The notes below the pieces were generated by a model. The model did not search any database. It was not told the origin of the DNA and worked only from the letters and a program-made list of their open reading frames with translations. Shown piece by piece: positions 1 through 64,000 of a stretch of 64,000 bases of DNA (the stretch's first letter is position 1; each line of letters opens with the position of its first letter). This DNA is from Pseudomonadota bacterium. GTDB taxonomy: Bacteria > Pseudomonadota > Alphaproteobacteria > Puniceispirillales > Marisalimonadaceae. The stretch is from assembly GCA_027625145.1 (NCBI GenBank), contig JAQBXK010000006.1:24260-88259 (forward strand). Reading direction: 5' to 3'. The translations under genes were made by a program, and so were the position numbers.

Positions 1-1775
1 ATATTTTTCGTGGACATGACAATGTTCAAGGTGCAACAGATATGTGTATTTTATCTCACTCATTGCCAGGTTATTATGGATTAGCAGCAGGTTCGTGGAA
101 ACATTGGGCCCGTGTATGGGAAGAAGATTATGATTGGTTAAAGGCAAGATTTGCATCTATAAAAGGAAAAGATGGAAAGACAAAAAGCCTTATGAATGTT
201 AAAGGAATACCTGTTTCAAGATGGATTGATGGTGTTTTAGAAGATAAAGCAAACATCGAGCAACCTGATAATCTAAGAGCTATGGTATTCTGGGGACATG
301 CACCAAACTCTCAAACAAGAATGAAAGAGATGAAAGTCGCTATGGAGAAGTTAGACCTAATGGTTGTAATTGATCCATATCCAACTGTTTCAGCGGTTTT
401 ATCTGATAAGACAGATGGGGTGTATTTGTTGCCTTCAACTACTCAGTTTGAGACATATGGTTCAGTAACAGCTTCAAACAGATCTCTTCAATGGAGAGAA
501 AAAGTAATTGATCCTTCATTTGATTCACTTCCTGACCAAACTATCATGTACAAGTTTGCAAAAAAGTTTGGTTTTGCAGATCGTATGTTTAGAAAAATAA
601 AGATAAATGAAGTAACATACGCAAATAAAGGTACAAAAAGAGAAGGGGTAAAAACTCATGAGGAACCTTTAATTGAAGACATTACAAGAGAGTTTAATGG
701 TGGAATGTGGACTATTGGTTATACTGGTCAGTCACCAGAGAGACTTAAAGCTCATATGAAAAACCAACATGTTTTTGATAGAACTACTCTTAAAGCAGTA
801 GGTGGAGAGCTTGATGGTGAGTATTATGGTCTTCCTTGGCCTTGTTGGGGAACTGCTGATATGAAACATCCAGGTACTCCTCTATTATATGACACATCAA
901 AGCCAGTAGCTGAAGGTGGACTTTGTTTTAGAGCTAGATTTGGAGTGGAACATGAAGGTAACAATTTGTTAGCTGAAGGTTCATATCCAGTAGGATCTGA
1001 AATCAAAGATGGTTATCCTCAATTTACAATGGCAATGCTTAAAAAACTTGGATGGGACAAAGATCTAACAGCCAAGGAAAAAGAAGCTATTGATAAAGTA
1101 GGTGGAGATAAAGCAAACTGGAAGGTAGATTTATCAGGTGGAATTCAAAGGGTTGCAATTAAGCACGGTTGTGCGCCTTTTGGAAATGCTAAAGCAAGGG
1201 TTAAAGTTTGGACATTCCCAGACCCAATTCCATTGCATAGAGAGCCATTATACACTTCTCGTAGAGATCTAGTAGCAGACTATCCAACTTATTCGGATAG
1301 AATGGCATATAGACTTCCTACAATGTATAAGTCTATTCAAGATGTTGATCATACCGCAAAATATCCTCTTATTTTAACTTCTGGAAGATTAGTTGAATAT
1401 GAGGGTGGTGGAGATGAGACTAGATCAAATCCATGGCTTGCTGAATTGCAACAAGATATGTTTGTAGAAATAAGCACATTTGATGCAAATTCAAAAGGTA
1501 TAAGAAATGGAGCAATGGTATGGGTTGCAACACCTGAGGGAGCTCGGATTAAAGTGATGGCGCAAGTTACTGAAAGAGTTGCAAAAGGAGTAGCATTCTT
1601 ACCTTTCCATTTTGGAGGTCATATGGAAGGAAAAGATCTGCGATCTAAGTATCCAGTGGGTTCAGATCCATATGTATTAGGGGAATCAGCAAATACAGCT
1701 TTTACATACGGATATGACGTTGTAACACAGATGCAAGAGACTAAGTGCTCATTGTGTCAAATTGAACTAGCTTAA
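1..1775 (+). CDS. fdhA: Formate dehydrogenase catalytic (alpha) subunit, molybdopterin/tungstopterin oxidoreductase; partial, 5' end outside window
   Basis: The frame is open from nt 3 (IFRGHDNVQGATD...), so the start lies upstream of the window. FdnG-like C-terminal motifs are present (MVVIDPYPT, ILTSGRLVEYEGGG, FLPFHFGG, YDVVTQMQETK). fdhB, fdhC and fdhD follow. Confidence 0.9.
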   Translation, partial: IFRGHDNVQGATDMCILSHSLPGYYGLAAGSWKHWARVWEEDYDWLKARFASIKGKDGKTKSLMNVKGIPVSRWIDGVLEDKANIEQPDNLRAMVFWGHAPNSQTRMKEMKVAMEKLDLMVVIDPYPTVSAVLSDKTDGVYLLPSTTQFETYGSVTASNRSLQWREKVIDPSFDSLPDQTIMYKFAKKFGFADRMFRKIKINEVTYANKGTKREGVKTHEEPLIEDITREFNGGMWTIGYTGQSPERLKAHMKNQHVFDRTTLKAVGGELDGEYYGLPWPCWGTADMKHPGTPLLYDTSKPVAEGGLCFRARFGVEHEGNNLLAEGSYPVGSEIKDGYPQFTMAMLKKLGWDKDLTAKEKEAIDKVGGDKANWKVDLSGGIQRVAIKHGCAPFGNAKARVKVWTFPDPIPLHREPLYTSRRDLVADYPTYSDRMAYRLPTMYKSIQDVDHTAKYPLILTSGRLVEYEGGGDETRSNPWLAELQQDMFVEISTFDANSKGIRNGAMVWVATPEGARIKVMAQVTERVAKGVAFLPFHFGGHMEGKDLRSKYPVGSDPYVLGESANTAFTYGYDVVTQMQETKCSLCQIELA

Positions 1776-1787
1776 GGGAGGCGTAAA

Positions 1788-2378
1788 ATGGCACGAATGA
1801 AATTCTTATGCGACGCAGAAAGATGTATCGAGTGTAACGCTTGTGTAACGGCATGTAAAAACGAGCATGAAGTTCCATGGGGAATTAACAGAAGAAGAGT
1901 TGTAACTATTCAGGATGGTAAACCTGGTGAAAGGTCAATCTCAGTGGCGTGTATGCATTGTTCAGATGCACCATGTATGGCTGTATGTCCAGTAGACTGT
2001 TTTTACCAAACTGAGCAAGGTGTAGTTCTTCACTCTAAAGATCTATGTATAGGTTGTGGATATTGCTTTTATGCATGTCCATTTGGAGCGCCTCAGTATC
2101 CACAAGCAGGAAACTATGGTTCAAGAGGAAAGATGGATAAATGTACTTTTTGTGCAGGTGGTCCAGAAACAGATATGTCTGACTCTGAATTCCAAAAATA
2201 TGGCCGTAACAGATTAGCAGAAGGTAAGTTACCAGTATGTGCAGAAATGTGTTCTACAAAAGCACTTTTAGCAGGTGATGGTGATGAAGTTGCTAACATT
2301 TTCAGAGAAAGAGTTGTCGCACGCGGATTTGGCTCTGGAGCTTGGGGATGGGGAACAGCATACCAATTAAAAAGCTAA
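1788..2378 (+). CDS. fdhB: Formate dehydrogenase iron-sulfur (beta) subunit, 4x[4Fe-4S] ferredoxin type, no membrane anchor
   Basis: Four Cys clusters are present (CIECNACVTAC, CMHCSDAPCMAVCP, CIGCGYCFYACP, CTFC...CAEMC). The protein is 196 aa with no C-terminal TM helix, as in Wolinella-type FdhB. A GGGAGG Shine-Dalgarno (SD) sequence sits just upstream. Confidence 0.9.
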   Translation: MARMKFLCDAERCIECNACVTACKNEHEVPWGINRRRVVTIQDGKPGERSISVACMHCSDAPCMAVCPVDCFYQTEQGVVLHSKDLCIGCGYCFYACPFGAPQYPQAGNYGSRGKMDKCTFCAGGPETDMSDSEFQKYGRNRLAEGKLPVCAEMCSTKALLAGDGDEVANIFRERVVARGFGSGAWGWGTAYQLKS

Positions 2379-2387
2379 ATTAGTTTT

Positions 2388-2422
2388 AAAAAAGGCGGGA
2401 CATAGAATTCCCGCCTTTTTTT
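2388..2422 (+). terminator. Rho-independent terminator-like hairpin between fdhB and the downstream lipoprotein/fdhC genes
   Basis: AAAAAAGGCGGGA-cataga at-TCCCGCCTTTTTTT. The GC-rich 7-bp core stem (2394-2400 / 2409-2415) is flanked by an A-run and a 7-T run. It is conspicuous in an AT-rich background. Confidence 0.8.
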
Positions 2423-2459
2423 ATATTCTATATATACTTAGATTAAAATTGGGGTGAAA

Positions 2460-2660
2460 ATGATAATAAGATTTTATAAAAATCTATTAATAGTGTTGTT
2501 TATAATGAGCACATTTTTAATAAGCTCATGTAGAGAAGATGAGCAAAACAGAGTATTGAATTATAATAAAGGTGTATATCTTGGAGAAAAAGATACCCAA
2601 CTTACAGAGCAACAAATAACAAAATTAAGAATACATACATCTAGACAAAAAAGTAATTAA
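2460..2660 (+). CDS. Small predicted lipoprotein (66 aa from the ATG; the track starts at GTG 2454), unknown function
   Basis: The signal peptide ends in the lipobox-like ISSC (Cys codon 2529-2531). A GGGGTG SD-like sequence lies 5 nt before ATG 2460. The mature part, about 43 aa, is hydrophilic. The gene sits between fdhB and fdhC. Confidence 0.55.
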   Translation: MIIRFYKNLLIVLFIMSTFLISSCREDEQNRVLNYNKGVYLGEKDTQLTEQQITKLRIHTSRQKSN

Positions 2661-2690
2661 TATTTCAAATTTTGTTAGGAGAAAATTAAA

Positions 2691-3728
2691 ATGTTAAAAA
2701 AAATAACAGCTGTAATAATGATGGTATTTATTTTAAATACAATAATTATATCAAATTCAAATACCTCTTTAGCACAGTCTAAAGGAGAAGTTCCTGGTAA
2801 ATCATTAGGAATAAAATCCGATACGGATTTATGGAGATACGTTCGTAATGGTAATGCTGGTACAACACAAATGAAAGATGAGCTTTCAGCAGTGATGATT
2901 CAATCAGAAGGTGATAATTGGAGAGCACTAAGAAATGGTCCAGTCTCAATGTTTGGAGGAATAGGATTAGCAGTAATAATTGCATTACTATTTGCATTTT
3001 ATTTATATAGAGGAAAAATTAAAGTTGAATCAGGATTATCTGGTGACACTATACTACGATTTGCAACATTAGATAGGTTTGCACACTGGTTAATGGCAGG
3101 TTCATTTGTTTTATTAGCTCTTACAGGTTTGAATATACTGTACGGCAGGTACATTTTGATACCTATTTTAGGGCCTGAATTATTTAGTTCAATAACAGTT
3201 GGAGGAAAATATATACATAATTATTTATCCTTTGCGTTTATGACTGGTTTAGCTTTAGCCTTTATACTATGGGTTAAACATAATATTCCTACAAAAATAG
3301 ACTGGCAATGGTTAAAAATGGGTGGTGGAATATTTAAAGCAGGAATGCATCCTCCAGCTAAAAAATTTAATGCAGGTCAAAAGATGATTTTTTGGATCAC
3401 AATGATAGGAGGCTTATCAGTTAGTATGTCAGGCATTGCTCTTATGTTCCCATTTGAGACAAGTATGTTTTCGGAAACTTTTGCATTGCTAAATATATTT
3501 GGTTTAGACCTTCCAACAAATTTAACTGCAATGCAAGAACAACAGTATAATCAATTATGGCATGGAGTTGTTTCATTAGGGTTAATGATAATGATAATTG
3601 CTCATATTTACATTGGTTCTGTAGGAATGGAAGGTGCACTTGATGCAATGAACAGTGGAAAAGTAGATAGAAACTGGGCAAAAGAACACCATAATTTATG
3701 GGTAAAAGAAGAAGACGAAAAATCATAA
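2691..3728 (+). CDS. fdhC: Formate dehydrogenase gamma subunit (membrane di-heme cytochrome b) with N-terminal periplasmic domain
   Basis: It has a signal-like N-terminus and a conserved periplasmic segment (LWRYVRNG...MIQSEGDNWRALRNGP). Multiple TM helices with His residues follow (RFAHWLMAG, IHNY, VKHN, IAHIYIG). This matches the FDH-gamma architecture. Confidence 0.8.
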   Translation: MLKKITAVIMMVFILNTIIISNSNTSLAQSKGEVPGKSLGIKSDTDLWRYVRNGNAGTTQMKDELSAVMIQSEGDNWRALRNGPVSMFGGIGLAVIIALLFAFYLYRGKIKVESGLSGDTILRFATLDRFAHWLMAGSFVLLALTGLNILYGRYILIPILGPELFSSITVGGKYIHNYLSFAFMTGLALAFILWVKHNIPTKIDWQWLKMGGGIFKAGMHPPAKKFNAGQKMIFWITMIGGLSVSMSGIALMFPFETSMFSETFALLNIFGLDLPTNLTAMQEQQYNQLWHGVVSLGLMIMIIAHIYIGSVGMEGALDAMNSGKVDRNWAKEHHNLWVKEEDEKS

Positions 3729-3743
3729 TAACTTATAAATTGC

Positions 3744-5123
3744 ATGGTAAGAATCTATAAAAGTAAAATAATAATGATTTTTGGATTTGATTTTAAAAAA
3801 AGCATTAGGAATGTAATTATATTCCTAATGCCTTTATTTTTAATAAATACTAATGCAAGTGCAATAGAAAAATTAATTGCACATGGTGGTCCAGTAAAGG
3901 GATTGGCGGTTTCAAAAAATAAGGAATATATGGCGAGTGCAAGTTTTGATTATTCAGTGGTATTATGGGGATTAAACCCAATAGAAGAAAAAATGACATT
4001 AATTGGCCATGATGCAGCAGTTAATACAGTAAAATTCTCTCCTAGCAATAACACTTTAGCCTCGGGTGGTGACGATAATAAAATATTGCTTTGGCAACTT
4101 AAGTATCCAATAAAAAAAAATATTTCAATAGAACCTATCATCCTTGGTAAGCATAGAGGAAAAGTTGTTGACTTAGATTTTTCTAAAGATGGTAAATATT
4201 TACTCACAGCAAGTTGGGATGGAAGTATTGGTCTATGGGATATAATAAAAAGAAAAAATATTAAATTTATTAAAGGACATAAAGGGCCAGTATATTCGGT
4301 AAAATACTCCGAAGATAATAGTCAAATATATAGTTCAGGATACGACGGAGAAATAAGATTATGGAATGCTAAAAATGGAAACTTTATCCGACCTCTAGTA
4401 AAAAATGGTTGGGGCATATCAGTATTTGAAGTTAATGAAGAAAAAAATTTTATAGCTTACGGATCAACTGATGGTATTATCAAAGTTGTAAAACTTAATG
4501 AAGATAAAGAAATTCTTAAAATAGGGAATAATAGAACTCCTGTTTTATCTATGTATTATTTAAAAGAAAAAAATTTAATAAGTTTTGGAAATGCAAAAGG
4601 AAGAATGATAATACTTGATACTAATAGTTGGTCATTAGTAAGAGATTTTAATGCAGTAAATGGACCTATCTGGGATAGCATTTTATTTCCAGAAGATACA
4701 TCATTAATAGTAGCGGGATTAGATGACTTTTTAACTAGATGGGAAATATTTGATTTCCCACCTGAAATATTAGATAAACCAGGACCTGCAAGACGATTTA
4801 ACCCAGTAGAAGAAGTTAGCAATGGAGAAAAACAATTTGCTAGAAAATGTAGTGTTTGTCATACTTTAAACTCAGATGGGAAAAAAAGAGCAGGACCTAC
4901 ATTATATAAAGTATTTGGAAGGAAAGCAGGCACATTAAAAGGTTATAAATATTCAGAAGCATTATTAAAATCTAAAATTATTTGGAGTGAAAAAACAATA
5001 AATCAATTATTTCATGAAGGACCGAATAAAGTAACGCCAGGAACTAAGATGCCTATTCAAAAAATGAAAAGGTATGACGACAGAAAAGATCTTATTACGT
5101 TTTTAAAAGAAGCTACAAAGTAA
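3744..5123 (+). CDS. Secreted fusion protein: seven-blade WD40 beta-propeller plus C-terminal class I (mitochondrial/c2-like) cytochrome c domain
   Basis: The signal peptide has an NASA/IE cleavage-like site. Seven WD-like repeats end in LWGL, LWQL, LWDI, LWNA, VVKL, ILDT and RWEI. The C-terminus reads GEKQFARKCSVCHT...GPTLYKVFGRKAG...PGTKMP, with heme motif CSVCH at 4848-4862. The gene starts 15 nt after the fdhC stop. Confidence 0.8.
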   Translation: MVRIYKSKIIMIFGFDFKKSIRNVIIFLMPLFLINTNASAIEKLIAHGGPVKGLAVSKNKEYMASASFDYSVVLWGLNPIEEKMTLIGHDAAVNTVKFSPSNNTLASGGDDNKILLWQLKYPIKKNISIEPIILGKHRGKVVDLDFSKDGKYLLTASWDGSIGLWDIIKRKNIKFIKGHKGPVYSVKYSEDNSQIYSSGYDGEIRLWNAKNGNFIRPLVKNGWGISVFEVNEEKNFIAYGSTDGIIKVVKLNEDKEILKIGNNRTPVLSMYYLKEKNLISFGNAKGRMIILDTNSWSLVRDFNAVNGPIWDSILFPEDTSLIVAGLDDFLTRWEIFDFPPEILDKPGPARRFNPVEEVSNGEKQFARKCSVCHTLNSDGKKRAGPTLYKVFGRKAGTLKGYKYSEALLKSKIIWSEKTINQLFHEGPNKVTPGTKMPIQKMKRYDDRKDLITFLKEATK

Positions 5124-5147
5124 AATTAAATATAAAGGGAGACTATA

Positions 5148-5276
5148 ATGAAAATGGTATTAATAAGCGGATTATTTGGAATAATAGTGGGTGTTGGAGC
5201 TTACTACATATTAATGAGTTTAGGAATGGATACAGCAAGTGTTATGTCTAGTGTAAACGTAAGGCTAACAGACTAA
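5148..5276 (+). CDS. Unannotated 42-aa single-TM peptide (MKMVLISGLFGIIVGVGAYYILMSLGMDTASVMSSVNVRLTD)
   Basis: It is below the ORF-track size cutoff and I read it directly from the sequence. A strong SD, AAGGGAG (5135-5141), lies 6 nt before the ATG. The N-terminal half is hydrophobic and glycine-rich. It fills most of the 184-nt gap in an otherwise compact operon. Confidence 0.5.
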   Translation: MKMVLISGLFGIIVGVGAYYILMSLGMDTASVMSSVNVRLTD

Positions 5277-5307
5277 TTTCTAGTTAATAGAAAATGAAAA
5301 TTAATAA

Positions 5308-6024
5308 ATGAAAATAAAAGAAAAATATATAATAAAAATTTTAATATTAGTTTTCTCATTGTTATCATTTAATTTGGAAGCAAGTGATTCTTCTAATGTG
5401 TGGAATAATGCTTATAAATCAGTTGTTGTAGTTATGCCTACTTGGTCTGGTTATAGCAAGCCAGGTTTTGGTGCACCAAATGGTGTGGCACCTGCAGGTA
5501 CTGGGTTTTATATATCATTAAAAAATAATAAAAAAGTTAGTAATTATATAATTACAGCTGCTCATGTAATTAAAGAATCTAAAAATATAAAAATAAAAAA
5601 TTATCAAAATAAAATAGAGAAAGCAGAATTAATTATTGCTGATAAAAAGCGAGATATTGCAATATTGAAATCTAAAGTAAATGGTCAGGCAATTAAAATA
5701 TCATCCAAAAAAAATGAAATTGGAAATCATGTCTGTGTAATAGGCAATAGTTTTGGTTTAGGACCAAGCTTGTCTTGTGGTGTTATTTCAGCACAAAATA
5801 GACAAAATATAGGTTTTAATGAAATAGAAAATTTTATTCAAACAGATGCAGCTGTAAATCCTGGAGACTCAGGAGGCCCTCTATTAGATAATAATGGAGA
5901 ATTAATAGGTATGTTAGATGCTATCTTTACAAAAGAAGCTGATATTGACGCGGGAGTTAATTTTGCTATACACAATGATTTAATAAATGAATTTATTAAG
6001 CTAAATTTGCATTTGATAAAGTAG
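5308..6024 (+). CDS. Secreted trypsin-like (S1C/DegP-type protease domain) serine protease without PDZ domain
   Basis: It has a signal peptide. The catalytic triad context is TAAHV (His), RDIAIL (Asp) and NPGDSGGPL (Ser). The stop lies 7 nt before moeA. Confidence 0.8.
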   Translation: MKIKEKYIIKILILVFSLLSFNLEASDSSNVWNNAYKSVVVVMPTWSGYSKPGFGAPNGVAPAGTGFYISLKNNKKVSNYIITAAHVIKESKNIKIKNYQNKIEKAELIIADKKRDIAILKSKVNGQAIKISSKKNEIGNHVCVIGNSFGLGPSLSCGVISAQNRQNIGFNEIENFIQTDAAVNPGDSGGPLLDNNGELIGMLDAIFTKEADIDAGVNFAIHNDLINEFIKLNLHLIK

Positions 6025-6031
6025 AGTTGTA

Positions 6032-7261
6032 ATGGAGATAAAACCTACAAAATTAGAAACAGCAAAACAGGATCTATTAAAAAGTATAAATAGTATAGTT
6101 GATAGTGAAGAAATTTTAATAGAACATGCATTAGAACGAGTCGTTAAGACTGAAATTGTTAGTAATATTAATTTGCCTCAAACAGCAAACTCAGCAGTGG
6201 ATGGTTACGGAGTTTTAGCTGAAACATTACATAACAATCATAAAACTGAATTTGATATTGCTGGAATAGCAAAAGCAGGACATCCGTTAAATAAAATTAT
6301 AAAAAAAAATCAAACTGTAGAAATTTATACTGGAGCAGTAATGCCAAAAGGTATAGATGCAATTGCTATGCATGAAAAATGTAAAAGGTTTGGAAATAAA
6401 GTAATAATAAATGAAAATTTATTAAAATATCAAAATATGAGACCTGTAGGAGAAAACCTTAAAAAAGGCGAAGTAGTTGTAAAAAAAGGAAAATTAATAA
6501 ATCCTGCAGATATTGGCCAATTAGCTGCTTCAGGCAATAAGGCTGTGAAGGTTTATAAAAAAATAAATTTGTCAGTAATCTCAACAGGAGATGAATTAGT
6601 TGATACTTCTACTAATCAAATAAATGAAGGTCATATATTTGATTCTAATCGACCAATGCTGCTATCGTTATTCAACAAAAAATATATAAAATTATTTGAT
6701 ATGGGAATAGTTAAAGATAATAGAAAAGATTTAGCTAAAAAGTATGAAAAATGTTTGTCACAAAGTGATGTGGTGATTTCATCAGGAGGAGCTTCAGATG
6801 GTATAGAGGATCATACCCAAAGCGCATTAAAAGACATAGGAGCTAAATGTTTGGTTTGGCAGTTAGCAATGAAGCCAGGCAAACCAATGGCAGTAGGTAT
6901 AATTGAAGGTAAATTAATTTTTTGTTTACCCGGTAATCCGGTAGCTGCATTTGTTTGTGCAAAACTAATAATTAAACCTTTAATAAATAAATTAGCAGGC
7001 TGTGAAGATTTAGAAACATTTACGATAAAATTACCTTCAGGATTTGATCATAATAAAAGAATAGGAAGAGCTGAATATTTAAGGGCAAAAATTATAAATA
7101 ATGATAATGGATCATTTATAACTATACATGGTAGGAAGGGTGCTGGTGTTATTTCATCTTTAACAGGTGCAGATGGCTTAGTTGAAATTCCTCTAGAATG
7201 TGAAATTGTTAGAAAAGGAGATTTACTTAAATTTATTCCTTTTAATCACATAGGTTTATAA
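6032..7261 (+). CDS. moeA: Molybdopterin molybdenum/tungsten transferase MoeA
   Basis: It is 409 aa with MoeA-like motifs (SAVDGYG, ISTGDEL, SGGASDG, KPGKP, LPGNPVAA). Confidence 0.9.
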   Translation: MEIKPTKLETAKQDLLKSINSIVDSEEILIEHALERVVKTEIVSNINLPQTANSAVDGYGVLAETLHNNHKTEFDIAGIAKAGHPLNKIIKKNQTVEIYTGAVMPKGIDAIAMHEKCKRFGNKVIINENLLKYQNMRPVGENLKKGEVVVKKGKLINPADIGQLAASGNKAVKVYKKINLSVISTGDELVDTSTNQINEGHIFDSNRPMLLSLFNKKYIKLFDMGIVKDNRKDLAKKYEKCLSQSDVVISSGGASDGIEDHTQSALKDIGAKCLVWQLAMKPGKPMAVGIIEGKLIFCLPGNPVAAFVCAKLIIKPLINKLAGCEDLETFTIKLPSGFDHNKRIGRAEYLRAKIINNDNGSFITIHGRKGAGVISSLTGADGLVEIPLECEIVRKGDLLKFIPFNHIGL

Positions 7262-7266
7262 TTTAA

Positions 7267-7920
7267 TTAATTAGGTATTAAATTATTATCCCATTTAACA
7301 ATTACATTGAATGAAATTGAAATTCTAGGAAATTCAGACATGTTTGGATGAACTAAATGATGTATGAAGGCTGGCCATAATAATAAATCACCAGATTTAG
7401 GTAAAACTCTATGTTCTGGGTCGACTTGCTTATCACCTTTAATTGAATTCATATTAGCTTGTCCACGTGGGTCAAAAAAACTTATTGAAGCAGGATTTAA
7501 GTCAGATCTAAAAATTTCTGCATCAGATTGATCTGGGACATTCACATAATATGTACCAGACAACCATGAGTGAGGATGGTTGTGCAAATTATGATAATCA
7601 CCTTTCATATTAACATTTCCCCATCCTTGAATAGACCATCTTAATTCATAGGAAATTCCAGATTTTTGAGCATAATCAAATATTGCTTTATCAATACATT
7701 GTTTTAACCAAAACATCACAGGATGGTCCATATTAAGTATATTTTGAGCAATGTAATTTTCAGTCATGTTATCTTGAGAAATGTTATTTGACAAAACTAT
7801 TCCTGAAATAACAGGGTTAGCCGTTTCAAAGCCAGGTAAACTCATTTCTAAAAATTGAGTAGGCCAAAGATCTAAAAATTTTGGTTTGATAGAATTATTA
7901 TTTTTCACTCGTCTAACCAT
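7267..7920 (-). CDS. Putative 2OG-Fe(II) oxygenase-like protein (PF13759 / TIGR02466-like), function unknown
   Basis: Motifs HNHPHSWLSGTYYV and LLLWPAFIHHLVHPN...RISISFN resemble that family. It is the last gene of a co-oriented modE-like / fdhD / mobAB string. Confidence 0.6.
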   Translation of the reverse strand: MVRRVKNNNSIKPKFLDLWPTQFLEMSLPGFETANPVISGIVLSNNISQDNMTENYIAQNILNMDHPVMFWLKQCIDKAIFDYAQKSGISYELRWSIQGWGNVNMKGDYHNLHNHPHSWLSGTYYVNVPDQSDAEIFRSDLNPASISFFDPRGQANMNSIKGDKQVDPEHRVLPKSGDLLLWPAFIHHLVHPNMSEFPRISISFNVIVKWDNNLIPN

Positions 7921-7946
7921 TGTAAACTCCAGAATAAGGATTTGTT

Positions 7947-9080
7947 TTAAGTAATATTATATCGTTGAATAATAAAATCAGAAATTGAATTTATATTATT
8001 TAAATCAAAAGTAGGAATTGAAGATTCAATATTTATATCTGATGCTATGGCAAAAATATTATTATCCTCTTTATATAGCTCAGGTTTACCAATAATTGGC
8101 CTATAAACTTCAAATTTTGGTATAGGTTCATTTTTATAACCTTCTACTATAATTAGATCACATTTTTGGATAGGATCTTTTGAAAACATTTCTATCATTT
8201 GAAATAAACTTTTTTCATCATGTTCATCATTTTCTTGTATCATAGCAAATCGTTCTTTAGATGAGATTATCATTGGTCTAGCGCCAGCTTTTCTTAAATT
8301 AAAAGAATCTTTCCCAGGTTTATCAAGTTCAAATTTATGATGTGCATGTTTTAATGTGCCTATTGTTATTCCTATCTTTGTAAAGTTTTCAATTAGTTTA
8401 GTACATAAAGTAGTTTTCCCAGACCCTGACCAACCAGCTAATCCAAAAAACGGAGGTAGTTTACCAATAATCTGTTGAGCTTTAATGAGGTCTAATGGAG
8501 AGTTTAAATTAGTAAAAGGATCAAAATTTTCATTATTGATTTTATCAAAATCAACATAAGCTACTTTAAGATTAGAAGTAAAAATATCAATTTTTCTTAT
8601 ACCTTCATTTAATGCCTTTTCTAGTTTGAGGTTAAGATCAGATTTCCATAATGCTATGACTGGATGATTATAACCTTTCGATTGAGCAACAACTAAATCA
8701 ACATCTAATTCTTTGTTTTTTAATTTAATCATTTCTTTTACAATATTTTTAGGAAGAAACGGGGTATCACAGGGTAAGGTCATAACCCATTTTTGGTTTA
8801 ATTGACTAGCCCAATTTAAAGATGCTAATATTCCTGCCAATGGACCTAAGTGGCCTTTGATAGGATCTTCAATTATTTCATAACCGAATTCAGAAAACTT
8901 ATCTAAATTAGTATTAATATTTAATGCTATAGGTGCAACATGACCTGAAATACTTTCTAAAACGTAAGATAAAAGAGGACGATCTAGAAGAGGTATTAAA
9001 GCTTTATCTTTGCCACCCATTCTTCTACCTTTTCCTCCTGCTAAAATCACACATGGAACGATTTCATTTAAATTTTCCAA
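7947..9080 (-). CDS. mobA: Fused MobA (molybdenum cofactor guanylyltransferase) - MobB (GTP-binding adaptor) protein
   Basis: The N-terminal half carries VILAGGKGRRMGG.DKAL (MobA). The C-terminal half carries the P-loop GLAGWSGSGKTTL (MobB). One uninterrupted 377-aa ORF. Confidence 0.85.
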   Translation of the reverse strand: MENLNEIVPCVILAGGKGRRMGGKDKALIPLLDRPLLSYVLESISGHVAPIALNINTNLDKFSEFGYEIIEDPIKGHLGPLAGILASLNWASQLNQKWVMTLPCDTPFLPKNIVKEMIKLKNKELDVDLVVAQSKGYNHPVIALWKSDLNLKLEKALNEGIRKIDIFTSNLKVAYVDFDKINNENFDPFTNLNSPLDLIKAQQIIGKLPPFFGLAGWSGSGKTTLCTKLIENFTKIGITIGTLKHAHHKFELDKPGKDSFNLRKAGARPMIISSKERFAMIQENDEHDEKSLFQMIEMFSKDPIQKCDLIIVEGYKNEPIPKFEVYRPIIGKPELYKEDNNIFAIASDINIESSIPTFDLNNINSISDFIIQRYNIT

Positions 9081-9094
9081 ATTTTTTATTATCC

Positions 9095-9973
9095 CTAATT
9101 AATTATAGCTCTCTGTGCAGACATAATGTCATCATTTTTTATAGTTTTGGTATCTGTATCAAAAATAACTCTCTCAATGCCATTTGCTATAATCATTCTC
9201 TTCCCTTTAGCTCTGCCAATTAAGGTAAGGCCTGCATCTTTGGCAAGTTTTACTCCAGATTCTGTGAATCCAGATCTTGAAATGAGAATGGGTATTCCCA
9301 TTTGAGCAGTTTTAATAACCATTTCAGAGGTTAATCTTCCTGTAGTATAAAAAATTTTATCTTTTGATTCTTCTTTATTTAAAAACATCCATCCAGCAAT
9401 TTTATCCATTGCATTATGTCTACCTACATCTTCAACATATATTAAGGGAATATCATTTTTACATAATACACATCCATGAAGAGCTCCAGCTTTTAGATAA
9501 AGGCTTGGTCTAGTATTGACTTTCTTAGATATAGTATAGATCCATGAGGTTCTAATTTTAGCTTTTTTATTTAAGTTAATAGATGAAAAATCATCCATTA
9601 TATCTCCATAAACCGTACCAACAGCACATCCACTCGTACGTATTTTCTTTTCCATTTTCTTTTCATAATTAGTTTGTCTTTCAGTTCTTATAATTACGAC
9701 TTGTAAATCTTTATCATAATTAATCTCTGATATAACGTCGTCCTTTTTAAGCATGTTTTGATTTAACAAATAACCTACGGCCAAAAGATCAGGCATGTCG
9801 CCAAGTGTCATTGCAGTTACAATTTCTTGTTTATTAAGATAAATGGTTAAGGGTACTTCTTTTACAACAGGCAATTGAATGTGTTCACCTATTTCATTGA
9901 TGCAATCAATTGTTTCTGTGAGTTTGTCATTTTCTAAATCAGGTGAAATAAAAAATTCTTTTTTATCGTTCAT
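9095..9973 (-). CDS. fdhD: Formate dehydrogenase accessory sulfurtransferase FdhD
   Basis: It has the conserved DVGRHNAMDK motif, GRLTSEMV and ISRSG. It is 292 aa. Confidence 0.88.
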   Translation of the reverse strand: MNDKKEFFISPDLENDKLTETIDCINEIGEHIQLPVVKEVPLTIYLNKQEIVTAMTLGDMPDLLAVGYLLNQNMLKKDDVISEINYDKDLQVVIIRTERQTNYEKKMEKKIRTSGCAVGTVYGDIMDDFSSINLNKKAKIRTSWIYTISKKVNTRPSLYLKAGALHGCVLCKNDIPLIYVEDVGRHNAMDKIAGWMFLNKEESKDKIFYTTGRLTSEMVIKTAQMGIPILISRSGFTESGVKLAKDAGLTLIGRAKGKRMIIANGIERVIFDTDTKTIKNDDIMSAQRAIIN

Positions 9974-9985
9974 AATCTTTACCTA

Positions 9986-10378
9986 TTATTTAACAGATTG
10001 TTTAGATGCCGCCCAATTGATAAACTCTTCAGATTCTTTTGTTAAATGATCAGATAATACAAGGTACTTTTTTAAAAGCTCTTTTCCAAAAGAAGTAACA
10101 AGCGTTCCTTTATTACCTGGTTGTTTTTCTAAAATAGGATTTGGGAATGCTTCTTCAATTGTTTTTAAAAGAAGAGTAGCTCTCTTACTACTCATCCCCA
10201 TTGCTTTAGCGGCTGATCGAATTGAACCTTTTTCAGCAACTAAATGAAATAGTTCCATTTTACCTGCGCCTATCATATGACCTTGAATATACACTTTAAT
10301 TCTAATGCCATTTTCATTTTCATTAACTAACCTAGGTGGTAATGAAGAGCGCTTTATTTGTATTGACTTATTTTTCAT
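9986..10378 (-). CDS. ModE N-terminal-domain-like winged-helix regulator (no Mop molybdate-binding domains)
   Basis: It is 130 aa. The segment GAGKMELFHLVAEKGSIRSAAKAMGMSSKRATLLLKTIEEAF resembles the ModE/LysR-type HTH. The length leaves no room for a di-Mop domain. Confidence 0.65.
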   Translation of the reverse strand: MKNKSIQIKRSSLPPRLVNENENGIRIKVYIQGHMIGAGKMELFHLVAEKGSIRSAAKAMGMSSKRATLLLKTIEEAFPNPILEKQPGNKGTLVTSFGKELLKKYLVLSDHLTKESEEFINWAASKQSVK

Positions 10379-10437
10379 TAACTAATTATAGGATATAATG
10401 TTAAAATAAACCAAATATTTTTAAAAAGAATTTTTGT

Positions 10438-11307
10438 ATGTCTGATTATTTTACAACTGAAGAATTGGCTGATTTTCTTAGAGTTAAGGCAAGAAAAATT
10501 TATGACATGGTTTCTAAAGAAGAAGTTCCTCATTCAAAAGTAATGGGAAAATTATTATTTTCTAAAATTGAAATATCAAACTGGATATCAGGTTCTCGAC
10601 ATCAAAGTTTAGATGATCAGACAGTCCCAATGGTTTTGTTAGGAAGTCATGATCCTTTATTAGAGCTAGCAGTAAAAAAATCACAATCTGGGATTGCAAT
10701 GTCGTTTGATGGAAGTACTCAAGGAATAGATAGGCTTAAGTTGAACGAAGGATTTGCTTCTGGGTTACATCTATATGATTATCAAAAAGATATATGGAAC
10801 ATTCCTATAATTAATGCAAAATTATCAAACAAACCTATTGTTTTAGTAGAATGGGCAAAAAGAGAAAGAGGTTTAATCTTTAAAAATGATAATTACATTA
10901 AAAATAATTCTATAGAAAACTTTAAAGGGAAAAAACTAGTAAGGAGACAAGCTGGATCAGGTGCTGAAAAATATTTACAATATATGTTAAATGCTAAAAA
11001 TCTAAATTACGATGATTTTGATAGAACAGATATTGCTTATTCAGAAAATGATGCAGTTCTCCTTATTTTATCTAATCAAGCTGATGTCACGCTTGGATTA
11101 AGATCTGAAGCTAAAAAATATAATCTAAGCTTTATTCCTATTGTTACTGAAAGATTTGATCTGGTAGTTAATAGAAAGTTTTGGTTTGAAAAGCCTTTTC
11201 AAGATCTATTAAATTTTTGTAAAACAAAGGACTTTAAGGAAATAGCTTCTAATTTAGATGGATACGATATTCGTGATTTTGGAAAAGTACACTTTAATAG
11301 CAAATAG
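10438..11307 (+). CDS. Putative regulator: excisionase/MerR-type HTH fused to a periplasmic-binding-protein-like (PBP-like) domain
   Basis: The N-terminus, FTTEELADFLRVKARKIYDMVSKEEVPHSKVMGKLLFSKIEISNWI, looks like an excisionase-family HTH. The remaining 230 aa or so resemble a type-2 PBP fold (LLGSHDP..., RQAGSGAE). It is divergent from the modE-like gene. Confidence 0.6.
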   Translation: MSDYFTTEELADFLRVKARKIYDMVSKEEVPHSKVMGKLLFSKIEISNWISGSRHQSLDDQTVPMVLLGSHDPLLELAVKKSQSGIAMSFDGSTQGIDRLKLNEGFASGLHLYDYQKDIWNIPIINAKLSNKPIVLVEWAKRERGLIFKNDNYIKNNSIENFKGKKLVRRQAGSGAEKYLQYMLNAKNLNYDDFDRTDIAYSENDAVLLILSNQADVTLGLRSEAKKYNLSFIPIVTERFDLVVNRKFWFEKPFQDLLNFCKTKDFKEIASNLDGYDIRDFGKVHFNSK

Positions 11308-11316
11308 AGGTTAAAA

Positions 11317-11421
11317 ATGCTTAAAGAAATTGGGATGGCGTTGCTTGGAATAGCTATAATCTTAACATTATTTTTTTTCTTTTTAGGTTCCAAGGTTTTT
11401 ATTTTAACGTCTTTTTATTAA
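11317..11421 (+). CDS. Unannotated 34-aa hydrophobic peptide (MLKEIGMALLGIAIILTLFFFFLGSKVFILTSFY)
   Basis: I read it directly from the sequence. An AGAGG SD (11306-11310) lies 6 nt before the ATG. It has a single TM-like stretch. Its stop overlaps the SD of the next gene. Confidence 0.4.
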   Translation: MLKEIGMALLGIAIILTLFFFFLGSKVFILTSFY

Positions 11422-11430
11422 GGAATAAAA

Positions 11431-12657
11431 ATGAAAATAACTAGCATTGAAACAATTCATAATAAGCAATATTCAAATATTGTATGGGTACAAATACATA
11501 CTGACGAAGGATTAGTTGGCCTAGGCGAAACTTTTAGAAACCCAGAGGCCATAATTTCTTATATTCATGAGACTTGTGCACCTTATTTAATTGGACGTGA
11601 TCCACGCAGAATAAATGAGCATGCTGATAATTTAGTTAATTGGACTGCAAATAGATATATAGGTTTCCCAACAAGATCAGTAGAATTTAGAGGTAATTCA
11701 GCTATTGATATTGCTTTATGGGATTTGAAATCTAAAGCTAGTAATTTAAGTTTAGTTGATATGCTAGGTGGTTTATGTAGGGATAATATTCCTATTTATA
11801 ACACATGTGCGGCCGAAGGATATAATTGGAAATCTAACTCACTGTCTAGGTCAAGTCAGGAAAATAGACCTAATGATAAAACGCTACCTAAAGATGACTT
11901 GCAACTACAAGCCTCAAATCCAGGAGAATTGGCCCAAAGCCTTTTAGACGAAGGTATATCTGCCATGAAAATTTGGCCATTTGATGAATTTGCTTTCTTA
12001 ACAAAAGGTCAAAGAATTTCATATAATGATCTGAAAAAAGGACTTGAACGGATTGAAAAAATACGTAATACAGTTGGGTCGAAAATGGATATAATGATTG
12101 AATATCACTCTTTATGGCAATTAGCTCCAGCTTTAAAAATTGCTAAGCATGTTGATGAATTTGATGTTTTTTGGCATGAAGATCCTATAAATATGGCACA
12201 TCTGAAAGATCTTGCTGAATTTAAAAGTAAGACGATAGCTCCTGTTGCCGGAAGTGAAGCTTTAGGGACTGCATTATGGTATCGTGATGCATTAGCTCTT
12301 AACGCTATTGACTATATGCATTATGATTTAGGATGGGTTGGAGGGATTACAGAAGCTATAAAAATTTCAGGATTAGCTTATGCTAACAATAGAATGATGT
12401 GTCCACATGATTGTACTGGGCCAGTTGTTTGGATTGCAAATTTACATATTAGTCTTGCATTTCCTAGCGCAATGATTTTAGAGAGTGTAAGAGCATTTTA
12501 TAATGGATTTTATACTAACCTAGTCACGAATCTTCCTAAAATTGAAAATGGACTCGCTTTTCCTATGGCTGGTGTTGGCTTAGGAACTGAGTTACATAAA
12601 TCTTTATTAAATTCTCCGGATACAAGTATTAAAAAAACTGCTGCAATAGACTTATGA
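11431..12657 (+). CDS. Enolase-superfamily (mandelate racemase/muconate lactonizing enzyme family) acid-sugar dehydratase, substrate unknown
   Basis: The N-terminal capping domain reads VGLGET and AIDIALWDLK. Barrel motifs are MKIWPFD, MIEYH, FWHEDP, HYDL and CPHDC. Confidence 0.8.
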   Translation: MKITSIETIHNKQYSNIVWVQIHTDEGLVGLGETFRNPEAIISYIHETCAPYLIGRDPRRINEHADNLVNWTANRYIGFPTRSVEFRGNSAIDIALWDLKSKASNLSLVDMLGGLCRDNIPIYNTCAAEGYNWKSNSLSRSSQENRPNDKTLPKDDLQLQASNPGELAQSLLDEGISAMKIWPFDEFAFLTKGQRISYNDLKKGLERIEKIRNTVGSKMDIMIEYHSLWQLAPALKIAKHVDEFDVFWHEDPINMAHLKDLAEFKSKTIAPVAGSEALGTALWYRDALALNAIDYMHYDLGWVGGITEAIKISGLAYANNRMMCPHDCTGPVVWIANLHISLAFPSAMILESVRAFYNGFYTNLVTNLPKIENGLAFPMAGVGLGTELHKSLLNSPDTSIKKTAAIDL

Positions 12658-13547
12658 ATTCTTTAAATGTTTTTAAATTAAAAAATGGAAAGACAAAATT
12701 AAGCTTCTTGCCTGATTATGGTGGTAAAATAAGTGATTTATCTTTTGATGGATTTGACGTTTTTCGACCACTCTCAACTGAGAGTATTAAATTATTAAAA
12801 TCTGCTAAAGGAGGTAATTTCCCACTTGTTCCTTTTTCAAATAGAATTAAAAACTCTAAATTTCATTTTAATAATACTCTTTATAAACTTGATGAAAATA
12901 AAAGTGTTTCACCACATTCAATCCATGGACATGGGTATATAGGAAAATGGTCTATCATTGATCAAACTCCTTCAAGTGCTTTAATTTCCTATTCACATTA
13001 TCCTCTTAAAGCAGGTTGGCCATGGGCATATGAAGTAAAACAAGAAATTAATTTAGAAAAATCCAGTTGTTCAATTAGACTAAGTATAATTAATAAATCA
13101 AATAGTTCTATGCCAATTGGATTTGGTTTTCATCCGTTTTTTAATTTTAATGATAATGTTATATTAGAATTCGATGCAGAACGAGAATGGATTGGTCCAC
13201 CAGAAAGCTTTCCTAATAAAACACAAAATATTAAAAATAACTTTAACGTTAAAAATGGTGCAAATTTATGGAAAATAGAAAAGACAGTCTGTTACGAAAA
13301 CTTTAAAGGAAATATAAAAATAAATTGGATTGATCAACAAAAGAGTGTGACCATAGAAGTCGATAAAATTTTTAATCATTTAATAGTTCATGTTCCAAAA
13401 GGAGGAGATTATTTTTGCATTGAGCCAGTGTCTCATCCTACTGATGGATTTAATTTAGCTTATAAAAAAATTGAAAACATAAAAAATAGAATTCTTTTAC
13501 CTAATGAAAATATAAGTGGTTTAATGAAGATATGTTTTAATAATTAA
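12654..13547 (+). CDS. Aldose 1-epimerase (mutarotase) family protein
   Basis: Motifs are FPLVPFSNRI, IHGHG, GFGFHPFF and FCIEPVSH. An ATGA start/stop overlap links it to the upstream dehydratase. Confidence 0.75.
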   Translation: MNSLNVFKLKNGKTKLSFLPDYGGKISDLSFDGFDVFRPLSTESIKLLKSAKGGNFPLVPFSNRIKNSKFHFNNTLYKLDENKSVSPHSIHGHGYIGKWSIIDQTPSSALISYSHYPLKAGWPWAYEVKQEINLEKSSCSIRLSIINKSNSSMPIGFGFHPFFNFNDNVILEFDAEREWIGPPESFPNKTQNIKNNFNVKNGANLWKIEKTVCYENFKGNIKINWIDQQKSVTIEVDKIFNHLIVHVPKGGDYFCIEPVSHPTDGFNLAYKKIENIKNRILLPNENISGLMKICFNN

Positions 13548-13549
13548 TA

Positions 13550-14449
13550 TTAATTATAAAAAGGAAACTCACTTCCTTTTATTCCAGGAATAGTTAGAGA
13601 AAAAATGCCTCCTGCATAAGGCTGCTTGCTTTCTGTTCCTTTTGTTATTCCATTTCTGCCTATAGAAGTAACATACATTATATCAAGGTTTTTTCCGCCA
13701 AAGGCTATTTTAGTAGGTTTTTCAATAGGCATTTTAATAATCATGTCAATTTTTCCATCTGGTGTAATTCTTACTAATTCCCAACCTGAAACTCCTGCCA
13801 TCCAATAGCATCCATCTGCGTCTATGCATCCACCATCTGGACGACCTTCAATATTTTTTGTATTAAAAAAAACACGTTTATTAGACCAAATTCCATTTTC
13901 CAAATCATAATCGTATGCCCAAATAGTTCTTACCCAAAAGGCACTATCTGAAACATATGCAGTTTTAGCATCAGGAGAAAAAGCTAATCCATTGATCGTA
14001 TAAAATCCTTCCATTATTTTTTTAACATTTCCTAATTCATCAAGGCAATATAGGGTGCCTTTTGGAGTATCATCCTTATTGGAGCCTTTGATAGGCATTG
14101 TGCCAGCATAAAATCTACCTTTAAGGTCAACTGTTCCGTCATTAAACCTGTTTTCTGTTATATTACTTTCAGTATCATTAATTAATTTAAGCTCTTCTGT
14201 CTTTTTGTTTAGTTCAAAAAAGCCGTCAGTAAGTGCTACAATAGCATTTCCATTTTTTTTTAAAGCAAAACAACCAATTGGCCTTCCTACATCTATAATT
14301 TTATTTACTCCATTGTTAGGATCAAAACTACAAAACAATCCTTCAGTTATATCTACCCAATAAAGCTTTTGATCCATTGTTGACCAAACAGGACTTTCTC
14401 CAAGTGCAGCTTTAATATTTAAAACACATTCAATTTGTATATTGTTCAA
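13550..14449 (-). CDS. SMP-30/gluconolactonase/LRE-family sugar lactonase
   Basis: Motifs are LGESPVWS...KLYWVDI, RFNDGTVDLKGRFYAGTM, NGLAFSPD and PDGGCIDADG. Confidence 0.85.
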   Translation of the reverse strand: MNNIQIECVLNIKAALGESPVWSTMDQKLYWVDITEGLFCSFDPNNGVNKIIDVGRPIGCFALKKNGNAIVALTDGFFELNKKTEELKLINDTESNITENRFNDGTVDLKGRFYAGTMPIKGSNKDDTPKGTLYCLDELGNVKKIMEGFYTINGLAFSPDAKTAYVSDSAFWVRTIWAYDYDLENGIWSNKRVFFNTKNIEGRPDGGCIDADGCYWMAGVSGWELVRITPDGKIDMIIKMPIEKPTKIAFGGKNLDIMYVTSIGRNGITKGTESKQPYAGGIFSLTIPGIKGSEFPFYN

Positions 14450-14472
14450 ATTATATCTCTAAAAATTTTAAA

Positions 14473-15756
14473 TTAGTTTTCAATTAAATTGGGAAGAGTT
14501 AATGATATAGCAGGTATAAACGTTGTTAGCATAAGGGCAATAAAAATTGCTGAATAAAATGGCCAAATAGTTTTAACAACTTTTTCAATTGGAACTTTTC
14601 CTATAGCACATCCAACAAATAAGCAGGCTCCTACAGGTGGAGTACATAGTCCTAATCCTAAATTCATCATTAACACCATACCAAATTGAAGTGGGTCCAT
14701 TCCAAGTGAAACAGCCAATGGAAGGAAAATGGGGGTGCATATTAAAATTAAAGCTGCCATGTCCATTATCATACCTAAAATTAATAGCATTACGTTAATC
14801 ATTAACAGTATAATAATAGGGTTATTTGATATTCCATTCATAAATTCAATCATTTGAGATGGAACTTGATAATAAGTTAACATATATCCAAAAGCTGATG
14901 CGCTAGCTACTAATATCATTACCATAGATGTTGTTCTAACAGAGCTTGTGACAGCTATTTTAAAGTTTTCCCATGTAAGTGCCCTATATACAAAAATAGT
15001 TACCAAAAATGCATAGAGAGTTCCAAATGCTCCAGATTCAGTAACTGTAAATATTCCTGATAAAACCCCTCCAACGATTATAACAGCTGTAAACAATCCT
15101 GGTAATGCAGTAATGAAATGTAAAAATAATGCATAATAACCTGGAAATATTTCTGCTTTGTACCCTCTTTTTACAGCAATTATATAAGCTACAATAGCTA
15201 AACAAAAACACATTACAATACCAGGAACAACCCCAGAAAGAAAAAGTTTTGTAATAGAAACTCCTCCACCTGTTGCAACGGCAAACAAAATCATATTATG
15301 GCTTGGTGGTATCATTATACCTGCTATTGAAGATGTAACTGTAACATTAACAGCGTAATCTTCGTCGTAACCTTTTTCTTTCATCACAGGTATTAGAATT
15401 GATCCAAGTGCTGAGACATCTGCTACTGCTGACCCAGAAATTCCTCCGAAAAGCATTGAAGCAAATACATTTACAATACCTAAGCCTCCTCTTACAGCTC
15501 CAACTGCTGATGAGGCAAAACGAACTAATCTTACGGCAATTCCACCATGAAACATTAGTTCACCAGCAAAAATAAAAAAAGGGATAGCAAGTAACGAAAA
15601 TACATTTATTCCAGATATAATTCTTTGAAAAGCAATAATTAAAGGTAATCCTTCAAAATAAAAAGCAGATACAGCGCCAATGCCTAGAGCAAAGGCAACA
15701 GGAATACCTATCACAACCCCAAAGGCAAAAATTCCCATCATTATTAAAAGACCCAT
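14473..15756 (-). CDS. dctM: TRAP transporter large permease
   Basis: It is a 427-aa polytopic membrane protein with a typical DctM pattern. It sits adjacent to the dctQ and dctP homologues. Confidence 0.9.
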   Translation of the reverse strand: MGLLIMMGIFAFGVVIGIPVAFALGIGAVSAFYFEGLPLIIAFQRIISGINVFSLLAIPFFIFAGELMFHGGIAVRLVRFASSAVGAVRGGLGIVNVFASMLFGGISGSAVADVSALGSILIPVMKEKGYDEDYAVNVTVTSSIAGIMIPPSHNMILFAVATGGGVSITKLFLSGVVPGIVMCFCLAIVAYIIAVKRGYKAEIFPGYYALFLHFITALPGLFTAVIIVGGVLSGIFTVTESGAFGTLYAFLVTIFVYRALTWENFKIAVTSSVRTTSMVMILVASASAFGYMLTYYQVPSQMIEFMNGISNNPIIILLMINVMLLILGMIMDMAALILICTPIFLPLAVSLGMDPLQFGMVLMMNLGLGLCTPPVGACLFVGCAIGKVPIEKVVKTIWPFYSAIFIALMLTTFIPAISLTLPNLIEN

Positions 15757-15758
15757 TG

Positions 15759-16292
15759 TTATTTATATCCCCTTTCAGAGCTTTTTTTATTAATTATATT
15801 TTTTACATAATTTAAAATATGCCCTATTGAAAAAAGTAAAATTAGAGCTCCGCATAACATTATTGGAATTGCTCTAAGGCCTTCTGGAAGATGAATGAGT
15901 GGTATTTCAGTGCTCCATTTGAATATAGCTAATTTATAACTATAGAACATCATTACAGCTCCAAAAATCATTATCATTAGATATCCAATGAGATCAAAAA
16001 TTATTTGTAATGGCAACGGGCTTAAGTCTCTAAAATAAGAAACACCTAAGTGAGTTTTTTTATGGATACCTACTGCTGCTCCAATAAAGCCAATGAGGAC
16101 AACTAGAAGTAATGAGACTTGTTCAACCCATGTCGGAGTAGAATTTAAGACATATCTACCATAGACTAACCAACTAAAAATAACAGTCATGAACACTATT
16201 GCAACGCCAGTAATAATGTTACAAATCAAAGCTATATTATTTAGAAAATTAATGTAAACATCAATTATTTTAGAAGAGGTTTTATTTAGTAT
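15759..16292 (-). CDS. dctQ: TRAP transporter small permease; start probably upstream of the track TTG at a non-canonical codon
   Basis: It is DctQ-like with four TM helices. The frame stays open upstream of TTG 16229 to a perfect AAGGAGG (16305-16299), with ATA 6 nt downstream (16292-16290). The extension (KIIDVYINFLNNIAL) looks like a normal DctQ N-terminus. Confidence 0.8.
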   Translation of the reverse strand: MLNKTSSKIIDVYINFLNNIALICNIITGVAIVFMTVIFSWLVYGRYVLNSTPTWVEQVSLLLVVLIGFIGAAVGIHKKTHLGVSYFRDLSPLPLQIIFDLIGYLMIMIFGAVMMFYSYKLAIFKWSTEIPLIHLPEGLRAIPIMLCGALILLFSIGHILNYVKNIINKKSSERGYK

Positions 16293-16311
16293 AACTATCC
16301 TCCTTAAAATT

Positions 16312-16349
16312 TATTTAGTGGCCACATAGAAAAATATGGCCACTAAATA
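16312..16349 (-). promoter_or_regulatory. Intra-operon stem-loop between dctP stop and dctQ ribosome-binding site
   Basis: A perfect 13-bp inverted repeat, TATTTAGTGGCCA / TGGCCACTAAATA, has a 12-nt loop. On the minus-strand RNA it is followed by AAUUUUAAGGAGG. Confidence 0.7.
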
Positions 16350-16357
16350 TTATATAT

Positions 16358-17344
16358 TTATTTAGTATTTTTTATTAAATTAACCAGAGGTTTCAGGTTA
16401 GGGTTAGCTGATAAATATTTTGTATGAACTGGTTTCATCGCGTCCATGAATGCTTGCTTATTTGGAATTTCATTAAATTTAACTCCTGCTTTCATTACTT
16501 TTTCACGACTTGAAATAGCTCTTTTTTCCCATAATTCTCTTTGTAAGACAGCTGATTCACGAGCAGCATCTTTAACTGCTTTTTTATCTTTTGCTGATAA
16601 GTTATTATAAACTTTATCATTAATACATACACATTCTGGAATAATTAAGTGTTGAGACAAAGAGTAATATTTAGCAACTTCAAAATGTCCTGTTGATTCA
16701 TACGAAGGCCAGTTATTCTCAGCCCCATCGACAACACCTGTTTTTAAGGATTGAAAAACTTCTGAAAAAGCCATAGGTGATGGGTTTCCTCCTAGTGCCG
16801 AAATCATTCCAGAATAAAGATCATTATTCATAACACGAACTTTTAAACCCGAAACATCAGATGGTTTCATAATAGGTTTTTTAGAATTATAAAATGAACG
16901 TGCCCCTGAATCATACCAAGCTAAAGCAATTAATCCAATTTTTGCCATGCCAGCACTTATTTTGTCACCGGCGGCTCCATCAAGCGCTCTGTGCATATGC
17001 CCCATATCTTTAAAAATAAATGGTAAAGATACAACGTTTGCTTCTGCAGCCATGGGCCCTATAGGTCCAAGATTAAAATTGCCTATTGCTAATCCACCAA
17101 CTCTAACTTGTTCAATAGCATCGGGTTGGTTCCCTAAGACACCTGAGTGAAACATTTTTAGAGTAATCTTTCCTCCAGTTTTTTGCTTTACTAATTCACC
17201 AAACTTATCCATAGCTACTGTATTAGGATATCCAGGTTTATGTATATTCCATCCACGCCATTCTTCTGCAATTGACGTCATTGACATAGTTGTAGCAAAG
17301 GCAACTGTAGAAATACCAAGTATTATGTTTTTTAAGTTCTTCAT
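16358..17344 (-). CDS. dctP: TRAP transporter substrate-binding protein
   Basis: It has a signal peptide and is a 328-aa DctP-family protein. Arg-containing motifs include SGARSFYN. Confidence 0.9.
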   Translation of the reverse strand: MKNLKNIILGISTVAFATTMSMTSIAEEWRGWNIHKPGYPNTVAMDKFGELVKQKTGGKITLKMFHSGVLGNQPDAIEQVRVGGLAIGNFNLGPIGPMAAEANVVSLPFIFKDMGHMHRALDGAAGDKISAGMAKIGLIALAWYDSGARSFYNSKKPIMKPSDVSGLKVRVMNNDLYSGMISALGGNPSPMAFSEVFQSLKTGVVDGAENNWPSYESTGHFEVAKYYSLSQHLIIPECVCINDKVYNNLSAKDKKAVKDAARESAVLQRELWEKRAISSREKVMKAGVKFNEIPNKQAFMDAMKPVHTKYLSANPNLKPLVNLIKNTK

Positions 17345-17534
17345 AAAATTTCCCCATTTTAATTTATCTATTACTTTATTGAAAACTATAACAAAGTTTT
17401 ATTAATTTAATCATGAGGGTTAATTAACATAAGAGTCAATTTTTTTATTAACAAATTCATTAAATTTTTTCTTGTAATTTTATAATTTAAGGTAATTTTT
17501 ACTAGTACATGTATTTTGAGCAGATAACTATTTT

Positions 17535-18569
17535 TTAATTAAAGGCTATTTGAACTTTCATACTTCGTTGTTTGGTATCTATTGCAATTCCAAACCCTGT
17601 TTCAGCTTCAGAAAGTGGGATGGTATGAGTTACCAAAGGTTTAACATTTAATAATTTTTTTTGCATCATATGAACGGCTAATTTAAATTCATTATGAAAT
17701 CTGAATGATCCTTTTATATTTAATTCTTTTGTAGTTACGGCAACTAAGGGCATTAAAATATCGCCACCAAGTCCAAGTTGAACCAATGTACCTTTTGGTT
17801 TAAGGCATTTGATTGCATCAGTTATTCCAGATGAAGATCCAGAGCATTCCATAGCAACATCAAAAAATCCCTTTTCTAATTGAAGTTTTTCTATATCAGA
17901 ATAATTTTTATCACTATTAATTATGGTGTCTGCTCCTACTAACTGGGCGTATGATAAAGCATTATCGGAAATGTCTGTTACAACGATTTCAGCTGCTCCA
18001 GCTCTTCTTGCAGCTAGTACACAAAGTGTTCCAATAGGGCCCGATCCAGTTATTAAGACTTTTTTTCCAAATATATTGCCAGCTTGTTTAATAGCATGAA
18101 GGCATACAGATAAAGGTTCTGCCATTGCGGCCTCCTCTGGAGACAGGCCATCTGCAGGAATACATTGATAGTCTTCAGCGATAAGTACTTCTCTAAATGC
18201 GCCTTGAATATGTGGAAATGGCATTGCGGATCCATAAAATTTCATATTAACACAATGATTTTGAGAGCCTTCTAAACAATAATGACAATTATTACATGGC
18301 CTTGATGGAGACACCGATACTAATTGTCCAATTTCAAGATTTTTAACATTAGATCCTATTTTAGTTATATACCCTGATACTTCATGGCCAAGTATCATTG
18401 GTTCTTTCAATTTAATTTCTCCAAATCCTCCATGCTTATAATAATGAAGGTCTGTTCCACAAATTCCTCCAATAGCGAGAGAAATTTCAACTTGGTTATT
18501 AGAGATATTTTCTAAAGGGTAATCTTCAATTCTTAAGTCCATCGCAGAATGTATGAATATAGATTTCAT
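17535..18569 (-). CDS. Zn-dependent MDR dehydrogenase (L-idonate 5-dehydrogenase / sorbitol dehydrogenase-like)
   Basis: Motifs are GICGTDLHYY, GHEVSG, a structural-zinc Cys cluster (CNNCHYCLEGSQNHC) and the Rossmann motif GSGPIG. Confidence 0.85.
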   Translation of the reverse strand: MKSIFIHSAMDLRIEDYPLENISNNQVEISLAIGGICGTDLHYYKHGGFGEIKLKEPMILGHEVSGYITKIGSNVKNLEIGQLVSVSPSRPCNNCHYCLEGSQNHCVNMKFYGSAMPFPHIQGAFREVLIAEDYQCIPADGLSPEEAAMAEPLSVCLHAIKQAGNIFGKKVLITGSGPIGTLCVLAARRAGAAEIVVTDISDNALSYAQLVGADTIINSDKNYSDIEKLQLEKGFFDVAMECSGSSSGITDAIKCLKPKGTLVQLGLGGDILMPLVAVTTKELNIKGSFRFHNEFKLAVHMMQKKLLNVKPLVTHTIPLSEAETGFGIAIDTKQRSMKVQIAFN

Positions 18570-18686
18570 TATTTTACCCTTAACTGATTTTAAATTTATT
18601 CATGTAAAAGATAAATATATGAAAGAAAATTAGCAATATTTTTGTTAATTATATATATTTTTATTAGATTTTCGTTGGAGGTAGAA

Positions 18687-19457
18687 ATGAGTCTTGGAAT
18701 TGAATTGTTTAATCTTAGCGGGAAAAGGGCTCTTATAACTGGTTCATCCCAAGGTATAGGTTATGCTTTAGCTAGAGGATTAAGCCAAGCTGGTGCGAAT
18801 ATAATTTTGAATGGTAGGAATGCAAAAAAACTAGAACAATCAGCTAACAATTTAAATGTAAAAGGAGAGTTGCATCAACTTAGTTTTGATGTAACCGATC
18901 ATGCCGCAACAAAGTATGCAATTGATAAATACGAAAATGAAATTGGAGCGATTGATATTTTAATTAACAATGCTGGAATGCAACATAGAACTCCTCTTGA
19001 AGATTTTCCTGCAGAAATGTTTGAACAATTATTGAGAACTAATGTTTCATCAGTGTTTAATGTAAGTCAGGCGATTGTTAAACATATGATAAAAAGAAGT
19101 TCAGGTAAAATCATTAATATAGCGAGTGTTCAAACTTTATTAGCTAGGCCTGGAATAGCTCCTTATACAGCTACCAAAGGTGCTGTTGGTAATTTAACAA
19201 AAGGCATGGCTACTGATTGGGCTAAATATGGACTTCAGTGCAACGCTATCGCTCCAGGTTATTTTGATACGCCTTTAAATGCAGCTCTTGTTGCTGATAA
19301 AGATTTTACGTCATGGCTTGAAAAAAGAACACCTGCAGGCCGTTGGGGAGAAGTAGATGAACTAATAGGTGCTTGTATTTTTCTTAGTTCTGGTGCATCA
19401 AACTTTGTTAATGGACATACTCTTTATGTAGATGGGGGAATCACCGCTTCATTATAA
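18687..19457 (+). CDS. Short-chain dehydrogenase/reductase (gluconate 5-dehydrogenase / KduD-like)
   Basis: Motifs are ITGSSQGIG, NNAG and YTATKGAV. I chose ATG 18687 because GGAGG lies 6 nt upstream. The longer track ORF from 18642 has no SD. Confidence 0.85.
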   Translation: MSLGIELFNLSGKRALITGSSQGIGYALARGLSQAGANIILNGRNAKKLEQSANNLNVKGELHQLSFDVTDHAATKYAIDKYENEIGAIDILINNAGMQHRTPLEDFPAEMFEQLLRTNVSSVFNVSQAIVKHMIKRSSGKIINIASVQTLLARPGIAPYTATKGAVGNLTKGMATDWAKYGLQCNAIAPGYFDTPLNAALVADKDFTSWLEKRTPAGRWGEVDELIGACIFLSSGASNFVNGHTLYVDGGITASL

Positions 19458-20210
19458 TGTTTTAATTGAAGATTCTTTAAATATACTATTTTTAATTAAT
19501 TCATTATATTTTACATTTTTTAAATCTGATCTAGGATTATTAATATTTATAATTTGAGTGTTTTTATCTTCTTTTTCTCCAGGTTTTTGAACTATTAATA
19601 TACGATCTGACATACTAGTAGCTTCATTGATGTCGTGAGTTACCATAATTATAGTTAGTTTTAATGAGGCCCACAATTCTTTTACATGTTGATGAAGGTT
19701 TGTTTTAGTAAAGCTATCCAATGCGCTAAAAGGTTCATCAAGCAAGAGAACCTTTGGTTCTCTTACAAGGGCTCTCGCAATTGCTACTCTTTGCGCCATA
19801 CCTCCAGATAGTTCTCTTGGCCATAATTTTTCACAATTCTCAAGACCTACTTTTTGAAGTGTTTTAGATATTTTTACTTTTTGTTGTTTCTTATTCTCAT
19901 TTAGTATTGATAACTTTATATTGTCATAAACATTGAGCCATGGCATTAATCGGGGGTCTTGGAAAACCATACCGATATTTGAACTTGGTTTTTTAATAAT
20001 CTTGTTATTTAGCTTTATAAACCCGGTAGAAGCTTTTTCTAGTCCTCCAATTATTCTAAGTAAAGTTGATTTACCGCAGCCACTTTGGCCCACTAATGAA
20101 ATAATTTCATGATCATTAATAAGTAAATTAGTTTTTTGAAGGGCGGCCACATCTTTTTCATTATTTTTAAATATTTTAGATATGTTGCTAATTTCAAGCA
20201 TTGTTAGCAC
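19452..20210 (-). CDS. ABC transporter ATP-binding protein, NitT/TauT (sulfonate/taurine/nitrate) family
   Basis: It has Walker A (GQSGCGKST), the signature LSGGMAQRV and Walker B (LLLDEP). Confidence 0.85.
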   Translation of the reverse strand: MLTMLEISNISKIFKNNEKDVAALQKTNLLINDHEIISLVGQSGCGKSTLLRIIGGLEKASTGFIKLNNKIIKKPSSNIGMVFQDPRLMPWLNVYDNIKLSILNENKKQQKVKISKTLQKVGLENCEKLWPRELSGGMAQRVAIARALVREPKVLLLDEPFSALDSFTKTNLHQHVKELWASLKLTIIMVTHDINEATSMSDRILIVQKPGEKEDKNTQIININNPRSDLKNVKYNELIKNSIFKESSIKTL

Positions 20211-21051
20211 CTCCTTGCATTGTATCTAATGATTCTTTCCATTTAAGAAATGGTTTAGCTGAAAGGTAAATTAGTTCATCAGTTAGCTTGCCAATAATTG
20301 CAAATAGTATTAATGCTCCAATTATCAAAGCTGGTCGACCAGTCATTTGGCCATCTATCATAAGATATCCAAGTCCTTCGCTTGCTCCCATAAGTTCTGC
20401 AGCTATAACAAACATCCATCCTAGTGCAAGGCCACTTCTTAGTCCTGTAATCCATTCAGGTATTATGCCTGGAAGCAAAATCCATCGAATAGTTTGAAAT
20501 AAATTTAGGTTATTAATATTAGCTACTTCAATCATTCTTTTGTCTATTTGTCTTATCCCCATCATTAAATTTAAATATACTGGGAAAAAAACCCCTACAG
20601 AAATTAGGGCTACCTTACTATTTTCAAAAATACCAAACCATAATATAAATAATGGAACCCATGCTAATGAAGGTACAGCTTTTAAAGCTTGAATAGTTGG
20701 ATCAAAAAGTTTTCTAATAAAAGGAGAAACACCTGTTAGAATTCCTAAAATTGTTGCTGCTATTCCTCCGCCTATAAATCCATAAAAAACTCTGGTTAAG
20801 GTAATTTGAATATGGCTAAATAACGTGCCGTCATGTGCAAGTATTAAAATTTCTTTTAAAACTTCGTTAGGTGTTGGTAATAAGCTGTTTCTTATAGTTT
20901 CGGTTACAGCTAAAAAATACCATATAAGTAATATAATAACTGGGAGAATAATTCCAATTAATGGTTGGCTAAACTTTGCCTTAAATAAATTATATAAACT
21001 CTTAAGGAGCTTATATAATTTATTATTATTGATTTTAAAAAAAATATTCAT
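20194..21051 (-). CDS. ABC transporter permease, NitT/TauT family
   Basis: It is a BPD-type inner-membrane component with an EAA-like loop. It overlaps the downstream ATPase gene by 17 nt. Confidence 0.85.
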   Translation of the reverse strand: MNIFFKINNNKLYKLLKSLYNLFKAKFSQPLIGIILPVIILLIWYFLAVTETIRNSLLPTPNEVLKEILILAHDGTLFSHIQITLTRVFYGFIGGGIAATILGILTGVSPFIRKLFDPTIQALKAVPSLAWVPLFILWFGIFENSKVALISVGVFFPVYLNLMMGIRQIDKRMIEVANINNLNLFQTIRWILLPGIIPEWITGLRSGLALGWMFVIAAELMGASEGLGYLMIDGQMTGRPALIIGALILFAIIGKLTDELIYLSAKPFLKWKESLDTMQGGANNA

Positions 21052-21067
21052 TTTTTACTTATAAAAT

Positions 21068-22057
21068 TTAGTTTTTAGTTAGAAAGCTTGTGTCTACTAA
21101 TTCGTTAACAACATCCTTAATAGAAACAGATGCTTTAATGATCCCAATTTTTTGTAAAATATTTCCTGCAGTTAAAAACGTATTAATTTGTTTAGGCCCA
21201 ATATTTGGATTAGTAATATCAGTTCTTTCGTTTAGTTGTTTTTGTGCAACTGCATCGGATAATTTTACAGCTTTAATTAAAGATTGTTTCAATTCATTTG
21301 GATTTTTAATAGCGTGCAAACGATTTTCTTCATAGATCTTTAAAACTTTTTTAACTAGTAATGGATATTTTGAAGAAAACTCCTCTCTAACATTAAGTAT
21401 ACCATAAGTATTTAAATCTGCGTTCCTATAGAATAATGGAGTTTGTGTTTCTAATTCACCTTTGGCCATATGAGGATCAAGTCCAGCCCAAGCGTCCACT
21501 TGTCCGCTTACTAGTGCTCTATATCCATCAGGATGTTGAAGAAGTACTGGTTTGATATCTTTCTCAGTAAGACCAACACTATCTAGAGCTTGTAATAAGA
21601 AAATATGAGGGTCTGTTCCTCTAGTAACTGCAACTCTTTTGCCAACAAGATCTTTTATGCCAGTAATACCACTATTTTTATTTGTTACTAAGGCTGTCCA
21701 TTCTGGCTTAGAATATACATATATAGCTTTAATTGGAATTCCGTTAGCTCTACCTATTACAGCAGATGCTCCTGCAGTAGAACCAAAATCTATACTTCCT
21801 CCATTAAGATATTCAAGAGCCTTATTAGATCCTAATGAAAGAACCCATCTAATTTTTATATTATCCTTTTTAAATGCTTTTTCTAATGAGCCTCTATCTT
21901 TCATAAGAAGACTTACAGGATTATAATATGCGTAATCTATGTTTATAATTTTTGGAATTTCAGCATATGATTGGCTAGAAATAAGTGAAATAGTTGTTGA
22001 TGCTATTATTGTGCCTATAAAGGCGCTGAAGCATTTTTTTGTTTTGATAAATATCAT
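21068..22057 (-). CDS. ABC transporter periplasmic substrate-binding protein, SsuA/TauA/NMT1-like
   Basis: It has a signal peptide and is a 329-aa NMT1/THI5-like protein (GSNKALEYLNGGSIDFGS, KRVAVTRGTD). Confidence 0.75.
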   Translation of the reverse strand: MIFIKTKKCFSAFIGTIIASTTISLISSQSYAEIPKIINIDYAYYNPVSLLMKDRGSLEKAFKKDNIKIRWVLSLGSNKALEYLNGGSIDFGSTAGASAVIGRANGIPIKAIYVYSKPEWTALVTNKNSGITGIKDLVGKRVAVTRGTDPHIFLLQALDSVGLTEKDIKPVLLQHPDGYRALVSGQVDAWAGLDPHMAKGELETQTPLFYRNADLNTYGILNVREEFSSKYPLLVKKVLKIYEENRLHAIKNPNELKQSLIKAVKLSDAVAQKQLNERTDITNPNIGPKQINTFLTAGNILQKIGIIKASVSIKDVVNELVDTSFLTKN

Positions 22058-22193
22058 TGTAATGTCCCTTTGGGTATATTTTAAATTTGTTGTTAAGGCT
22101 TAATTAGATATATTTTCTATTTTAACAACATTAAAAATTGATTTATAGTATTTTTTTCAATAATATTGTAATATAAAGAAAATTATTCTTTTT

Positions 22194-22679
22194 ATGGGAA
22201 GTGCTATGATAGATACTATTGATCAAAAGATACTTGTTTTAATACAAAAAAATGCTGGGTTACCGCTTTCTGAAATTTCTAAAAGAGTCGGAATCTCTCC
22301 CACTCCATGCTGGAATAGAATTAAGAAGATGGAAGAGAGGGGAGTTATATCTGCAAGAACTATTGTTTTAAACAGAAAGGCGATTAATCTTCCCGTGCTT
22401 GTTTTCTTGTCTATACAGGTAGCCCATCATTCTGGAGATTGGATTTCAGAATTGCAGAATGTTGTTGATAAATATGACCAGATTATTGAGGCTCATAGAT
22501 TAACAGGATCAGATGCTGATTATCTTTTAAAAGTTGTAGCTTCTAGTATTGAGGATTATGACAATTTCCAACAAAAATTAATTGGAGAATTGGAGTTTGC
22601 AAAAATGTCTTCAAGTATTTCTCTGCAAGAAATGAAAGTCTCTCATGTTTTGCCATTAAGTCAATGTGCGGTTAATTAA
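22194..22679 (+). CDS. Lrp/AsnC-family transcriptional regulator
   Basis: It has an HTH (LDxxDxKIL-type: IDQKILVLIQKNAGLPLSEISKRVGISPTPCWNRIKKMEERGVI) and a RAM/ASNC domain. The start may instead be ATG 22206. Confidence 0.85.
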   Translation: MGSAMIDTIDQKILVLIQKNAGLPLSEISKRVGISPTPCWNRIKKMEERGVISARTIVLNRKAINLPVLVFLSIQVAHHSGDWISELQNVVDKYDQIIEAHRLTGSDADYLLKVVASSIEDYDNFQQKLIGELEFAKMSSSISLQEMKVSHVLPLSQCAVN

Positions 22680-23491
22680 TTTGCATTTGGATAAAATAAA
22701 TATTCGTCTTTTATTTTAAAATTTCTAATAGTATTTTGTCCTTTTTTTGATAAAAGCCAATTTATAAATTTTATGCTATTATTAACTTTTACATTTGGGC
22801 ATCTTTTAGGGTTAACCAATGTAATTCCATACTGATTGAATAATATTTCATTATTTTCAGTTACAATAAATAAATCTAATTTGTTTTGAAAATTAATCCA
22901 TGTAGCCCTATCGGTTAAAGTGTAGGCCGCCATTCCTGCGGCTAAGTTAAGTGTTGCTCCCATGCCGGAACCAGTTTCTCTATACCATTTTCCAGAGAAT
23001 TTTTTAGGATTTAAATTAGATATATTCCAAATTACATTTTCTTTAGAGTGAGTGCCGGATTCATCTCCTCTAGATGAAAAAAAAGATTGGGTATTATATA
23101 TTTTTGTAAAAGCCTTCACCGGGCCATCTGTTTTATTTATTTTAGCAGGGTTTTTTTTTGGTCCAACTATAATAAAATCGTTATACATTAAATTATATCG
23201 TTTTACTCCGAACCCTTTCCTTACAAAATTTAATTCTCGTTCTTTTGAATGAACAATAAGTATATCTCCATCACAGTTAGCGGCATTTTTAAGTGCTGCT
23301 CCAGTACCAACAGAGACAACGTTTGCTGTAATATTTATTTCTTTCTTTATAATAGGAAGAATATAATCATAAAATCCAGAATTATAGGTAGAGGTTGTTG
23401 ATTGGACTAATATAGAGTTGTCTGCAATTACAGTTTTTGTGAAAAATAACAGGCAGATAATAAATATATAAAATTCTTTCATTAGCTTCAC
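22676..23491 (-). CDS. tupA: Tungstate ABC transporter substrate-binding protein TupA-like
   Basis: It has a signal peptide and an anion-binding segment, VQSTTSTYNSG, resembling the TupA TTTS motif. It is paired divergently with clear tupB and tupC genes. Confidence 0.75.
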   Translation of the reverse strand: MKLMKEFYIFIICLLFFTKTVIADNSILVQSTTSTYNSGFYDYILPIIKKEINITANVVSVGTGAALKNAANCDGDILIVHSKERELNFVRKGFGVKRYNLMYNDFIIVGPKKNPAKINKTDGPVKAFTKIYNTQSFFSSRGDESGTHSKENVIWNISNLNPKKFSGKWYRETGSGMGATLNLAAGMAAYTLTDRATWINFQNKLDLFIVTENNEILFNQYGITLVNPKRCPNVKVNNSIKFINWLLSKKGQNTIRNFKIKDEYLFYPNAN

Positions 23492-23492
23492 T

Positions 23493-23529
23493 ATATTGTT
23501 TTATAATATTGTAATTTTATTCACAATAT
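23493..23529. promoter_or_regulatory. Candidate operator in the tupA / tupBC divergent promoter region
   Basis: ATATTGT (23506-23512) and ACAATAT (23523-23529) form an inverted repeat separated by 10 nt. A further direct ATATTGT lies at 23493-23499. The AT-rich context makes a chance occurrence plausible. Confidence 0.3.
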
Positions 23530-23579
23530 GTAAAATAAACATAATAATGTATAAATAAACATAATTCTGCAAGATTAAA

Positions 23580-24287
23580 ATGAATATTTTACTAGAAGCT
23601 TTTCAACAATCATTTGATTTAGTATTTAACTTTGATAAAGATTTATTTGAAATATTATTTCTTTCGCTAAGAGTAAGCTTAGTTTCTCTATTGTTATCTT
23701 GTTTAATAGGATTGCCTTTGGGAACTATATTAGCCATTAAAAATTTTTGGTTTAGAGATAGTATCTTAATTATATTTAATACTATGATGGGGTTGCCCCC
23801 AGTTGTTGTTGGGCTAATTGTATATATTATTATATCTAGATCTGGACCATTAGGTTGGATGGGTATTTTATATACCCCTACAGCAATGATAATAGCTCAA
23901 ATGATATTAATAATTCCGATTATAGTATCTTTATCTGCTCAAATTATTGAAGAAATTCAATTAGAGTATAAAAATCTTTTTAAATCTTTGGTAATTTCTT
24001 CTCAAGATGCAGTCAAAGCATATCTTTTTGATGCCAGGTATTCTATTTTAACAGTTATGCTAGCAGGGTTTGGAAGAGCTATTTCTGAGGTTGGAGCAGT
24101 TATTATTGTAGGCGGGAATATTGATCATTTAACCAGAGTTATGACCACTTCAATAGCTTTAGAAACGTCAAAGGGTAATTTGTCTCTTGCATTGGCCCTA
24201 GGGATAATATTGTTATTAATAGCATTAACAGTTAACTTTCTTTTAATCCGTTTAAAAATAACAGCTAAACGGAGATCATATGTGTAA
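23580..24287 (+). CDS. tupB: Tungstate ABC transporter permease TupB
   Basis: It closely matches the remembered TupB pattern (LSLRVS, NTMMGLPPVVVGL, SRSGPLG, TPTAMIIAQ). Confidence 0.85.
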   Translation: MNILLEAFQQSFDLVFNFDKDLFEILFLSLRVSLVSLLLSCLIGLPLGTILAIKNFWFRDSILIIFNTMMGLPPVVVGLIVYIIISRSGPLGWMGILYTPTAMIIAQMILIIPIIVSLSAQIIEEIQLEYKNLFKSLVISSQDAVKAYLFDARYSILTVMLAGFGRAISEVGAVIIVGGNIDHLTRVMTTSIALETSKGNLSLALALGIILLLIALTVNFLLIRLKITAKRRSYV

Positions 24288-25014
24288 TATAAAATTTATA
24301 GATGAACTCAAAATAAGCCCTATAGAAATAGTAAATTTATCTACTAAAATTAATAATAATTTGATTTTAGATAATATAAGCTTTGAAATACTTGATAAAT
24401 CTATAACTGCTATTTTAGGTCCTAATGGTGCTGGAAAGAGTGTATTGTTACAAACAATTAATGGTTTGGTGCCAATATTAAAAGGAAAAATAACTTTCAA
24501 TTCAGAAGAAACAAGTGAAGTTATAAGAAAAAAACAAGCTATGGTTTTCCAAACTCCTACTTTATTAAGAAGATCTGTTTTAGATAATATGGAGTTTATA
24601 AATAAGATAAATAAAGAAACAAATATTTCAGATGCTAAAATTTTGCTTAAAAAAGTTGGGTTAGATGATTTCTATAATCATCCCGCAAGGTTGTTATCCG
24701 GAGGAGAAAAGCAGAGATTATCCTTGGCTAGAGCGTTATTATTAAAACCAAAATTATTACTTCTCGATGAACCTACAACAAATTTAGATCCATATTCTTT
24801 AAAGTTAATAGAAGACCTGATATTAGAAGAAAGTATCAAAGGAACATCCATTATCTTAACTACTCATGATATGGCACAAGCTAAAAGATTAGCCTCAAAT
24901 ATTATATTTATTAATAAAGGAAAAGTATTAGAGCAAACTGAGGCAAAAGTCTTTTTTAGAAAACCAGTAACAAATGAAGCTAGGAAATATTTAGCTGGAG
25001 AAATACTTTTATAA
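24280..25014 (+). CDS. tupC: Tungstate ABC transporter ATP-binding protein TupC
   Basis: It has Walker A (GPNGAGKS), the signature LSGGEKQRL and Walker B (LLLDEP). It overlaps tupB by 8 nt. Confidence 0.8.
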   Translation: MCNIKFIDELKISPIEIVNLSTKINNNLILDNISFEILDKSITAILGPNGAGKSVLLQTINGLVPILKGKITFNSEETSEVIRKKQAMVFQTPTLLRRSVLDNMEFINKINKETNISDAKILLKKVGLDDFYNHPARLLSGGEKQRLSLARALLLKPKLLLLDEPTTNLDPYSLKLIEDLILEESIKGTSIILTTHDMAQAKRLASNIIFINKGKVLEQTEAKVFFRKPVTNEARKYLAGEILL

Positions 25015-25028
25015 ATATAAGTTAAAAG

Positions 25029-26201
25029 TTATTTTGTTAATATTGTTTCAGCTAAGTTTGACCAATATGCGGCACCAATTGGAAGTAATTCATCATTAAA
25101 ATCATAATATACGCTATGAAGTTTTTCTGAATTTTCTCCTGCCCCTAACCAGATATATGCTCCCGGTTTCTCTTGAAGCATATATGAAAAATCTTCAGAT
25201 GTCATAGTAGGTTTTTCAATTGTGTCTAAAGATCCTATTCCAAAAGTGTCTTCAAATACTTTGGAAGCAAATTCAGCACTTTTAATATCATTAATGGTTG
25301 ATGGATAACCGGGTCTTATTTCTAAATTAACTTTACAGTTATTGATATCACATGCGTTAGATGCTATTTTTTTTATTTTTGTAAGCATGTCATCTCTAGT
25401 TTTTTTATTAGTTGATCTTAGTGTTCCTCCAATTGAAACATTATCAGGTATTACATTAAAGGCTGATCCACCATTGATTTTTGTTAATGAAAGAACGGCT
25501 TGATCAAAAGGGTTTAGTTGTCTTGATATAGCTGTCTGTAAAGCTGTTATGGTTAAGCCAGCAGAAACAATAGGATCATTAGAAAATTGAGGTTGAGCAG
25601 CATGACCTCCTTTTCCTTCTATTGTTAGAATAATAATATCTCCCCCAGCCATAGCAAAGCCTTTGTGAATAACAGCTTGTCCAACAGGTACTCCTGGCCA
25701 ATTATGAATTCCCCAAACACTATCAATATGAAATTTTGTAAAAAGCCCGTCATTAATCATGGCTTTAGCACCTGCATTGCCACCTTCTTCAGCAGGTTGA
25801 AATATGCAATAAACTGTTCCACAAAAATTTCTAGTCTCAGCTAAATACTTAGCTGCTCCTAATAGCATTGTTGAATGACCGTCATGTCCACAAGCATGCA
25901 TTTTACCTTCGTTCTTTGAAGAATAAATTAGATTAGTTTTTTCTGACATTGGAAGAGCATCCATATCAGCTCTAATGCCAATAGATTTATTACTTGTACC
26001 TTTATGTTTTCCCTGAATTACTCCAACAATACCAGTGCCACCAAATCCACGATGCACTTCTATTCCAAATTCATTAAGTTTTTGGGCAATAAAATCAGAA
26101 GTATTATTTTCTTCATAAGCTATTTCAGGGTTTTGATGAATATGGTGTCTCCATTCTCTCATTTCAGGAATTAAGACTTGAATCTGTTTGTTGATATTCA
26201 T
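25029..26201 (-). CDS. M20-family amidohydrolase (hippurate hydrolase / N-acyl-amino-acid amidohydrolase-like)
   Basis: Motifs are RHHIHQNPE, MHACGHDGH and FQPAEEG. It is 390 aa. Confidence 0.85.
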   Translation of the reverse strand: MNINKQIQVLIPEMREWRHHIHQNPEIAYEENNTSDFIAQKLNEFGIEVHRGFGGTGIVGVIQGKHKGTSNKSIGIRADMDALPMSEKTNLIYSSKNEGKMHACGHDGHSTMLLGAAKYLAETRNFCGTVYCIFQPAEEGGNAGAKAMINDGLFTKFHIDSVWGIHNWPGVPVGQAVIHKGFAMAGGDIIILTIEGKGGHAAQPQFSNDPIVSAGLTITALQTAISRQLNPFDQAVLSLTKINGGSAFNVIPDNVSIGGTLRSTNKKTRDDMLTKIKKIASNACDINNCKVNLEIRPGYPSTINDIKSAEFASKVFEDTFGIGSLDTIEKPTMTSEDFSYMLQEKPGAYIWLGAGENSEKLHSVYYDFNDELLPIGAAYWSNLAETILTK

Positions 26202-26341
26202 TTTTTAAAATACAATAGTTCTATATCAAATTAAAATTATGGTTATTCTCTATTTCATTTATATATATTCTAAACGTTCTAAAAAAAAAAGGTCAAATAA
26301 ATATTAAATAATCAATTTCAATTAAATAAGGATGTCATTTC

Positions 26342-27163
26342 TTGAGTTTTAAAAATATTATCAATCAATTGCCTGAATTAAATTTATTTAATGATAAAGA
26401 GCTGAACTTATCTATGTCTTATAGGTATAGAAAAGAATGTAAAACCATACCTATTTTGTTATTACATGGCTTTAACGGAAATAGTAAAAGTTGGGCGTAT
26501 CAATTTAATTTTTTTAAAAATAAAAGATCTATCATAGCGATAGATGCTCCTGGGTTTGGTAAATCAGATCCTGCTGCCATAGACATGTTAGCTATTGCTT
26601 CTTTGATTAAACGGTTATTAAATAGCATTAATATAAATGAATGTGATATTGTAGGTCACTCAATGGGTGGAATGTTGGCTCAAGTAATTTCATCTAGACA
26701 TAATTCACTAGTAAGAAAAGTTATACTCTCTTGCACTCACAAAGGCTATGCAATTCCTGAAGGAAACCCTCTGATAGCACCTTTTGAAAAAAGACTTGAA
26801 GAAAGAAAAAATCTCTCAGATCAAGAATTTGGTATACTTCGCGTTAACGAAATGTTGCCAGGATTAAAAAATAAAGAAACATTTGATTTTTTAGCCACTA
26901 TTAGTGAAGAAATAACAGAAGGGTCTATTAAATCTGGAGGTATGGCAATGCAGATTTTAGATACAACAAAATATTTATCAGAATTTAATCAAAAATGTTT
27001 AATAATAACAGCTGTAAATGATGTGGTTGTATCGAAAGAACGCTCTATAGCATTAGAAAACGAGATACCACATGCTGAAACAATAAAATTGTTAAACGTA
27101 GGACATGCGCCATATTGTGAAGACGCTTTAGCTTTTAATAACGCGCTTGAAAAATTTTTGTAA
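26342..27163 (+). CDS. Alpha/beta-fold hydrolase
   Basis: It has LLHGF, the nucleophile elbow GHSMGG and a C-terminal GHAP. It uses a TTG start with an AAGGA SD upstream. Confidence 0.8.
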   Translation: MSFKNIINQLPELNLFNDKELNLSMSYRYRKECKTIPILLLHGFNGNSKSWAYQFNFFKNKRSIIAIDAPGFGKSDPAAIDMLAIASLIKRLLNSININECDIVGHSMGGMLAQVISSRHNSLVRKVILSCTHKGYAIPEGNPLIAPFEKRLEERKNLSDQEFGILRVNEMLPGLKNKETFDFLATISEEITEGSIKSGGMAMQILDTTKYLSEFNQKCLIITAVNDVVVSKERSIALENEIPHAETIKLLNVGHAPYCEDALAFNNALEKFL

Positions 27164-27169
27164 AAAATA

Positions 27170-28369
27170 ATGAACGCTTTCTCAAGTCGTCCTTTCTCTC
27201 TGTATTTTATGAGCAATACTTTAGCTCTTTTAGGTATTTGGATTCAAAAAATAGGAGTGGGTTGGCTAACTTGGGAAATGACAGAGTCTACATTTTGGAC
27301 AAGCTTTGTTACCTTGGCTCTTATGGCTCCTGCAGGAATTATAGGACCTTTTTTTGCCGTTTTGGCTGAAAAATGGGATATGAGAAAAGCTAGTATAATT
27401 TTAAAGCTATTGATGTTTTTAATAGGAGTATTAATTTGGTACTTACAATTTATTAATGGTCACACATTACTTTCATTAGCATTTCTATCAATTCTTCAAG
27501 GGTTACTTAGTGCTTGTTACCATCCAGTTAGATTAGTATTTGTATCGGTTGTTGTTGAACGTGAATTATTACCAAGTGCTGTAGGTCTTAATTCCGCATC
27601 TTTTAATGCTTCAAGAGTCGTTGGCCCAGCACTTGCCGGATTTTTAATCGCTATATTTGATCTTGAAACTACATTCTTTATTGCAATGCTGACTTATATA
27701 CCATTAATACCAGTACTAATTTATATGCCATTAAGATCACGAAAAAAAACTTCAAAAGTTATGAATAATTATTATGAGCAACTTATTGAAGGAGCAAGAT
27801 TGGCTTTGAATAGTCCAATTATATTTAAAAGTTTATTTATAGTTTTTATTAATGCTTTTTTTGTAAGAGGGATGCTTGAAATTCAACCTACAATTGCAGG
27901 AGAAATATTAGATGAAGGTAGCTTAGGATTATCTTTAATAACTGCCGCCGCTGGTTTTGGCGCTTTATTAGCTTCAATATTGATTGGTATACGTAAAAAT
28001 AATAATTTCAAAATAGAAAAAATGTTAATCCCTATGGTTTTAATAGGATTGATAATCAGTTCAATATTAGCTTTTACAAATAACTTATATTTGATGTCTT
28101 TTTTATTCATTTTTGTTGGGTTTAGTACAACAGTTGTAGGTATTGGAACTCAAACTATTATACAGCTTGAAGTTGACGATTTATTTAGAGCTAGAGTCTT
28201 AACATGGTGGTCAAGTACATCTTTTGGAGCATTAACAATTGGAGGAATCTTACTAGGTTCCATGGGTGAGTTTATACCTTTAAACTTAGGAATGCTAATT
28301 ATGCCAATATTAGGTTTTTTTATATTTAAAATAATTTTATTTTATAAGTTTGAAAATAGATTTAATTAA
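27170..28369 (+). CDS. MFS transporter (EntS/MFS_3-like exporter)
   Basis: It has about 12 predicted TM helices and starts 6 nt after the hydrolase gene. Confidence 0.7.
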   Translation: MNAFSSRPFSLYFMSNTLALLGIWIQKIGVGWLTWEMTESTFWTSFVTLALMAPAGIIGPFFAVLAEKWDMRKASIILKLLMFLIGVLIWYLQFINGHTLLSLAFLSILQGLLSACYHPVRLVFVSVVVERELLPSAVGLNSASFNASRVVGPALAGFLIAIFDLETTFFIAMLTYIPLIPVLIYMPLRSRKKTSKVMNNYYEQLIEGARLALNSPIIFKSLFIVFINAFFVRGMLEIQPTIAGEILDEGSLGLSLITAAAGFGALLASILIGIRKNNNFKIEKMLIPMVLIGLIISSILAFTNNLYLMSFLFIFVGFSTTVVGIGTQTIIQLEVDDLFRARVLTWWSSTSFGALTIGGILLGSMGEFIPLNLGMLIMPILGFFIFKIILFYKFENRFN

Positions 28370-29243
28370 TAGTTTTTGTCAATGCTTCTCTTTTAAAGAT
28401 ATAGACGCCTGCAACTGTTATTATTAACCCTCCTATTATAGTTGTTAAAACTGGAGAAGAATTCCAAATAATATAATCAAATATAATAGCCCAAACTATT
28501 CCTGTATAGTTAAAGGGACTGACAATGGAAGCAGGAGCTTTTTGTAATGCATATGTCATAAGTATTTGAGTTAAAAAAGCAGATGCTCCAAGGCCAATAA
28601 ATAATAAAATAACTTCAAAAGAAGGAGCAATCCATAAAAAAGGTTGGAAAAAAGAAGTTGTTATAGCGCTAACAAGCATAAAATAAAAAACAGTTTTAAC
28701 TGGACTTTCAGTTGTTCCTAACAATCTCAAAAAAATAATAGTTGTTGACCACATTATAGTTCCAATTAAAGCGTAGATTGAAGCAATTACAATTTCTCCA
28801 GAAGGGTTAATAGCAATTATCACTCCTAAAAACCCAATAAAAATTGCAATCCATCTTCGCCAACCAATAATTTCCTTAAGAAAAATGATTGCTAAAATAC
28901 ATGCAAAAATAGGTACTGCTTGTGAGATAACTGTAACATCAGCCACAGGTAATCTTTGATACGCAGAAAAAAACATGATGTTACCAATGAGTCCTGCAAT
29001 ACCTCTAAAAAAATGTAAGGTTGGTTTTTTAGTTTTTAAGAATTTTAATCCTCCTAATTTATAAATTAGTGGAGTTAAAAAAATCAAAACAATGATTGCT
29101 CGTACAAATGTAATTTGAGCTGGATGATATTCTATGCCTATTAATTTTGCTTGAACACTCATTAAAGTAACGCAAAAGACAGCAACAATCATAGCCGAAA
29201 TAGCTTTAAAATTATTAGATTTATTCTTAAATCGTTTTATCAA
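28362..29243 (-). CDS. EamA/DMT-family transporter
   Basis: It has ten TM-like segments in a duplicated EamA pattern. It is 293 aa. Confidence 0.75.
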   Translation of the reverse strand: MIKRFKNKSNNFKAISAMIVAVFCVTLMSVQAKLIGIEYHPAQITFVRAIIVLIFLTPLIYKLGGLKFLKTKKPTLHFFRGIAGLIGNIMFFSAYQRLPVADVTVISQAVPIFACILAIIFLKEIIGWRRWIAIFIGFLGVIIAINPSGEIVIASIYALIGTIMWSTTIIFLRLLGTTESPVKTVFYFMLVSAITTSFFQPFLWIAPSFEVILLFIGLGASAFLTQILMTYALQKAPASIVSPFNYTGIVWAIIFDYIIWNSSPVLTTIIGGLIITVAGVYIFKREALTKTIN

Positions 29244-29270
29244 ATATTTTTTCCAGTTAAAGCAAACTAT

Positions 29271-30542
29271 TTATTCAAGTTTTTTGTTTATTGATAGTGA
29301 AGAAGGTGATTTAAGAAATATTATAGCTATAATAGCAATTACGATTGGGTATATAGATAAATATCTAATCGTTATCAATGAATTTCCTATGTAATCAATT
29401 GCAAAAGCAACAGGCAATGGGCCCAAAGAAGCACCAATAACACCTATCATTTGTCCAGTTCCTTGAATACTTCCTAAATATTTTCTTCCAAAGTATCTTG
29501 GCCAAATATAGCCAAACATAGTCATACTAATAGCATTATTAATTCCAAAGAAAATTGCATACAAAACTACGAAAAAATCATTACTTGCAAAAGTAATAGA
29601 TAGTAAGGAGATTGTATTAACTATAAGGCCTAAAGCTAAAACGTATCTTGTTGGAAATTTATCAAATAGTTTACCAATAAAAGGCATAAATAAAATCATG
29701 GTAAGAGCGGAGATAGAGAAAACAGCGGCTGCAAATTCTTTTGTTATTCCTTGACTTGTTAATATAGTCACTTGATAAAAGTGAAGAGTAGTTACTAACA
29801 TCGCCATGCCAAACCACATGGCAGCTAAAATATAAAATGATTTTTCTCTAAGGGCTTCTGATAGATTTAAGCCTTCAATTTCATTTTCAGTATTTTTATT
29901 AGAAGTTGATTTATGCATTCCATCTGGTTTAAGTCCAACGCTTTCAGGTGAATCCCATGCTAAAAGAAACAAAGCAGGAACCATAATAATCCATGTTGAT
30001 ATACCTAAAATAATCCAAGCGTATTTCCATCCAAATTGATCAATTAATAATTGAGACAAAGGGGGGTGGATAGCCATTGATATGCCAAATCCAAGAGCCA
30101 TAAGGCTCATAGCAAAACCTCTTTTACTATCAAACCATTGTGAAACCATATTTGCACAACCAAGCATTAAAGAACCTTGGCCAAAAAATCTTAAGAAACC
30201 AAACCCAACGGTTAACATTAAAAAATTAGATGCTGCTCCAAAAAATATGCATGATATACCTAAAATTATACTTATAATTATTAAACTAGATCTGGATCCG
30301 TATTTATCAATAAGTTTTCCCATATGGGGAAGTAAAAATGCAGCAATTAGAGTGGCTAGACCATATGCTGATGCAATTGAAGCAGTTGAAATTTCTAAAT
30401 CTTTACTAATAGGACCAACAAAAACACTAAAAGTATGAGATTGTCCCGGACCACTTGAAAAAATACCAAGATTTGCTACTCCAACAATAATCCAACCATA
30501 AAAAAATTTAGGGTTTATAAAATTAAAAACATTTTCACGCAT
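29271..30542 (-). CDS. MFS transporter (possibly oxalate/formate antiporter-like family)
   Basis: It is a 12-TM pattern protein. The N-terminus, FYGWIIVGV...GQSHTFSVFVGPISKDL, resembles OFA-type MFS. The subfamily call is weak. Confidence 0.6.
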   Translation of the reverse strand: MRENVFNFINPKFFYGWIIVGVANLGIFSSGPGQSHTFSVFVGPISKDLEISTASIASAYGLATLIAAFLLPHMGKLIDKYGSRSSLIIISIILGISCIFFGAASNFLMLTVGFGFLRFFGQGSLMLGCANMVSQWFDSKRGFAMSLMALGFGISMAIHPPLSQLLIDQFGWKYAWIILGISTWIIMVPALFLLAWDSPESVGLKPDGMHKSTSNKNTENEIEGLNLSEALREKSFYILAAMWFGMAMLVTTLHFYQVTILTSQGITKEFAAAVFSISALTMILFMPFIGKLFDKFPTRYVLALGLIVNTISLLSITFASNDFFVVLYAIFFGINNAISMTMFGYIWPRYFGRKYLGSIQGTGQMIGVIGASLGPLPVAFAIDYIGNSLITIRYLSIYPIVIAIIAIIFLKSPSSLSINKKLE

Positions 30543-30626
30543 AATAATTCAGACTGGTAAATATAAATATAGAAACTATTATAATAGTGTATATGTTAAT
30601 TAAAAAAAAGAAATATATTAATTATG

Positions 30627-31511
30627 CTATTTGTCTAAAGCCTCAACATACATATCTAGAGCTTCAATTAAAGTTCTGTTGACGTTAACAGTTTCTCTTG
30701 TTTCTTTTGCAATTGGTGTCTTGTTAGCCAAAGACATCATATCAGCAGAGCCGAGATGAAATTTTGGAGTGACGCCAATGTCTAAAAAAGTATTAGCAAT
30801 TTCATGCATTTCACCTTCCCAGCGAGCCGCATCTAAAGGTATTCTAGGAACCATTCGTTCCATTGCCGCTAAAGTATCTGGTTTACTATATTTTAACTCT
30901 TCAAAATAATCAGATGACAAATCTAATTTATGAGCCGCTGTTAGTACAGCTGCATGCAGCGCAAAAGTACCTTTAGTAGCGCTAGCGTAGATAATTTTCA
31001 TAGCTGAGGCTTTACCAATTTCTTTTCCAAGATCTTTTACAATAAATCCATTTCCATTTAATATTTTAACTGGGCTTGTATCTGGTCCAGAAACATAAAG
31101 GCGAGTGTTACCTTTTTCAACTATAGGGTTTAACCCAATAATTCCAGCATCTATAAAATTACAAAATTTAGAAGATATTGCTTCATTGATACTTTTTGCA
31201 GTTTTTGGTGAGACTGCATTACAATCAACGTATGTTATATTCTTTTGTGTTTTTAAGATTATAGCATTAACTATTTTTGATTGTTGTAATGCTGATTCAG
31301 GAGGAAGAATTGAAAGAATGATATCAGCAGATTGAATTACATTCTCAATAGTTTTAACATCCTCTATTCCTGAAGATTGAGCTAGTTTTTTGGTCCTAGT
31401 ACTTCTTCCATCGAGACATGAGATAACTTTAAAATTATTATTTATAAATGCTTTTCCACATCCATGCCCCATATCACCAGGCATTAAAATGCCAATAGTA
31501 GCTTTAATCAT
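30627..31511 (-). CDS. NAD(P)-binding oxidoreductase with 6-phosphogluconate-dehydrogenase-like N-terminal domain and DUF1932-like C-terminus
   Basis: It has a Rossmann-like N-terminus (IGILMPGDMGHG) and is 294 aa. Confidence 0.6.
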   Translation of the reverse strand: MIKATIGILMPGDMGHGCGKAFINNNFKVISCLDGRSTRTKKLAQSSGIEDVKTIENVIQSADIILSILPPESALQQSKIVNAIILKTQKNITYVDCNAVSPKTAKSINEAISSKFCNFIDAGIIGLNPIVEKGNTRLYVSGPDTSPVKILNGNGFIVKDLGKEIGKASAMKIIYASATKGTFALHAAVLTAAHKLDLSSDYFEELKYSKPDTLAAMERMVPRIPLDAARWEGEMHEIANTFLDIGVTPKFHLGSADMMSLANKTPIAKETRETVNVNRTLIEALDMYVEALDK

Positions 31512-31543
31512 TAATTCCTCATAATATTAGAATTTTAAAATAT

Positions 31544-31918
31544 TTATTTACTCATCGGCCCACCATTCTTTTCCCAGTCACCAATGCCACCAACGTTTAA
31601 TACTGTATTATAACCCATCTCAATAAGAGTTTTCCCAGCTAGTGCTGCTTGACCTCCCGCACCACAAATCAGAATTATTTCAGCATCTTTTTTGAGGGCT
31701 TTATTATATAATGGTGTAGCTTCATCAGCTACAAATTCAATCAACCCTCTTGGGATTATCAAACCTTCAAGAATAGTTCCTGTTTTTTCAATATCAGCAC
31801 TATCCCTAACATCTATAAAAATAGAAGATTTCATTTTATGTTTTTGTATAGCTTCATTTACATCTATTTTCATAACTAGTTGATTTGCTTCTTCAAGATA
31901 ATTTTTAGCTGTTTTCAT
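31544..31918 (-). CDS. Single-domain rhodanese-like sulfurtransferase
   Basis: It has FIDVRD and an active-site loop, ICGAGGQA. I chose ATG 31918 because AGAGG lies 6 nt upstream. The longer track ORF would overlap the upstream gene. Confidence 0.7.
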   Translation of the reverse strand: MKTAKNYLEEANQLVMKIDVNEAIQKHKMKSSIFIDVRDSADIEKTGTILEGLIIPRGLIEFVADEATPLYNKALKKDAEIILICGAGGQAALAGKTLIEMGYNTVLNVGGIGDWEKNGGPMSK

Positions 31919-31938
31919 TTTTGCCTCTTTAAAAGTGA

Positions 31939-32397
31939 TTAATTTAATAGACCTATAAATTGTGGTTGTGTAACTGATAAAGTCATCCAACAATTTATAC
32001 ATTCTTTACTTAAATAAGTTTTTTCTAATATCCAGGTGAGATTATATCTTTTATTATTCTTAGCGTCCACATCTACTGAAACTTTAGCAATATTGTTTTC
32101 TTCTAATAATAATTTAGTTTTAAAATTTAAAGAATTTAACAACACATTATATGAGGTGTCAGATATCATGTTAATAAAACTATTAAAGGGACCAGTAAAA
32201 CTTTTATTTTTAGGATGTGCAAAAAGCCAACACTGATATATTCCTTCGTTATTAGTAATAGAATACGATTGTAATGCAGTCATTTGAATCTCTACCACTT
32301 CTATAGAAGAAAAAAGATCATTTGGAAGAATTTCGCTCTTGGCATCTTTATTATTAATAAATATTAATAACATTAAAACTGATAATAAGTATTTCAT
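31939..32397 (-). CDS. Secreted hypothetical protein, DUF4864-like
   Basis: It has a signal peptide. The pattern (IQMTALQ...LFAHPKNK..FTGPFNSFINMI) resembles DUF4864. This is a memory-based call. Confidence 0.45.
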   Translation of the reverse strand: MKYLLSVLMLLIFINNKDAKSEILPNDLFSSIEVVEIQMTALQSYSITNNEGIYQCWLFAHPKNKSFTGPFNSFINMISDTSYNVLLNSLNFKTKLLLEENNIAKVSVDVDAKNNKRYNLTWILEKTYLSKECINCWMTLSVTQPQFIGLLN

Positions 32398-32476
32398 TAG
32401 ATTCCTTTAAAAATATTTTTTAAGTTATTGGTTTTTGTGCATAATAAGATTAAATAAATGTTATATATAATTTTAA

Positions 32477-32995
32477 TTGAGGAAGACTGATTTGTCATAC
32501 CAAAAGTATATTATTGATAACATACACAAAATAATTTTACCTTTTTTATTTGCTATAATTAGCTGTGCTTCTCTTGCAGCAGGATCTAATTCAGATAGAA
32601 GCGCCACTAAGATAGTATCTAAATCATCATATTATTACGATGCCTTGAAATTGATAGAAAAAAAAGAATTTAAATTAGCAATACAAAGTTTAGATAAAGC
32701 TAAACAAAGTTCAAAAAATGATCCTGATATTTATAATTATTTAGGGTTTTCATATAGAAAAATTGGAGAAATGACTTCTGCATCTTTTAATTATGAAAAA
32801 GCTTTAAAAATTGATCCAAAGCATAAAGGTGCACTTGAATATCAAGGTGAAATGTTTATCACTTTAGGGCAATTAGATAAAGCTAGAGTAAATTTAAAAA
32901 AATTAGAAAAAATATGTTTTCTGGGATGTGAAGAAGAAAAGACATTAAAACAGTCAATTATTAATTCACAAAATGGTAAGAAAAATGAATATTAA
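32477..32995 (+). CDS. TPR-repeat lipoprotein
   Basis: It has a TTG start and the lipobox-like IISC. TPR-like repeats are present (YNYLGFSYRKIGEMTSASFNYEKALKIDPKHKGALEYQGEMF). Confidence 0.6.
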   Translation: MRKTDLSYQKYIIDNIHKIILPFLFAIISCASLAAGSNSDRSATKIVSKSSYYYDALKLIEKKEFKLAIQSLDKAKQSSKNDPDIYNYLGFSYRKIGEMTSASFNYEKALKIDPKHKGALEYQGEMFITLGQLDKARVNLKKLEKICFLGCEEEKTLKQSIINSQNGKKNEY

Positions 32996-33032
32996 TAACG
33001 TTAGTTAAAGTTTGCAGTGTGGGGGGTAAAAC

Positions 33033-33854
33033 ATGAACTCTTTTGATCAATTATCAGTTAAAGAAATAGTTGATGAAGTGCCTGATGGTTGCCTATTAGG
33101 TATTCCTGCAGATTATTCTGGTGTTCCTATGCAATTCACAAAAGAATTAATTAAAAAAGGTATTAAAAATTTACGCCTATATTGTCTTCCTTTAACAACA
33201 ATACAAGGAGATATGTTAATTGGTAGTGGCTGCGTTTCAGAAATTGAAGCTGCGGCGGTTACATTAGGAGAGTTTGGTCTAGCCTCAAGGTTTTCTGAAG
33301 CAATAGAGCAAAATACATTGTTAATGAAAGATTCAACCTGTCCAGCATTACATGCACAGTTGCAGGCTACAGAAAAATCAGTTCCTTTTATGCCACTTAG
33401 AGGCGTTATAGGTTCAGATATCCAAAAACATAGAAAAGATTGGTGTATAATTCCTAATCCAATGAATTCATCTGGTATAAAAGACGAACCAATTTTACTT
33501 TTACCAGCTGTTCAATTGGATGTTTTTGTGTTTCATGCAGCTTGTTCAGATAGAAATGGAAATATTCAAATTGGTAGAAGACGAGAACTTGCTACTTTAG
33601 CCCATGCCTCTAAAAAAGTTTTTGTTACAGTAGAAAAAATTATAGATGAAGATTTATTTGAAAATGAATTATCAGCAGCGACTTGTCTACCTGCTTTATA
33701 CGTTGATGGAATAGCGTTAGCTAAAAATGGTGCATGGCCATGCGCTCTTCCAGGAGCTTATAAAGCTGATAATAATGAAATAAAAAATTACTCTATAGCG
33801 GCTAAAACAAAAGATGGATTTAATGAATATATGAAATTATTATTATCCAAATAA
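33033..33854 (+). CDS. CoA-transferase subunit A (glutaconate/3-oxoacid CoA-transferase family)
   Basis: This is a family-level resemblance (VPDGCLLGI..., IEAAAVTLGEFG, LLLPAVQLDVFVFHA..DRNGN). It is paired with a B-like subunit. Confidence 0.65.
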   Translation: MNSFDQLSVKEIVDEVPDGCLLGIPADYSGVPMQFTKELIKKGIKNLRLYCLPLTTIQGDMLIGSGCVSEIEAAAVTLGEFGLASRFSEAIEQNTLLMKDSTCPALHAQLQATEKSVPFMPLRGVIGSDIQKHRKDWCIIPNPMNSSGIKDEPILLLPAVQLDVFVFHAACSDRNGNIQIGRRRELATLAHASKKVFVTVEKIIDEDLFENELSAATCLPALYVDGIALAKNGAWPCALPGAYKADNNEIKNYSIAAKTKDGFNEYMKLLLSK

Positions 33855-33870
33855 TTTAAGGAATATATTA

Positions 33871-34611
33871 GTGGAACTAAATATTAAAAGAGAAGAACTT
33901 TTAATAAGTCAATTAGCTGATTTACTTGTTAATGATAAGCATGTAGCTGTTGGCGCAGCGTCTCCTATACCTGGCGCAGCAGCTCTTTTGGCAAAAGAAG
34001 AAGCTAAAATTAAGAATAAAAGATTAAGAGTAACTATACTACATTCTAATAAATATAATAACTTTACTGATGGCGCCAGAGAACTATTTGATTGTGCAGC
34101 ACAAGGAAGAATAGACACTTTCTTTTTAGGAGGAGTTCAAATAGATGGGCAAGCAAATATAAATCTAGTGGGGACAGGTACATATCCAAAGTTAAATAAA
34201 AGATTTCCTGGTTCATTTGGTTCTGCATTAATGTATTTTGTTGTTCCTCAGATTATTTTATTTAGAGAAGAGCATTCACCTCGTACTTTAGTAAATAGAG
34301 TGGATTTCATTTCTGCGCCTGGAGTATCTGAAGATAATATTTATAGGCCAGGAGGCCCTAAGTATTTGTTAACTAATAGAGCATTATTTAAATTTAACAA
34401 AAATGATAAAAAATTCTTATTATTACGACTTAATCATAATGAAACAGTTGAAACTGTTACTAATTTAACCGAGTTTAAATTTGATGTTGATAAAAATATT
34501 TCTGAAATGATTAATCCTGACAATGAAAGGATACATATTTTAAGAAACAACATAGCTCCAATGGTTTCAGAGTTTTACCCAGAGTTTGCGAAAAGAATTT
34601 GGGATGTTTAA
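33871..34611 (+). CDS. CoA-transferase subunit B
   Basis: It has a GTG start with AAGGA upstream. Motifs are VAVGAASPIPGAAALLAKE and GRIDTFFLGGVQIDGQANINL. Confidence 0.6.
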   Translation: MELNIKREELLISQLADLLVNDKHVAVGAASPIPGAAALLAKEEAKIKNKRLRVTILHSNKYNNFTDGARELFDCAAQGRIDTFFLGGVQIDGQANINLVGTGTYPKLNKRFPGSFGSALMYFVVPQIILFREEHSPRTLVNRVDFISAPGVSEDNIYRPGGPKYLLTNRALFKFNKNDKKFLLLRLNHNETVETVTNLTEFKFDVDKNISEMINPDNERIHILRNNIAPMVSEFYPEFAKRIWDV

Positions 34612-34617
34612 ATTAAA

Positions 34618-35292
34618 ATGAAAAATATTTTTTTTTTAATAATATTTTTCACTTTAGTATTCATATTTTCATATTTCTATATTCATGAATTTTTTAATTT
34701 AGATCAATTAAAGAATAATCAAATATTTATAAAACTTTGGGTAAATGAAAATACTATATTTTCCAGATGTTTATTTTTTATTTTATATATTGCCTTTGCA
34801 GGTTTATCAGTTCCTGTCGCACCAAGTGTAATGACAATTGCTGCGGGAGCTTTATTTGGAGTTTTCGAAGGAGTAATTTTAGTTTCTTTTGCTTCTTCAC
34901 TTGGAGCATGTATATGTTTTATTATTTCAAGATATTTTTTATTTGATTATTTTAATAAGAAATTTAGTAAAAAATTCTCTGTTATTTATAAAAATTTTAA
35001 ACAAGATGGAGCATGGTATCTTTTAAGTTTGAGGTTGATTCCAACAATTTCATATATTCTCATAAATTTAATTATGGGAGTGATGCCTATCAGTATAAAA
35101 AAGTTTTACTTCATTAGCCAAATTGGGATGTTGCCTGCAACAATAGTTTACGTATATGCTGGATCAGAAATCTCAAAAATTAATCAAATAAGAGATATCA
35201 TGTCTATTGAATTGTTATTAAGTTTTATTCTAATAGCAAGCTTGCCAATAATATTAAAACTTTTATTAAAGAAATTAAAATTTTCTATCTAA
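34618..35292 (+). CDS. TVP38/TMEM64 (DedA-related) family membrane protein
   Basis: It is a 224-aa polytopic protein with the pattern SLRLIP...N...G. Confidence 0.7.
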   Translation: MKNIFFLIIFFTLVFIFSYFYIHEFFNLDQLKNNQIFIKLWVNENTIFSRCLFFILYIAFAGLSVPVAPSVMTIAAGALFGVFEGVILVSFASSLGACICFIISRYFLFDYFNKKFSKKFSVIYKNFKQDGAWYLLSLRLIPTISYILINLIMGVMPISIKKFYFISQIGMLPATIVYVYAGSEISKINQIRDIMSIELLLSFILIASLPIILKLLLKKLKFSI

Positions 35293-35363
35293 CTTTTCAA
35301 TGTTAGTCATATATCAAGTTTTTTTGATTTTTTTGGTTAATGTTTCTAATTCTATTTCTCTTA

Positions 35364-37304
35364 TTATAAATTTTTTCGATTGTTAACTAAATTTTCAACA
35401 ACCGCTGGATCAGCTAGAGTAGACACATCTCCTAGTTCATCATGCTCATTTGCTGCAATTTTTCTTAAGATTCTTCTCATAATTTTTCCAGACCTTGTTT
35501 TAGGAAGACCAGGTGCAAATTGAATTAAATCTGGTGTAGCTATTGGTCCTATTTCTTTTCTGACCCACTTCTTTAATTCACCTAATAATTCATCTGAAGG
35601 AGTAACATCTATATTAATAGTTACATATGCGTATATTCCTTGTCCTTTAATATTATGGGGATATCCTACAACTGCTGCTTCCGCTACTTGTGGATGCGCT
35701 ACAAGAGCAGATTCCACTTCAGCAGTTCCCATTCTATGTCCAGATACATTAATTACATCGTCAACTCTTCCAGTAATCCAAAAATATCCATCTTCATCTC
35801 TTCTACAGCCATCGCCAGAAAAATATCTTCCCGGAAAAGTTGAAAAATATGTTTCTATAAAACGTTTATGGTCACCAAAAACTGTTCTCATTTGTCCTGG
35901 CCATGACATGTTAATACATAAGTTACCTTCTGAAGGTCCATTTAATTCATTGTTTTCATTATCTACGAGAACTGGCTTAATGCCAAAAAATGGTTTAGTT
36001 GCAGAACCAGGTTTTGTAGACGTTGCTCCAGGAAGAGGAGTGATTAAAATTCCTCCAGTCTCAGTTTGCCACCAAGTATCGACTATTGGGCATTTCCCAT
36101 TTCCAATTACATTATTGTACCAATTCCAAGCTTCAGGGTTGATTGGTTCGCCTACACTTCCTAAAACTCTTAAGCTTGAACGACTTGTTTTTTTTACAGG
36201 CTCATCTCCTTCTGCCATTAAAGCACGAATTGCAGTTGGTGCAGTGTAGAAAATATTGACTTTATGCTTATCTACAATTTGCCAAAATCGGCTTGCGTCT
36301 GGATAATTAGGAACTCCTTCAAACATTAAAGTTGTTGCTCCATTTGAAAGAGGCCCATAAACAATATAAGAATGACCTGTCACCCATCCTACATCAGCTG
36401 TACACCAATAAATTTCACCATCATGATAATCAAAAACGTAATGATGTGTCATTGAAGTGTAAACCATATATCCTCCAGTAGTATGAAGAACTCCTTTTGG
36501 CTTTCCAGTTGAACCAGATGTGTATAGAATAAACATTGGATCTTCAGCATTCATTTCCGTTGGCACGCATTCAGACGAAGCTTTTTTCATCTCTTCGTGA
36601 TACCAAATGTCTTGTCCATCTATCCAATTAATATCTCCACCTGTTCTTTTAACAACAATAGTAGTTTTACACATTTTAGCTTTTGCTATGGCTTCATCTG
36701 TATTAGATTTAAGTGGTATAGTTTTCCCACTTCTAACACCTTCATCAGCAGTAATAATTATAGTTGAATCACAATCCTCAATTCTTCCTGCTAAGGCATC
36801 GGGAGAAAAGCCTCCAAATACTACAGAGTGAATAGCTCCAATTCTTGTGCAAGCTAACATGGCAATCGTTGCCTCTGGGATCATAGGCATATAAATGGTT
36901 ATACGATCTCCCTTCTTTGCACCGACTTTCTTAAGAACATTCGAAAATTTACATACATCTTCATATAACTGTTTGTATGTAATATGTTTAGATTCATTTG
37001 GATTGTCTCCTTCCCAAATGATAGCAGTGCTGTCACCTTTAGTTTTTAAATGTCTATCAAGACAGTTTGCGCTAGCGTTAAGGGTGCCATCTTCATACCA
37101 TTTTATTTGAAGATCTTCTTTTGCATAAGATACATTACTTATCTTTTTATAAGGCTTTATCCAATCAATTCTTTTACCATGAGTATCCCAAAATACATCA
37201 GGATCATTAATTGATTCCTCATACATTTTTTCATATTGTTCTGAGTTTACATGAGCATTTTTAACAACATTTGAGCTTGGTATATAAATATTGTTTTTTG
37301 TCAT
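35364..37304 (-). CDS. acs: Acetyl-CoA synthetase
   Basis: It is 646 aa. Motifs are [43 protein letters not shown] and [12 protein letters not shown]. Confidence 0.95.
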
Positions 37305-37347
37305 AATTTTCTCCCCAATTGAAATTTAGTTCTATTGTATAATGATA

Positions 37348-37923
37348 TTATATTGCATCTTCCAGAATTAAATCAGCATTTGCAAGATCAGTAATATTTA
37401 AAACTTTATTTATTATTGATAAATTAAATCCTCTTCTGGATAAAGAGCCAATCCATTTTTTTTTTAAAAGATATTGATCATGTTCTTCTTCAGAAAATTT
37501 TTTTTTATAAAAAACTCCTATGTTTTTTTTTCTAATAAAATTTATTGCCGCAATCATTTCGGCATTATTGTTTCCTTCATCTACTATCTCTATTGCATTT
37601 TTTATTATATTATCAGTAATACCGTTATGCTTTAATTTAGCAAATATTAATCGTTCTGAGCCTCCTTGACGTCTAATAGAACGCGATTGCATCTCTGCAT
37701 AACGTTTATCGTCTATGAAACCAGAAGCAATCATTTCTTTTTGAATTTGATCAACAATTTCAATTTTTAACTCTTCATGTAATTGATTGTCAAAACCTGA
37801 TAACTTTCTAATCATCGTATTTTTAAATTGAAATTTAGATACTTCATAACGAGCCAGATATGATATTGCAGAATTTCTCATTCGTTTTATGATTTTATCA
37901 TGATTGTTCATTAAACTGTTCAT
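37348..37923 (-). CDS. recX: RecX-like regulatory protein
   Basis: It has repeated three-helix RecX-like segments (AISYLARYEVSKFQFKNTMIRKL, SGFIDDKRYAE, KLKHNGI). Confidence 0.6.
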   Translation of the reverse strand: MNSLMNNHDKIIKRMRNSAISYLARYEVSKFQFKNTMIRKLSGFDNQLHEELKIEIVDQIQKEMIASGFIDDKRYAEMQSRSIRRQGGSERLIFAKLKHNGITDNIIKNAIEIVDEGNNNAEMIAAINFIRKKNIGVFYKKKFSEEEHDQYLLKKKWIGSLSRRGFNLSIINKVLNITDLANADLILEDAI

Positions 37924-37985
37924 TCATGTTTGTTAATATTTGTTAAATCAATTATATATATTTTTAAATTATTTGTTAACCTTTT

Positions 37986-38813
37986 ATGAGCTCAAGGAAA
38001 ATCATGATTAATAAAAATGTAAATCTAGGAGTTCGAAGAGAAATTGGTTTAGTAAATTGGATAGGTTTATTCACTCTTTACATAAAAGAAGTTAAAAGAT
38101 TTACAAATGTTTTTTTGCAAACCATAACAGCTCCAATGGTAACAACTCTATTATTTGTAATAGTTTTTTCTGTAGCAATAGACAGAAGTGCGGGTTTTAA
38201 AGGTATACCTTTTATTAAATTTTTAGTGCCAGGATTGATTATGATGAGTGTTTTGCAAAACTCTTTTGCTAATGTTTCATCTGCTTTTATGACAGCAAAG
38301 GTACAAGGTTCAATTGTAGACTTATTAATGTCACCATTAGGTCCAATTGAGATAATGGTTGCTCATATTCTTGCAGGTATTACTAGAGGGTTATGTGTGT
38401 TTTTAGCTTCCTTTTGTCTGCTTTGGTCTTTAGGTGTTTTAAATTTCCCCAATCATTTTTTTTGGATGGTTTTATTTTTATTTCAAGGAGGGTTTGCTCT
38501 AGCTGTTATAGGAATGATGGCAGGCATTTGGGCACAGAAATTTGATCAACTCGCTATAATATCAAACTTTATAATCCAACCATTAGCTTTTTTATCAGGA
38601 ACTTTTTATTCTATTGAAAGGTTACCAGATGCCTTAAAGGTAATAGCTTACTTTAACCCAATATTTTATGCTATAGACGGACTGAGATTTAGCTTTTTAG
38701 GAATAAGCGATACGTCACCAGTAACAGGCAGTATCATTTTGTTTTTATGCAATATAATTCTTAGCTTTTGTGCTTGGTATATATTAAAGTCTGGTTATAG
38801 ATTGAGAGCTTAG
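37986..38813 (+). CDS. ABC-2 type transporter permease (no adjacent ATPase)
   Basis: It has six TM segments in an ABC-2/NodJ-like pattern. It is 275 aa. Confidence 0.7.
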   Translation: MSSRKIMINKNVNLGVRREIGLVNWIGLFTLYIKEVKRFTNVFLQTITAPMVTTLLFVIVFSVAIDRSAGFKGIPFIKFLVPGLIMMSVLQNSFANVSSAFMTAKVQGSIVDLLMSPLGPIEIMVAHILAGITRGLCVFLASFCLLWSLGVLNFPNHFFWMVLFLFQGGFALAVIGMMAGIWAQKFDQLAIISNFIIQPLAFLSGTFYSIERLPDALKVIAYFNPIFYAIDGLRFSFLGISDTSPVTGSIILFLCNIILSFCAWYILKSGYRLRA

Positions 38814-38829
38814 ATTATCAAAGATAACT

Positions 38830-39993
38830 ATGGAAAATTTTAGGATGAATAAAGTGCAAAAATCAGTTGGTATTTTACCTAGTCAAGAAATACTAGATTT
38901 AATTGATAAAAAAATTATTACTAGTGATTATGATGTTGATAGAGACATAATTCAACCAGCTTCTATTGATTTAAGGCTAGGAAATAAGGCTTGGAGGGTT
39001 CCAGCTTCTTTTCTTCCAGGAAAGGGTAACAAAGTATCAAGTAGACTTAAAGATTTAGCTATGCATGAATTCAGCCTGATTGATGGAGCTGTTTTAGAAT
39101 GTGGATGTGTTTATATAGTTAAATTACTTGAGAGTGTCTCTCTTACGAGTGACTTAACTGGAATTGCTAATCCTAAGAGTTCAACTGGAAGGTTAGATAT
39201 ATTTACTAGGTTAATAGTCGATGGAGCACAAGAATTTGAAACGGTTCCTTCTGGTTACGAAGGGCCACTTTATGCAGAGATATCACCTAGAACTTTTTCT
39301 ATTCTAGTAAGAACTGGTTCTAGATTGAACCAATTAAGATTAAGAAGAGGCACATCATTTACTAGTGATAAAGAAATGGAAATTTTACAGGAGCATTTAG
39401 GTTTAGTTAGAAATAACGATAGCTTAGAATTACCTGATACAATAAAAAATGGTGTCCCATTATCTGTAGATTTGTCTGGAGAAAATGGTTTAATAGGTTT
39501 TAAAGCTAGAAAACATTCAATGTTAATTGATATTGATAAGCCAAATTTTTATAAATCAGAATTATTCTGGGAAAAAATTACAACTGAAGATTTGTTACAT
39601 TCAGAACATTTTTCTGAAACCAAAAAAAATACGGGAGCATTAGTTTTGATTCCAGATGCTTTTTACATTCTTGCTAGTCAAGAATATGTATCCGTTCCAT
39701 CAAATTATGCAGCAGAAATGAGAGCTTATGATACTAAGGTTGGAGAATTTAGAGCGCATTATGCTGGTTTTTTTGATCCTGGGTTTGGGTTGTTAGAATT
39801 AGGTGCATCTAAAACGAAAGCAGTATTAGAAGTCAGGTCACATGATGTCCCTTTTTTAATTGAACAAGGTCAAACAGTATGCAGACTTGTATACGAAACA
39901 ATGGCTGCAGTTCCAAAGCATTTATATGGAGAAGCGGGAAGCACAAGTAATTATCAAGCTCAAGGTTTAAAACTAGCTAAGCATTTTATTTAA
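38830..39993 (+). CDS. Long (about 380 aa) 2'-deoxycytidine 5'-triphosphate deaminase-like protein (PF06559-like)
   Basis: The N-terminus, ILPSQEILDL...IQPASIDLRLG, is dCTP-deaminase/dUTPase-fold-like. The length is about twice that of canonical Dcd. The start may instead be ATG 38845. Confidence 0.65.
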   Translation: MENFRMNKVQKSVGILPSQEILDLIDKKIITSDYDVDRDIIQPASIDLRLGNKAWRVPASFLPGKGNKVSSRLKDLAMHEFSLIDGAVLECGCVYIVKLLESVSLTSDLTGIANPKSSTGRLDIFTRLIVDGAQEFETVPSGYEGPLYAEISPRTFSILVRTGSRLNQLRLRRGTSFTSDKEMEILQEHLGLVRNNDSLELPDTIKNGVPLSVDLSGENGLIGFKARKHSMLIDIDKPNFYKSELFWEKITTEDLLHSEHFSETKKNTGALVLIPDAFYILASQEYVSVPSNYAAEMRAYDTKVGEFRAHYAGFFDPGFGLLELGASKTKAVLEVRSHDVPFLIEQGQTVCRLVYETMAAVPKHLYGEAGSTSNYQAQGLKLAKHFI

Positions 39994-40080
39994 ATTGTTT
40001 TAAGTGATTTATTTACTTTTTATTTAATTAATCTTATGGCTATAATATTTAATAGTGATAAATTTTAAAAAGAGATTGTT

Positions 40081-41283
40081 ATGACATTTAGCTCATCAAT
40101 TATGACTACATACGGAAGAATTGATATTGCTTTTACTCATGGTGAAGGTAGTTTTTTAATTTCTGAAGATGGAAAAAGATATTTAGATTATGCGACAGGG
40201 ATAGCAGTTAATGCCTTTGGTCATTGTCATCCAAAATTAGTGGCAGCTCTCCAAGATCAAGCTTCAAAGTTGTGGCATACGTCTAATCTTTATAGAATTC
40301 CTGAACAGGAGGTTGTTGCAGAAAAATTAGTTGCCAATTCGTGTGCTGATAGAGTATTTTTTTGTAATTCAGGAGCAGAAGCTACAGAAGGAGCAGTTAA
40401 AGTTGCAAGAAGATATGCTTGGTCTAAAGGAGAAAAAGAAAGAACTGAAATAATATGTGCTACTGGAGCTTTTCATGGAAGAACATTGGCGATGTTAGCT
40501 GCTAATGACAGACCTTTATTTAGAGAAGGTTTTGGACCTTCAGCTCAAGGATTCACACATGTGGATTGGGGCGATATAGATAGCTTAAAAAAACAAATGG
40601 GAAAACATGTTGCTGCCATATTAGTAGAGCCAGTTCAAGGAGAAGGAGGCGCAAGAAAAGCCCCTTCAGGATATTTAAAATTAATAAAAGATATAGCTTT
40701 AGAAAATGGAAGTTTATTAATTTCTGATGAGGTTCAAATAGGAATGGGAAGATCAGGAACTTTATTTGCTTATGAACAAGAAGGCATAGAGCCAGATATT
40801 ATCGCTTTAGCTAAAGGGTTAGGTGGAGGTTTTCCTGTAGGTGCAGTTATGGCAAAAGCTTCTGTAGGCGACGCAATGATACCTGGAACTCATGGCAGCA
40901 CGTTTGGAGGAAATCCTTTAGCTATGAGATCTGCAAATGCTGTGCTAGATCTTTTGTTAGAAGATGGATTTTTAGATATTTTAAGAGATAATATAATATA
41001 TTTTGATAACAAAATGAATGATCTAATAAAAAATAATTTATGCAATAAAAATATTTTATTGAAAACTAAAGGTTCAGGAATGCTTAGAGGATTTCAGCTT
41101 CATGATAATATTAACGCAGGAGATTTTGTAAATATTGCAAGATCAAAAGGCTTGTTATTAGTTGGAGCAGCTGAAAATACTGTTAGATTACTTCCTCCTT
41201 TAAATACCTCCAAAAATGAAATAAATATGGCATTTAAAATTTTGAATGAAGTTATATTAGAAATGAAGAACAAGTCGGATTAA
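40081..41283 (+). CDS. argD: Acetylornithine (succinylornithine) aminotransferase
   Basis: It has class-III aminotransferase motifs (FCNSGAEA, DEVQIGMGRSG, LAKGLGGGFP). Confidence 0.9.
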   Translation: MTFSSSIMTTYGRIDIAFTHGEGSFLISEDGKRYLDYATGIAVNAFGHCHPKLVAALQDQASKLWHTSNLYRIPEQEVVAEKLVANSCADRVFFCNSGAEATEGAVKVARRYAWSKGEKERTEIICATGAFHGRTLAMLAANDRPLFREGFGPSAQGFTHVDWGDIDSLKKQMGKHVAAILVEPVQGEGGARKAPSGYLKLIKDIALENGSLLISDEVQIGMGRSGTLFAYEQEGIEPDIIALAKGLGGGFPVGAVMAKASVGDAMIPGTHGSTFGGNPLAMRSANAVLDLLLEDGFLDILRDNIIYFDNKMNDLIKNNLCNKNILLKTKGSGMLRGFQLHDNINAGDFVNIARSKGLLLVGAAENTVRLLPPLNTSKNEINMAFKILNEVILEMKNKSD

Positions 41284-41284
41284 A

Positions 41285-42172
41285 ATGCCTAATTTTATTG
41301 ATTTAAAAGAACTTACAACTGAAGATTTGATTAAAATAATTTCATTATCTATAAAATGGAAATCTAAAGCTGCGCCAAAGTTTATGAAAGATAAACAAGC
41401 TGTTTTAATATTTGAAAAACCCTCTTTAAGAACTCGTATTTCGTTTGAAGTAGGGATAAATCAGTTAGGTGGTAATTCTAATATTTTAAATGAAAAAGAA
41501 ATGCAACTAGGTCAAAGGGAAACAATTGAAGACACTGCAAGGGTATTAGAACGATATGCAGATATGATTATTATTAGATGTTTTGGACATAATCAAATGA
41601 TAAATTTTGCAAATATATCTAATGTGCCCGTCGTAAATGCTTTAACTGATCATAGTCATCCTTGTCAGGTAGTGGCAGACTTAGTTACCATTAAAGAACA
41701 TCTGATTGATTTTAAAAATAAAAAAATCGCATGGTTTGGAGATTGTAATAATGTTCTTCAGAGTTGGATTGAAGCTTCGGTTTTACTTGATTTTGAACTG
41801 AATATAGCTTGTCCTGAAGGAATGTCTCCTCAACAAGAAACTATGACTTGGGCTATTGAAAAAAACAATAAAATAAAAATTATGCATGATCCATATTTAG
41901 CTGCTGATGGAGCTAATTGTATTATTACTGATACATGGACATCTATGGGGGATAAAAAAATATCTCCTGAAAATATCTTTTTGCCATATCAAGTGAATGA
42001 AAATATCATGAGTTTGGCAGATAAAAATGCTATTTTTATGCATTGTTTACCTGCATACCGCGGAAAAGAAGTTAGTAAAGAAGTGTTTGAAGGCATACAA
42101 TCTGTTGTGTTTGATGAAGCAGAGAATAGGTTACACGCTCAAAAGGCAATTATGCATTATTGTCTATCTTAA
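41285..42172 (+). CDS. argF: Ornithine carbamoyltransferase
   Basis: Motifs are SLRTRISFE, HPCQ, DTWTSMG and HCLPAYRG. Confidence 0.9.
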   Translation: MPNFIDLKELTTEDLIKIISLSIKWKSKAAPKFMKDKQAVLIFEKPSLRTRISFEVGINQLGGNSNILNEKEMQLGQRETIEDTARVLERYADMIIIRCFGHNQMINFANISNVPVVNALTDHSHPCQVVADLVTIKEHLIDFKNKKIAWFGDCNNVLQSWIEASVLLDFELNIACPEGMSPQQETMTWAIEKNNKIKIMHDPYLAADGANCIITDTWTSMGDKKISPENIFLPYQVNENIMSLADKNAIFMHCLPAYRGKEVSKEVFEGIQSVVFDEAENRLHAQKAIMHYCLS

Positions 42173-42202
42173 CTAATAAGATTACATATCAGGTATATTA
42201 AA

Positions 42203-43090
42203 ATGTTAAATGAAACTAATACAGTTATCCCTTTTCAATTAGGAGATAATCAAGTTAGAGGTAGTATAGTAAGGTTGGGAACTACTGTCTCAAATATTAT
42301 AAAACGGCACAATTATCCTAAAGTTATTGAAAGTTTTCTTTCGGATGCTTTGAGCCTTACTGCTTGTATAGGCTCTAGAATGAAACATAAGGGAATTTTT
42401 ACCTTGCAGGCAAAAGGTAACGGTGAGGTTCATACATTATTTTCTGACATAACAAATGATGGTTTTTTAAGAGGATATGCAGGTTTTGAAACAGAATGTT
42501 TAAATTGTGAAAATGATTTGTTATCTTTGATGGGAACTGGCCATATATCATTTACATTAGATCAAGGAGAGTTTTCTAAAAGGTACCAAGGTATTGTAAC
42601 TTTAGAAGGAAAAAGTTTATCAAAATCAGCAGAACATTATTTTAATAATTCCGAACAATTAAAAACAAGTTTTGTTACTTTTAATTCTTATGGCTTTGAT
42701 AAAAAGAAAGATGAAGCTATGCAATTATATTCAGCAGGCCTTATTATGCTTCAGAAAATGCCAAATAAGAATGATTATATTGATAATGAGAATAATGAAG
42801 AAGTGTGGGATACTTCATTAAAATTTTTATCGACGTTAAATAAAGAAGAGTTCTTATCCTCTAATCTTTCTTCAGAAAATATTCTTTTAAGGTTATTTAA
42901 TCAAATTGGAGTAACGGTTTATGACAAAATTGAAATAAGAGATCAATGCAGATGTTCTGATGAAAAAGTTCAGTCAGCTTTAGAAACTTTAAGCAAAGAC
43001 GATTTACATAATATATCGGATATAGATGGAAATATCAAAGTAGTATGTGAGTTTTGTAAACAAGAAAGAAATTATCCAAATGAAGTCTAA
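42203..43090 (+). CDS. hslO: Redox-regulated chaperone Hsp33
   Basis: It has the C-terminal zinc motif CRCS...CEFCK and is 295 aa. Confidence 0.88.
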   Translation: MLNETNTVIPFQLGDNQVRGSIVRLGTTVSNIIKRHNYPKVIESFLSDALSLTACIGSRMKHKGIFTLQAKGNGEVHTLFSDITNDGFLRGYAGFETECLNCENDLLSLMGTGHISFTLDQGEFSKRYQGIVTLEGKSLSKSAEHYFNNSEQLKTSFVTFNSYGFDKKKDEAMQLYSAGLIMLQKMPNKNDYIDNENNEEVWDTSLKFLSTLNKEEFLSSNLSSENILLRLFNQIGVTVYDKIEIRDQCRCSDEKVQSALETLSKDDLHNISDIDGNIKVVCEFCKQERNYPNEV

Positions 43091-43104
43091 TAATAGTTAA
43101 AAGA

Positions 43105-44550
43105 TTAATTTTTCCAGAATAAAGGAGAAAACATAACTAAAATAGCAAAAATTTCTAATCTACCTATAATCATTCCTGCACATAAAGATAACTTTCCTAT
43201 ATCTGGAATGCTTTGATAAGATCCTGATGGTCCAATAACATCACCTAACCCTGGTCCAACATTGCCAATTGCTGATGCCGCTCCAGAAATTGCAGTAATT
43301 AAATCTAAACCAAGGCTTCCTAAAATACATGCTAATATTGCAAAACATAATATATATAAGAAAAAAAAGCCCATAACAGATTCTGAAACATTCTCAGGTA
43401 TTGGTTTTTTATTATAATATGATACGACTATTGCGTGAGGTCTAATTAATTTTGATATTTGAGATTTAGCATTGGCTACCAAAATTTGAATACGAGCCAT
43501 TCGAAGTCCACATGTTGTTGATCCAGCGCATCCTCCAATAAACATAAGGATTAATAATAGTGTTGTTGCAAAACCTCCCCAACTATTAAAATCAGATGTG
43601 CCAAAGCCAGTTCCAGTAATAATAGAAACAACATTAAATGATGCTAGTCTTAGCGCTTTTAAATATGGAACATCATGTAGATAAAGGTAAAGTGAAATTA
43701 TAAAAATAACAAATATTACTAATGTAAAAAACCACTTAACTTGATCATCGCTAATTAGATTTTTCCATCCATTTTTAGTTATTGAAAGGTAGTGAACAAA
43801 AGGTAATGATCCTACTATCATTCCAAAAGTTATAATTATCTCAATAGAATATGAATTAAAGGCTGCTAATGATAATGATTTAGTTGAATATCCCCCAGTA
43901 GAAATAGTTGTCATGGCATGAGCAATAGAATCAAAAACTGGCATTCCAGCTCCCCACAACATAAAAGCCCAAATTATTGTTAAAGTTAAATAAACTATAC
44001 TTATACCAGCAGCAAAACTTGCGGCTTTTGGTACAACTTTTTCAGGAGTTTCATATGATTCGGTTTTAAAAAGCTGCATGCCACCTATTGAAAGCATTGG
44101 TAATATTGCTAACGCCATTACAATTATACCTACGCCACCTAACCATTGAAGAAGTGCTCGCCAAATTAAAATACCATGCGATGTATTTTCTAGATTTAGA
44201 ATTACTGTTGCTCCAGTTGTTGTTATTCCAGAGGTCGATTCAAAAATCGAATCCACAAAACTCATATTTATTTCTGAAAAGAAAAAAGGCAATGACCCAA
44301 ATAAAGCTATGGATAACCAAGCACTGTTAGTTAATAAAAAGGCTTGACGTAATTCCAGATGCTCTGTGGAACTTCCTTTAGTAGTCAAATAAGCTATTCC
44401 ACCAAACAAAAAAGTTATTAAAGAAGATCCAAGAAATGCAGGCCAGTCATTGCTTCCATATAACCAATCTACTAAAGCAGGGATCAACATAAACAATGCT
44501 AAAATACAGAGTAATATTCCTATTAAATAAACTATCGGAGAAAATTTCAT
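43105..44550 (-). CDS. trkH: Trk-type potassium uptake protein TrkH
   Basis: It is a 481-aa polytopic protein with repeated pore-loop motifs (TTTG, STGG, GTGF, GNVGPG). Confidence 0.9.
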   Translation of the reverse strand: MKFSPIVYLIGILLCILALFMLIPALVDWLYGSNDWPAFLGSSLITFLFGGIAYLTTKGSSTEHLELRQAFLLTNSAWLSIALFGSLPFFFSEINMSFVDSIFESTSGITTTGATVILNLENTSHGILIWRALLQWLGGVGIIVMALAILPMLSIGGMQLFKTESYETPEKVVPKAASFAAGISIVYLTLTIIWAFMLWGAGMPVFDSIAHAMTTISTGGYSTKSLSLAAFNSYSIEIIITFGMIVGSLPFVHYLSITKNGWKNLISDDQVKWFFTLVIFVIFIISLYLYLHDVPYLKALRLASFNVVSIITGTGFGTSDFNSWGGFATTLLLILMFIGGCAGSTTCGLRMARIQILVANAKSQISKLIRPHAIVVSYYNKKPIPENVSESVMGFFFLYILCFAILACILGSLGLDLITAISGAASAIGNVGPGLGDVIGPSGSYQSIPDIGKLSLCAGMIIGRLEIFAILVMFSPLFWKN

Positions 44551-44593
44551 GATATATTATTACTTTAAATAGGTTTTAAAACTATTAATAAAT

Positions 44594-45208
44594 TTAATCA
44601 GCCATCTTGATGAATCTATCTTGCAAATTAGTGTCTTTAATAAAACAACCACTAAATCTATTTGTAGTCATAGTCACGTTATTTTTTAAAACACCTCTAG
44701 TTGTCATGCAGTGATGTTCTGCTTCTATTAAAACAGCAGTTCCTTTGGGAGACAAAGCATCATCTATACAATTTAAAATTTGAGCGGTCATTGTTTCTTG
44801 TGTTTGTAATCTTTTTGCAAAAACGTCAAGAACCCTTGCTAGTTTTGATATGCCAACAACTTTTTTATTTGGATAGTATCCTATCGTTGCTCGGCCTATA
44901 ATAGGTACCATATGATGTTCACAATGACTTTCAAAATTTATATTTTTTAAAATTACGATATCATCGTATCCCTCAACATCTTCAAATGTTTTTGATAATA
45001 TTTCTTCTCCATTTAAAGAATAGCCAGAATAAAATTCTTTAAATGATTTTATAACTCTTCTAGGTGTGTCTATAAGACCCTCTCTATTTGGGTCATCGCC
45101 TAAATATTGGATTAATGTTTTTATAGCTGCTTCTGCATCAGCTTTAGTAATCTTGGATTTACTATTATCTAGTATGGCAGAATTAGTCGCTGTTCCGAAA
45201 GAATTCAT
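44594..45208 (-). CDS. folE: GTP cyclohydrolase I
   Basis: Motifs are SHCEHHMVP, RLQTQE and EHHCM. Confidence 0.93.
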   Translation of the reverse strand: MNSFGTATNSAILDNSKSKITKADAEAAIKTLIQYLGDDPNREGLIDTPRRVIKSFKEFYSGYSLNGEEILSKTFEDVEGYDDIVILKNINFESHCEHHMVPIIGRATIGYYPNKKVVGISKLARVLDVFAKRLQTQETMTAQILNCIDDALSPKGTAVLIEAEHHCMTTRGVLKNNVTMTTNRFSGCFIKDTNLQDRFIKMAD

Positions 45209-45287
45209 CGTTAAACCTTTTTGTTATTTATGATATTACTATCAAATTAAATTATTTTAGAAAAGTATTAATTAATGTTTATGTTTA

Positions 45288-45941
45288 CTAATATTTTTTA
45301 CTAAATTTTATTAGATCAAGAGGTTCATAATCACTTATTAATTTATCACTTTCATCATGAGTAACCAGTATACATGGTATATTTTTAATTCTTATTTGAT
45401 TCATTACAAATAATCTAAAACTATTTCTGTGATCAGGGTCTAAAGATGAAAAAGGTTCATCTAATAGAAGAGCCTCTGGTTCTGATAAAATAGCACGAAG
45501 GCAGGCAACTCTAGCTTTTTGTCCTCCGGATAATGTGTTGGGATATCTATTTTCAAATCCTTCAATATCAGCATTAAACAAACTTTCATTTACTAGAAGG
45601 TTTTTTTCTCTATTTGTTAAAGATTTTTTAATTCCAAAAATTAAATTTTGATGAACCGTAAGATGAGGAAACAAGATTCCATCTTGGAGAAGAAGTCCTA
45701 TTTTTCTTTTTTCAGGAGGTAAGTTAGTTATTTTTTTATTGTTTAAAATAATATCCCCAGTAAAACATAGATTACGCTCATATACTCCTGAAATAATCTT
45801 TATTAAAGAAGACTTTCCAACACCACTTGCTCCAAAAATAGTAAGAATATTTCCATTATTAATTTTTAAGTTTAAATTTTCTATAAATGGCTTTTGCTTT
45901 AAAAAAATCCAATTCATGGAGATGTTTATTAATTCAAGCAA
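45288..45941 (-). CDS. ABC transporter ATP-binding protein (no adjacent permease)
   Basis: It has Walker A (GASGVGKSS), the signature LSGGQKARV and Walker B (LLLDEP). It uses a TTG start. Confidence 0.8.
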   Translation of the reverse strand: MLELINISMNWIFLKQKPFIENLNLKINNGNILTIFGASGVGKSSLIKIISGVYERNLCFTGDIILNNKKITNLPPEKRKIGLLLQDGILFPHLTVHQNLIFGIKKSLTNREKNLLVNESLFNADIEGFENRYPNTLSGGQKARVACLRAILSEPEALLLDEPFSSLDPDHRNSFRLFVMNQIRIKNIPCILVTHDESDKLISDYEPLDLIKFSKKY

Positions 45942-46023
45942 ATTTTTTTGTTCCTATTTTTTATTTTCATCTATATTTATACAGTTATTTTATAGCATAT
46001 AACTTTTGTAAGAAATATTAATC

Positions 46024-46536
46024 ATGATAAAAAAAATGTTAAAAATAAAAAATTTTTTTAGATCAACGAAAACAAATTACAAAAATGTTAAAAAAATTCA
46101 AAAAAACACTGAAACTTTTAAAGATTTTGTATCTTTAGCCCGTATAGAAATGGATAAAAATGGTCTCTTAGATTGGGGCTTGGAATTAGATTTTGCAAAA
46201 GTAAGAGCTGGGGCATGTCATTTTGGAGAGAGAAAAATTTCATTTTCTAGACATTTCCTAAAAAACTCAGATCAAAAGGATATTATAGATACTGTGCTTC
46301 ATGAAATTGCTCACGCTTTAGTTGGTCCTAAACATGGGCATGATAATGTTTGGAAAAATAAAGCTAGAGAATTAGGCTGTTCAGCACAAAGATGCCATTC
46401 TCTTGAATTTTCAGATTATAAATGGATCAGATTTTGTTCTAATGGATGCTGGGAACAAAAAATACATAGAAGAAAATCAAATTTAATTTGTAAAAAATGT
46501 AATTCAACAGTTCAATATAAGCCATTTATTGGATAA
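46024..46536 (+). CDS. SprT-like zinc metalloprotease-domain protein with C-terminal zinc ribbon
   Basis: It has the HEIAHAL (HExxH) motif and GHDNVWK. C-terminal Cys pairs are present (CSNGC...CKKC). Confidence 0.75.
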   Translation: MIKKMLKIKNFFRSTKTNYKNVKKIQKNTETFKDFVSLARIEMDKNGLLDWGLELDFAKVRAGACHFGERKISFSRHFLKNSDQKDIIDTVLHEIAHALVGPKHGHDNVWKNKARELGCSAQRCHSLEFSDYKWIRFCSNGCWEQKIHRRKSNLICKKCNSTVQYKPFIG

Positions 46537-46538
46537 TA

Positions 46539-46967
46539 TTATTTTCTAATTTCTTCTAACTCAATCAATGTTCCTGCAAAGTCAGCAGGATGAAGAAATA
46601 AAACGGGGTTCCCGTGAGCTCCAATTTTTGGTTTTCCATCTCCTAAAATTCTTGCTCCAGCTAATTCAAGTTTGTCTGAAGCATTTTTTAAATTTATAAC
46701 TTCATAACAAATATGATGCATTCCGCCATTAGGATTTTTTTCAAGAAATTTTTTAATAGGACTATTTTGTCCTAAAGGTTCTAACAATTCAACCTTTGAG
46801 TTAGATGAAACTATAAAGACTACAGTTACTCCGTGTTCTGGAAGTGGCATTGGATTACTTGTTGTTGCACCTAAAGCTATTTCCCAAAATGAAGCCGATT
46901 TTTTTAAATCAGGAACAGCTATTGCTATATGATTTAATCTACCAATATTTGATACAATTTCATCCAA
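46539..46967 (-). CDS. mce: Methylmalonyl-CoA epimerase (VOC/glyoxalase fold)
   Basis: Motifs are LNHIAIAV, HHICYEV and LIELEE. It lies divergent to pccB. Confidence 0.8.
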   Translation of the reverse strand: MDEIVSNIGRLNHIAIAVPDLKKSASFWEIALGATTSNPMPLPEHGVTVVFIVSSNSKVELLEPLGQNSPIKKFLEKNPNGGMHHICYEVINLKNASDKLELAGARILGDGKPKIGAHGNPVLFLHPADFAGTLIELEEIRK

Positions 46968-47125
46968 TGAATTATCTCCTTTAATATACAGTTATGAATT
47001 GTTATATATATTTCTTTAAACTTATTTGATTTAAGGTTGTTAAAATAATATAAAAATCATTATTATTCATTAATTATAATAATTTTTATAACTTAATAAG
47101 TGAATAATATTTTATAGAGGATTTA

Positions 47126-48673
47126 ATTATCAAAAAGACAGGTAGAGAAATAATATCAGAACTTCAATCTAGGAGAGAAAAAGCTCGTCTAGGTGGAGGT
47201 TTAGATAGAATAGAAAAACAACATAAATCTGGTAAGCTTACAGCTAGAGAAAGAATACTCACCTTATTAGACGAAGGATCTTTTGAAGAAACTGATATGT
47301 TTGTTGTTCATCGCATTAGAGACTTTGGAATGGATGGTAAAACTATTCCAGGAGATGGTGTTATTACGGGATCAGGAAAAATTAATGGCAGGCTTATTTA
47401 TGTTTATGCACAAGACTTCACTGTATTTGGGGGGTCTTTATCAGCCCCTCATGCAGCAAAGATAGTTAAAATAATGACTTTGGCTATTCAAAACAGAGCT
47501 CCAATTATAGGCCTTAATGATAGTGGGGGAGCAAGAATACAGGAAGGGGTGGAATCATTAGGTGGTTATGCAGATGTATTTCTTCAAAACGCTTTAGCAT
47601 CAGGTGTTGTTCCTCAAATTTCTATGATTATGGGCCCTTGCGCGGGTGGCGCTGTTTATTCTCCGGCAATGACAGATTTTACTTTTATGGTTAAAGGAAC
47701 TAGTTATATGTTTGTAACTGGGCCTGATGTTGTTAAAACCGTCACCTCTGAAGAAGTGACAGCCGAAGAACTTGGTGGAGCTGAAACTCATACTACTATA
47801 TCATCAGTTGCAGATGGTTCTTTTAATAATGATATTGAAGCTTTAATAGAGTTAAGAAGATTTTTAACTTTTCTTCCTTCTAGTAATGAAAATATAGCTC
47901 CAATAAGAAAAAATGAGGATCCCAAAACAAGAATTGCTCCTGCTTTAGATACTCTAATTCCAGAGAACCCAAATTTACCATACGACATGAAAGAATTAAT
48001 TTTAACAGTTGCTGATCAAAATGAATTTTTTGAACTTCAAGAAAACTATGCCAAAAATATATTAATTGGTTTTATTAGATTAGATGGACAAAGTATTGGT
48101 GTTGTAGCTAACCAACCTATGATTCTTGCAGGTTGTTTAGATATAGATTCAAGTCGAAAAGCTGCAAGATTTGTAAGATTTTGTGATGCATTTGATATTC
48201 CTATTTTAACTTTAGTGGACGTGCCGGGTTTTATGCCAGGAACAGCTCAAGAGTACGGTGGCATAATCAAGCATGGAGCAAAACTTTTATTTGCTTATGC
48301 TGAAGCAACAACTCCTAAAGTAACTTTAATTACTAGAAAAGCATATGGTGGTGCTTATGATGTTATGAGTTCAAAGCATTTAAGAGGAGACGCAAATTAT
48401 GCTTGGCCTACAGCTGAAATAGCCGTAATGGGAGCAAAAGGGGCAGTTGAAATTTTATATAGAAATGAGCTGAACGACCCAGAAAAAATTCAAAAAAGAA
48501 CGACTGATTATGAAGAAAGATTTGCTAATCCTTTTATTGCTGCAGAGAGAGGGTTCTTGGATGATGTAATTATACCAAATAATTCTAGATATAGGTTGAT
48601 TCAAGCATTTTCAAAGTTAAAAAATAAAATTCAAATTAATCCTAAAAAGAAGTTTGGTAATATTCCCCTTTAA
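47126..48673 (+). CDS. pccB: Propionyl-CoA carboxylase beta (carboxyltransferase) subunit; start inferred at ATT 47126 or ATC 47129, not ATG 47297
   Basis: The track ORF begins at ATG 47297. The same frame is open from 47108 and encodes the conserved N-terminus [46 protein letters not shown]. An AGAGGA SD lies at 47116-47121. Confidence 0.85.
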
Positions 48674-48694
48674 TATTCAAAGAAGAAGTTAAAA

Positions 48695-50767
48695 ATGTTT
48701 AAAAAAATACTTATAGCTAATCGTGGTGAAATTGCGTGTAGAATTATAAATACAGCAAAAAAAATGAATATTCAAACTGTAGCAGTTTATTCAGACGCGG
48801 ATAGATTTGCAGAACATGTTAGATTAGCAGACGAATCAGTTTATCTTGGTCCATCTTTGGCAAAAGAGAGTTATTTAAAAAAAGATTTAATTATTAAGGC
48901 TTGTAAAGATACAGGATGTGAAGCAGTGCATCCGGGGTATGGTTTTTTGTCAGAAAATGCAGATTTTGCTGATGAATTAGATAAATCAGGTATCGTTTTT
49001 ATTGGTCCTTCGAAAACAGCTATTGCTTCTATGGGTGATAAAATAGAATCAAAAAAAATAGCTAAATCAGCTGAAGTTAATACTATTCCAGGATACATCG
49101 GCGTTATAGAAGACAAAGAAAAAGCTATAAAAATAGCCGATCAAATAGGTTACCCTGTTATGATAAAAGCAAGCGCCGGCGGTGGTGGAAAAGGAATGAG
49201 AGTAGCTTTTTCAAAAAATGAAGTTGCAGATGGCTTTGAAAGAGCAACAAGTGAAGCAATAAATAGTTTTGGTGACAAACGTGTTTTTATTGAAAAATTT
49301 ATTATAAATCCTAGGCATATTGAAATACAAGTTTTAGCAGATACTTTTGGTAACATAGTTTATTTAGGTGAAAGAGAGTGCTCAATCCAGAGAAGAAATC
49401 AAAAAGTTGTTGAAGAGGCTCCTTCACCTTTTCTAGATAAAAAAACTAGAGAATCTATGGGTGAACAAGCCATAAAGTTATCTAAAAGTGTCAGTTACTC
49501 TAGTGCTGGTACAGTTGAGTTTATTGTAGATAAAGATAAGAATTTTTTCTTCTTAGAAATGAACACGCGTCTTCAAGTAGAACATCCTGTTACTGAATTA
49601 GTTACTGGAATAGATTTAGTAGAACAAATGATTAGAATTGCATTTGGTGAAAAATTAAACTTTACACAAAAAGACGTTGTTTTAATTGGTTCGGCAATTG
49701 AAAGTCGGATATACGCAGAAAATCCATATAAAGGTTTTCTTCCTTCTATTGGAAGGCTAACTAAATATAGCCCACCTGAAGAAAGAAAACATGACGATAA
49801 TTCTATCACTAGGAATGATACTGGTGTTAGAGAAGGTGATGAGGTTTCTATGTTTTATGACCCAATGCTTGCAAAATTATGCACTTGGGGAGAAACAAGA
49901 GAAATAGCAATTAACAGAATGGAGTCATCCTTAGATCAATTTTCTATAGAAGGCATTGATCATAACATACCTTTTTTATCAGCAATTATAGGTAGCCAAA
50001 GGTTCAAATTAGGTAATTTAACAACAGCGTTTATTGATGAAGAATACCCAGAGGGTTTTAAAGGTCAATCTCCTAATGAAAATGAAGAATGGGTTTTGTC
50101 AGCTTTATTTCTAGTTTTTCATCTAAGTCAAATATCTAAAGATTTTCATGCTGAAGAAGGATTTTCTTCTGAGTGGGAAGTGCAAATGCAAGATAAATCT
50201 AAAGCAAATCTGTTAAACACTTTCTCTTATCAAATTAAAAGATCTTCAAATAAAAATAATGAATTTTATATTAAACCAAAGCCTTTAAAAAAAATAAATG
50301 GAATAATAGAAGATTATATAAAAGTTACAGTTGAAACAAATTATTTAACAAAAATTATTACATCTAACATTAATCTCTTTAAAGATGGGATCATAAAGTT
50401 TCCAAGTAAAATTGATTATAAAATAAAGTATATAAATCCATCAATTGAACTTAATTATAGAGGAATGACACTAAATGCTTTTGTTATTCCAAAACATGTC
50501 TCATCTTTATCTAAATATATGAAACCTATTAAATTAATAGACAAGTCAAATTTACTTATTTGCCCGATGCCCGGAAAACTAATTAAAATTATGGTTAATG
50601 AACAAGATAGTGTTGAAGAAGGTCAATCTTTATGTGTTGTTGAGGCAATGAAAATGGAAAACACATTAGTTGCGCAAAAACAAGGACAAATTAAAGCAAT
50701 TAAATTTAATGAGGGTGACACATTGTCAGTTGATCAAGTAATAATGGAATTTGAGTTTAATAAATAA
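48695..50767 (+). CDS. pccA: Propionyl-CoA carboxylase alpha (biotin carboxylase + BCCP) subunit
   Basis: It starts ILIANRGEIACRI and has an ATP-grasp domain. The biotinylation motif is EAMKMEN. Confidence 0.92.
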   Translation: MFKKILIANRGEIACRIINTAKKMNIQTVAVYSDADRFAEHVRLADESVYLGPSLAKESYLKKDLIIKACKDTGCEAVHPGYGFLSENADFADELDKSGIVFIGPSKTAIASMGDKIESKKIAKSAEVNTIPGYIGVIEDKEKAIKIADQIGYPVMIKASAGGGGKGMRVAFSKNEVADGFERATSEAINSFGDKRVFIEKFIINPRHIEIQVLADTFGNIVYLGERECSIQRRNQKVVEEAPSPFLDKKTRESMGEQAIKLSKSVSYSSAGTVEFIVDKDKNFFFLEMNTRLQVEHPVTELVTGIDLVEQMIRIAFGEKLNFTQKDVVLIGSAIESRIYAENPYKGFLPSIGRLTKYSPPEERKHDDNSITRNDTGVREGDEVSMFYDPMLAKLCTWGETREIAINRMESSLDQFSIEGIDHNIPFLSAIIGSQRFKLGNLTTAFIDEEYPEGFKGQSPNENEEWVLSALFLVFHLSQISKDFHAEEGFSSEWEVQMQDKSKANLLNTFSYQIKRSSNKNNEFYIKPKPLKKINGIIEDYIKVTVETNYLTKIITSNINLFKDGIIKFPSKIDYKIKYINPSIELNYRGMTLNAFVIPKHVSSLSKYMKPIKLIDKSNLLICPMPGKLIKIMVNEQDSVEEGQSLCVVEAMKMENTLVAQKQGQIKAIKFNEGDTLSVDQVIMEFEFNK

Positions 50768-50790
50768 TTATTTAAATTTAAGAGATTATA

Positions 50791-52971
50791 ATGGTTGAAA
50801 AAAAATCTAATTTAGAAAATTGGAAAATAAACGCTTTAAAAGAATTAAAGAAAAAAAATCTTGATGGCTTAATTATTGAGACCCCTGAAGGTATTAGTAT
50901 TAAACCTTTGTATACAGCTTTAGATATTGAAAATATAAACCATTTAGATAGCCTTCCAGGTGAAGAACCTTTTTTAAGAGGACCAAAGGCAACGATGTAC
51001 ACTGGAAGACCATGGACCATAAGGCAATATGCTGGGTTTTCAACTGCATTAGAATCAAATCAATTCTATAAAAAAAACCTAGCATCTGGACAAAAGGGCC
51101 TTTCTGTTGCTTTTGATTTAGCAACACATAGGGGATATGATTCTGATCATGAAAGAGTAAGGGGTGATGTTGGAAAAGCAGGGGTAGCTATTGATAGTGT
51201 AGAAGACATGAAAATTCTTTTTGATGGTATTCCTCTTGATCAAATGTCCGTTTCAATGACTATGAATGGAGCGGTTCTCCCTGTTTTGGCAGGCTATATC
51301 GTTGCAGGAGAAGAACAGGGAGTAAGTATTGAAAAGTTAAGTGGAACTATTCAAAATGATATTTTAAAGGAATTTATGGTTAGGAATACATACATTTATC
51401 CACCAGAACCATCAATGAGAATTGTATCAGATATCATCGGTTTTACTTCTAAAAAAATGCCTAAATTTAATTCTATATCAATATCTGGCTACCATATGCA
51501 AGAGGCGGGTGCTTCCTTGGTTCAAGAATTAGCCTTTACTATAGCAGATGGACTTGAGTATATTAGAGCGGCTTCTAAAAGAGGGTTATTGGTTGATGAT
51601 TTTGCGCCAAGATTATCATTTTTCTTTGCTATAGGAATGAATTTTTTTATGGAAGCTGCTAAATTAAGAGCAGCAAGATACTTATGGTCAATTTGGACAA
51701 AAAAACTATTTAATTGTCAAAATATAAAATCTCAAATGCTTCGAACTCATTGTCAGACTTCAGGAGCAAGCCTTCAAGAACAAGATCCATATAATAATAT
51801 AATAAGAACTACAGTTGAAGCTCTTGCTGCTACTTTAGGAGGGGCTCAATCTCTTCACACAAATTCATTTGACGAAGCGATAGGCTTACCAACACCTTTT
51901 TCTGCAAAAATTGCAAGAAACACTCAATTAATTTTACAAAATGAAACAGGTATTACAGACACTATAGATCCTTTGGCGGGGAGTTATTATGTTGAAAGCA
52001 TAACAAAGGAAATGATAGAAAAAGCAAATGAATTGATTGAGAAAATTGAAGAAATGGGAGGTATGACTGTTGCTGTAATAAAAGGTTATCCCAAAGCTGA
52101 AATTGAAAAATCTGCAACCAAACGTCAAGCAAGAGTTGACTCAGGTGAGCAAATTATCGTTGGCGTTAATAAATTCCAATCTGAATCCCAGGATAAAATT
52201 GAAGTTTTAGATATTGATAATAATGCTGTAAGGGAAGAGCAGATAAATAAATTAACAAATATTAAAAACACAAGAAACAATAAATTAGTCCAACAAGCCT
52301 TAGATAATATTAAAGACGCTGCAAAAAACAACTCTGGTAATTTACTTGATTTGAGCATTATTGCCATGAGAGAGCGAGCCACTGTTGGAGAATTATCTTA
52401 TGCGCTAGAACAAGTTTATGGACGATATGGGGTTAAACAAGAAATAGTTAAAAATATTTATAAAGAAACATATTTGAAAAAAGAAGATTTTATTAAAGTT
52501 GAAGATGCATTATCAAAATTTAAGGATATAGCTGGAGTCAATCCAAAAATTTTTATGGCTAAAATTGGGCAAGATGGTCATGATAGAGGTGCAAAGGTAA
52601 TAGCATCAGCTTTTATTGACTTTGGTTTTGATGTTGAAATAGGAACTTTATTCCAAACACCATCAGAAGCTGTTGATATGGCAATAAGTTATGGAGTTCA
52701 TATTATAGGAATTTCATCTCTGGCGGCAGGTCACAAAACATTAATACCTGAGTTGATAAATGAATTAAAAAAAAGAGGTGCGGATGATATTCTTGTAGTT
52801 TGTGGAGGAGTAATACCAGCACAAGATTATAATTTTTTATATGATGCAGGTGTTGCAGCTATTTTTGGTCCAGGCACGGCTATCCCAGAAGCAGCATCTA
52901 CAACTATTAATAAAGCTTCTGAACAATTAATGAGAATGCATAACTATAGAAAATCAAGAACAAATAATTAA
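50791..52971 (+). CDS. mcm: Methylmalonyl-CoA mutase, single large polypeptide with C-terminal cobalamin-binding domain
   Basis: It is 726 aa. Motifs are [21 protein letters not shown] and [12 protein letters not shown]. The B12-binding DxHxxG motif (DGHDRG) is at 52573-52590. Confidence 0.93.
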
Positions 52972-52997
52972 AATTAATTTTCTTATGGGGTAGATAA

Positions 52998-54884
52998 TTG
53001 GCTAATTATAAGGATGTTTACAAAAGTTGGAAAGAAAATCCTTTAGACTTCTGGCTAGATCAAAGTAATGGAATAGATTGGGTAAGAAAACCAAAAAAAA
53101 TTATAGATGATAAAAATTACCCTTTTTATAAATGGTTTCCAGATGGTATTCTTAATACTAGCTTTAATGCCATAGATAGGCATGTAAATGCAGGCAGAGG
53201 CGAACAGGACGCTATAATTTATGATAGCCCAGTTACAAATATAAAACAGAAAATTTCATATTTAGAATTGCAATATAAAGTTTCACAATTTGCAGGAGCT
53301 TTATTAAAACTAAGTGTTCAAAAAAGTGATCGTGTAATTATCTATATGCCAATGATACCTGAGGCTATTGTCGCAATGTTAGCCTGTGCTAGAATTGGTG
53401 CAGTTCATTCTGTTGTGTTTGGAGGATTTGCATCGAATGAGTTGGCGGTCCGTATTGATGATTGTAAGCCTAAAATAATAGTTTCAGCTTCATGTGGTCA
53501 TGAACCCAATAAGATAATTGAATATAAACCTCTATTAAATAAAGCTTTAGAGATTGCAAGTCATCAAGTCAGTAAGTGTATTATATTTCAACGTGATAGT
53601 TTAAAGGTAGAACTAAATCCTAATCAAGACATCGAATGGAATGAAGCGATAGCAAATGTGCAATTAGCTGATCCTATTGATGTTGCTGCTAATGATCCTT
53701 TATATATTTTGTATACATCTGGAACAACTGGTCAACCAAAAGGGGTGGTAAGAGATAATGGAGGGCATGCAGTATCTTTAAAGTGGTCAATGAAAAATAT
53801 ATATAACATTAATCCCGGAGATGTTTATTGGGCTGCATCAGATATTGGATGGGTAGTTGGTCATTCTTATATTGTATATGCTCCTTTATTTCATGGTTGT
53901 ACAACAATTCTTTTTGAAGGCAAGCCAATTGGCACCCCAGATGCAGGGACCTTTTGGAGAATTATTTCAGAGTATAATGTTAAAGTTTTGTTTACAGCGC
54001 CCACAGCCTTAAGGGCAATTAAAAGAGATGATCCTGAAGGCCTTTATATAAAAAAATATGATTTAAGTAATTTTAAAGTTTTGTTTCTTGCTGGAGAAAG
54101 AGCTGATCCAGATACTGTTTTATGGTTAGAGAAAAAATTGAAAGTGCCAGTTATTGATCATTGGTGGCAAACTGAAACAGGATGGCCTATTGTAGCAAAC
54201 CCTCTTGGTATTGAAAATCTTCCTTTAAAGATTGGATCTCCAACCATAGCAATGCCAGGATATGATATACAAGTTTTATCAGATGAAGGTAAAGAAGTTA
54301 AAGCAGGAACTTTTGGAGCTATTGCAATAAAATTACCTTTACCCCCTGGATCTTTACCTACCTTATGGAATGCTAATAATCGTTTTATTGAAGCTTATTT
54401 ATCTAAGTTTCCTGGTTATTATGAAACAGGGGATGCAGGGTATAAAGATGAAGATGAATATTTATATATTATGTCGAGGACTGATGATGTGATTAATGTA
54501 GCAGGTCATAGACTTTCAACTGGTGCAATGGAAGAGGTTCTTTCAAATCATCCTGATGTGGCTGAATGTGCGGTTATAGGTGTTGCTGATAAGCTAAAAG
54601 GACAGGTTCCTTTAGGATTAATTTGTTTAAATAATGGATGTAATACTCCACATGAAGTTATCTGTAGAGAAGTTGTAGAGCTTGTTCGGGATCAAATTGG
54701 TCCAGTGGCAGCTTTTAAATCAGTCGCTATTGTTTCAGCTTTACCGAAGACTAGATCCGGGAAAATATTAAGGGCTACAATTGGAAAAATTGCTGATAAT
54801 ATTCCATGGAAAATGCCTGCAACTGTAGATAATCCTATAATTTTCGATGAAATTAAAAAAGCAATTAAACCTTTAGGGTATTAA
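52998..54884 (+). CDS. prpE: Propionate--CoA ligase (acyl-CoA synthetase, PrpE-like)
   Basis: It has a TTG start. Motifs are YTSGTTGQPKG, HWWQTETGW, YETGDAGYKDEDEYLYIMSRTDD and [11 protein letters not shown]. It is about 20 aa shorter than the acs product and sits next to the pcc and mcm genes. Confidence 0.8.
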   Translation: MANYKDVYKSWKENPLDFWLDQSNGIDWVRKPKKIIDDKNYPFYKWFPDGILNTSFNAIDRHVNAGRGEQDAIIYDSPVTNIKQKISYLELQYKVSQFAGALLKLSVQKSDRVIIYMPMIPEAIVAMLACARIGAVHSVVFGGFASNELAVRIDDCKPKIIVSASCGHEPNKIIEYKPLLNKALEIASHQVSKCIIFQRDSLKVELNPNQDIEWNEAIANVQLADPIDVAANDPLYILYTSGTTGQPKGVVRDNGGHAVSLKWSMKNIYNINPGDVYWAASDIGWVVGHSYIVYAPLFHGCTTILFEGKPIGTPDAGTFWRIISEYNVKVLFTAPTALRAIKRDDPEGLYIKKYDLSNFKVLFLAGERADPDTVLWLEKKLKVPVIDHWWQTETGWPIVANPLGIENLPLKIGSPTIAMPGYDIQVLSDEGKEVKAGTFGAIAIKLPLPPGSLPTLWNANNRFIEAYLSKFPGYYETGDAGYKDEDEYLYIMSRTDDVINVAGHRLSTGAMEEVLSNHPDVAECAVIGVADKLKGQVPLGLICLNNGCNTPHEVICREVVELVRDQIGPVAAFKSVAIVSALPKTRSGKILRATIGKIADNIPWKMPATVDNPIIFDEIKKAIKPLGY

Positions 54885-54893
54885 TTACTTAAT

Positions 54894-55904
54894 CTAAACT
54901 TTCATAATAAATTTACCAACATGATCTCCGGCCTCTAGAGCAGCATGTGCGTCACTTGCTTGGTCTAAGTCAAATTCTTTATGGATTACGGGTTTAATAT
55001 CTCCATTTTTCAACCATTCCCAAGCACCTTCAATTAAACTAACAACATATTGTGATTTAGCATCATTCGATTGAGGCCTTAATGTTGATCCTGAAATTGT
55101 TTGTCTTTTTATCATTATATTTGCGAAATTTATTTCGTCTTTTATTCCACCTTGAACAGCAATTATAATCAATCTACCGTCTAAATTTAAACATTTTAAG
55201 TTTCGAGGGACATAACTTCCAGCCACCATATCTAAAATTACATCAACACCTCTTCCAGATGTTAAATTATCAATTTCATCTTCAAAATTTAATTTTTTAT
55301 AATTAATACATTTAGTTGCGCCTAAATTCTCTGCAGCAAGACATTTTTGATCAGATCCAGCAGTCGCAAACACTGTCGATCCATAATGTTTTGCAAGTTG
55401 AATTGCTGTAGTTCCAATTCCACTTGCTCCACCATGAATAAGAACTGTTTCATTTTTTTTTAAATTACCTCTTATGAATAAATTGCTCCAGACTGTAATA
55501 AAAGTTTCAGGTATACATGCTGCTTCTTTCATGGAGTAACCATTAGGAATTGGCATGCAATGACCTTCTTCAACAGCGACATATTCTGCATATCCTCCGC
55601 CGTGACAAAGTGCACAAACTTTATCTCCTAATTTCCATTTAGAATTAAGATTCTTAATCTTAACAACTGTTCCTGAAACTTCTAGTCCAGGAAGGTCCGA
55701 CGCGGTTGGAGGAACTTTATAATTACCTTGCCTTTGCAATAAATCAGGTCTATTTACTCCTGCGTATGAAACTTTGATTAATATTTCGTTCCCTTTTATT
55801 TCAGGAAGAGGTCTAATACATTTTGTTAAATTTTCTGGGCCACCAAATTGTTTGATTTCAATAGCTTTCATTGTTTGTGGTAGAACTGTTTCTTTGGTTT
55901 CCAT
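54894..55904 (-). CDS. Zinc-independent MDR NAD(P)H:quinone oxidoreductase-like enzyme (PIG3/Qor type)
   Basis: Motifs are AGVNRPDLLQRQGNY, PGLEVSGTVV and HGGASGIGTTAIQLAK. Confidence 0.8.
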   Translation of the reverse strand: METKETVLPQTMKAIEIKQFGGPENLTKCIRPLPEIKGNEILIKVSYAGVNRPDLLQRQGNYKVPPTASDLPGLEVSGTVVKIKNLNSKWKLGDKVCALCHGGGYAEYVAVEEGHCMPIPNGYSMKEAACIPETFITVWSNLFIRGNLKKNETVLIHGGASGIGTTAIQLAKHYGSTVFATAGSDQKCLAAENLGATKCINYKKLNFEDEIDNLTSGRGVDVILDMVAGSYVPRNLKCLNLDGRLIIIAVQGGIKDEINFANIMIKRQTISGSTLRPQSNDAKSQYVVSLIEGAWEWLKNGDIKPVIHKEFDLDQASDAHAALEAGDHVGKFIMKV

Positions 55905-56006
55905 TTATTGCTCCAGATTTTTTTAATGAATGTGCCGTAATTCTGTCTTTATCTGTCATATTATAGCCATTTAAATTTATAAATATATACATGAAAGGAT
56001 ATTATT

Positions 56007-56234
56007 ATGATTTTTTTTATAGCCATCTATTCTATTTTAGCTTTGCAGGAACCTAATATAAGTAATTTTTTAAAAGAAGCGTCTAAAAATGGAAAAAACG
56101 AATATAGTTTTATTAAGCCTGTCCGATGTCAAAGTGGAAAATTAAGAGATGCATACGCTTTAACACCAATAGGAAAAATTGTCTTTAAGCAAGTTTCAAA
56201 AGATGGCTCAATAGGCTCTGCTTGTTTAAAATAA
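56007..56234 (+). CDS. Small hypothetical secreted or membrane-anchored protein (75 aa)
   Basis: An AAAGGA SD lies 8 nt upstream. It has a hydrophobic N-terminus and two Cys residues. I recognise no family. Confidence 0.4.
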   Translation: MIFFIAIYSILALQEPNISNFLKEASKNGKNEYSFIKPVRCQSGKLRDAYALTPIGKIVFKQVSKDGSIGSACLK

Positions 56235-56240
56235 TTAAAG

Positions 56241-57467
56241 TTAATTTGAGTTATCAATCATTTTTTTTACTCTTAATCTTAGGGCATTTAATTTAATAAA
56301 TCCCTCTGCATCAGAATGATCATAGTCGGTAGCTCCTTCTTCAAAAGTAACTAGACTTTCGTTATAGAGCGAATGGGGAGATTTTCGTCCTGTAATGATA
56401 ACGTTGCCCTTGTATAATTTAACCCTTACAGTTCCCGAAACATTTTTTTGACTTTTATCAATTGCAGCTTGTAGCATTTCTCTTTCAGGAGAGAACCAGA
56501 ATCCATTATATACTAATTCTGCATATTTAGGCATTAACTCTTCTTTTAAGTGAGCTGCTCCTTTGTCAAGAGTGATGGATTCCATCGCTCTACGAGTGTG
56601 GTATAATATAGTACCTCCCGGTGTTTCGTAGACACCTCTTGATTTCATCCCAACAAATCTGTTTTCCACCAAGTCAACTCTTCCAATACCATTCTCTCCT
56701 CCTAAAATATTTAACTCATATAACAAGGAAGCTGGTGAAAGATGTTTGCCGTTTAGAGCAACAGGATCACCATCTTTAAAATCGATGGTAATTTCAGTAA
56801 CTTTATTGGGAGCATCAAATGGAGATTTTGTTCTTGAAAAAATATACTCTTCAGGTTCTATCCATGGATCTTCTAAAATTTTTCCTTCTGCTGAAACATG
56901 TAATAAGTTTGCATCTACGCTAAATGGTGCGTCGCCTCTTTTGTCTTTTGGAACGGGAATTTGATGTTTTTCTGCATAGGCTATTAAACTTGTCCTGCTG
57001 GATAAATTCCATTCTCTCCAGGGAGCAATAACTTTAACATTAGGTTTTAGGCTGTAGTAACCTATTTCAAACCTTACTTGATCATTGCCTTTTCCCGTTG
57101 CCCCATGAGAAACTGCATCTGCATTAGTTAAATTTGCTATTTCAATTTGTCGTTTTGCAATCAAAGGTCTTGCAATGGAAGTTCCTAGTAAATAAACGCC
57201 TTCATATAATGCATTGGCTCTAAACATAGGAAACACAAAATCTTTTACAAACTCTTCTTTTAAGTCATCTATAAAAATTTCTTTGACGCCTAACATTTGG
57301 GCTTTTTTCCTTGCAGGCTCAACTTCTTCACCCTGTCCAATATCAGCAGTAAAAGTTACTACTTCACATTTATATGTATCTTGAAGCCATTTTAAAATAA
57401 CAGAAGTGTCCAATCCTCCAGAATATGCTAAAACTACTTTTTTATAATTAGGAGTGTCATTCTTCAT
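56241..57467 (-). CDS. argG: Argininosuccinate synthase
   Basis: Motifs are [23 protein letters not shown] and a 408-aa type-I pattern. Confidence 0.95.
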
Positions 57468-57896
57468 TATTTTGCCCTTATAATATTTATTAACCTTAAG
57501 ATTAATTTATTAAATAGAATATAAATATATTGAAAGATATTATATATAAAATTTTAAAATTAGAAAAATAATTTTCTAATTTAATCATGCAATACTTTAA
57601 TATTGAATTTATAATACAAGTTATTATTTTTTATCATTCTTTAAGCTTTATTTATTTTAACATTAAATTGTTTAATTTTATTAAATAATGAATGAAAAAT
57701 TTTATGAAATTAATTTATTTTAATTTTGATATGTATATTTAAGAAAAAACTTATCCTTAACGGTTGTTACTTTCATCTTTTTTTGTTACGTTATTTTATA
57801 GTTTAAAAATTAATTTTTTAATCAAAATATTAATGGAACTCATCATATTTGATTTTAAATTTGTAATAAAAATATGTTAATAAAGAGAATGTTAAA

Positions 57897-58412
57897 GTGA
57901 TAAAATCTAAAAGAAATATTATATTATTATCGATACTTTGTTCTTCTATTTTATCATGTAATTCCTTTGCTAAAACAAAATTATTAGACACGCATAATTT
58001 TTGGAAAGCTTATGTGTCTGAAGTTAATAATAATAAAACATGTTTTATGACTTCAGAGCCAACTAATACTGTAGGAAAATTTGATAGAGGTAATCGTGAT
58101 AAGGCTTATGTTTTTGTTACAAACATAAAAGGTGGAACTAGTCATGAAGTATCTGTAAAAGCGGGATTTAACTTTAAAAGCAATCATGATGTAATTTTTG
58201 CCGTTGATAATAAAAAAACTAAACTATTCCCAGTTGATGATAGAGCATGGTCAGAAAGTTCAAAGGTAGATAGGTTATTAGTTCAATCTATGAGAAAAGG
58301 TAATAAACTAATTATTAGTGGTCAATCTTCTCCTGGAAATATAATTGTTGACACTTATTCATTATCTGGTTTTACAAAAGCATTACGCATTATTGATAAA
58401 GAATGTTTTTAA
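57897..58412 (+). CDS. Invasion-associated locus B (IalB)-like periplasmic protein
   Basis: It has a GTG start, a signal peptide and about 170 aa. The W...C...pattern resembles the alphaproteobacterial IalB family. This is a memory-based call. Confidence 0.55.
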   Translation: MIKSKRNIILLSILCSSILSCNSFAKTKLLDTHNFWKAYVSEVNNNKTCFMTSEPTNTVGKFDRGNRDKAYVFVTNIKGGTSHEVSVKAGFNFKSNHDVIFAVDNKKTKLFPVDDRAWSESSKVDRLLVQSMRKGNKLIISGQSSPGNIIVDTYSLSGFTKALRIIDKECF

Positions 58413-58440
58413 TGCATAATATTTAAGAAAGATAATAATA

Positions 58441-59538
58441 ATGACAAAACAAGATCTTCTAAATTTTAATATAGAAGAGTTACAACAATTTTGTATTTTA
58501 AATAACCTTCCAAAATTTAGAGCAACTCAAATCTGGAGATGGATGTATTGTTTTGGTTTTAACAAATTTAATGACATGAGTAATATTGCAAAAGGAACAA
58601 GAGATGCCTTGTCTGAAATAGCATATATATCACGTCCAGATATTTCGGAAATGAAAAAAAGCTCAGATGGTACTATTAAGTGGTTGCTTAAATTATCAGA
58701 TGGATCAGAAGTTGAAACTGTTTTTATTCCTCAAGAAGATAGAGGAACTGTTTGTTTGTCTAGTCAGGTAGGGTGCACTTTAAATTGTACCTTTTGTCAT
58801 ACAGGCACTCAAGCATTAGTTAGAAACTTAACGTCTAACGAAATTATTGGTCAACTTATGCTAGTTATGGACCATCTAAAAGATTGGCCTTCAGGCAAAA
58901 ATGATAGAAAAGTTACTAATATAGTAATGATGGGAATGGGAGAGCCCCTTTTAAATTATAATGAGGTTAGTAAAGCTATTAAAGTGATGATGTCAGATGA
59001 TGGCATATCTTTATCACGAAGAAGAATTACTCTTTCTACATCAGGTATAATTCCTAAAATAAGAGAAGCTGGAGAAGAATTAGGCGTTAATTTAGCTATT
59101 TCTCTTCATGCAGTTAATGATCAACTGAGAGATCAATTAGTGCCAATAAATAAAAAATATAATCTAAAAGCTCTAATTGAAGCTTGTCGGAATTATCCTC
59201 CATTATCTAACTCAAGAAGAATTACATGGGAATACGTTATGTTAAAGGGTGTTAATGATAGTAAAGAAGATGCTTTAGGATTAATCGATTTAATCAAAGG
59301 CATACCCTCTAAAGTTAATTTAATTCCATTTAATCCATGGCCAGGTTCGTTATTTGAAACTTCAACTAAAAAAAACATTGATGTGTTTGCATCAATATTA
59401 ATGGATGCAGGATACGCTTCTCCAATTAGAACTCCAAGAGGTAAAGATATTTATGCGGCTTGTGGGCAATTAAAGTCTTCTTCTGAAAAAATTAGAAAAT
59501 CTAATCTAAATAAACTAACTCCTATTTATTCAATTTAA
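58441..59538 (+). CDS. rlmN: 23S rRNA/tRNA adenine-C2 methyltransferase, radical SAM
   Basis: It has the radical SAM motif [18 protein letters not shown] and the C-terminal AACGQL. Confidence 0.93.
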
Positions 59539-59653
59539 TAAATAAAATAAGTTTTAATATATATTAAATTTTTGTGAAACTATTGCTTTGATAGAATTTA
59601 AGTATTATATTATAGTATGTATATTACCAACAATTGATTTAAAGGAAAAATTT

Positions 59654-60382
59654 ATGAATAATAATCGTTTTATGTCAGGTGCAAATGCGCAAGCAACTCA
59701 AATAGATGTTGGCTTGAGAGCGTACATGCTTGGGGTTTATAATCATATGACAACAGCTCTAGCATTTACTGGATTAATGGCTATGGGTTTAAACTTTCTT
59801 GCAATATCTAATGGTGCTTTAACTCCTATTGGAGAGTTGTTTTTCTTAAGTCCATTAAAGTGGGTTATAATGTTAGCTCCGTTAGGAATGGTTTTTTATA
59901 TATCAGCAAGATTAAATAATATGTCAGCAGGAAAAGCTAGAAATATGTTTTATATATATGCTGGCTTAATGGGGTTATCTTTGTCATCTCTTTTATTGGT
60001 TTATACAGGAGAATCAGTAATTAGAGTGTTTTTTATTACTTCAGCTGCATTCGCTTCATTGTCTATATATGGATACACTACAAAGAAAAATTTATCAGCA
60101 TTTGGATCTTTTTTGATTATGGGTGTATTTGGAATAATGATTGCTTCGATAGTTAATATCTTTTTAGGCTCTGAAGGTCTGGCTTTTATCATTTCGATTT
60201 TAGGAGTTTTAATTTTTGCTGGTCTAACAGCTTATGACACACAAAAGATTAAAAACATGTATTTAGCTGGCGATGATATTGAGATATCTGGTAAGAAAAC
60301 AGTTATGGGAGCTTTAACCCTATATTTAGATTTAATATTGATGTTCCAGTTTTTATTAATGTTTTTAGGAAATAGAGAGTAA
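59654..60382 (+). CDS. BAX inhibitor-1/YccA-family membrane protein
   Basis: It has seven TM segments and the motif TAYDTQK. I chose ATG 59654 because an AAAGGA SD lies upstream. The track TTG extension is probably spurious. Confidence 0.8.
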   Translation: MNNNRFMSGANAQATQIDVGLRAYMLGVYNHMTTALAFTGLMAMGLNFLAISNGALTPIGELFFLSPLKWVIMLAPLGMVFYISARLNNMSAGKARNMFYIYAGLMGLSLSSLLLVYTGESVIRVFFITSAAFASLSIYGYTTKKNLSAFGSFLIMGVFGIMIASIVNIFLGSEGLAFIISILGVLIFAGLTAYDTQKIKNMYLAGDDIEISGKKTVMGALTLYLDLILMFQFLLMFLGNRE

Positions 60383-60405
60383 ACTTTATATTGATTTTAA
60401 TTATT

Positions 60406-60431
60406 AAGCCGCCTTCTGGCGGCTTTTTATT
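60406..60431 (+). terminator. Rho-independent terminator hairpin after the BI-1 gene, abutting the convergent gpx stop codon
   Basis: The hairpin is AAGCCGCC-ttct-GGCGGCTT followed by TTT. It is one of only two GC-rich hairpins I noticed in the window. Confidence 0.8.
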
Positions 60432-60996
60432 TAGAGGTAATTAAAAAATCAATAGCATTTGTAATTTTTTTGGAGTTTGGCTTTGTTACGCTCGAGTACC
60501 AAGAATGAACCTCACCTTCTTTATTAATTAAATACTTATAAAAATTCCATTTGGGAAAAGATAGAAGTCCTGATTGATTTGAGACCCATTTAAAAAAAGG
60601 ATGCCCATCTTTACCTTTAATATCTGTAATTTCCGTTAATAAAAAAGTTATATTAAAATTTGTTTTACAAAAATCATTAACTTTTTCATTTGATTTATAT
60701 TCCTGAGAACCAAAATTATTAGAAGGAACGCCTATAATAATTAAATTATTTTTTCCATATTTCTTATTTAATTCTTCAAGGTCATTGTATTGATTTGTAA
60801 ATCCACAAAGTGAAGCTGTGTTAACAATTAGCATTGGTTTTCCATAAAAATCTTTTAACTTTATTGTTTCACCTTGTATTGATGTAAAATTAAATTCGTG
60901 AGCATTAGGAAAAGCTTTGTTTTTCATGTTTACACCGTAAATTATAATAAATGATAAAATAAATTTCTTAAAAAATGAATGTCTCTTATTTGGCAT
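60427..60996 (-). CDS. gpx: Glutathione peroxidase (Cys type)
   Basis: Motifs are LIVNTASLCGFT, VPSNNFGSQE and WNFYKYLI. An alternative start at ATG 60927 would remove the N-terminal hydrophobic extension. Confidence 0.88.
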   Translation of the reverse strand: MPNKRHSFFKKFILSFIIIYGVNMKNKAFPNAHEFNFTSIQGETIKLKDFYGKPMLIVNTASLCGFTNQYNDLEELNKKYGKNNLIIIGVPSNNFGSQEYKSNEKVNDFCKTNFNITFLLTEITDIKGKDGHPFFKWVSNQSGLLSFPKWNFYKYLINKEGEVHSWYSSVTKPNSKKITNAIDFLITSK

Positions 60997-62101
60997 CTTC
61001 TATATTCCATATTGGATTTAATATATCTTCTAAGATTGAAGGCCCTATTGATTTAATCATTGTATTTCGAAACTTGCCAATTATATTATGTGAACCTAAA
61101 ACTTTACCTAAAAGAGAAGATTTTTGAGCAATGTATTTTTTTTGTTCATATCTGTTTTGTATAAATGAAAATATCATTTTCTCTATATCTTTATGTTCAA
61201 GTAATGTTCTTTTAATAAATGCTGCATCTTCAAGAACTTGATTGCCTGCTTGAGCAAGATGGGGAGATGTTGGGATAGATGCTTCTCCAACTAGTAATAC
61301 ACCGTTATTATGAATATTAGAGTATTCACCTTTATTTTTTATTGTTGAAACTGATTGCCATTCAATATCTTCAGGGATTAATAGTTTAAGTGTTTTGTTA
61401 TATATTGCTGGAGGCATAAGGCCTTCATCTTTAGGAATGAAAACATAATTTGTAGCTTTTTTAGATTTAATAATAGTTGGGTAAATTACAAAATGACCAT
61501 CTGGAGTCAATATAATCTGCATTATGCTTTTTGTAAGTTTATAAGGTTCATCTTTATATGAGATAGATCTATATACTTGTTTAAATTTGATACTATTGTC
61601 AGAGCCACAAACAAACTTCTTAGTTATCCCAAGTACCCCATCTGCCCCTATTATAAACTTAGATGTAATTAAATTCCCTTTATCATCTAATATTTTATTT
61701 AATTGATTATCTTGAATTATATATTTAACAGTTGATTTATTAATTTTAACTAAATTAGTTTTTCGAACTTTATCTTTTAAAAGGTTGATTATCCCATTTC
61801 TCTCTATAGAGCCGTATTGTCCTACTTCAGTGTTTGCATCATATGAACATAATAAATTTAATTCTTGCTTTAGGTTAATTGATATAATTTTAATAACATT
61901 AAAATTTTCTAATAAAGGCTTAGCTTTTTTAATATCTAATAATTGTGATAAGTAAGCCCAACCATTTGGTGAAATTTGCTGGGAACCAAAATTTTGGCCA
62001 TTACCTTCAAATAAAGTAACAGAAAAACCATTGTCAACAAATGCCGATACAGTGGCCCAGCCAGCTAAGCCTCCACCTATTATTGTGATTTGATTTTTCA
62101 T
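60986..62101 (-). CDS. FAD-dependent monooxygenase (UbiH/salicylate hydroxylase-like)
   Basis: It has the dinucleotide fold ITIIGGGLAGW, the DG motif IIGADG and the segment LVGEASIPTSPHLAQAGNQ. Confidence 0.65.
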   Translation of the reverse strand: MKNQITIIGGGLAGWATVSAFVDNGFSVTLFEGNGQNFGSQQISPNGWAYLSQLLDIKKAKPLLENFNVIKIISINLKQELNLLCSYDANTEVGQYGSIERNGIINLLKDKVRKTNLVKINKSTVKYIIQDNQLNKILDDKGNLITSKFIIGADGVLGITKKFVCGSDNSIKFKQVYRSISYKDEPYKLTKSIMQIILTPDGHFVIYPTIIKSKKATNYVFIPKDEGLMPPAIYNKTLKLLIPEDIEWQSVSTIKNKGEYSNIHNNGVLLVGEASIPTSPHLAQAGNQVLEDAAFIKRTLLEHKDIEKMIFSFIQNRYEQKKYIAQKSSLLGKVLGSHNIIGKFRNTMIKSIGPSILEDILNPIWNIEDAK

Positions 62102-62317
62102 TTATTTATGACTCATTCAATTAAATACAAAAAAAACTTTATTTTATAAAATATTAATTTGTGATTGTAACAATAATATATGAAGAATAATTTAAAATTA
62201 CTATTGATATTATATTATTATATAATATAAAATGAATTTTAACCATTGACCATTTTATCTAATTTCTATTCACTAGATAAACTTTTAACATTATAAATAT
62301 TTTAATTGGAAAATTAA

Positions 62318-63928
62318 ATGAATTTAGAGCTTAAGAAACAATTATCAGAAGTAGGAATTACAGATATAAACGAGATTATACATAATCCCTCATACCAATT
62401 ACTTTATAATGAAGAGAAAAATACACAATTAACTGGTTTTGAAAAAGTCCAGGATACTGAGTTTGGAGCTGTTAATGTTATGACAGGCATCTATACTGGA
62501 CGATCCCCTAAAGATAAATATATTCTCAAAGACCAAATAACTAAAGATAAATTATGGTGGACAAATGAAATATCAAAAAATGATAACAAACCTATAGATA
62601 TAAACGTTTGGACAGAACTTAAAGGCAAAGTAACAAATCAACTTTCTAATAAAAAATTATATATAGTAGACGCCTTCTGCGGAGCAAATAAAGACACCCG
62701 TTTGAAAGTTAGGTTTGTCATGGAAGTGGCTTGGCAGGCTCATTTTGTAAAAAATATGTTTATAAGGCCGTCTGATAAAGAATTAAAAGATTTTGTTCCA
62801 GATTTTCATGTATTAAATGGCTCAAAAACAAAAAATCAAGATTATAAAAAACATGGCTTAAATTCCGAAACTTTTATTGCGTTTAATTTAACAGATAAAA
62901 TTCAAATTATTGGAGGATCATGGTATGGTGGAGAGATGAAAAAGGGAATGTTCTCTGTAATGAACTATCTTCTCCCACAAAAAAATATCGCCTCAATGCA
63001 TTGTTCTGCTAATAAAGGTGTAGACGGATCCGTTGCTTTATTCTTTGGATTATCAGGCACAGGAAAAACAACTTTATCTACAGATCCACAAAGACAGTTA
63101 ATAGGTGATGATGAGCATGGATGGGATGATGAAGGCGTTTTTAATTATGAAGGTGGTTGTTATGCTAAGACAATTGATCTGGATATAAATAAAGAGCCTG
63201 GAATATTTAAAGCGATAAAAAAAGATGCTTTATTAGAAAACGTAACCGTCAATTCTGAAGGTATTGTAGATTATACTGATATTTCTGTTACTCAAAATAC
63301 AAGAGTGTCATATCCAATTTATCATATCGATAATATAGTTAAGCCAGTATCAAAAGGAAATCATGCATCAAAAGTTATTTTTTTAACTGCTGATGCTTTT
63401 GGGATATTACCTGCTGTTTCCAAATTATCATATGACCAAGCTGAATACCATTTTCTTTCCGGATTCACAGCAAAGTTAGCTGGAACGGAAAGGGGAGTAA
63501 CAGAGCCCCAGCCAGCATTTTCAGCTTGTTATGGTGCTGCCTTTTTAATGTTACATCCAACTGAATATTCAAATGTCTTATCAAAAAGAATGAAGGCAGC
63601 TAATTCAAAAGCTTTTCTAGTTAACACAGGTTGGAATGGTAAAGGTGATCGAATATCATTAAAAAATACGCGGTTGATTATAGATGCAATTTTAAATGAT
63701 GAATTAGATGATGTTGAAACACAAAAAATTCCTATTTTTAATTTAGATATTCCTTTAAAAGTTAAAAATGTACCTTCTGAATTGTTGAACCCAAGTAATA
63801 CATGGCGTTCTCACGAAGAATGGGAAGTTAAAGCAAAAGAATTAGCTCAGTTATTTATTAAAAATTTTGAAAAATTCTGTGATAATCAAAAAGGTCGTGA
63901 TTTACTTATTTCAGGGCCACAAATATAA
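62318..63928 (+). CDS. pckA: Phosphoenolpyruvate carboxykinase (ATP)
   Basis: It has the kinase-1a motif [19 protein letters not shown] and NTGWNG. It is 536 aa. Confidence 0.95.
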
Positions 63929-64000
63929 ATTTATTTTATTTACATTAAAAACAATTATTTTTTAATTTAAAAAATTGATTTTTAAAAATTTGTGGTATTA

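What the first reader, a model, noticed from the sequence alone, without database searches (positions are those of the whole stretch)
1..11421. FDH island carrying six unassigned accessory genes: candidate undescribed periplasmic formate-oxidation module
The recognisable core is fdhA-fdhB, fdhC, moeA, mobA-mobB and fdhD. Six other genes are wedged into the same tightly spaced transcription units, with gaps of 5-31 nt.

The extra genes are a small lipoprotein, a WD40-cytochrome c fusion, a 42-aa TM peptide, a PDZ-less S1 protease, a PF13759-like oxygenase, and a ModE-N-only regulator paired with an HTH-PBP regulator. None belongs to the textbook FDH-N/O or Wolinella fdh operons as I know them.

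In a genome this compact, co-transcription of so many secreted or membrane accessory proteins with a respiratory enzyme suggests one functional unit. It could cover electron output to cytochrome c, assembly or quality control, and metal sensing, rather than being random insertions.
Basis: partly seen in the sequence, partly recalled or inferred. Interest (0 to 1): 0.72.

Follow-up and report, generated by a model that had tools for sequence, protein, structure and literature searches.

The report
Periplasmic formate dehydrogenase with unrecognised partner genes
This is a periplasmic FDH3-type formate dehydrogenase gene cluster, and three of its unnamed neighbours (a 42-residue membrane peptide, a WD40-cytochrome c fusion and a tiny lipoprotein) sit beside this enzyme in many other bacteria, so they are probably undescribed parts of it.

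Summary
The enzyme is the FDH3 type: Tat-exported, with a cysteine active site, known genetically from Methylobacterium.

I compared 80 species that carry FDH3. In the 75 loci with enough sequence downstream of fdhC:
- the 42-aa membrane peptide is present in 65, always directly after fdhC or after the WD40-cytochrome c gene;
- the WD40-cytochrome c fusion is present in 47;
- the PDZ-less protease is present in 11;
- the PF13759 oxygenase is present in 7.

Across all 80 loci, the small lipoprotein lies between fdhB and fdhC in 28, and the ModE-N regulator occurs in 4.

Reverse checks agree. Homologues of the fusion (8 of 8), the peptide (3 of 3) and the lipoprotein (3 of 3) all lie inside FDH3 loci. 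All three are annotated only as "hypothetical" or "c-type cytochrome", and the peptide and lipoprotein have no Pfam family.

The protease, oxygenase and ModE-N regulator are linked to FDH3 only within one marine clade. The HTH-PBP regulator recurs in FDH3 islands beside a tungstate-type transporter.

A conserved terminator-like hairpin follows fdhB, so the cluster is not one simple transcript. The nearest genomes are labelled SAR116, not Pelagibacter.

Verdict: partly supported; a new variant of a known enzyme system.

The parts
3..1775 (+). fdhA, C-terminal 590 residues of the catalytic Mo/W-bis-PGD subunit. It is cut by the window start; the full length on the contig is 979 aa.
   Evidence: Pfam Molybdopterin and Molydop_binding. 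On L001 the full gene carries the Tat motif DRRAFLKG and the active-site motif RICHS, which is the cysteine type.
1788..2378 (+). fdhB, four-cluster Fe-S subunit of the FDH3 type, with no membrane anchor.
   Evidence: NCBIfam NF038355 FDH3_beta scores 343 bits against a cut-off of 240. It is 87-96% identical in 80 other species.
2388..2421 (+). Terminator-like GC-rich hairpin plus T-run between fdhB and the downstream genes.
   Evidence: By position, a comparable hairpin follows fdhB in 28 of 80 loci, against 0 of 75 after fdhA and 5 of 76 after fdhC.
2460..2660 (+). Small lipoprotein of 66 aa (mature form about 43 aa). It has a lipobox cysteine followed by the conserved motif EEQxRxLxYxKGxYxG.
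   Evidence: Found in 28 of 80 FDH3 loci, always between fdhB and fdhC. The profile search found 415 protein clusters, all 'hypothetical' with no Pfam family. Context look-ups were 3 of 3 in FDH3 loci.
2691..3728 (+). fdhC, the membrane cytochrome b subunit. It has an N-terminal signal or TM segment, a periplasmic segment and one extra TM helix ahead of the four-helix core.
   Evidence: TIGR01583 scores 139 bits against a cut-off of 115.85, and Pfam Ni_hydr_CYTB matches.
3744..5123 (+). Periplasmic WD40 seven-bladed propeller fused to a class I (c2/c550-like) cytochrome c domain. The probable start is at 3774.
   Evidence: with haem motif CSVCH. In the AF2 model the propeller has pLDDT above 90. 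It lies directly downstream of fdhC in 47 of 75 loci. CxxCH is kept in 51 of 55 homologues. Eight of 8 plasmid homologues lie in FDH3 islands. A split form exists in L179.
5148..5276 (+). 42-aa single-pass membrane peptide with a conserved C-terminal V-R-L motif.
   Evidence: A Shine-Dalgarno sequence AGGGAG lies 7 nt upstream. Found in 65 of 75 FDH3 loci, always next to fdhC or the WD40-cytochrome c gene. The profile search found 742 clusters, all 'hypothetical' with no Pfam family. Context look-ups were 3 of 3.
5308..6024 (+). Secreted HtrA-like serine protease that lacks a PDZ domain.
   Evidence: Trypsin_2 scores 82 bits, and the match covers only positions 60-224 of the 434-position DegP model. 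The His, Asp and Ser catalytic residues are invariant. Found in 11 of 80 loci, always after the WD40-cytochrome c and peptide genes. The reverse test gave 24 of 28.
6032..7261 (+). moeA, which inserts Mo or W into molybdopterin.
   Evidence: NCBIfam MoeA scores 360 bits.
7267..7920 (-). PF13759/TIGR02466 2OG-Fe(II)-oxygenase-like protein, cytoplasmic. It is the last gene of the minus-strand unit.
   Evidence: Found in 7 of 80 loci, all in the window's clade, including GC-60% relatives L009 and L011.
7947..9080 (-). mobA-mobB fusion, which makes the guanine dinucleotide form of the cofactor.
   Evidence: NCBIfam MobA/MobB scores 238 bits.
9095..9973 (-). fdhD, the sulfurtransferase needed for FDH activity.
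   Evidence: TIGR00129 scores 139 bits against a cut-off of 140.9, and NF001943 scores 150 bits.
9986..10378 (-). ModE N-terminal-like HTH regulator without a Mop (molybdate-binding) domain.
   Evidence: HTH_1 scores 31 bits. TIGR00637 scores 48.5 bits, below its cut-off of 98.5. Found in 4 of 80 loci.
10438..11307 (+). HTH_17 + PBP_like regulator, a putative oxyanion (Mo/W) sensor.
   Evidence: PBP_like scores 142 bits and HTH_17 scores 35 bits. Orthologues at 33-39% identity lie in the Sagittula and Sinorhizobium FDH3 islands next to an ABC transporter. In L096 the orthologue directly follows the 42-aa peptide gene.
22676..25014 (.). TupABC-like oxyanion ABC transporter, outside the finding. 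In other species the same type sits beside the HTH-PBP regulator within FDH3 islands.
   Evidence: TupA-like 225 bits and TupB-like 193 bits, both below the equivalog cut-offs. The binding protein is 50% identical to the one in the L096 island.

Best explanation
The island encodes an FDH3-type periplasmic formate dehydrogenase, together with its cofactor-maturation genes and a set of dedicated, so far undescribed, extracytoplasmic partners.

Shown by sequence:
- FdhA has a Tat signal and a Cys-His active site. With FdhB (four Fe-S clusters, no anchor) it is exported and pairs with FdhC, a membrane cytochrome b.
- The cytoplasmic genes moeA, mobAB and fdhD make and sulfurate the Mo/W-bis-PGD cofactor.

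Shown by comparative genomics:
- A 42-aa single-pass peptide (N-terminal helix, conserved C-terminal VRL tail) accompanies fdhC in about 87% of FDH3 loci.
- A Sec-exported WD40-cytochrome c accompanies it in about 63%.
- A lipoprotein of about 43 mature residues accompanies it in about 35%.
- None of the three was found outside FDH3 loci in any locus examined.

Inferred:
- The peptide and the lipoprotein are small membrane-tethered subunits or assembly factors of the FdhABC complex. The VRL tail is equally conserved where the WD40 protein is absent, so its partner is FdhC or FdhAB rather than the propeller.
- The WD40-cytochrome c is an optional periplasmic electron-output or docking module. 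It would pass formate electrons to c-type acceptors or an oxidase, in parallel with the cytochrome b to quinone route.
- The HtrA-like protease is a clade-specific quality-control or maturation protease acting on this periplasmic assembly.
- The HTH-PBP protein is a Mo/W oxyanion-responsive regulator.
- The hairpin after fdhB lowers expression of the downstream genes relative to fdhAB.
- PF13759 and ModE-N are lineage-specific additions of unknown role.
For: Enzyme type: FDH3_beta 343 bits, TIGR01583 and TIGR02811, plus Tat and RICHS motifs.

Synteny in divergent relatives while the flanking genes differ.

Counts over 80 species: peptide 65 of 75, WD40-cytochrome c 47 of 75, lipoprotein 28 of 80, protease 11 of 75, PF13759 7 of 75, ModE-N 4 of 80.

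The peptide alignment spans genomes with about 31-72% GC and keeps V-R-L. A Shine-Dalgarno sequence precedes it.

Reverse tests:
- WD40-cytochrome c homologues in 8 genera, 8 of 8 in FDH3 islands.
- Peptide 3 of 3.
- Lipoprotein 3 of 3.
- Protease at 46% identity or more, 24 of 28.

Other support:
- The haem motif is kept in 51 of 55 WD40-cytochrome c homologues.
- In L179 the WD40 and cytochrome c parts are separate genes in an FDH3 locus.
- Signal peptides or anchors are present on all four extracytoplasmic proteins.
- The hairpin is enriched after fdhB.
- The HTH-PBP regulator sits next to a TupA-like transporter in FDH3 islands.
Against: - There is no biochemical or expression evidence of any kind. 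Association is inferred from gene position only.
- The WD40-cytochrome c is missing from 37% of loci, including all 6 gammaproteobacterial ones, so FDH3 works without it.
- The lipoprotein is absent from nearly all Rhodobacterales (1 of 38).
- In several Rhodospirillales-type loci and in Bradyrhizobium the peptide gene is on the opposite strand, so it is not always co-transcribed.
- A close protease paralogue lies in an unrelated protease cluster.
- The cytochrome c domain of the AF2 model is low-confidence, so no geometry can be argued.
- The 80 loci are the best FdhB matches out of at least 599, not a random sample.
Confidence: 0.55

Rival explanations
1. Only the three small or periplasmic genes (peptide, WD40-cytochrome c, lipoprotein) are true FDH3 partners. 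The protease, PF13759 oxygenase and ModE-N regulator are lineage-specific neighbours kept together by inheritance within one clade, with no direct role in formate oxidation.
For: - Protease 11 of 80, PF13759 7 of 80 and ModE-N 4 of 80, all within or near the clade with the highest FdhB identity.
- Distant homologues of the protease and PF13759 are generic and scattered.
- A protease paralogue at 47-52% identity sits with a subtilase instead.
- PF13759 is on the opposite strand.
Against: - The protease keeps the same position, directly after the peptide gene on the same strand, in genomes ranging from 31% to 64% GC. This includes Hwanghaeella and Stappia, where it retains a PDZ domain.
- 24 of 28 metagenomic protease orthologues follow a WD40-cytochrome c gene.
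- PF13759 stays adjacent in GC-60% relatives even though moeA is not there.
Confidence: 0.3
2. The WD40-cytochrome c is not an electron carrier for formate oxidation. It is instead a scaffold, redox sensor or assembly factor whose haem reports or protects rather than conducts.
For: - FDH3 loci without it are common (28 of 75), and all keep the cytochrome b subunit, which is sufficient for a quinone route.
- WD40 propellers are typically interaction platforms (one search returned only generic WD40 structures).
- In Roseobacters it is followed by sigma-54 regulators and Cache-domain kinases.
Against: - The haem-binding motif and a c2/c550-like domain are conserved.
- In L179 a stand-alone cytochrome c replaces the fused domain, as expected for a redox partner.
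- Dedicated cytochrome c subunits of periplasmic FDHs are established in Desulfovibrio (own knowledge).
Confidence: 0.2
3. The 42-aa peptide is a regulatory or biogenesis factor rather than a structural subunit. Examples would be a small membrane protein that modulates a sensor kinase, or Tat/haem insertion.
For: - In Roseobacters it is immediately followed by a sigma-54 response regulator, or by the HTH-PBP regulator.
- In several lineages it is transcribed convergently to fdhC.
Against: - It is present in lineages with no nearby kinase or regulator, such as Marinobacter, Pseudomaricurvus and the window's clade.
- Its position next to fdhC is the only invariant feature.
Confidence: 0.25

Closest known systems
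FDH3 of Methylobacterium/Methylorubrum extorquens (fdh3DABC; NCBIfam NF038355 FDH3_beta)
   Same: - Same enzyme type. The beta subunit scores above the curated cut-off.
- Tat-exported alpha, cytochrome b gamma and a small TAT protein.
- Described as periplasmic (PMC12180729).
- A Methylobacterium bullatum locus also carries the WD40-cytochrome c next to the large 4Fe-4S gene.
   Different: - The literature I could read treats it as a three- or four-gene enzyme.
- The 42-aa peptide, WD40-cytochrome c and lipoprotein are not mentioned, and databases name them 'hypothetical' or 'c-type cytochrome'.
- The original 2004 and 2007 papers were not available.
The fer4-DUF3305-DUF3306-TorD/DmsD-fdhTAT-fdhGHI operon type described by Bay et al. 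2015 (PMC4464133)
   Same: The upstream half of the island on the contig matches it: 4Fe-4S protein, DUF3305, DUF3306, chaperone, TAT protein and fdhABC.
   Different: That study stops at fdhI. None of the downstream accessory genes is described.
E. coli FDH-N/FDH-O (FdnGHI/FdoGHI)
   Same: A periplasmic alpha-beta module on a dihaem cytochrome b, giving a redox loop to quinone. FdhD is required.
   Different: - Here the active site has cysteine rather than selenocysteine.
- The beta subunit is short and has no C-terminal membrane helix. TIGR01582 scores only 59 bits against a cut-off of 335.
- The gamma subunit has an N-terminal periplasmic extension.
- Extra small membrane proteins and a cytochrome c are present.
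Desulfovibrio FdhABC3 (periplasmic FDH with a dedicated c-type cytochrome subunit)
   Same: A periplasmic FdhAB is encoded next to a dedicated c-type cytochrome that takes its electrons (own knowledge, not tested here).
   Different: - That cytochrome is a tetrahaem c3. Here it is a single class I haem domain fused to a WD40 propeller.
- A cytochrome b subunit is also present here.
Small single-helix subunits of respiratory enzymes (NapE/TorE, CydX, CcoQ)
   Same: Proteins of about 40-60 aa with one TM helix, encoded in the enzyme's operon and long overlooked (own knowledge).
   Different: No sequence relationship. No Pfam family matches, even at E < 5.
HTH_17 + PBP_like regulators (TunR-type tungstate/molybdate-responsive regulators of sulfate reducers, recalled from Kazakov et al. 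2013)
   Same: Same two-domain architecture. In relatives it sits next to a TupA-like transporter.
   Different: - Ligand and target genes are untested.
- I could not retrieve the paper, so the comparison rests on memory.

Membership tests
FDH3-type periplasmic formate dehydrogenase | Beta subunit matches NCBIfam NF038355 above its curated cut-off. | tested here: met
   343.1 bits against a cut-off of 240.
FDH3-type periplasmic formate dehydrogenase | Alpha subunit is a Tat-exported Mo/W-bis-PGD protein with a Cys/Sec-His active-site pair. | tested here: met
   On L001 the full gene has Molybdop_Fe4S4, Molybdopterin and Molydop_binding domains, plus DRRAFLKG and RICHS. Only the C-terminal 590 aa lie in the window. 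No NCBIfam FDH-alpha equivalog reaches its cut-off (TIGR01591 scores 458 against 666).
FDH3-type periplasmic formate dehydrogenase | Cytochrome b gamma subunit. | tested here: met
   TIGR01583 scores 139 against a cut-off of 115.85, and Pfam Ni_hydr_CYTB scores 75 bits.
FDH3-type periplasmic formate dehydrogenase | Formate-oxidising activity in the periplasm. | not testable with these tools
   Needs enzyme assays. It is inferred from homology and from Methylobacterium genetics (PMC12180729).
E. coli-type FDH-N/O | Selenocysteine active site, beta subunit with a C-terminal TM anchor, and a FdnI-type gamma subunit. | tested here: not met
   The active site has Cys. TIGR01582 scores 58.6 against 334.7, and NF007558 scores 77 against 339. 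FdhB has no hydrophobic segment.
Class I c-type cytochrome (C-terminal domain of the fusion) | CxxCH haem-attachment motif and a distal Met in a c2/c550-like fold. | tested here: met
   CSVCH and TKMP are invariant in alignment A3. The CycA model scores 58 bits, below its full-protein cut-off. Actual haem attachment is untested.
WD40 beta-propeller | Repeated WD40 units forming a closed propeller. | tested here: met
   Pfam WD40 scores 128 bits against a cut-off of 27. The AF2 model has 28 strands forming 7 blades, with pLDDT above 90.
HtrA/DegP family | Trypsin-like domain with a His-Asp-Ser triad. | tested here: met
   Trypsin_2 scores 82 bits. H86, D116 and S188 are invariant in alignment A2.
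HtrA/DegP family | At least one C-terminal PDZ domain. | tested here: not met
   The protein is 238 aa and matches only positions 60-224 of the 434-position DegP model. Orthologues in L018 and L021 do carry a PDZ-like extension.
ModE | N-terminal HTH plus a C-terminal di-Mop molybdate-binding domain. | tested here: not met
   The protein is 130 aa with an HTH only. TIGR00637 scores 48.5 against 98.5, and the full ModE model scores 16.9 against 369.
HTH_17 + PBP_like (TunR-like) oxyanion regulators | Excisionase-type HTH fused to a PF12727 binding domain. | tested here: met
   PF12728 scores 35 bits and PF12727 scores 142 bits.
HTH_17 + PBP_like (TunR-like) oxyanion regulators | Binds tungstate or molybdate and controls transporter or enzyme genes. 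| not testable with these tools
   Only adjacency to TupA-like transporters in relatives supports this. In the window the transporter is 11 kb away.
PF13759 / TIGR02466 | Matches both models above their cut-offs. | tested here: met
   PF13759 scores 85.4 against 27, and TIGR02466 scores 78.4 against 62.5. The family has no known function.

The most novel reading that the evidence does not exclude
FDH3 is not a three-subunit enzyme. It is a larger periplasmic and membrane assembly in which the universal 42-aa peptide, through its invariant C-terminal VRL tail, and the small lipoprotein hold FdhAB on the cytochrome b. The WD40-cytochrome c then gives a direct route from formate to cytochrome c to oxidase, bypassing the quinone pool and the bc1 complex. 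A dedicated protease would control the assembly. This would be a previously undescribed respiratory architecture, widespread in marine Alpha- and Gammaproteobacteria.
Probability: 0.2. Interest if true: 0.72.

Novelty: new variant of a known kind. Interest (0 to 1): 0.56.

Why it matters
- **Spread of the enzyme.** FDH3-type enzymes occur in at least 599 species-level genomes, including abundant marine groups, methylotrophs and rhizobia. The enzyme has never been purified to my knowledge, and it is annotated as three genes.
- **Direct candidates for missing subunits.** A 42-aa membrane peptide, a WD40-cytochrome c and a mini-lipoprotein travel with it almost everywhere and nowhere else. That makes them candidates for missing subunits and for the enzyme's electron exit.
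- **Energy yield.** The electron exit determines how much energy these bacteria gain from formate and one-carbon compounds in the ocean.
- **Annotation.** The analysis defines two new small-protein families that annotation pipelines currently miss or call hypothetical.
- **Testability.** Concrete mutants can be made in culturable carriers such as Sagittula, Sinorhizobium and Methylorubrum.

Tried and rejected
- **RNA elements.** An Rfam gathering-threshold scan (which would include any Moco riboswitch) and a tRNA scan of the whole window found nothing.
- **Plasmid tblastn.** Searches with the protease and with PF13759 returned only generic DegQ-like and TIGR02466 genes in unrelated contexts.
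- **PDB sequence search.** The WD40-cytochrome c returned only generic WD40 proteins. No solved structure shows this architecture.
- **AF2 model.** The propeller is confident but the cytochrome domain is poor (pLDDT 30-58). I drew no domain-geometry conclusion and skipped the fold search.
- **Lipoprotein fused to FdhC.** I tested whether the lipoprotein motif is fused into the longer FdhC of Roseobacters. It is not.
- **WD40 propeller binding the peptide's VRL tail.** I rejected this as the main role of the tail, because the motif is equally conserved in loci without the WD40 gene.
- **Conserved block between the two regulators.** It is best read as overlapping -10 boxes, not an operator.
- **Literature.** Searches for TunR and for the original FDH3 papers failed. 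Searches combining FDH3, WD40 and cytochrome c found nothing relevant.
- **First profile script.** It timed out and was rerun with faster settings.

Full report
**1. What is in the window**

- Plus strand: fdhA (C-terminal 590 aa, cut by the window start), fdhB, a 66-aa lipoprotein, fdhC, a WD40 + cytochrome c fusion, a 42-aa single-helix peptide, a 238-aa trypsin-like protease without PDZ, and moeA.
- Minus strand, convergent with these: a PF13759/TIGR02466 protein, mobA-mobB, fdhD and a 130-aa ModE-N-like HTH protein.
- Divergent from that unit: an HTH_17 + PBP_like regulator.

Most gaps are 5-31 nt, as stated. The exceptions are an 81-nt gap after fdhB and a 59-nt divergent promoter region. 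The 81-nt gap holds a strong terminator-like hairpin at 2388-2421.

The lipoprotein, the fusion, the peptide and the protease all carry a signal peptide or anchor. PF13759 and both regulators do not.

**2. The island is larger than the window shows, and the enzyme has a name**

The same contig is public (ENA, MEHR18-1 scaffold_369). Upstream of the window it carries DUF6352, a 675-aa 4Fe-4S protein on the other strand, DUF3305, DUF3306, a TorD-like chaperone, a 62-aa TAT protein (TIGR02811) and the full 979-aa fdhA.

- FdhA has a twin-arginine motif and an active-site RICHS, so it is a cysteine-type, Tat-exported enzyme.
- FdhB scores 343 bits on NCBIfam FDH3_beta against a cut-off of 240.
- FdhC passes TIGR01583.

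This is the FDH3 type known from Methylobacterium, where it is described as a periplasmic fdh3DABC (PMC12180729). The upstream half matches the fer4-DUF3305-DUF3306-chaperone-TAT-fdhGHI operon type noted by Bay et al. 2015 (PMC4464133).

It does not meet the E. coli FDH-N/O definitions. It has no selenocysteine, its beta subunit has no anchor helix, and the equivalog scores are far below their cut-offs.

**3. Is the arrangement unique?**

No. A relative whose WD40-cytochrome c is only 63% identical has the same gene order from DUF6352 to the HTH-PBP regulator, while the genes beyond that differ.

A scan of one genome per species with FdhB found at least 599 relatives. I kept the best 80, which share 87-96% FdhB identity. 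They comprise Rhodobacterales, Rhodospirillales-like genomes, Hyphomicrobiales, six Gammaproteobacteria and a low-GC marine group.

The closest are single-cell genomes labelled SAR116 cluster, not Pelagibacter. Cultured SAR11 Ia is described with a cytoplasmic fdhF/fdsB enzyme (PMC3160333). I could not place the window taxonomically beyond 'marine alphaproteobacterial MAG'.

**4. Forward test: given FDH3, are the accessory genes there?**

I used tblastn and iterated profiles on all ORFs of the 80 loci.

| Gene | Loci with the gene |
|---|---|
| FdhC | 80 of 80 |
| TorD-like chaperone | 73 of 80 |
| DUF3306 | 67 of 80 |
| DUF3305 | 66 of 80 |
| 4Fe-4S protein | 58 of 80 |
| Small lipoprotein (always between fdhB and fdhC) | 28 of 80 |
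| HTH-PBP regulator | 7 of 80 |
| ModE-N regulator | 4 of 80 |
| 42-aa peptide | 65 of 75 |
| WD40-cytochrome c | 47 of 75 |
| Protease | 11 of 75 |
| PF13759 | 7 of 75 |

The denominator of 75 counts the loci with at least 1.8 kb of sequence downstream of fdhC.

- The peptide always lies directly after the WD40-cytochrome c gene, or directly after fdhC where that gene is absent. In some Rhodospirillales-type loci it is on the opposite strand but still adjacent.
- All six gammaproteobacterial loci have the peptide and none has the WD40-cytochrome c.
- The peptide alignment keeps an N-terminal helix and a C-terminal V-R-L across genomes of about 31-72% GC. That is protein-level conservation.
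- In the window the peptide gene has a good Shine-Dalgarno sequence.
- The lipoprotein keeps its lipobox cysteine and an EEQxRxLxYxKGxYxG motif.
- The haem motif is present in 51 of 55 WD40-cytochrome c homologues. The other four are cut by a contig end, have a longer C-terminal tail, or (L017) lack the cytochrome domain.

**5. Reverse test: given the accessory gene, is FDH3 there?**

- **WD40-cytochrome c.** Full-length homologues on plasmids or chromids occur in Sagittula, Salipiger, Alloyangia, Sulfitobacter, Tateyamaria, Sinorhizobium, Bradyrhizobium and Methylobacterium. All eight I inspected are inside an FDH3 island. In Roseobacters the gene follows fdhC. In Hyphomicrobiales it lies beside the large 4Fe-4S gene, upstream of the operon.
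- **Peptide.** A profile search gave 742 protein clusters, all 'hypothetical' with no Pfam family. Three look-ups, including a Cellvibrionales genome, all fell next to fdhC.
- **Lipoprotein.** A profile search gave 415 clusters, all 'hypothetical'. Three look-ups all fell between fdhB and fdhC.
- **Split form.** In one of those loci (L179) the WD40 part and the cytochrome c part are separate genes within the FDH3 locus. This split form supports a shared function for the two domains.
- **Protease.** I scanned metagenome contigs with an alignment of island proteases. Among loci with enough upstream sequence, 24 of 28 with at least 46% identity follow a WD40-cytochrome c gene. Only 3 of 21 below that identity do. 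The exceptions I inspected are a paralogue beside a subtilase.
- **Orthologues with a PDZ domain.** The protease orthologues in Hwanghaeella and Stappia keep a PDZ domain, so the PDZ-less state is derived.
- **Generic homologues.** Plasmid homologues of the protease and of PF13759 are generic.

**6. Regulators and metal supply**

The HTH-PBP regulator has orthologues at 33-39% identity in the Sagittula and Sinorhizobium FDH3 islands. In several Roseobacters the regulator lies next to an ABC transporter whose binding protein is TupA-like.

The window carries the same kind of transporter 11 kb away, at 22676-25014. Its binding protein is 50% identical to the island-linked one.

The architecture matches what I recall of TunR-type tungstate-responsive regulators, but I could not retrieve that paper. 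The ModE-N protein lacks any Mop domain and is confined to the window's clade.

**7. Transcript structure**

A GC-rich hairpin followed by a T-run sits right after fdhB in the window and in relatives whose sequence there is unrelated.

With a strict perfect-stem rule it is found after fdhB in 28 of 80 loci. The comparison values are 0 of 75 after fdhA and 5 of 76 after fdhC.

The downstream accessory genes are therefore probably expressed by read-through at a lower level than fdhAB, or separately. The cofactor genes form their own minus-strand unit. 'One transcription unit' is too simple.

**8. How it most likely works**

Shown:
- The enzyme type, the export signals and the cofactor pathway genes.
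- The strict positional association of the peptide, the WD40-cytochrome c and the lipoprotein with FDH3.

Inferred:
- FdhAB docks on the cytochrome b FdhC and feeds quinone.
- The peptide and lipoprotein are small membrane-tethered subunits or assembly factors. FdhB lacks the anchor helix that FDH-N has.
- The peptide's VRL tail is conserved whether or not the WD40 protein is present, so its partner is FdhC or FdhAB.
- The WD40-cytochrome c is an optional periplasmic electron exit or docking module.
- The protease is a clade-specific quality-control factor.
- The HTH-PBP protein senses Mo or W.
- PF13759 has no assignable role.

The AF2 model gives a confident seven-bladed propeller but an unreliable cytochrome domain. 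No solved structure has this architecture, so no geometric argument is possible.

**9. Novelty and score**

- The enzyme family and its upstream accessory genes are known.
- I found no description, in the searchable literature or in database names, of the downstream trio as FDH3 components.
- This is a new variant of a known kind: a known enzyme with undescribed, widely conserved partner genes.
- It is testable in culturable carriers.
- All evidence is positional, and the sample of 80 loci is the top slice by FdhB similarity.
- I score interest at 0.56.

Noticed in passing
window 2388-2421; also L002, L008-L016, L022, L032 and L068, just after fdhB: A terminator-like hairpin directly after fdhB is conserved in position but not in sequence across distant genomes. 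It occurs in 28 of 80 loci after fdhB, against 0 of 75 after fdhA. This suggests built-in differential expression of fdhAB versus the downstream genes.
   Followed up: partly
window 22676-25014: A TupABC-like oxyanion ABC transporter. Its binding protein scores 225 bits on the TupA model and is 50% identical to the transporter that sits beside the HTH-PBP regulator inside Roseobacter FDH3 islands. The enzyme may use tungsten or molybdenum supplied by it.
   Followed up: partly
L001 1-4084 (same contig, upstream of the window); also L007, L088, L177: FDH3 islands carry further uncharacterised genes: a 650-690-aa cytoplasmic 4Fe-4S protein, DUF3305, DUF3306, DUF6352 and, in other species, DUF6505, DUF6494 and a biotin/lipoate-ligase-like protein. 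Their role with a periplasmic enzyme is unexplained.
   Followed up: no
L179 7652-9165: Here the WD40 propeller (318 aa) and the cytochrome c (136 aa) are separate genes in an FDH3 locus. The 40-aa peptide gene lies between them on the minus strand.
   Followed up: yes
L178 7538-7990; L179 7257-7619: A further conserved periplasmic protein of 120-150 aa, with no Pfam match on record, lies between fdhC and the WD40 gene in some Rhodospirillales-type loci. It is not present in the window.
   Followed up: no
L122 3032-6088; L133 7989-11065: A paralogue of the PDZ-less protease (47-52% identical) occurs without FDH3. It sits beside a subtilase and a second trypsin-like protein.
   Followed up: partly
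L018 7148-8119; L021 10997-11938: The island protease orthologues in Hwanghaeella and Stappia retain a C-terminal PDZ-like extension. The PDZ-less form in the window is therefore a secondary reduction.
   Followed up: partly
L006, L090, L091, L092, L095: In Roseobacters the peptide gene is followed by a sigma-54-dependent response regulator, and often by a Cache-domain sensor kinase. This suggests FDH3 expression there is under two-component control.
   Followed up: no
protein cluster of window 3744-5123: The 90%-identity cluster holding the WD40-cytochrome c also lists 56-aa Conus conotoxin precursors as members. This looks like a clustering artefact of the database.
   Followed up: no
window 7267-7920: The PF13759 protein is more conserved than its neighbours: 84-88% identity where the WD40-cytochrome c is 70-79%. 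Its 90% cluster has 1461 members, so it is under strong constraint despite having no known function.
   Followed up: no

Follow-up and report, generated by a model that had tools for sequence, protein, structure and literature searches.

A conserved WD40 propeller-cytochrome c fusion linked to FDH3-type formate dehydrogenase genes: a candidate periplasmic accessory of the enzyme

The FDH3 locus

The analyzed window is a 64-kb stretch of DNA with a G+C content of 30%, originating from an alphaproteobacterium of the SAR116 clade. The low G+C content had initially suggested SAR11, an origin that was rejected after a genome scan had shown 98% identity with a MAG labelled SCGC AAA536-G10 and 75% identity with Ca. 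Levibacter. No RNA genes were detected in the window when it was searched for tRNAs and Rfam families. The window begins inside fdhA, the 3' part of which (positions 42..1775, forward strand) encodes the catalytic Mo/W-bis-MGD subunit of a formate dehydrogenase, as indicated by the Pfam families Molybdopterin and Molydop_binding; a full-length orthologue of this gene (in L021, 963 aa) matches chain A of PDB 9VAP, the FdhA subunit of Shewanella oneidensis, with 1392 bits. The next gene, fdhB (1788..2378, forward strand), encodes an FDH3-type Fe-S subunit with four clusters, which lacks a C-terminal membrane helix and is recognized both by NCBIfam NF038355, FDH3_beta (343 bits; cut-off, 240), and by alignment to chain B of 9VAP (E 3.3e-97).

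The dihaem cytochrome b (gamma) subunit is encoded by fdhC (2691..3728, forward strand; TIGR01583, 139 bits; cut-off, 115.85), and its product is extended by a signal or transmembrane segment at the N-terminus, a stretch located in the periplasm and one further helix. The histidines of its FAHW, YIHNY, LWHG and IAHIY motifs align, at E 3e-20, with histidines in chain C of 1KQF, the FdnI subunit of Escherichia coli, where these residues are the haem b ligands. Since FdhC retains these four residues and matches the quinone-reducing FdnI family, the enzyme already possesses a complete route to quinone. Together with FdhX, the formate_TAT small subunit with its Tat signal (TIGR02811), these subunits assign the cluster to the FDH3/FdhX-A-B-C type. 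The cluster is furthermore rich in maturation genes, including those for a TorD-like chaperone, MoeA (6032..7261, forward strand; Pfam MoeA_N, MoCF_biosynth and MoeA_C), which inserts molybdenum or tungsten into molybdopterin, a MobA-MobB fusion for MGD cofactor synthesis (7947..9080, reverse strand; Pfam NTP_transf_3 and MobB), and FdhD, responsible for sulfur transfer in formate dehydrogenase maturation (9095..9973, reverse strand; Pfam FdhD-NarQ, 242 bits). A putative 2OG-Fe(II) oxygenase gene (7267..7920, reverse strand; PF13759) is a recurrent neighbour in such clusters.

Directly 3' of fdhB lies a GC-rich hairpin followed by a T-run (2388..2421, forward strand), which looks like an intrinsic terminator or attenuator; a stem-loop of differing stem sequence occupies the equivalent site in 14 other lineages. 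As this conserved terminator-like hairpin separates fdhB from the segment comprising fdhC and the cytochrome gene described below, the latter segment may be expressed differently from fdhAB. Between fdhB and fdhC, a small ORF (2454..2660, forward strand) encodes a lipoprotein-like product of 68 aa with a signal ending in LISSC; it returned no Pfam or NCBIfam family above cut-off, and tblastn showed it to be conserved in most fdh-linked loci.

Two further genes follow the cytochrome gene. The first (5148..5276, forward strand) encodes a conserved membrane micro-protein of 42 aa, with a single helix and a C-terminal NVRL(T/D), which tblastn located beside the cytochrome gene in most (>70) fdh-linked loci. 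It is also present in FDH3 operons without the cytochrome gene, and is thus part of the FDH3 module. The WDR5 propeller binds WIN motifs, and by analogy the micro-protein was considered as a membrane anchor for the propeller described below, which might bind the arginine of its VRL tail; this notion was rejected for want of specific support, the micro-protein being equally present where the cytochrome is absent. The second gene (5308..6024, forward strand; Pfam Trypsin_2) encodes a secreted trypsin-like serine protease of the DegP family without a PDZ domain, and such a protease gene is located within 2.5 kb downstream in 54 of the 62 loci with sufficient flanking sequence.

The WD40-cytochrome c fusion gene

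The gene of interest, situated between fdhC and the micro-protein gene, was delineated on the basis of Pfam matches and homologue lengths. Its longest ORF (3744..5123, forward strand) encodes 459 aa, yet the true start is probably ATG 3774, since the resulting 449 aa corresponds to the length of most homologues and to the NCBI gene calls. The 15-nt gap originally reported between this gene and fdhC (stop at 3728) therefore holds for the longest ORF, whereas the gap widens to 45 nt with the probable start. Co-transcription with fdhC is plausible. Databases name the family merely ‘c-type cytochrome’. The same architecture recurs at a similar length (425-480 aa) in hundreds of genomes, and the ORF is therefore not a chance occurrence. 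Nor is there any appreciable probability that the fusion is an artefact of assembly or gene calling in which two separate genes were joined, as a single ORF of this length with both domains is found in complete genomes, on plasmids of cultured strains and in many independent assemblies; such conservation rules this explanation out, and nothing was found in its favour.

The encoded protein starts with a putative Sec-type signal peptide (3774..3863, forward strand), in which inspection revealed a basic n-region and a hydrophobic helix, with a likely cleavage site after NASA (NASA/IEKL). Homologues possess a similar small-residue motif (SA, HG, EA or FA) immediately before a conserved (I/F)E..xAHGGPV, and an AlphaFold2 model based on an alignment of 78 sequences places a helix at residues 7-23. 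These features, as read from the sequence, suggest export to the periplasm, which is required for haem attachment.

The mature protein is predicted to commence with a seven-blade WD40 beta-propeller (3864..4748, forward strand), the seventh blade of which is closed by the first strand. Pfam WD40 (PF00400) scored 128.4 bits against a cut-off of 27, with matches to many further families of WD40 beta-propellers. Two AlphaFold2 models, the first of which was based on an alignment of 21 close sequences and the second on the 78-sequence alignment, both exhibit 28 strands, equivalent to seven blades, with pLDDT values of about 90-97 across the propeller. Foldseek searches returned the WD40 propellers of WDR5 and PkwA with target-normalised TM scores of 0.84-0.91, and the H, D and W positions of the WD40 GH/D/W signature are invariant in the 78-sequence alignment (A3). 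The seven WD-like blades perceived in the original prediction thus correspond to a closed propeller modelled with high confidence. The propeller is followed by an inter-domain linker (4749..4820, forward strand) with a conserved PGPARRF motif, of which R340, R341 and F342 are invariant columns in alignment A3. The second model (mean pLDDT 85, pTM 0.80) reaches its lowest pLDDT in this linker region, while the haem domain, which was left unmodelled in the first (pLDDT 26-57), regained its fold with the 78-sequence alignment.

Haem domain and its conservation

The C-terminal part (4821..5120, forward strand) is a class I cytochrome c domain of the mitochondrial/c2 type, as indicated by PF00034, an alignment to mitochondrial cytochromes c and homologue alignments. 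The resemblance had initially been noted by eye, and it is borne out by searches with the C-terminal 120 aa alone, which scored 42.1 bits against the PF00034 (Cytochrom_C) cut-off of 21.3 and aligned end to end, with one gap, to the mitochondrial cytochromes c of bonito, tuna and horse (E 3.5e-25). The CSVCH motif comprises residues 369-373 (nt 4848-4862) and contains the only two cysteines of the protein, while the methionine of PGTKM (residue 436, codon 5049-5051) aligns with its counterpart in mitochondrial cytochrome c. With 23 K/R against 9 D/E residues, the domain is markedly basic, and by analogy resembles cytochromes that dock on bc1 or on oxidases.

An exhaustive representative search was dominated by giant multi-WD40 proteins, although four full-length representatives of the family emerged and were used to widen the alignment. 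CxxCH is invariant in alignments A1-A3; C359, C362, H363 and M426 are invariant in the 78-sequence alignment, which extends down to 40% identity; and CxxCH together with PG[TS]KM was present in all full-length homologues examined (229/229). Loss of these ligands among homologues had been set as grounds for abandoning the original prediction, and they proved to be universally retained. The haem domain is also the best conserved region, with a mean majority-residue frequency of 0.77 compared to 0.62 for the propeller. The pattern is consistent with a working haem site under selection, to which haem would be covalently attached.

Linkage of the fusion gene to FDH3 across genomes

Of the 76 species-level loci that were informative, 70 have fdhC as the adjacent upstream gene in the same orientation, although this figure (92%) is biased towards close relatives, as the 80 loci analyzed were those nearest to the query. 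The loci span SAR116/Puniceispirillales, Rhodobacterales and Gammaproteobacteria of the Litoricola group, and the order of fdhC followed by the cytochrome gene is also kept in five of six further divergent metagenomic lineages. In Sagittula stellata E-37 (homologue WP_005864010.1, gene ABFK29_RS24610), the stop codon of the gamma-subunit gene even overlaps the start of the cytochrome gene. In Sinorhizobium, Bradyrhizobium and Methylobacterium, the gene is found at the other end, i.e., the head, of the FDH3 supercluster, and the Sinorhizobium copy retains both CIACH and PGTKMP. A distance of several kb separates the Rhizobiales gene from fdhABC, and it faces a convergent gene for a 4Fe-4S protein. 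One gammaproteobacterial lineage carries no fdh genes within 7-10 kb of the cytochrome gene, and no shared neighbours were found among these stand-alone loci. The association with fdh genes, on which the original prediction had also been made to depend, is consequently strong, with a minority of homologues not adjacent to fdh.

Not every FDH3 operon includes the gene. Plasmid records include 99 with fdh3B and only 17 with the cytochrome gene, and Pseudosulfitobacter and Sulfitobacter (among the non-carriers are Pseudosulfitobacter sp. DSM 107133 and Sulfitobacter indolifex DSM 14862) possess operons which, compared as operons only, equal that of Sagittula except for the missing cytochrome gene. 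A core subunit would be present wherever the enzyme is, which does not apply to the WD40-cytochrome c. The FDH3 operons without the gene (Shewanella, Pseudosulfitobacter and Sulfitobacter) and the retention of the haem b ligands by FdhC mark the fusion protein as an optional accessory within the FDH3 system and not a core subunit.

Comparison with known systems

The neighbouring enzyme is of the type represented by FdhA1B1C1 of Shewanella oneidensis MR-1 (PDB 9VAP) and FDH3 of Methylobacterium extorquens, and the present cluster correspondingly encodes FDH3_beta, the small formate_TAT subunit, a chaperone resembling TorD and a gamma subunit of the cytochrome b kind. However, the S. oneidensis FdhT-FdhX-FdhA-FdhB-FdhC cluster, as described, is without a WD40-cytochrome c gene, and M. 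extorquens fdh3 is reported as just fdh3ABC. The fusion protein is thus an extra component of a subset of FDH3-bearing lineages.

Several known proteins combine a class I haem with a tether or a propeller. In the membrane-anchored cytochromes c_y, CycM and c552 of Alphaproteobacteria, a C-terminal class I haem domain of the mitochondrial type is placed on a tether, which confines an otherwise diffusible carrier. The fusion protein similarly carries its class I haem domain C-terminal to a tether, yet this tether consists of a cleavable-type signal and a folded propeller of 295 residues, whereas those cytochromes rely on a transmembrane helix that stays uncleaved, followed by a flexible linker. 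Membership of the c_y/CycM family was rejected on account of the AxA cleavage motif and the folded propeller preceding the haem domain. Quinohaemoprotein (type II) alcohol dehydrogenases are periplasmic proteins that begin with a beta-propeller, which a linker connects to a class I cytochrome c at the C-terminus. Their propeller is a catalytic, eight-blade PQQ domain, in contrast to the canonical seven-blade WD40 propeller observed here, which exhibits no sign of a cofactor site. No PQQ family was present among the top 25 Pfam hits of the fusion protein, and this affiliation was rejected given the seven blades, the WD40 best matches and that Pfam result. Cytochrome cd1 nitrite reductase, in which the cytochrome c precedes an eight-blade haem d1 propeller, was dismissed in view of its reversed domain order and the seven blades of the present protein.

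Apaf-1 clamps cytochrome c between a seven-blade and an eight-blade propeller, and therefore shares with the fusion protein the pairing of a WD40 propeller with mitochondrial-type cytochrome c; it is also among the sequence matches of the propeller. Nevertheless, Apaf-1 matches no better than WDR5, G-beta or PkwA, and a ‘Rosetta stone’ link to the Apaf-1/cytochrome c pair was rejected as having at best a very slim chance of being real.

With respect to the proposed electron transfer, a precedent is offered by sulfate reducers, in which periplasmic FdhAB employs a c-type cytochrome as acceptor. A 2026 review of metal-dependent formate dehydrogenases lists FdhABC3. Both FdhAB and FdhABC3 of sulfate reducers represent a periplasmic formate dehydrogenase coupled to a c-type cytochrome, as is proposed here. 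In contrast, the sulfate reducers are anaerobes whose acceptors are multihaem class III cytochromes and whose enzymes lack a cytochrome b subunit, while the present system, found in aerobes, combines an intact FdhC with a propeller-borne, monohaem class I domain. In agreement with the original prediction, which knew of no characterized protein of this architecture, none was found in full-text searches of the literature or in the 2026 review.

Proposed role and alternative explanations

Domain identity, conservation of the haem ligands, propeller fold and gene linkage are established, and from this domain content and linkage a role as an electron link may be proposed. We regard it as most likely, with about an even chance of being correct, that the WD40-cytochrome c is a periplasmic monohaem accessory of FDH3, serving as a docked acceptor that opens a branch from formate to cytochrome c. 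The tungsten/molybdenum formate dehydrogenase would face the periplasm, where the exported protein, with haem attached, would be held at the assembly of enzyme and membrane by its propeller, acting as a docking module. The tethered haem c would then draw electrons from the point at which the enzyme's chain ends, be it the distal [4Fe-4S] cluster in FdhB or, in FdhC, the haem b on the periplasmic side. From the haem c they would reach an acceptor of high potential, for instance a cytochrome c oxidase of the cbb3 or aa3 type. This branch would run beside the ordinary route from FdhC to quinone. Counting against it are that complete quinone route, the FDH3 operons without the gene and the fdh-free gammaproteobacterial lineage, as well as the lower energy conservation expected of a branch that bypasses bc1. 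A more specific version, which we entertain only tentatively, is that the fusion protein constitutes a dedicated extra subunit, docked on the assembly of FdhB, FdhC and the micro-protein, which turns a quinone-reducing, oxygen-tolerant enzyme into a formate:cytochrome c oxidoreductase that feeds an oxidase past bc1. By draining electrons rapidly, such a subunit could also shield the enzyme from damage in oxic seawater.

Alternatively, the protein might be a general periplasmic carrier or scaffold that operates near another complex (bc1, an oxidase or a peroxidase) and is co-regulated with the formate genes, yet exchanges no electrons with the enzyme. The closeness of its haem domain to soluble carriers of the mitochondrial/c2 type would suit such a function, as would the existence of FDH3 operons without the gene, the lineage that retains it without any fdh neighbour and the distant, convergent position of the Rhizobiales gene. 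The position directly after fdhC is, however, kept across three orders and includes an overlapping stop and start, which is hard to ascribe to co-regulation alone, and even the rearranged Rhizobiales copies remain within the FDH3 supercluster; we therefore view a general carrier as rather unlikely. A further explanation is that of an assembly, quality-control or redox-sensing factor, in which the haem reports the periplasmic redox state while the propeller recruits a partner that matures, protects or turns over the oxygen-exposed enzyme, the adjacent DegP-like protease being one candidate. WD40 propellers are typically scaffolds, and both the wealth of maturation genes and the frequent PDZ-less protease gene behind the cytochrome gene (54/62 loci) fit this scenario, but the protease is absent from Sagittula and from Paracoccaceae-type loci that retain the cytochrome. 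Moreover, Met-His ligation of a class I haem, combined with a lysine-rich surface, typifies electron carriers and not sensors, and no part of the protein is more constrained than the haem domain, on which grounds such a factor is deemed unlikely.

It is also conceivable that the propeller itself is catalytic and oxidizes a substrate, the electrons of which reach the C-terminal haem c within the same protein, in the manner of the quinohaemoprotein alcohol dehydrogenases. The identical domain order and the conserved PGPARRF linker are compatible with this scheme. Against it stand the seven blades, with best matches to canonical WD40 families and WDR5-like structures, and the absence of PQQ families from the top 25 Pfam hits; the invariant residues include the usual structural GH/D/W set, no evident grouping of ligands for a metal or cofactor was seen among the remainder, and the sole cysteines are those of the haem. 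A catalytic propeller is thus quite improbable.

Implications and experimental access

Formate commonly occurs as a C1 intermediate in surface ocean waters, where SAR116 and roseobacters are abundant. If the accessory role proposed above is correct, the wiring of marine formate oxidation would gain a bc1-independent branch, and its expected energy yield would change. In the dedicated-subunit version, these abundant marine bacteria, together with Litoricola, would possess a formerly unrecognized respiratory branch for formate. The fusion protein would also represent a clear case of a canonical WD40 propeller at work in the periplasm of bacteria, where a redox carrier would depend on it for docking. 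Furthermore, the neighbouring enzyme is a close relative of the oxygen-tolerant Shewanella FdhAB in use for CO2 electro-reduction, and a natural, dockable haem partner could therefore be of interest to enzyme engineers. The role is directly testable, as cultured carriers of the gene (Sagittula stellata E-37) and cultured non-carriers (Pseudosulfitobacter and Sulfitobacter indolifex) share otherwise equivalent operons.

Domain composition and predicted fold of the WD40-cytochrome c protein

The longest ORF of the WD40-cytochrome c gene (3744-5123, + strand) encodes 459 aa, for which Pfam searches returned the PF00400 WD40 repeats (128.4 bits, cut-off 27), with numerous WD40 beta-propeller families matching residues ~35-335. 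When the C-terminal 120 residues were searched alone, PF00034 Cytochrom_C was retrieved (42.1 bits, cut-off 21.3), while the NCBIfam model for cytochrome c-550 CycA matched the C-terminal cytochrome part below its cut-off. The motif-by-motif likeness to mitochondrial cytochrome c, initially recognized by eye, is correct, since the haem domain aligns end to end, with one gap (E 3.5e-25), to the sequences of the solved bonito, tuna and horse proteins. The CSVCH haem motif occupies residues 369-373 (nt 4848-4862, +) and the methionine of PGTKM is residue 436 (+; 459-aa numbering in both cases); the two cysteines of CSVCH are the only ones in the entire fusion protein, and the haem domain contains 23 Lys/Arg versus 9 Asp/Glu.

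By inspection, the N-terminus appears to be of the secretion type, with a basic stretch leading into a hydrophobic helix and then NASA followed by IEKL. Since 449 aa is the length both of most homologues and of near-identical proteins as called by NCBI, the real start of the gene is probably ATG 3774. The 15-nt distance from fdhC (2691-3728, +) given in the original prediction is thus valid for the longest ORF, whereas it becomes 45 nt for the probable start. Two perfectly matched 13-bp arms around a 4-nt loop make up an inverted repeat (3802-3831, +; GCATTAGGAATGT AATT ATATTCCTAATGC) within the signal-peptide codons, 28 nt past this probable start codon; as the genome is AT-rich, the repeat may be due to chance, or it may be a hairpin that modulates translation. 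The 90%-identity protein cluster of the WD40-cytochrome c also includes 56-aa Conus alpha-conotoxin precursors, evidently through an error in the protein collection rather than for any biological reason.

A first AlphaFold2 model, built from 21 close homologues, placed residues ~40-300 (pLDDT ~90-97) in 28 strands forming seven four-stranded blades, the seventh being closed by the first strand, with the haem domain poorly modelled; a second model, for which 78 sequences with identities down to 40% were supplied, attained a mean pLDDT of 85 and a pTM of 0.80 and included the cytochrome helices. Foldseek searches against the PDB returned canonical WD40 propellers with seven blades, WDR5 and PkwA among them (target-normalised TM 0.84-0.91), in agreement with the seven blades originally proposed. 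Each of the top 50 alignments covers only ~293-329 columns and involves a WD40 propeller protein, and therefore no solved structure spanning propeller and cytochrome is present among the best 50 Foldseek PDB matches.

Conservation of the haem ligands, on which the assignment depended, was observed throughout: both C..CH and PG[TS]KM are present in 229 of the 229 full-length homologues retrieved (425-480 aa), and C359, C362, H363 and M426 (449-aa numbering) are invariant in the 78-sequence alignment, as are much of the haem domain and the RRF of the linker motif PGPARRF. The haem domain is the most conserved region of the protein, with a mean majority-residue frequency of 0.77, compared to 0.63 for the linker and 0.62 for the propeller.

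Association with FDH3 gene clusters

Among the 80 species-level loci kept by the genome scan, fdhC is situated directly upstream of the cytochrome gene on the same strand in 70 and is convergent with it in one; upstream sequence is absent from four, three of which possess the usual downstream genes, and the flanks of five are devoid of any fdh gene. The resulting 92% fdh linkage (70 of the 76 informative loci) over-represents close relatives of the query, because the scan kept the most query-like loci. The fdh-linked loci cover SAR116/Puniceispirillales, Rhodobacterales (Paracoccaceae) and Litoricola-group Gammaproteobacteria. Six further, divergent metagenomic lineages were looked up singly, five of which exhibit the usual order (TorD, Tat protein, FdhA, FdhB, small ORF, FdhC, WD40-cytochrome c, and then a 40-aa ORF, protease and 2OG oxygenase), the sixth carrying a stand-alone gene. 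The anticipated linkage to fdh genes therefore holds in both sets.

On plasmids from cultured bacteria, the gene was identified at 35-38% identity in Sagittula stellata E-37, Salipiger, Alloyangia, Tateyamaria and one Sulfitobacter, and at 29-30% in Methylobacterium bullatum, Bradyrhizobium and Sinorhizobium. Sagittula displays the usual gene order, the cytochrome start overlapping the gamma-subunit stop. The Rhizobiales homologues (locus L093, 8956-10251, on Sinorhizobium meliloti pB; L095, 9917-11206, in Bradyrhizobium sp. 131; and L094 in Methylobacterium bullatum) do not follow fdhC. In Sinorhizobium and Bradyrhizobium, the cytochrome gene is convergent with that of a ~650-aa 4Fe-4S protein heading an FDH3 supercluster (lipoate-ligase-like, DUF6505, DUF6352, DUF3305, DUF3306, TorD, Tat protein, FdhA and fdh3B), and the Sinorhizobium homologue retains CIACH and PGTKMP. 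The unannotated Methylobacterium bullatum record contains an fdhA homologue ~10 kb downstream of the cytochrome gene, which is consistent with the same layout.

The WD40-cytochrome c is an accessory of FDH3 and not a core subunit, since FDH3 clusters and records without it exist and one lineage carries it among unrelated genes. The Shewanella fdhT-X-A-B-C cluster is without a WD40-cytochrome c gene, an FDH3-type fdhB occurs in 99 plasmid records and the cytochrome gene in just 17, and the operons of Pseudosulfitobacter sp. DSM 107133 and Sulfitobacter indolifex, which are colinear with that of Sagittula, do not themselves include it, though either genome may have a copy outside the operon. Stand-alone copies are found in Chromatiaceae/Sedimenticolaceae-like gammaproteobacterial MAGs (loci L078, 10001-11347, and L089, 7001-8368; also L073, L079, L081 and L082), where the neighbours are unrelated and unshared (PMT_2, DM13 and HNH at L078; Usp, TIR and type VI secretion genes at L089) and no fdh genes were detected within the 7-10 kb flanks.

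The neighbouring enzyme and associated small ORFs

In the genome scan the window groups with the SAR116 clade, with 98% identity to a MAG labelled alpha proteobacterium SCGC AAA536-G10 and 75% to a complete Ca. Levibacter sp. genome. The cytochrome gene is preceded by the 3' part of fdhA, by fdhB (1788-2378, +; NF038355 'FDH3 subunit beta', 343 bits, cut-off 240), by a lipoprotein-like ORF and by fdhC (TIGR01583, 139 bits, cut-off 115.85); in the complete relative the operon starts with a TorD-like chaperone, a 62-aa Tat-signal protein (TIGR02811, 'formate dehydrogenase region TAT target') and a 963-aa FdhA. FdhA (1392 bits) and FdhB (E 3.3e-97) match PDB 9VAP, the oxygen-tolerant Cys-W FdhAB of Shewanella oneidensis MR-1, encoded by fdhT-fdhX-fdhA-fdhB-fdhC (PMC13066108; PMC13397495). 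FdhC aligns to E. coli FdnI (1KQF chain C), its four histidines being positioned opposite FdnI histidines. In 1KQF these positions are the haem b ligands, and the usual FdhC route to quinone therefore looks intact.

A strong GC-rich hairpin with a T-run (2388-2421, +) lies 10 nt past the fdhB stop, and in 14 other lineages examined, from SAR116 to Sagittula and Litoricola, a stem-loop is retained at this position, although its stem differs in sequence. The element, which divides fdhXAB from the downstream genes, probably serves as a terminator or attenuator or stabilises the mRNA, its positional conservation suggesting different expression levels for fdhXAB and the fdhC/cytochrome segment. The lipoprotein-like ORF between fdhB and fdhC (2454-2660, +; 68 aa, signal ending LISSC) is kept in most related loci and matched no described family. 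A 42-aa micro-protein (MKMVLISGLFGIIVGVGAYYILMSLGMDTASVMSSVNVRLTD; 5148-5276, +), with one transmembrane helix and a conserved tail ...NVRL(D/T), is encoded either before or after the cytochrome gene in most (>70) fdh-linked loci and is absent from the stand-alone gammaproteobacterial loci. Given its presence in fdh-linked loci and also in the cytochrome-less FDH3 operons of Pseudosulfitobacter and Sulfitobacter, it appears to be a small membrane component, so far undescribed, of formate dehydrogenases of the FDH3 type.

Relationship to known systems

Databases name the WD40-cytochrome c only 'c-type cytochrome', 'cytochrome c' or 'hypothetical protein', neither Pfam nor NCBIfam has a family-specific model, and no mention of it was found in the literature that could be searched, a 2026 review of these enzymes included; the original prediction likewise knew of no characterised member. 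The family is widespread and uncharacterised, its genomic association is clear, and it is best grouped with accessory proteins of formate dehydrogenase and with c-type electron carriers tethered in the periplasm. Assignment to the tethered class I cytochromes c_y and CycM, which it resembles in function, was rejected owing to a different anchor type, and assignment to the quinohaemoprotein dehydrogenases, which it resembles in layout, owing to blade number and cofactor. Domain order led to rejection of cd1 nitrite reductase, and the Apaf-1 WD40/cytochrome c pairing was discarded as the propeller is no nearer to Apaf-1 than to any other WD40. At the enzyme level, the nearest precedent for coupling a formate dehydrogenase to a c-type cytochrome comes from sulfate reducers, whose FdhAB/FdhABC3-cytochrome c3 system has another class of cytochrome, another subunit set and a different physiology.

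Possible role of the WD40-cytochrome c

From the secretion-type N-terminus, the canonical propeller, the strongly constrained Met-His class I haem site in its basic domain and the persistent FDH3-cluster placement, we infer an even chance that the protein docks on formate dehydrogenase and accepts its electrons. The propeller would anchor it where enzyme and membrane meet, and haem c could take electrons either from the distal cluster of FdhB or from FdhC, through its periplasmic haem b, and pass them on to a high-potential acceptor, e.g., cytochrome c oxidase. Counting against such a role, FdhC already supplies a quinone route, less energy would be conserved by this branch, and the enzyme of other bacteria functions without the WD40-cytochrome c.

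That the protein is instead a carrier or scaffold for another complex, only co-regulated with formate dehydrogenase, is considered unlikely. A redox-sensing, assembly or quality-control factor, perhaps acting with the adjacent DegP-like protease, is likewise rather improbable; it is favoured by the gene for this secreted trypsin-like (DegP-family) protease without PDZ domains (5308-6024, +), which follows the cytochrome gene in 54 of the 62 loci with enough flanking sequence and is missing from Sagittula and Paracoccaceae-type loci. It seems very improbable that the propeller is catalytic and passes electrons on internally, as quinohaemoproteins do, and an artefactual fusion is hardly credible.

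Other genes in the window

A putative 2OG-Fe(II) oxygenase (PF13759; 7267-7920, - strand) is a recurrent neighbour in many lineages. Neither tRNA genes nor Rfam matches were detected across the 64-kb window, the rest of which includes ordinary metabolic genes (47297-54884, +, and elsewhere) and encodes propionyl-CoA carboxylase subunits, methylmalonyl-CoA mutase, two acyl-CoA synthetases, PEP carboxykinase, TrkH, a TRAP transporter and an MFS transporter.
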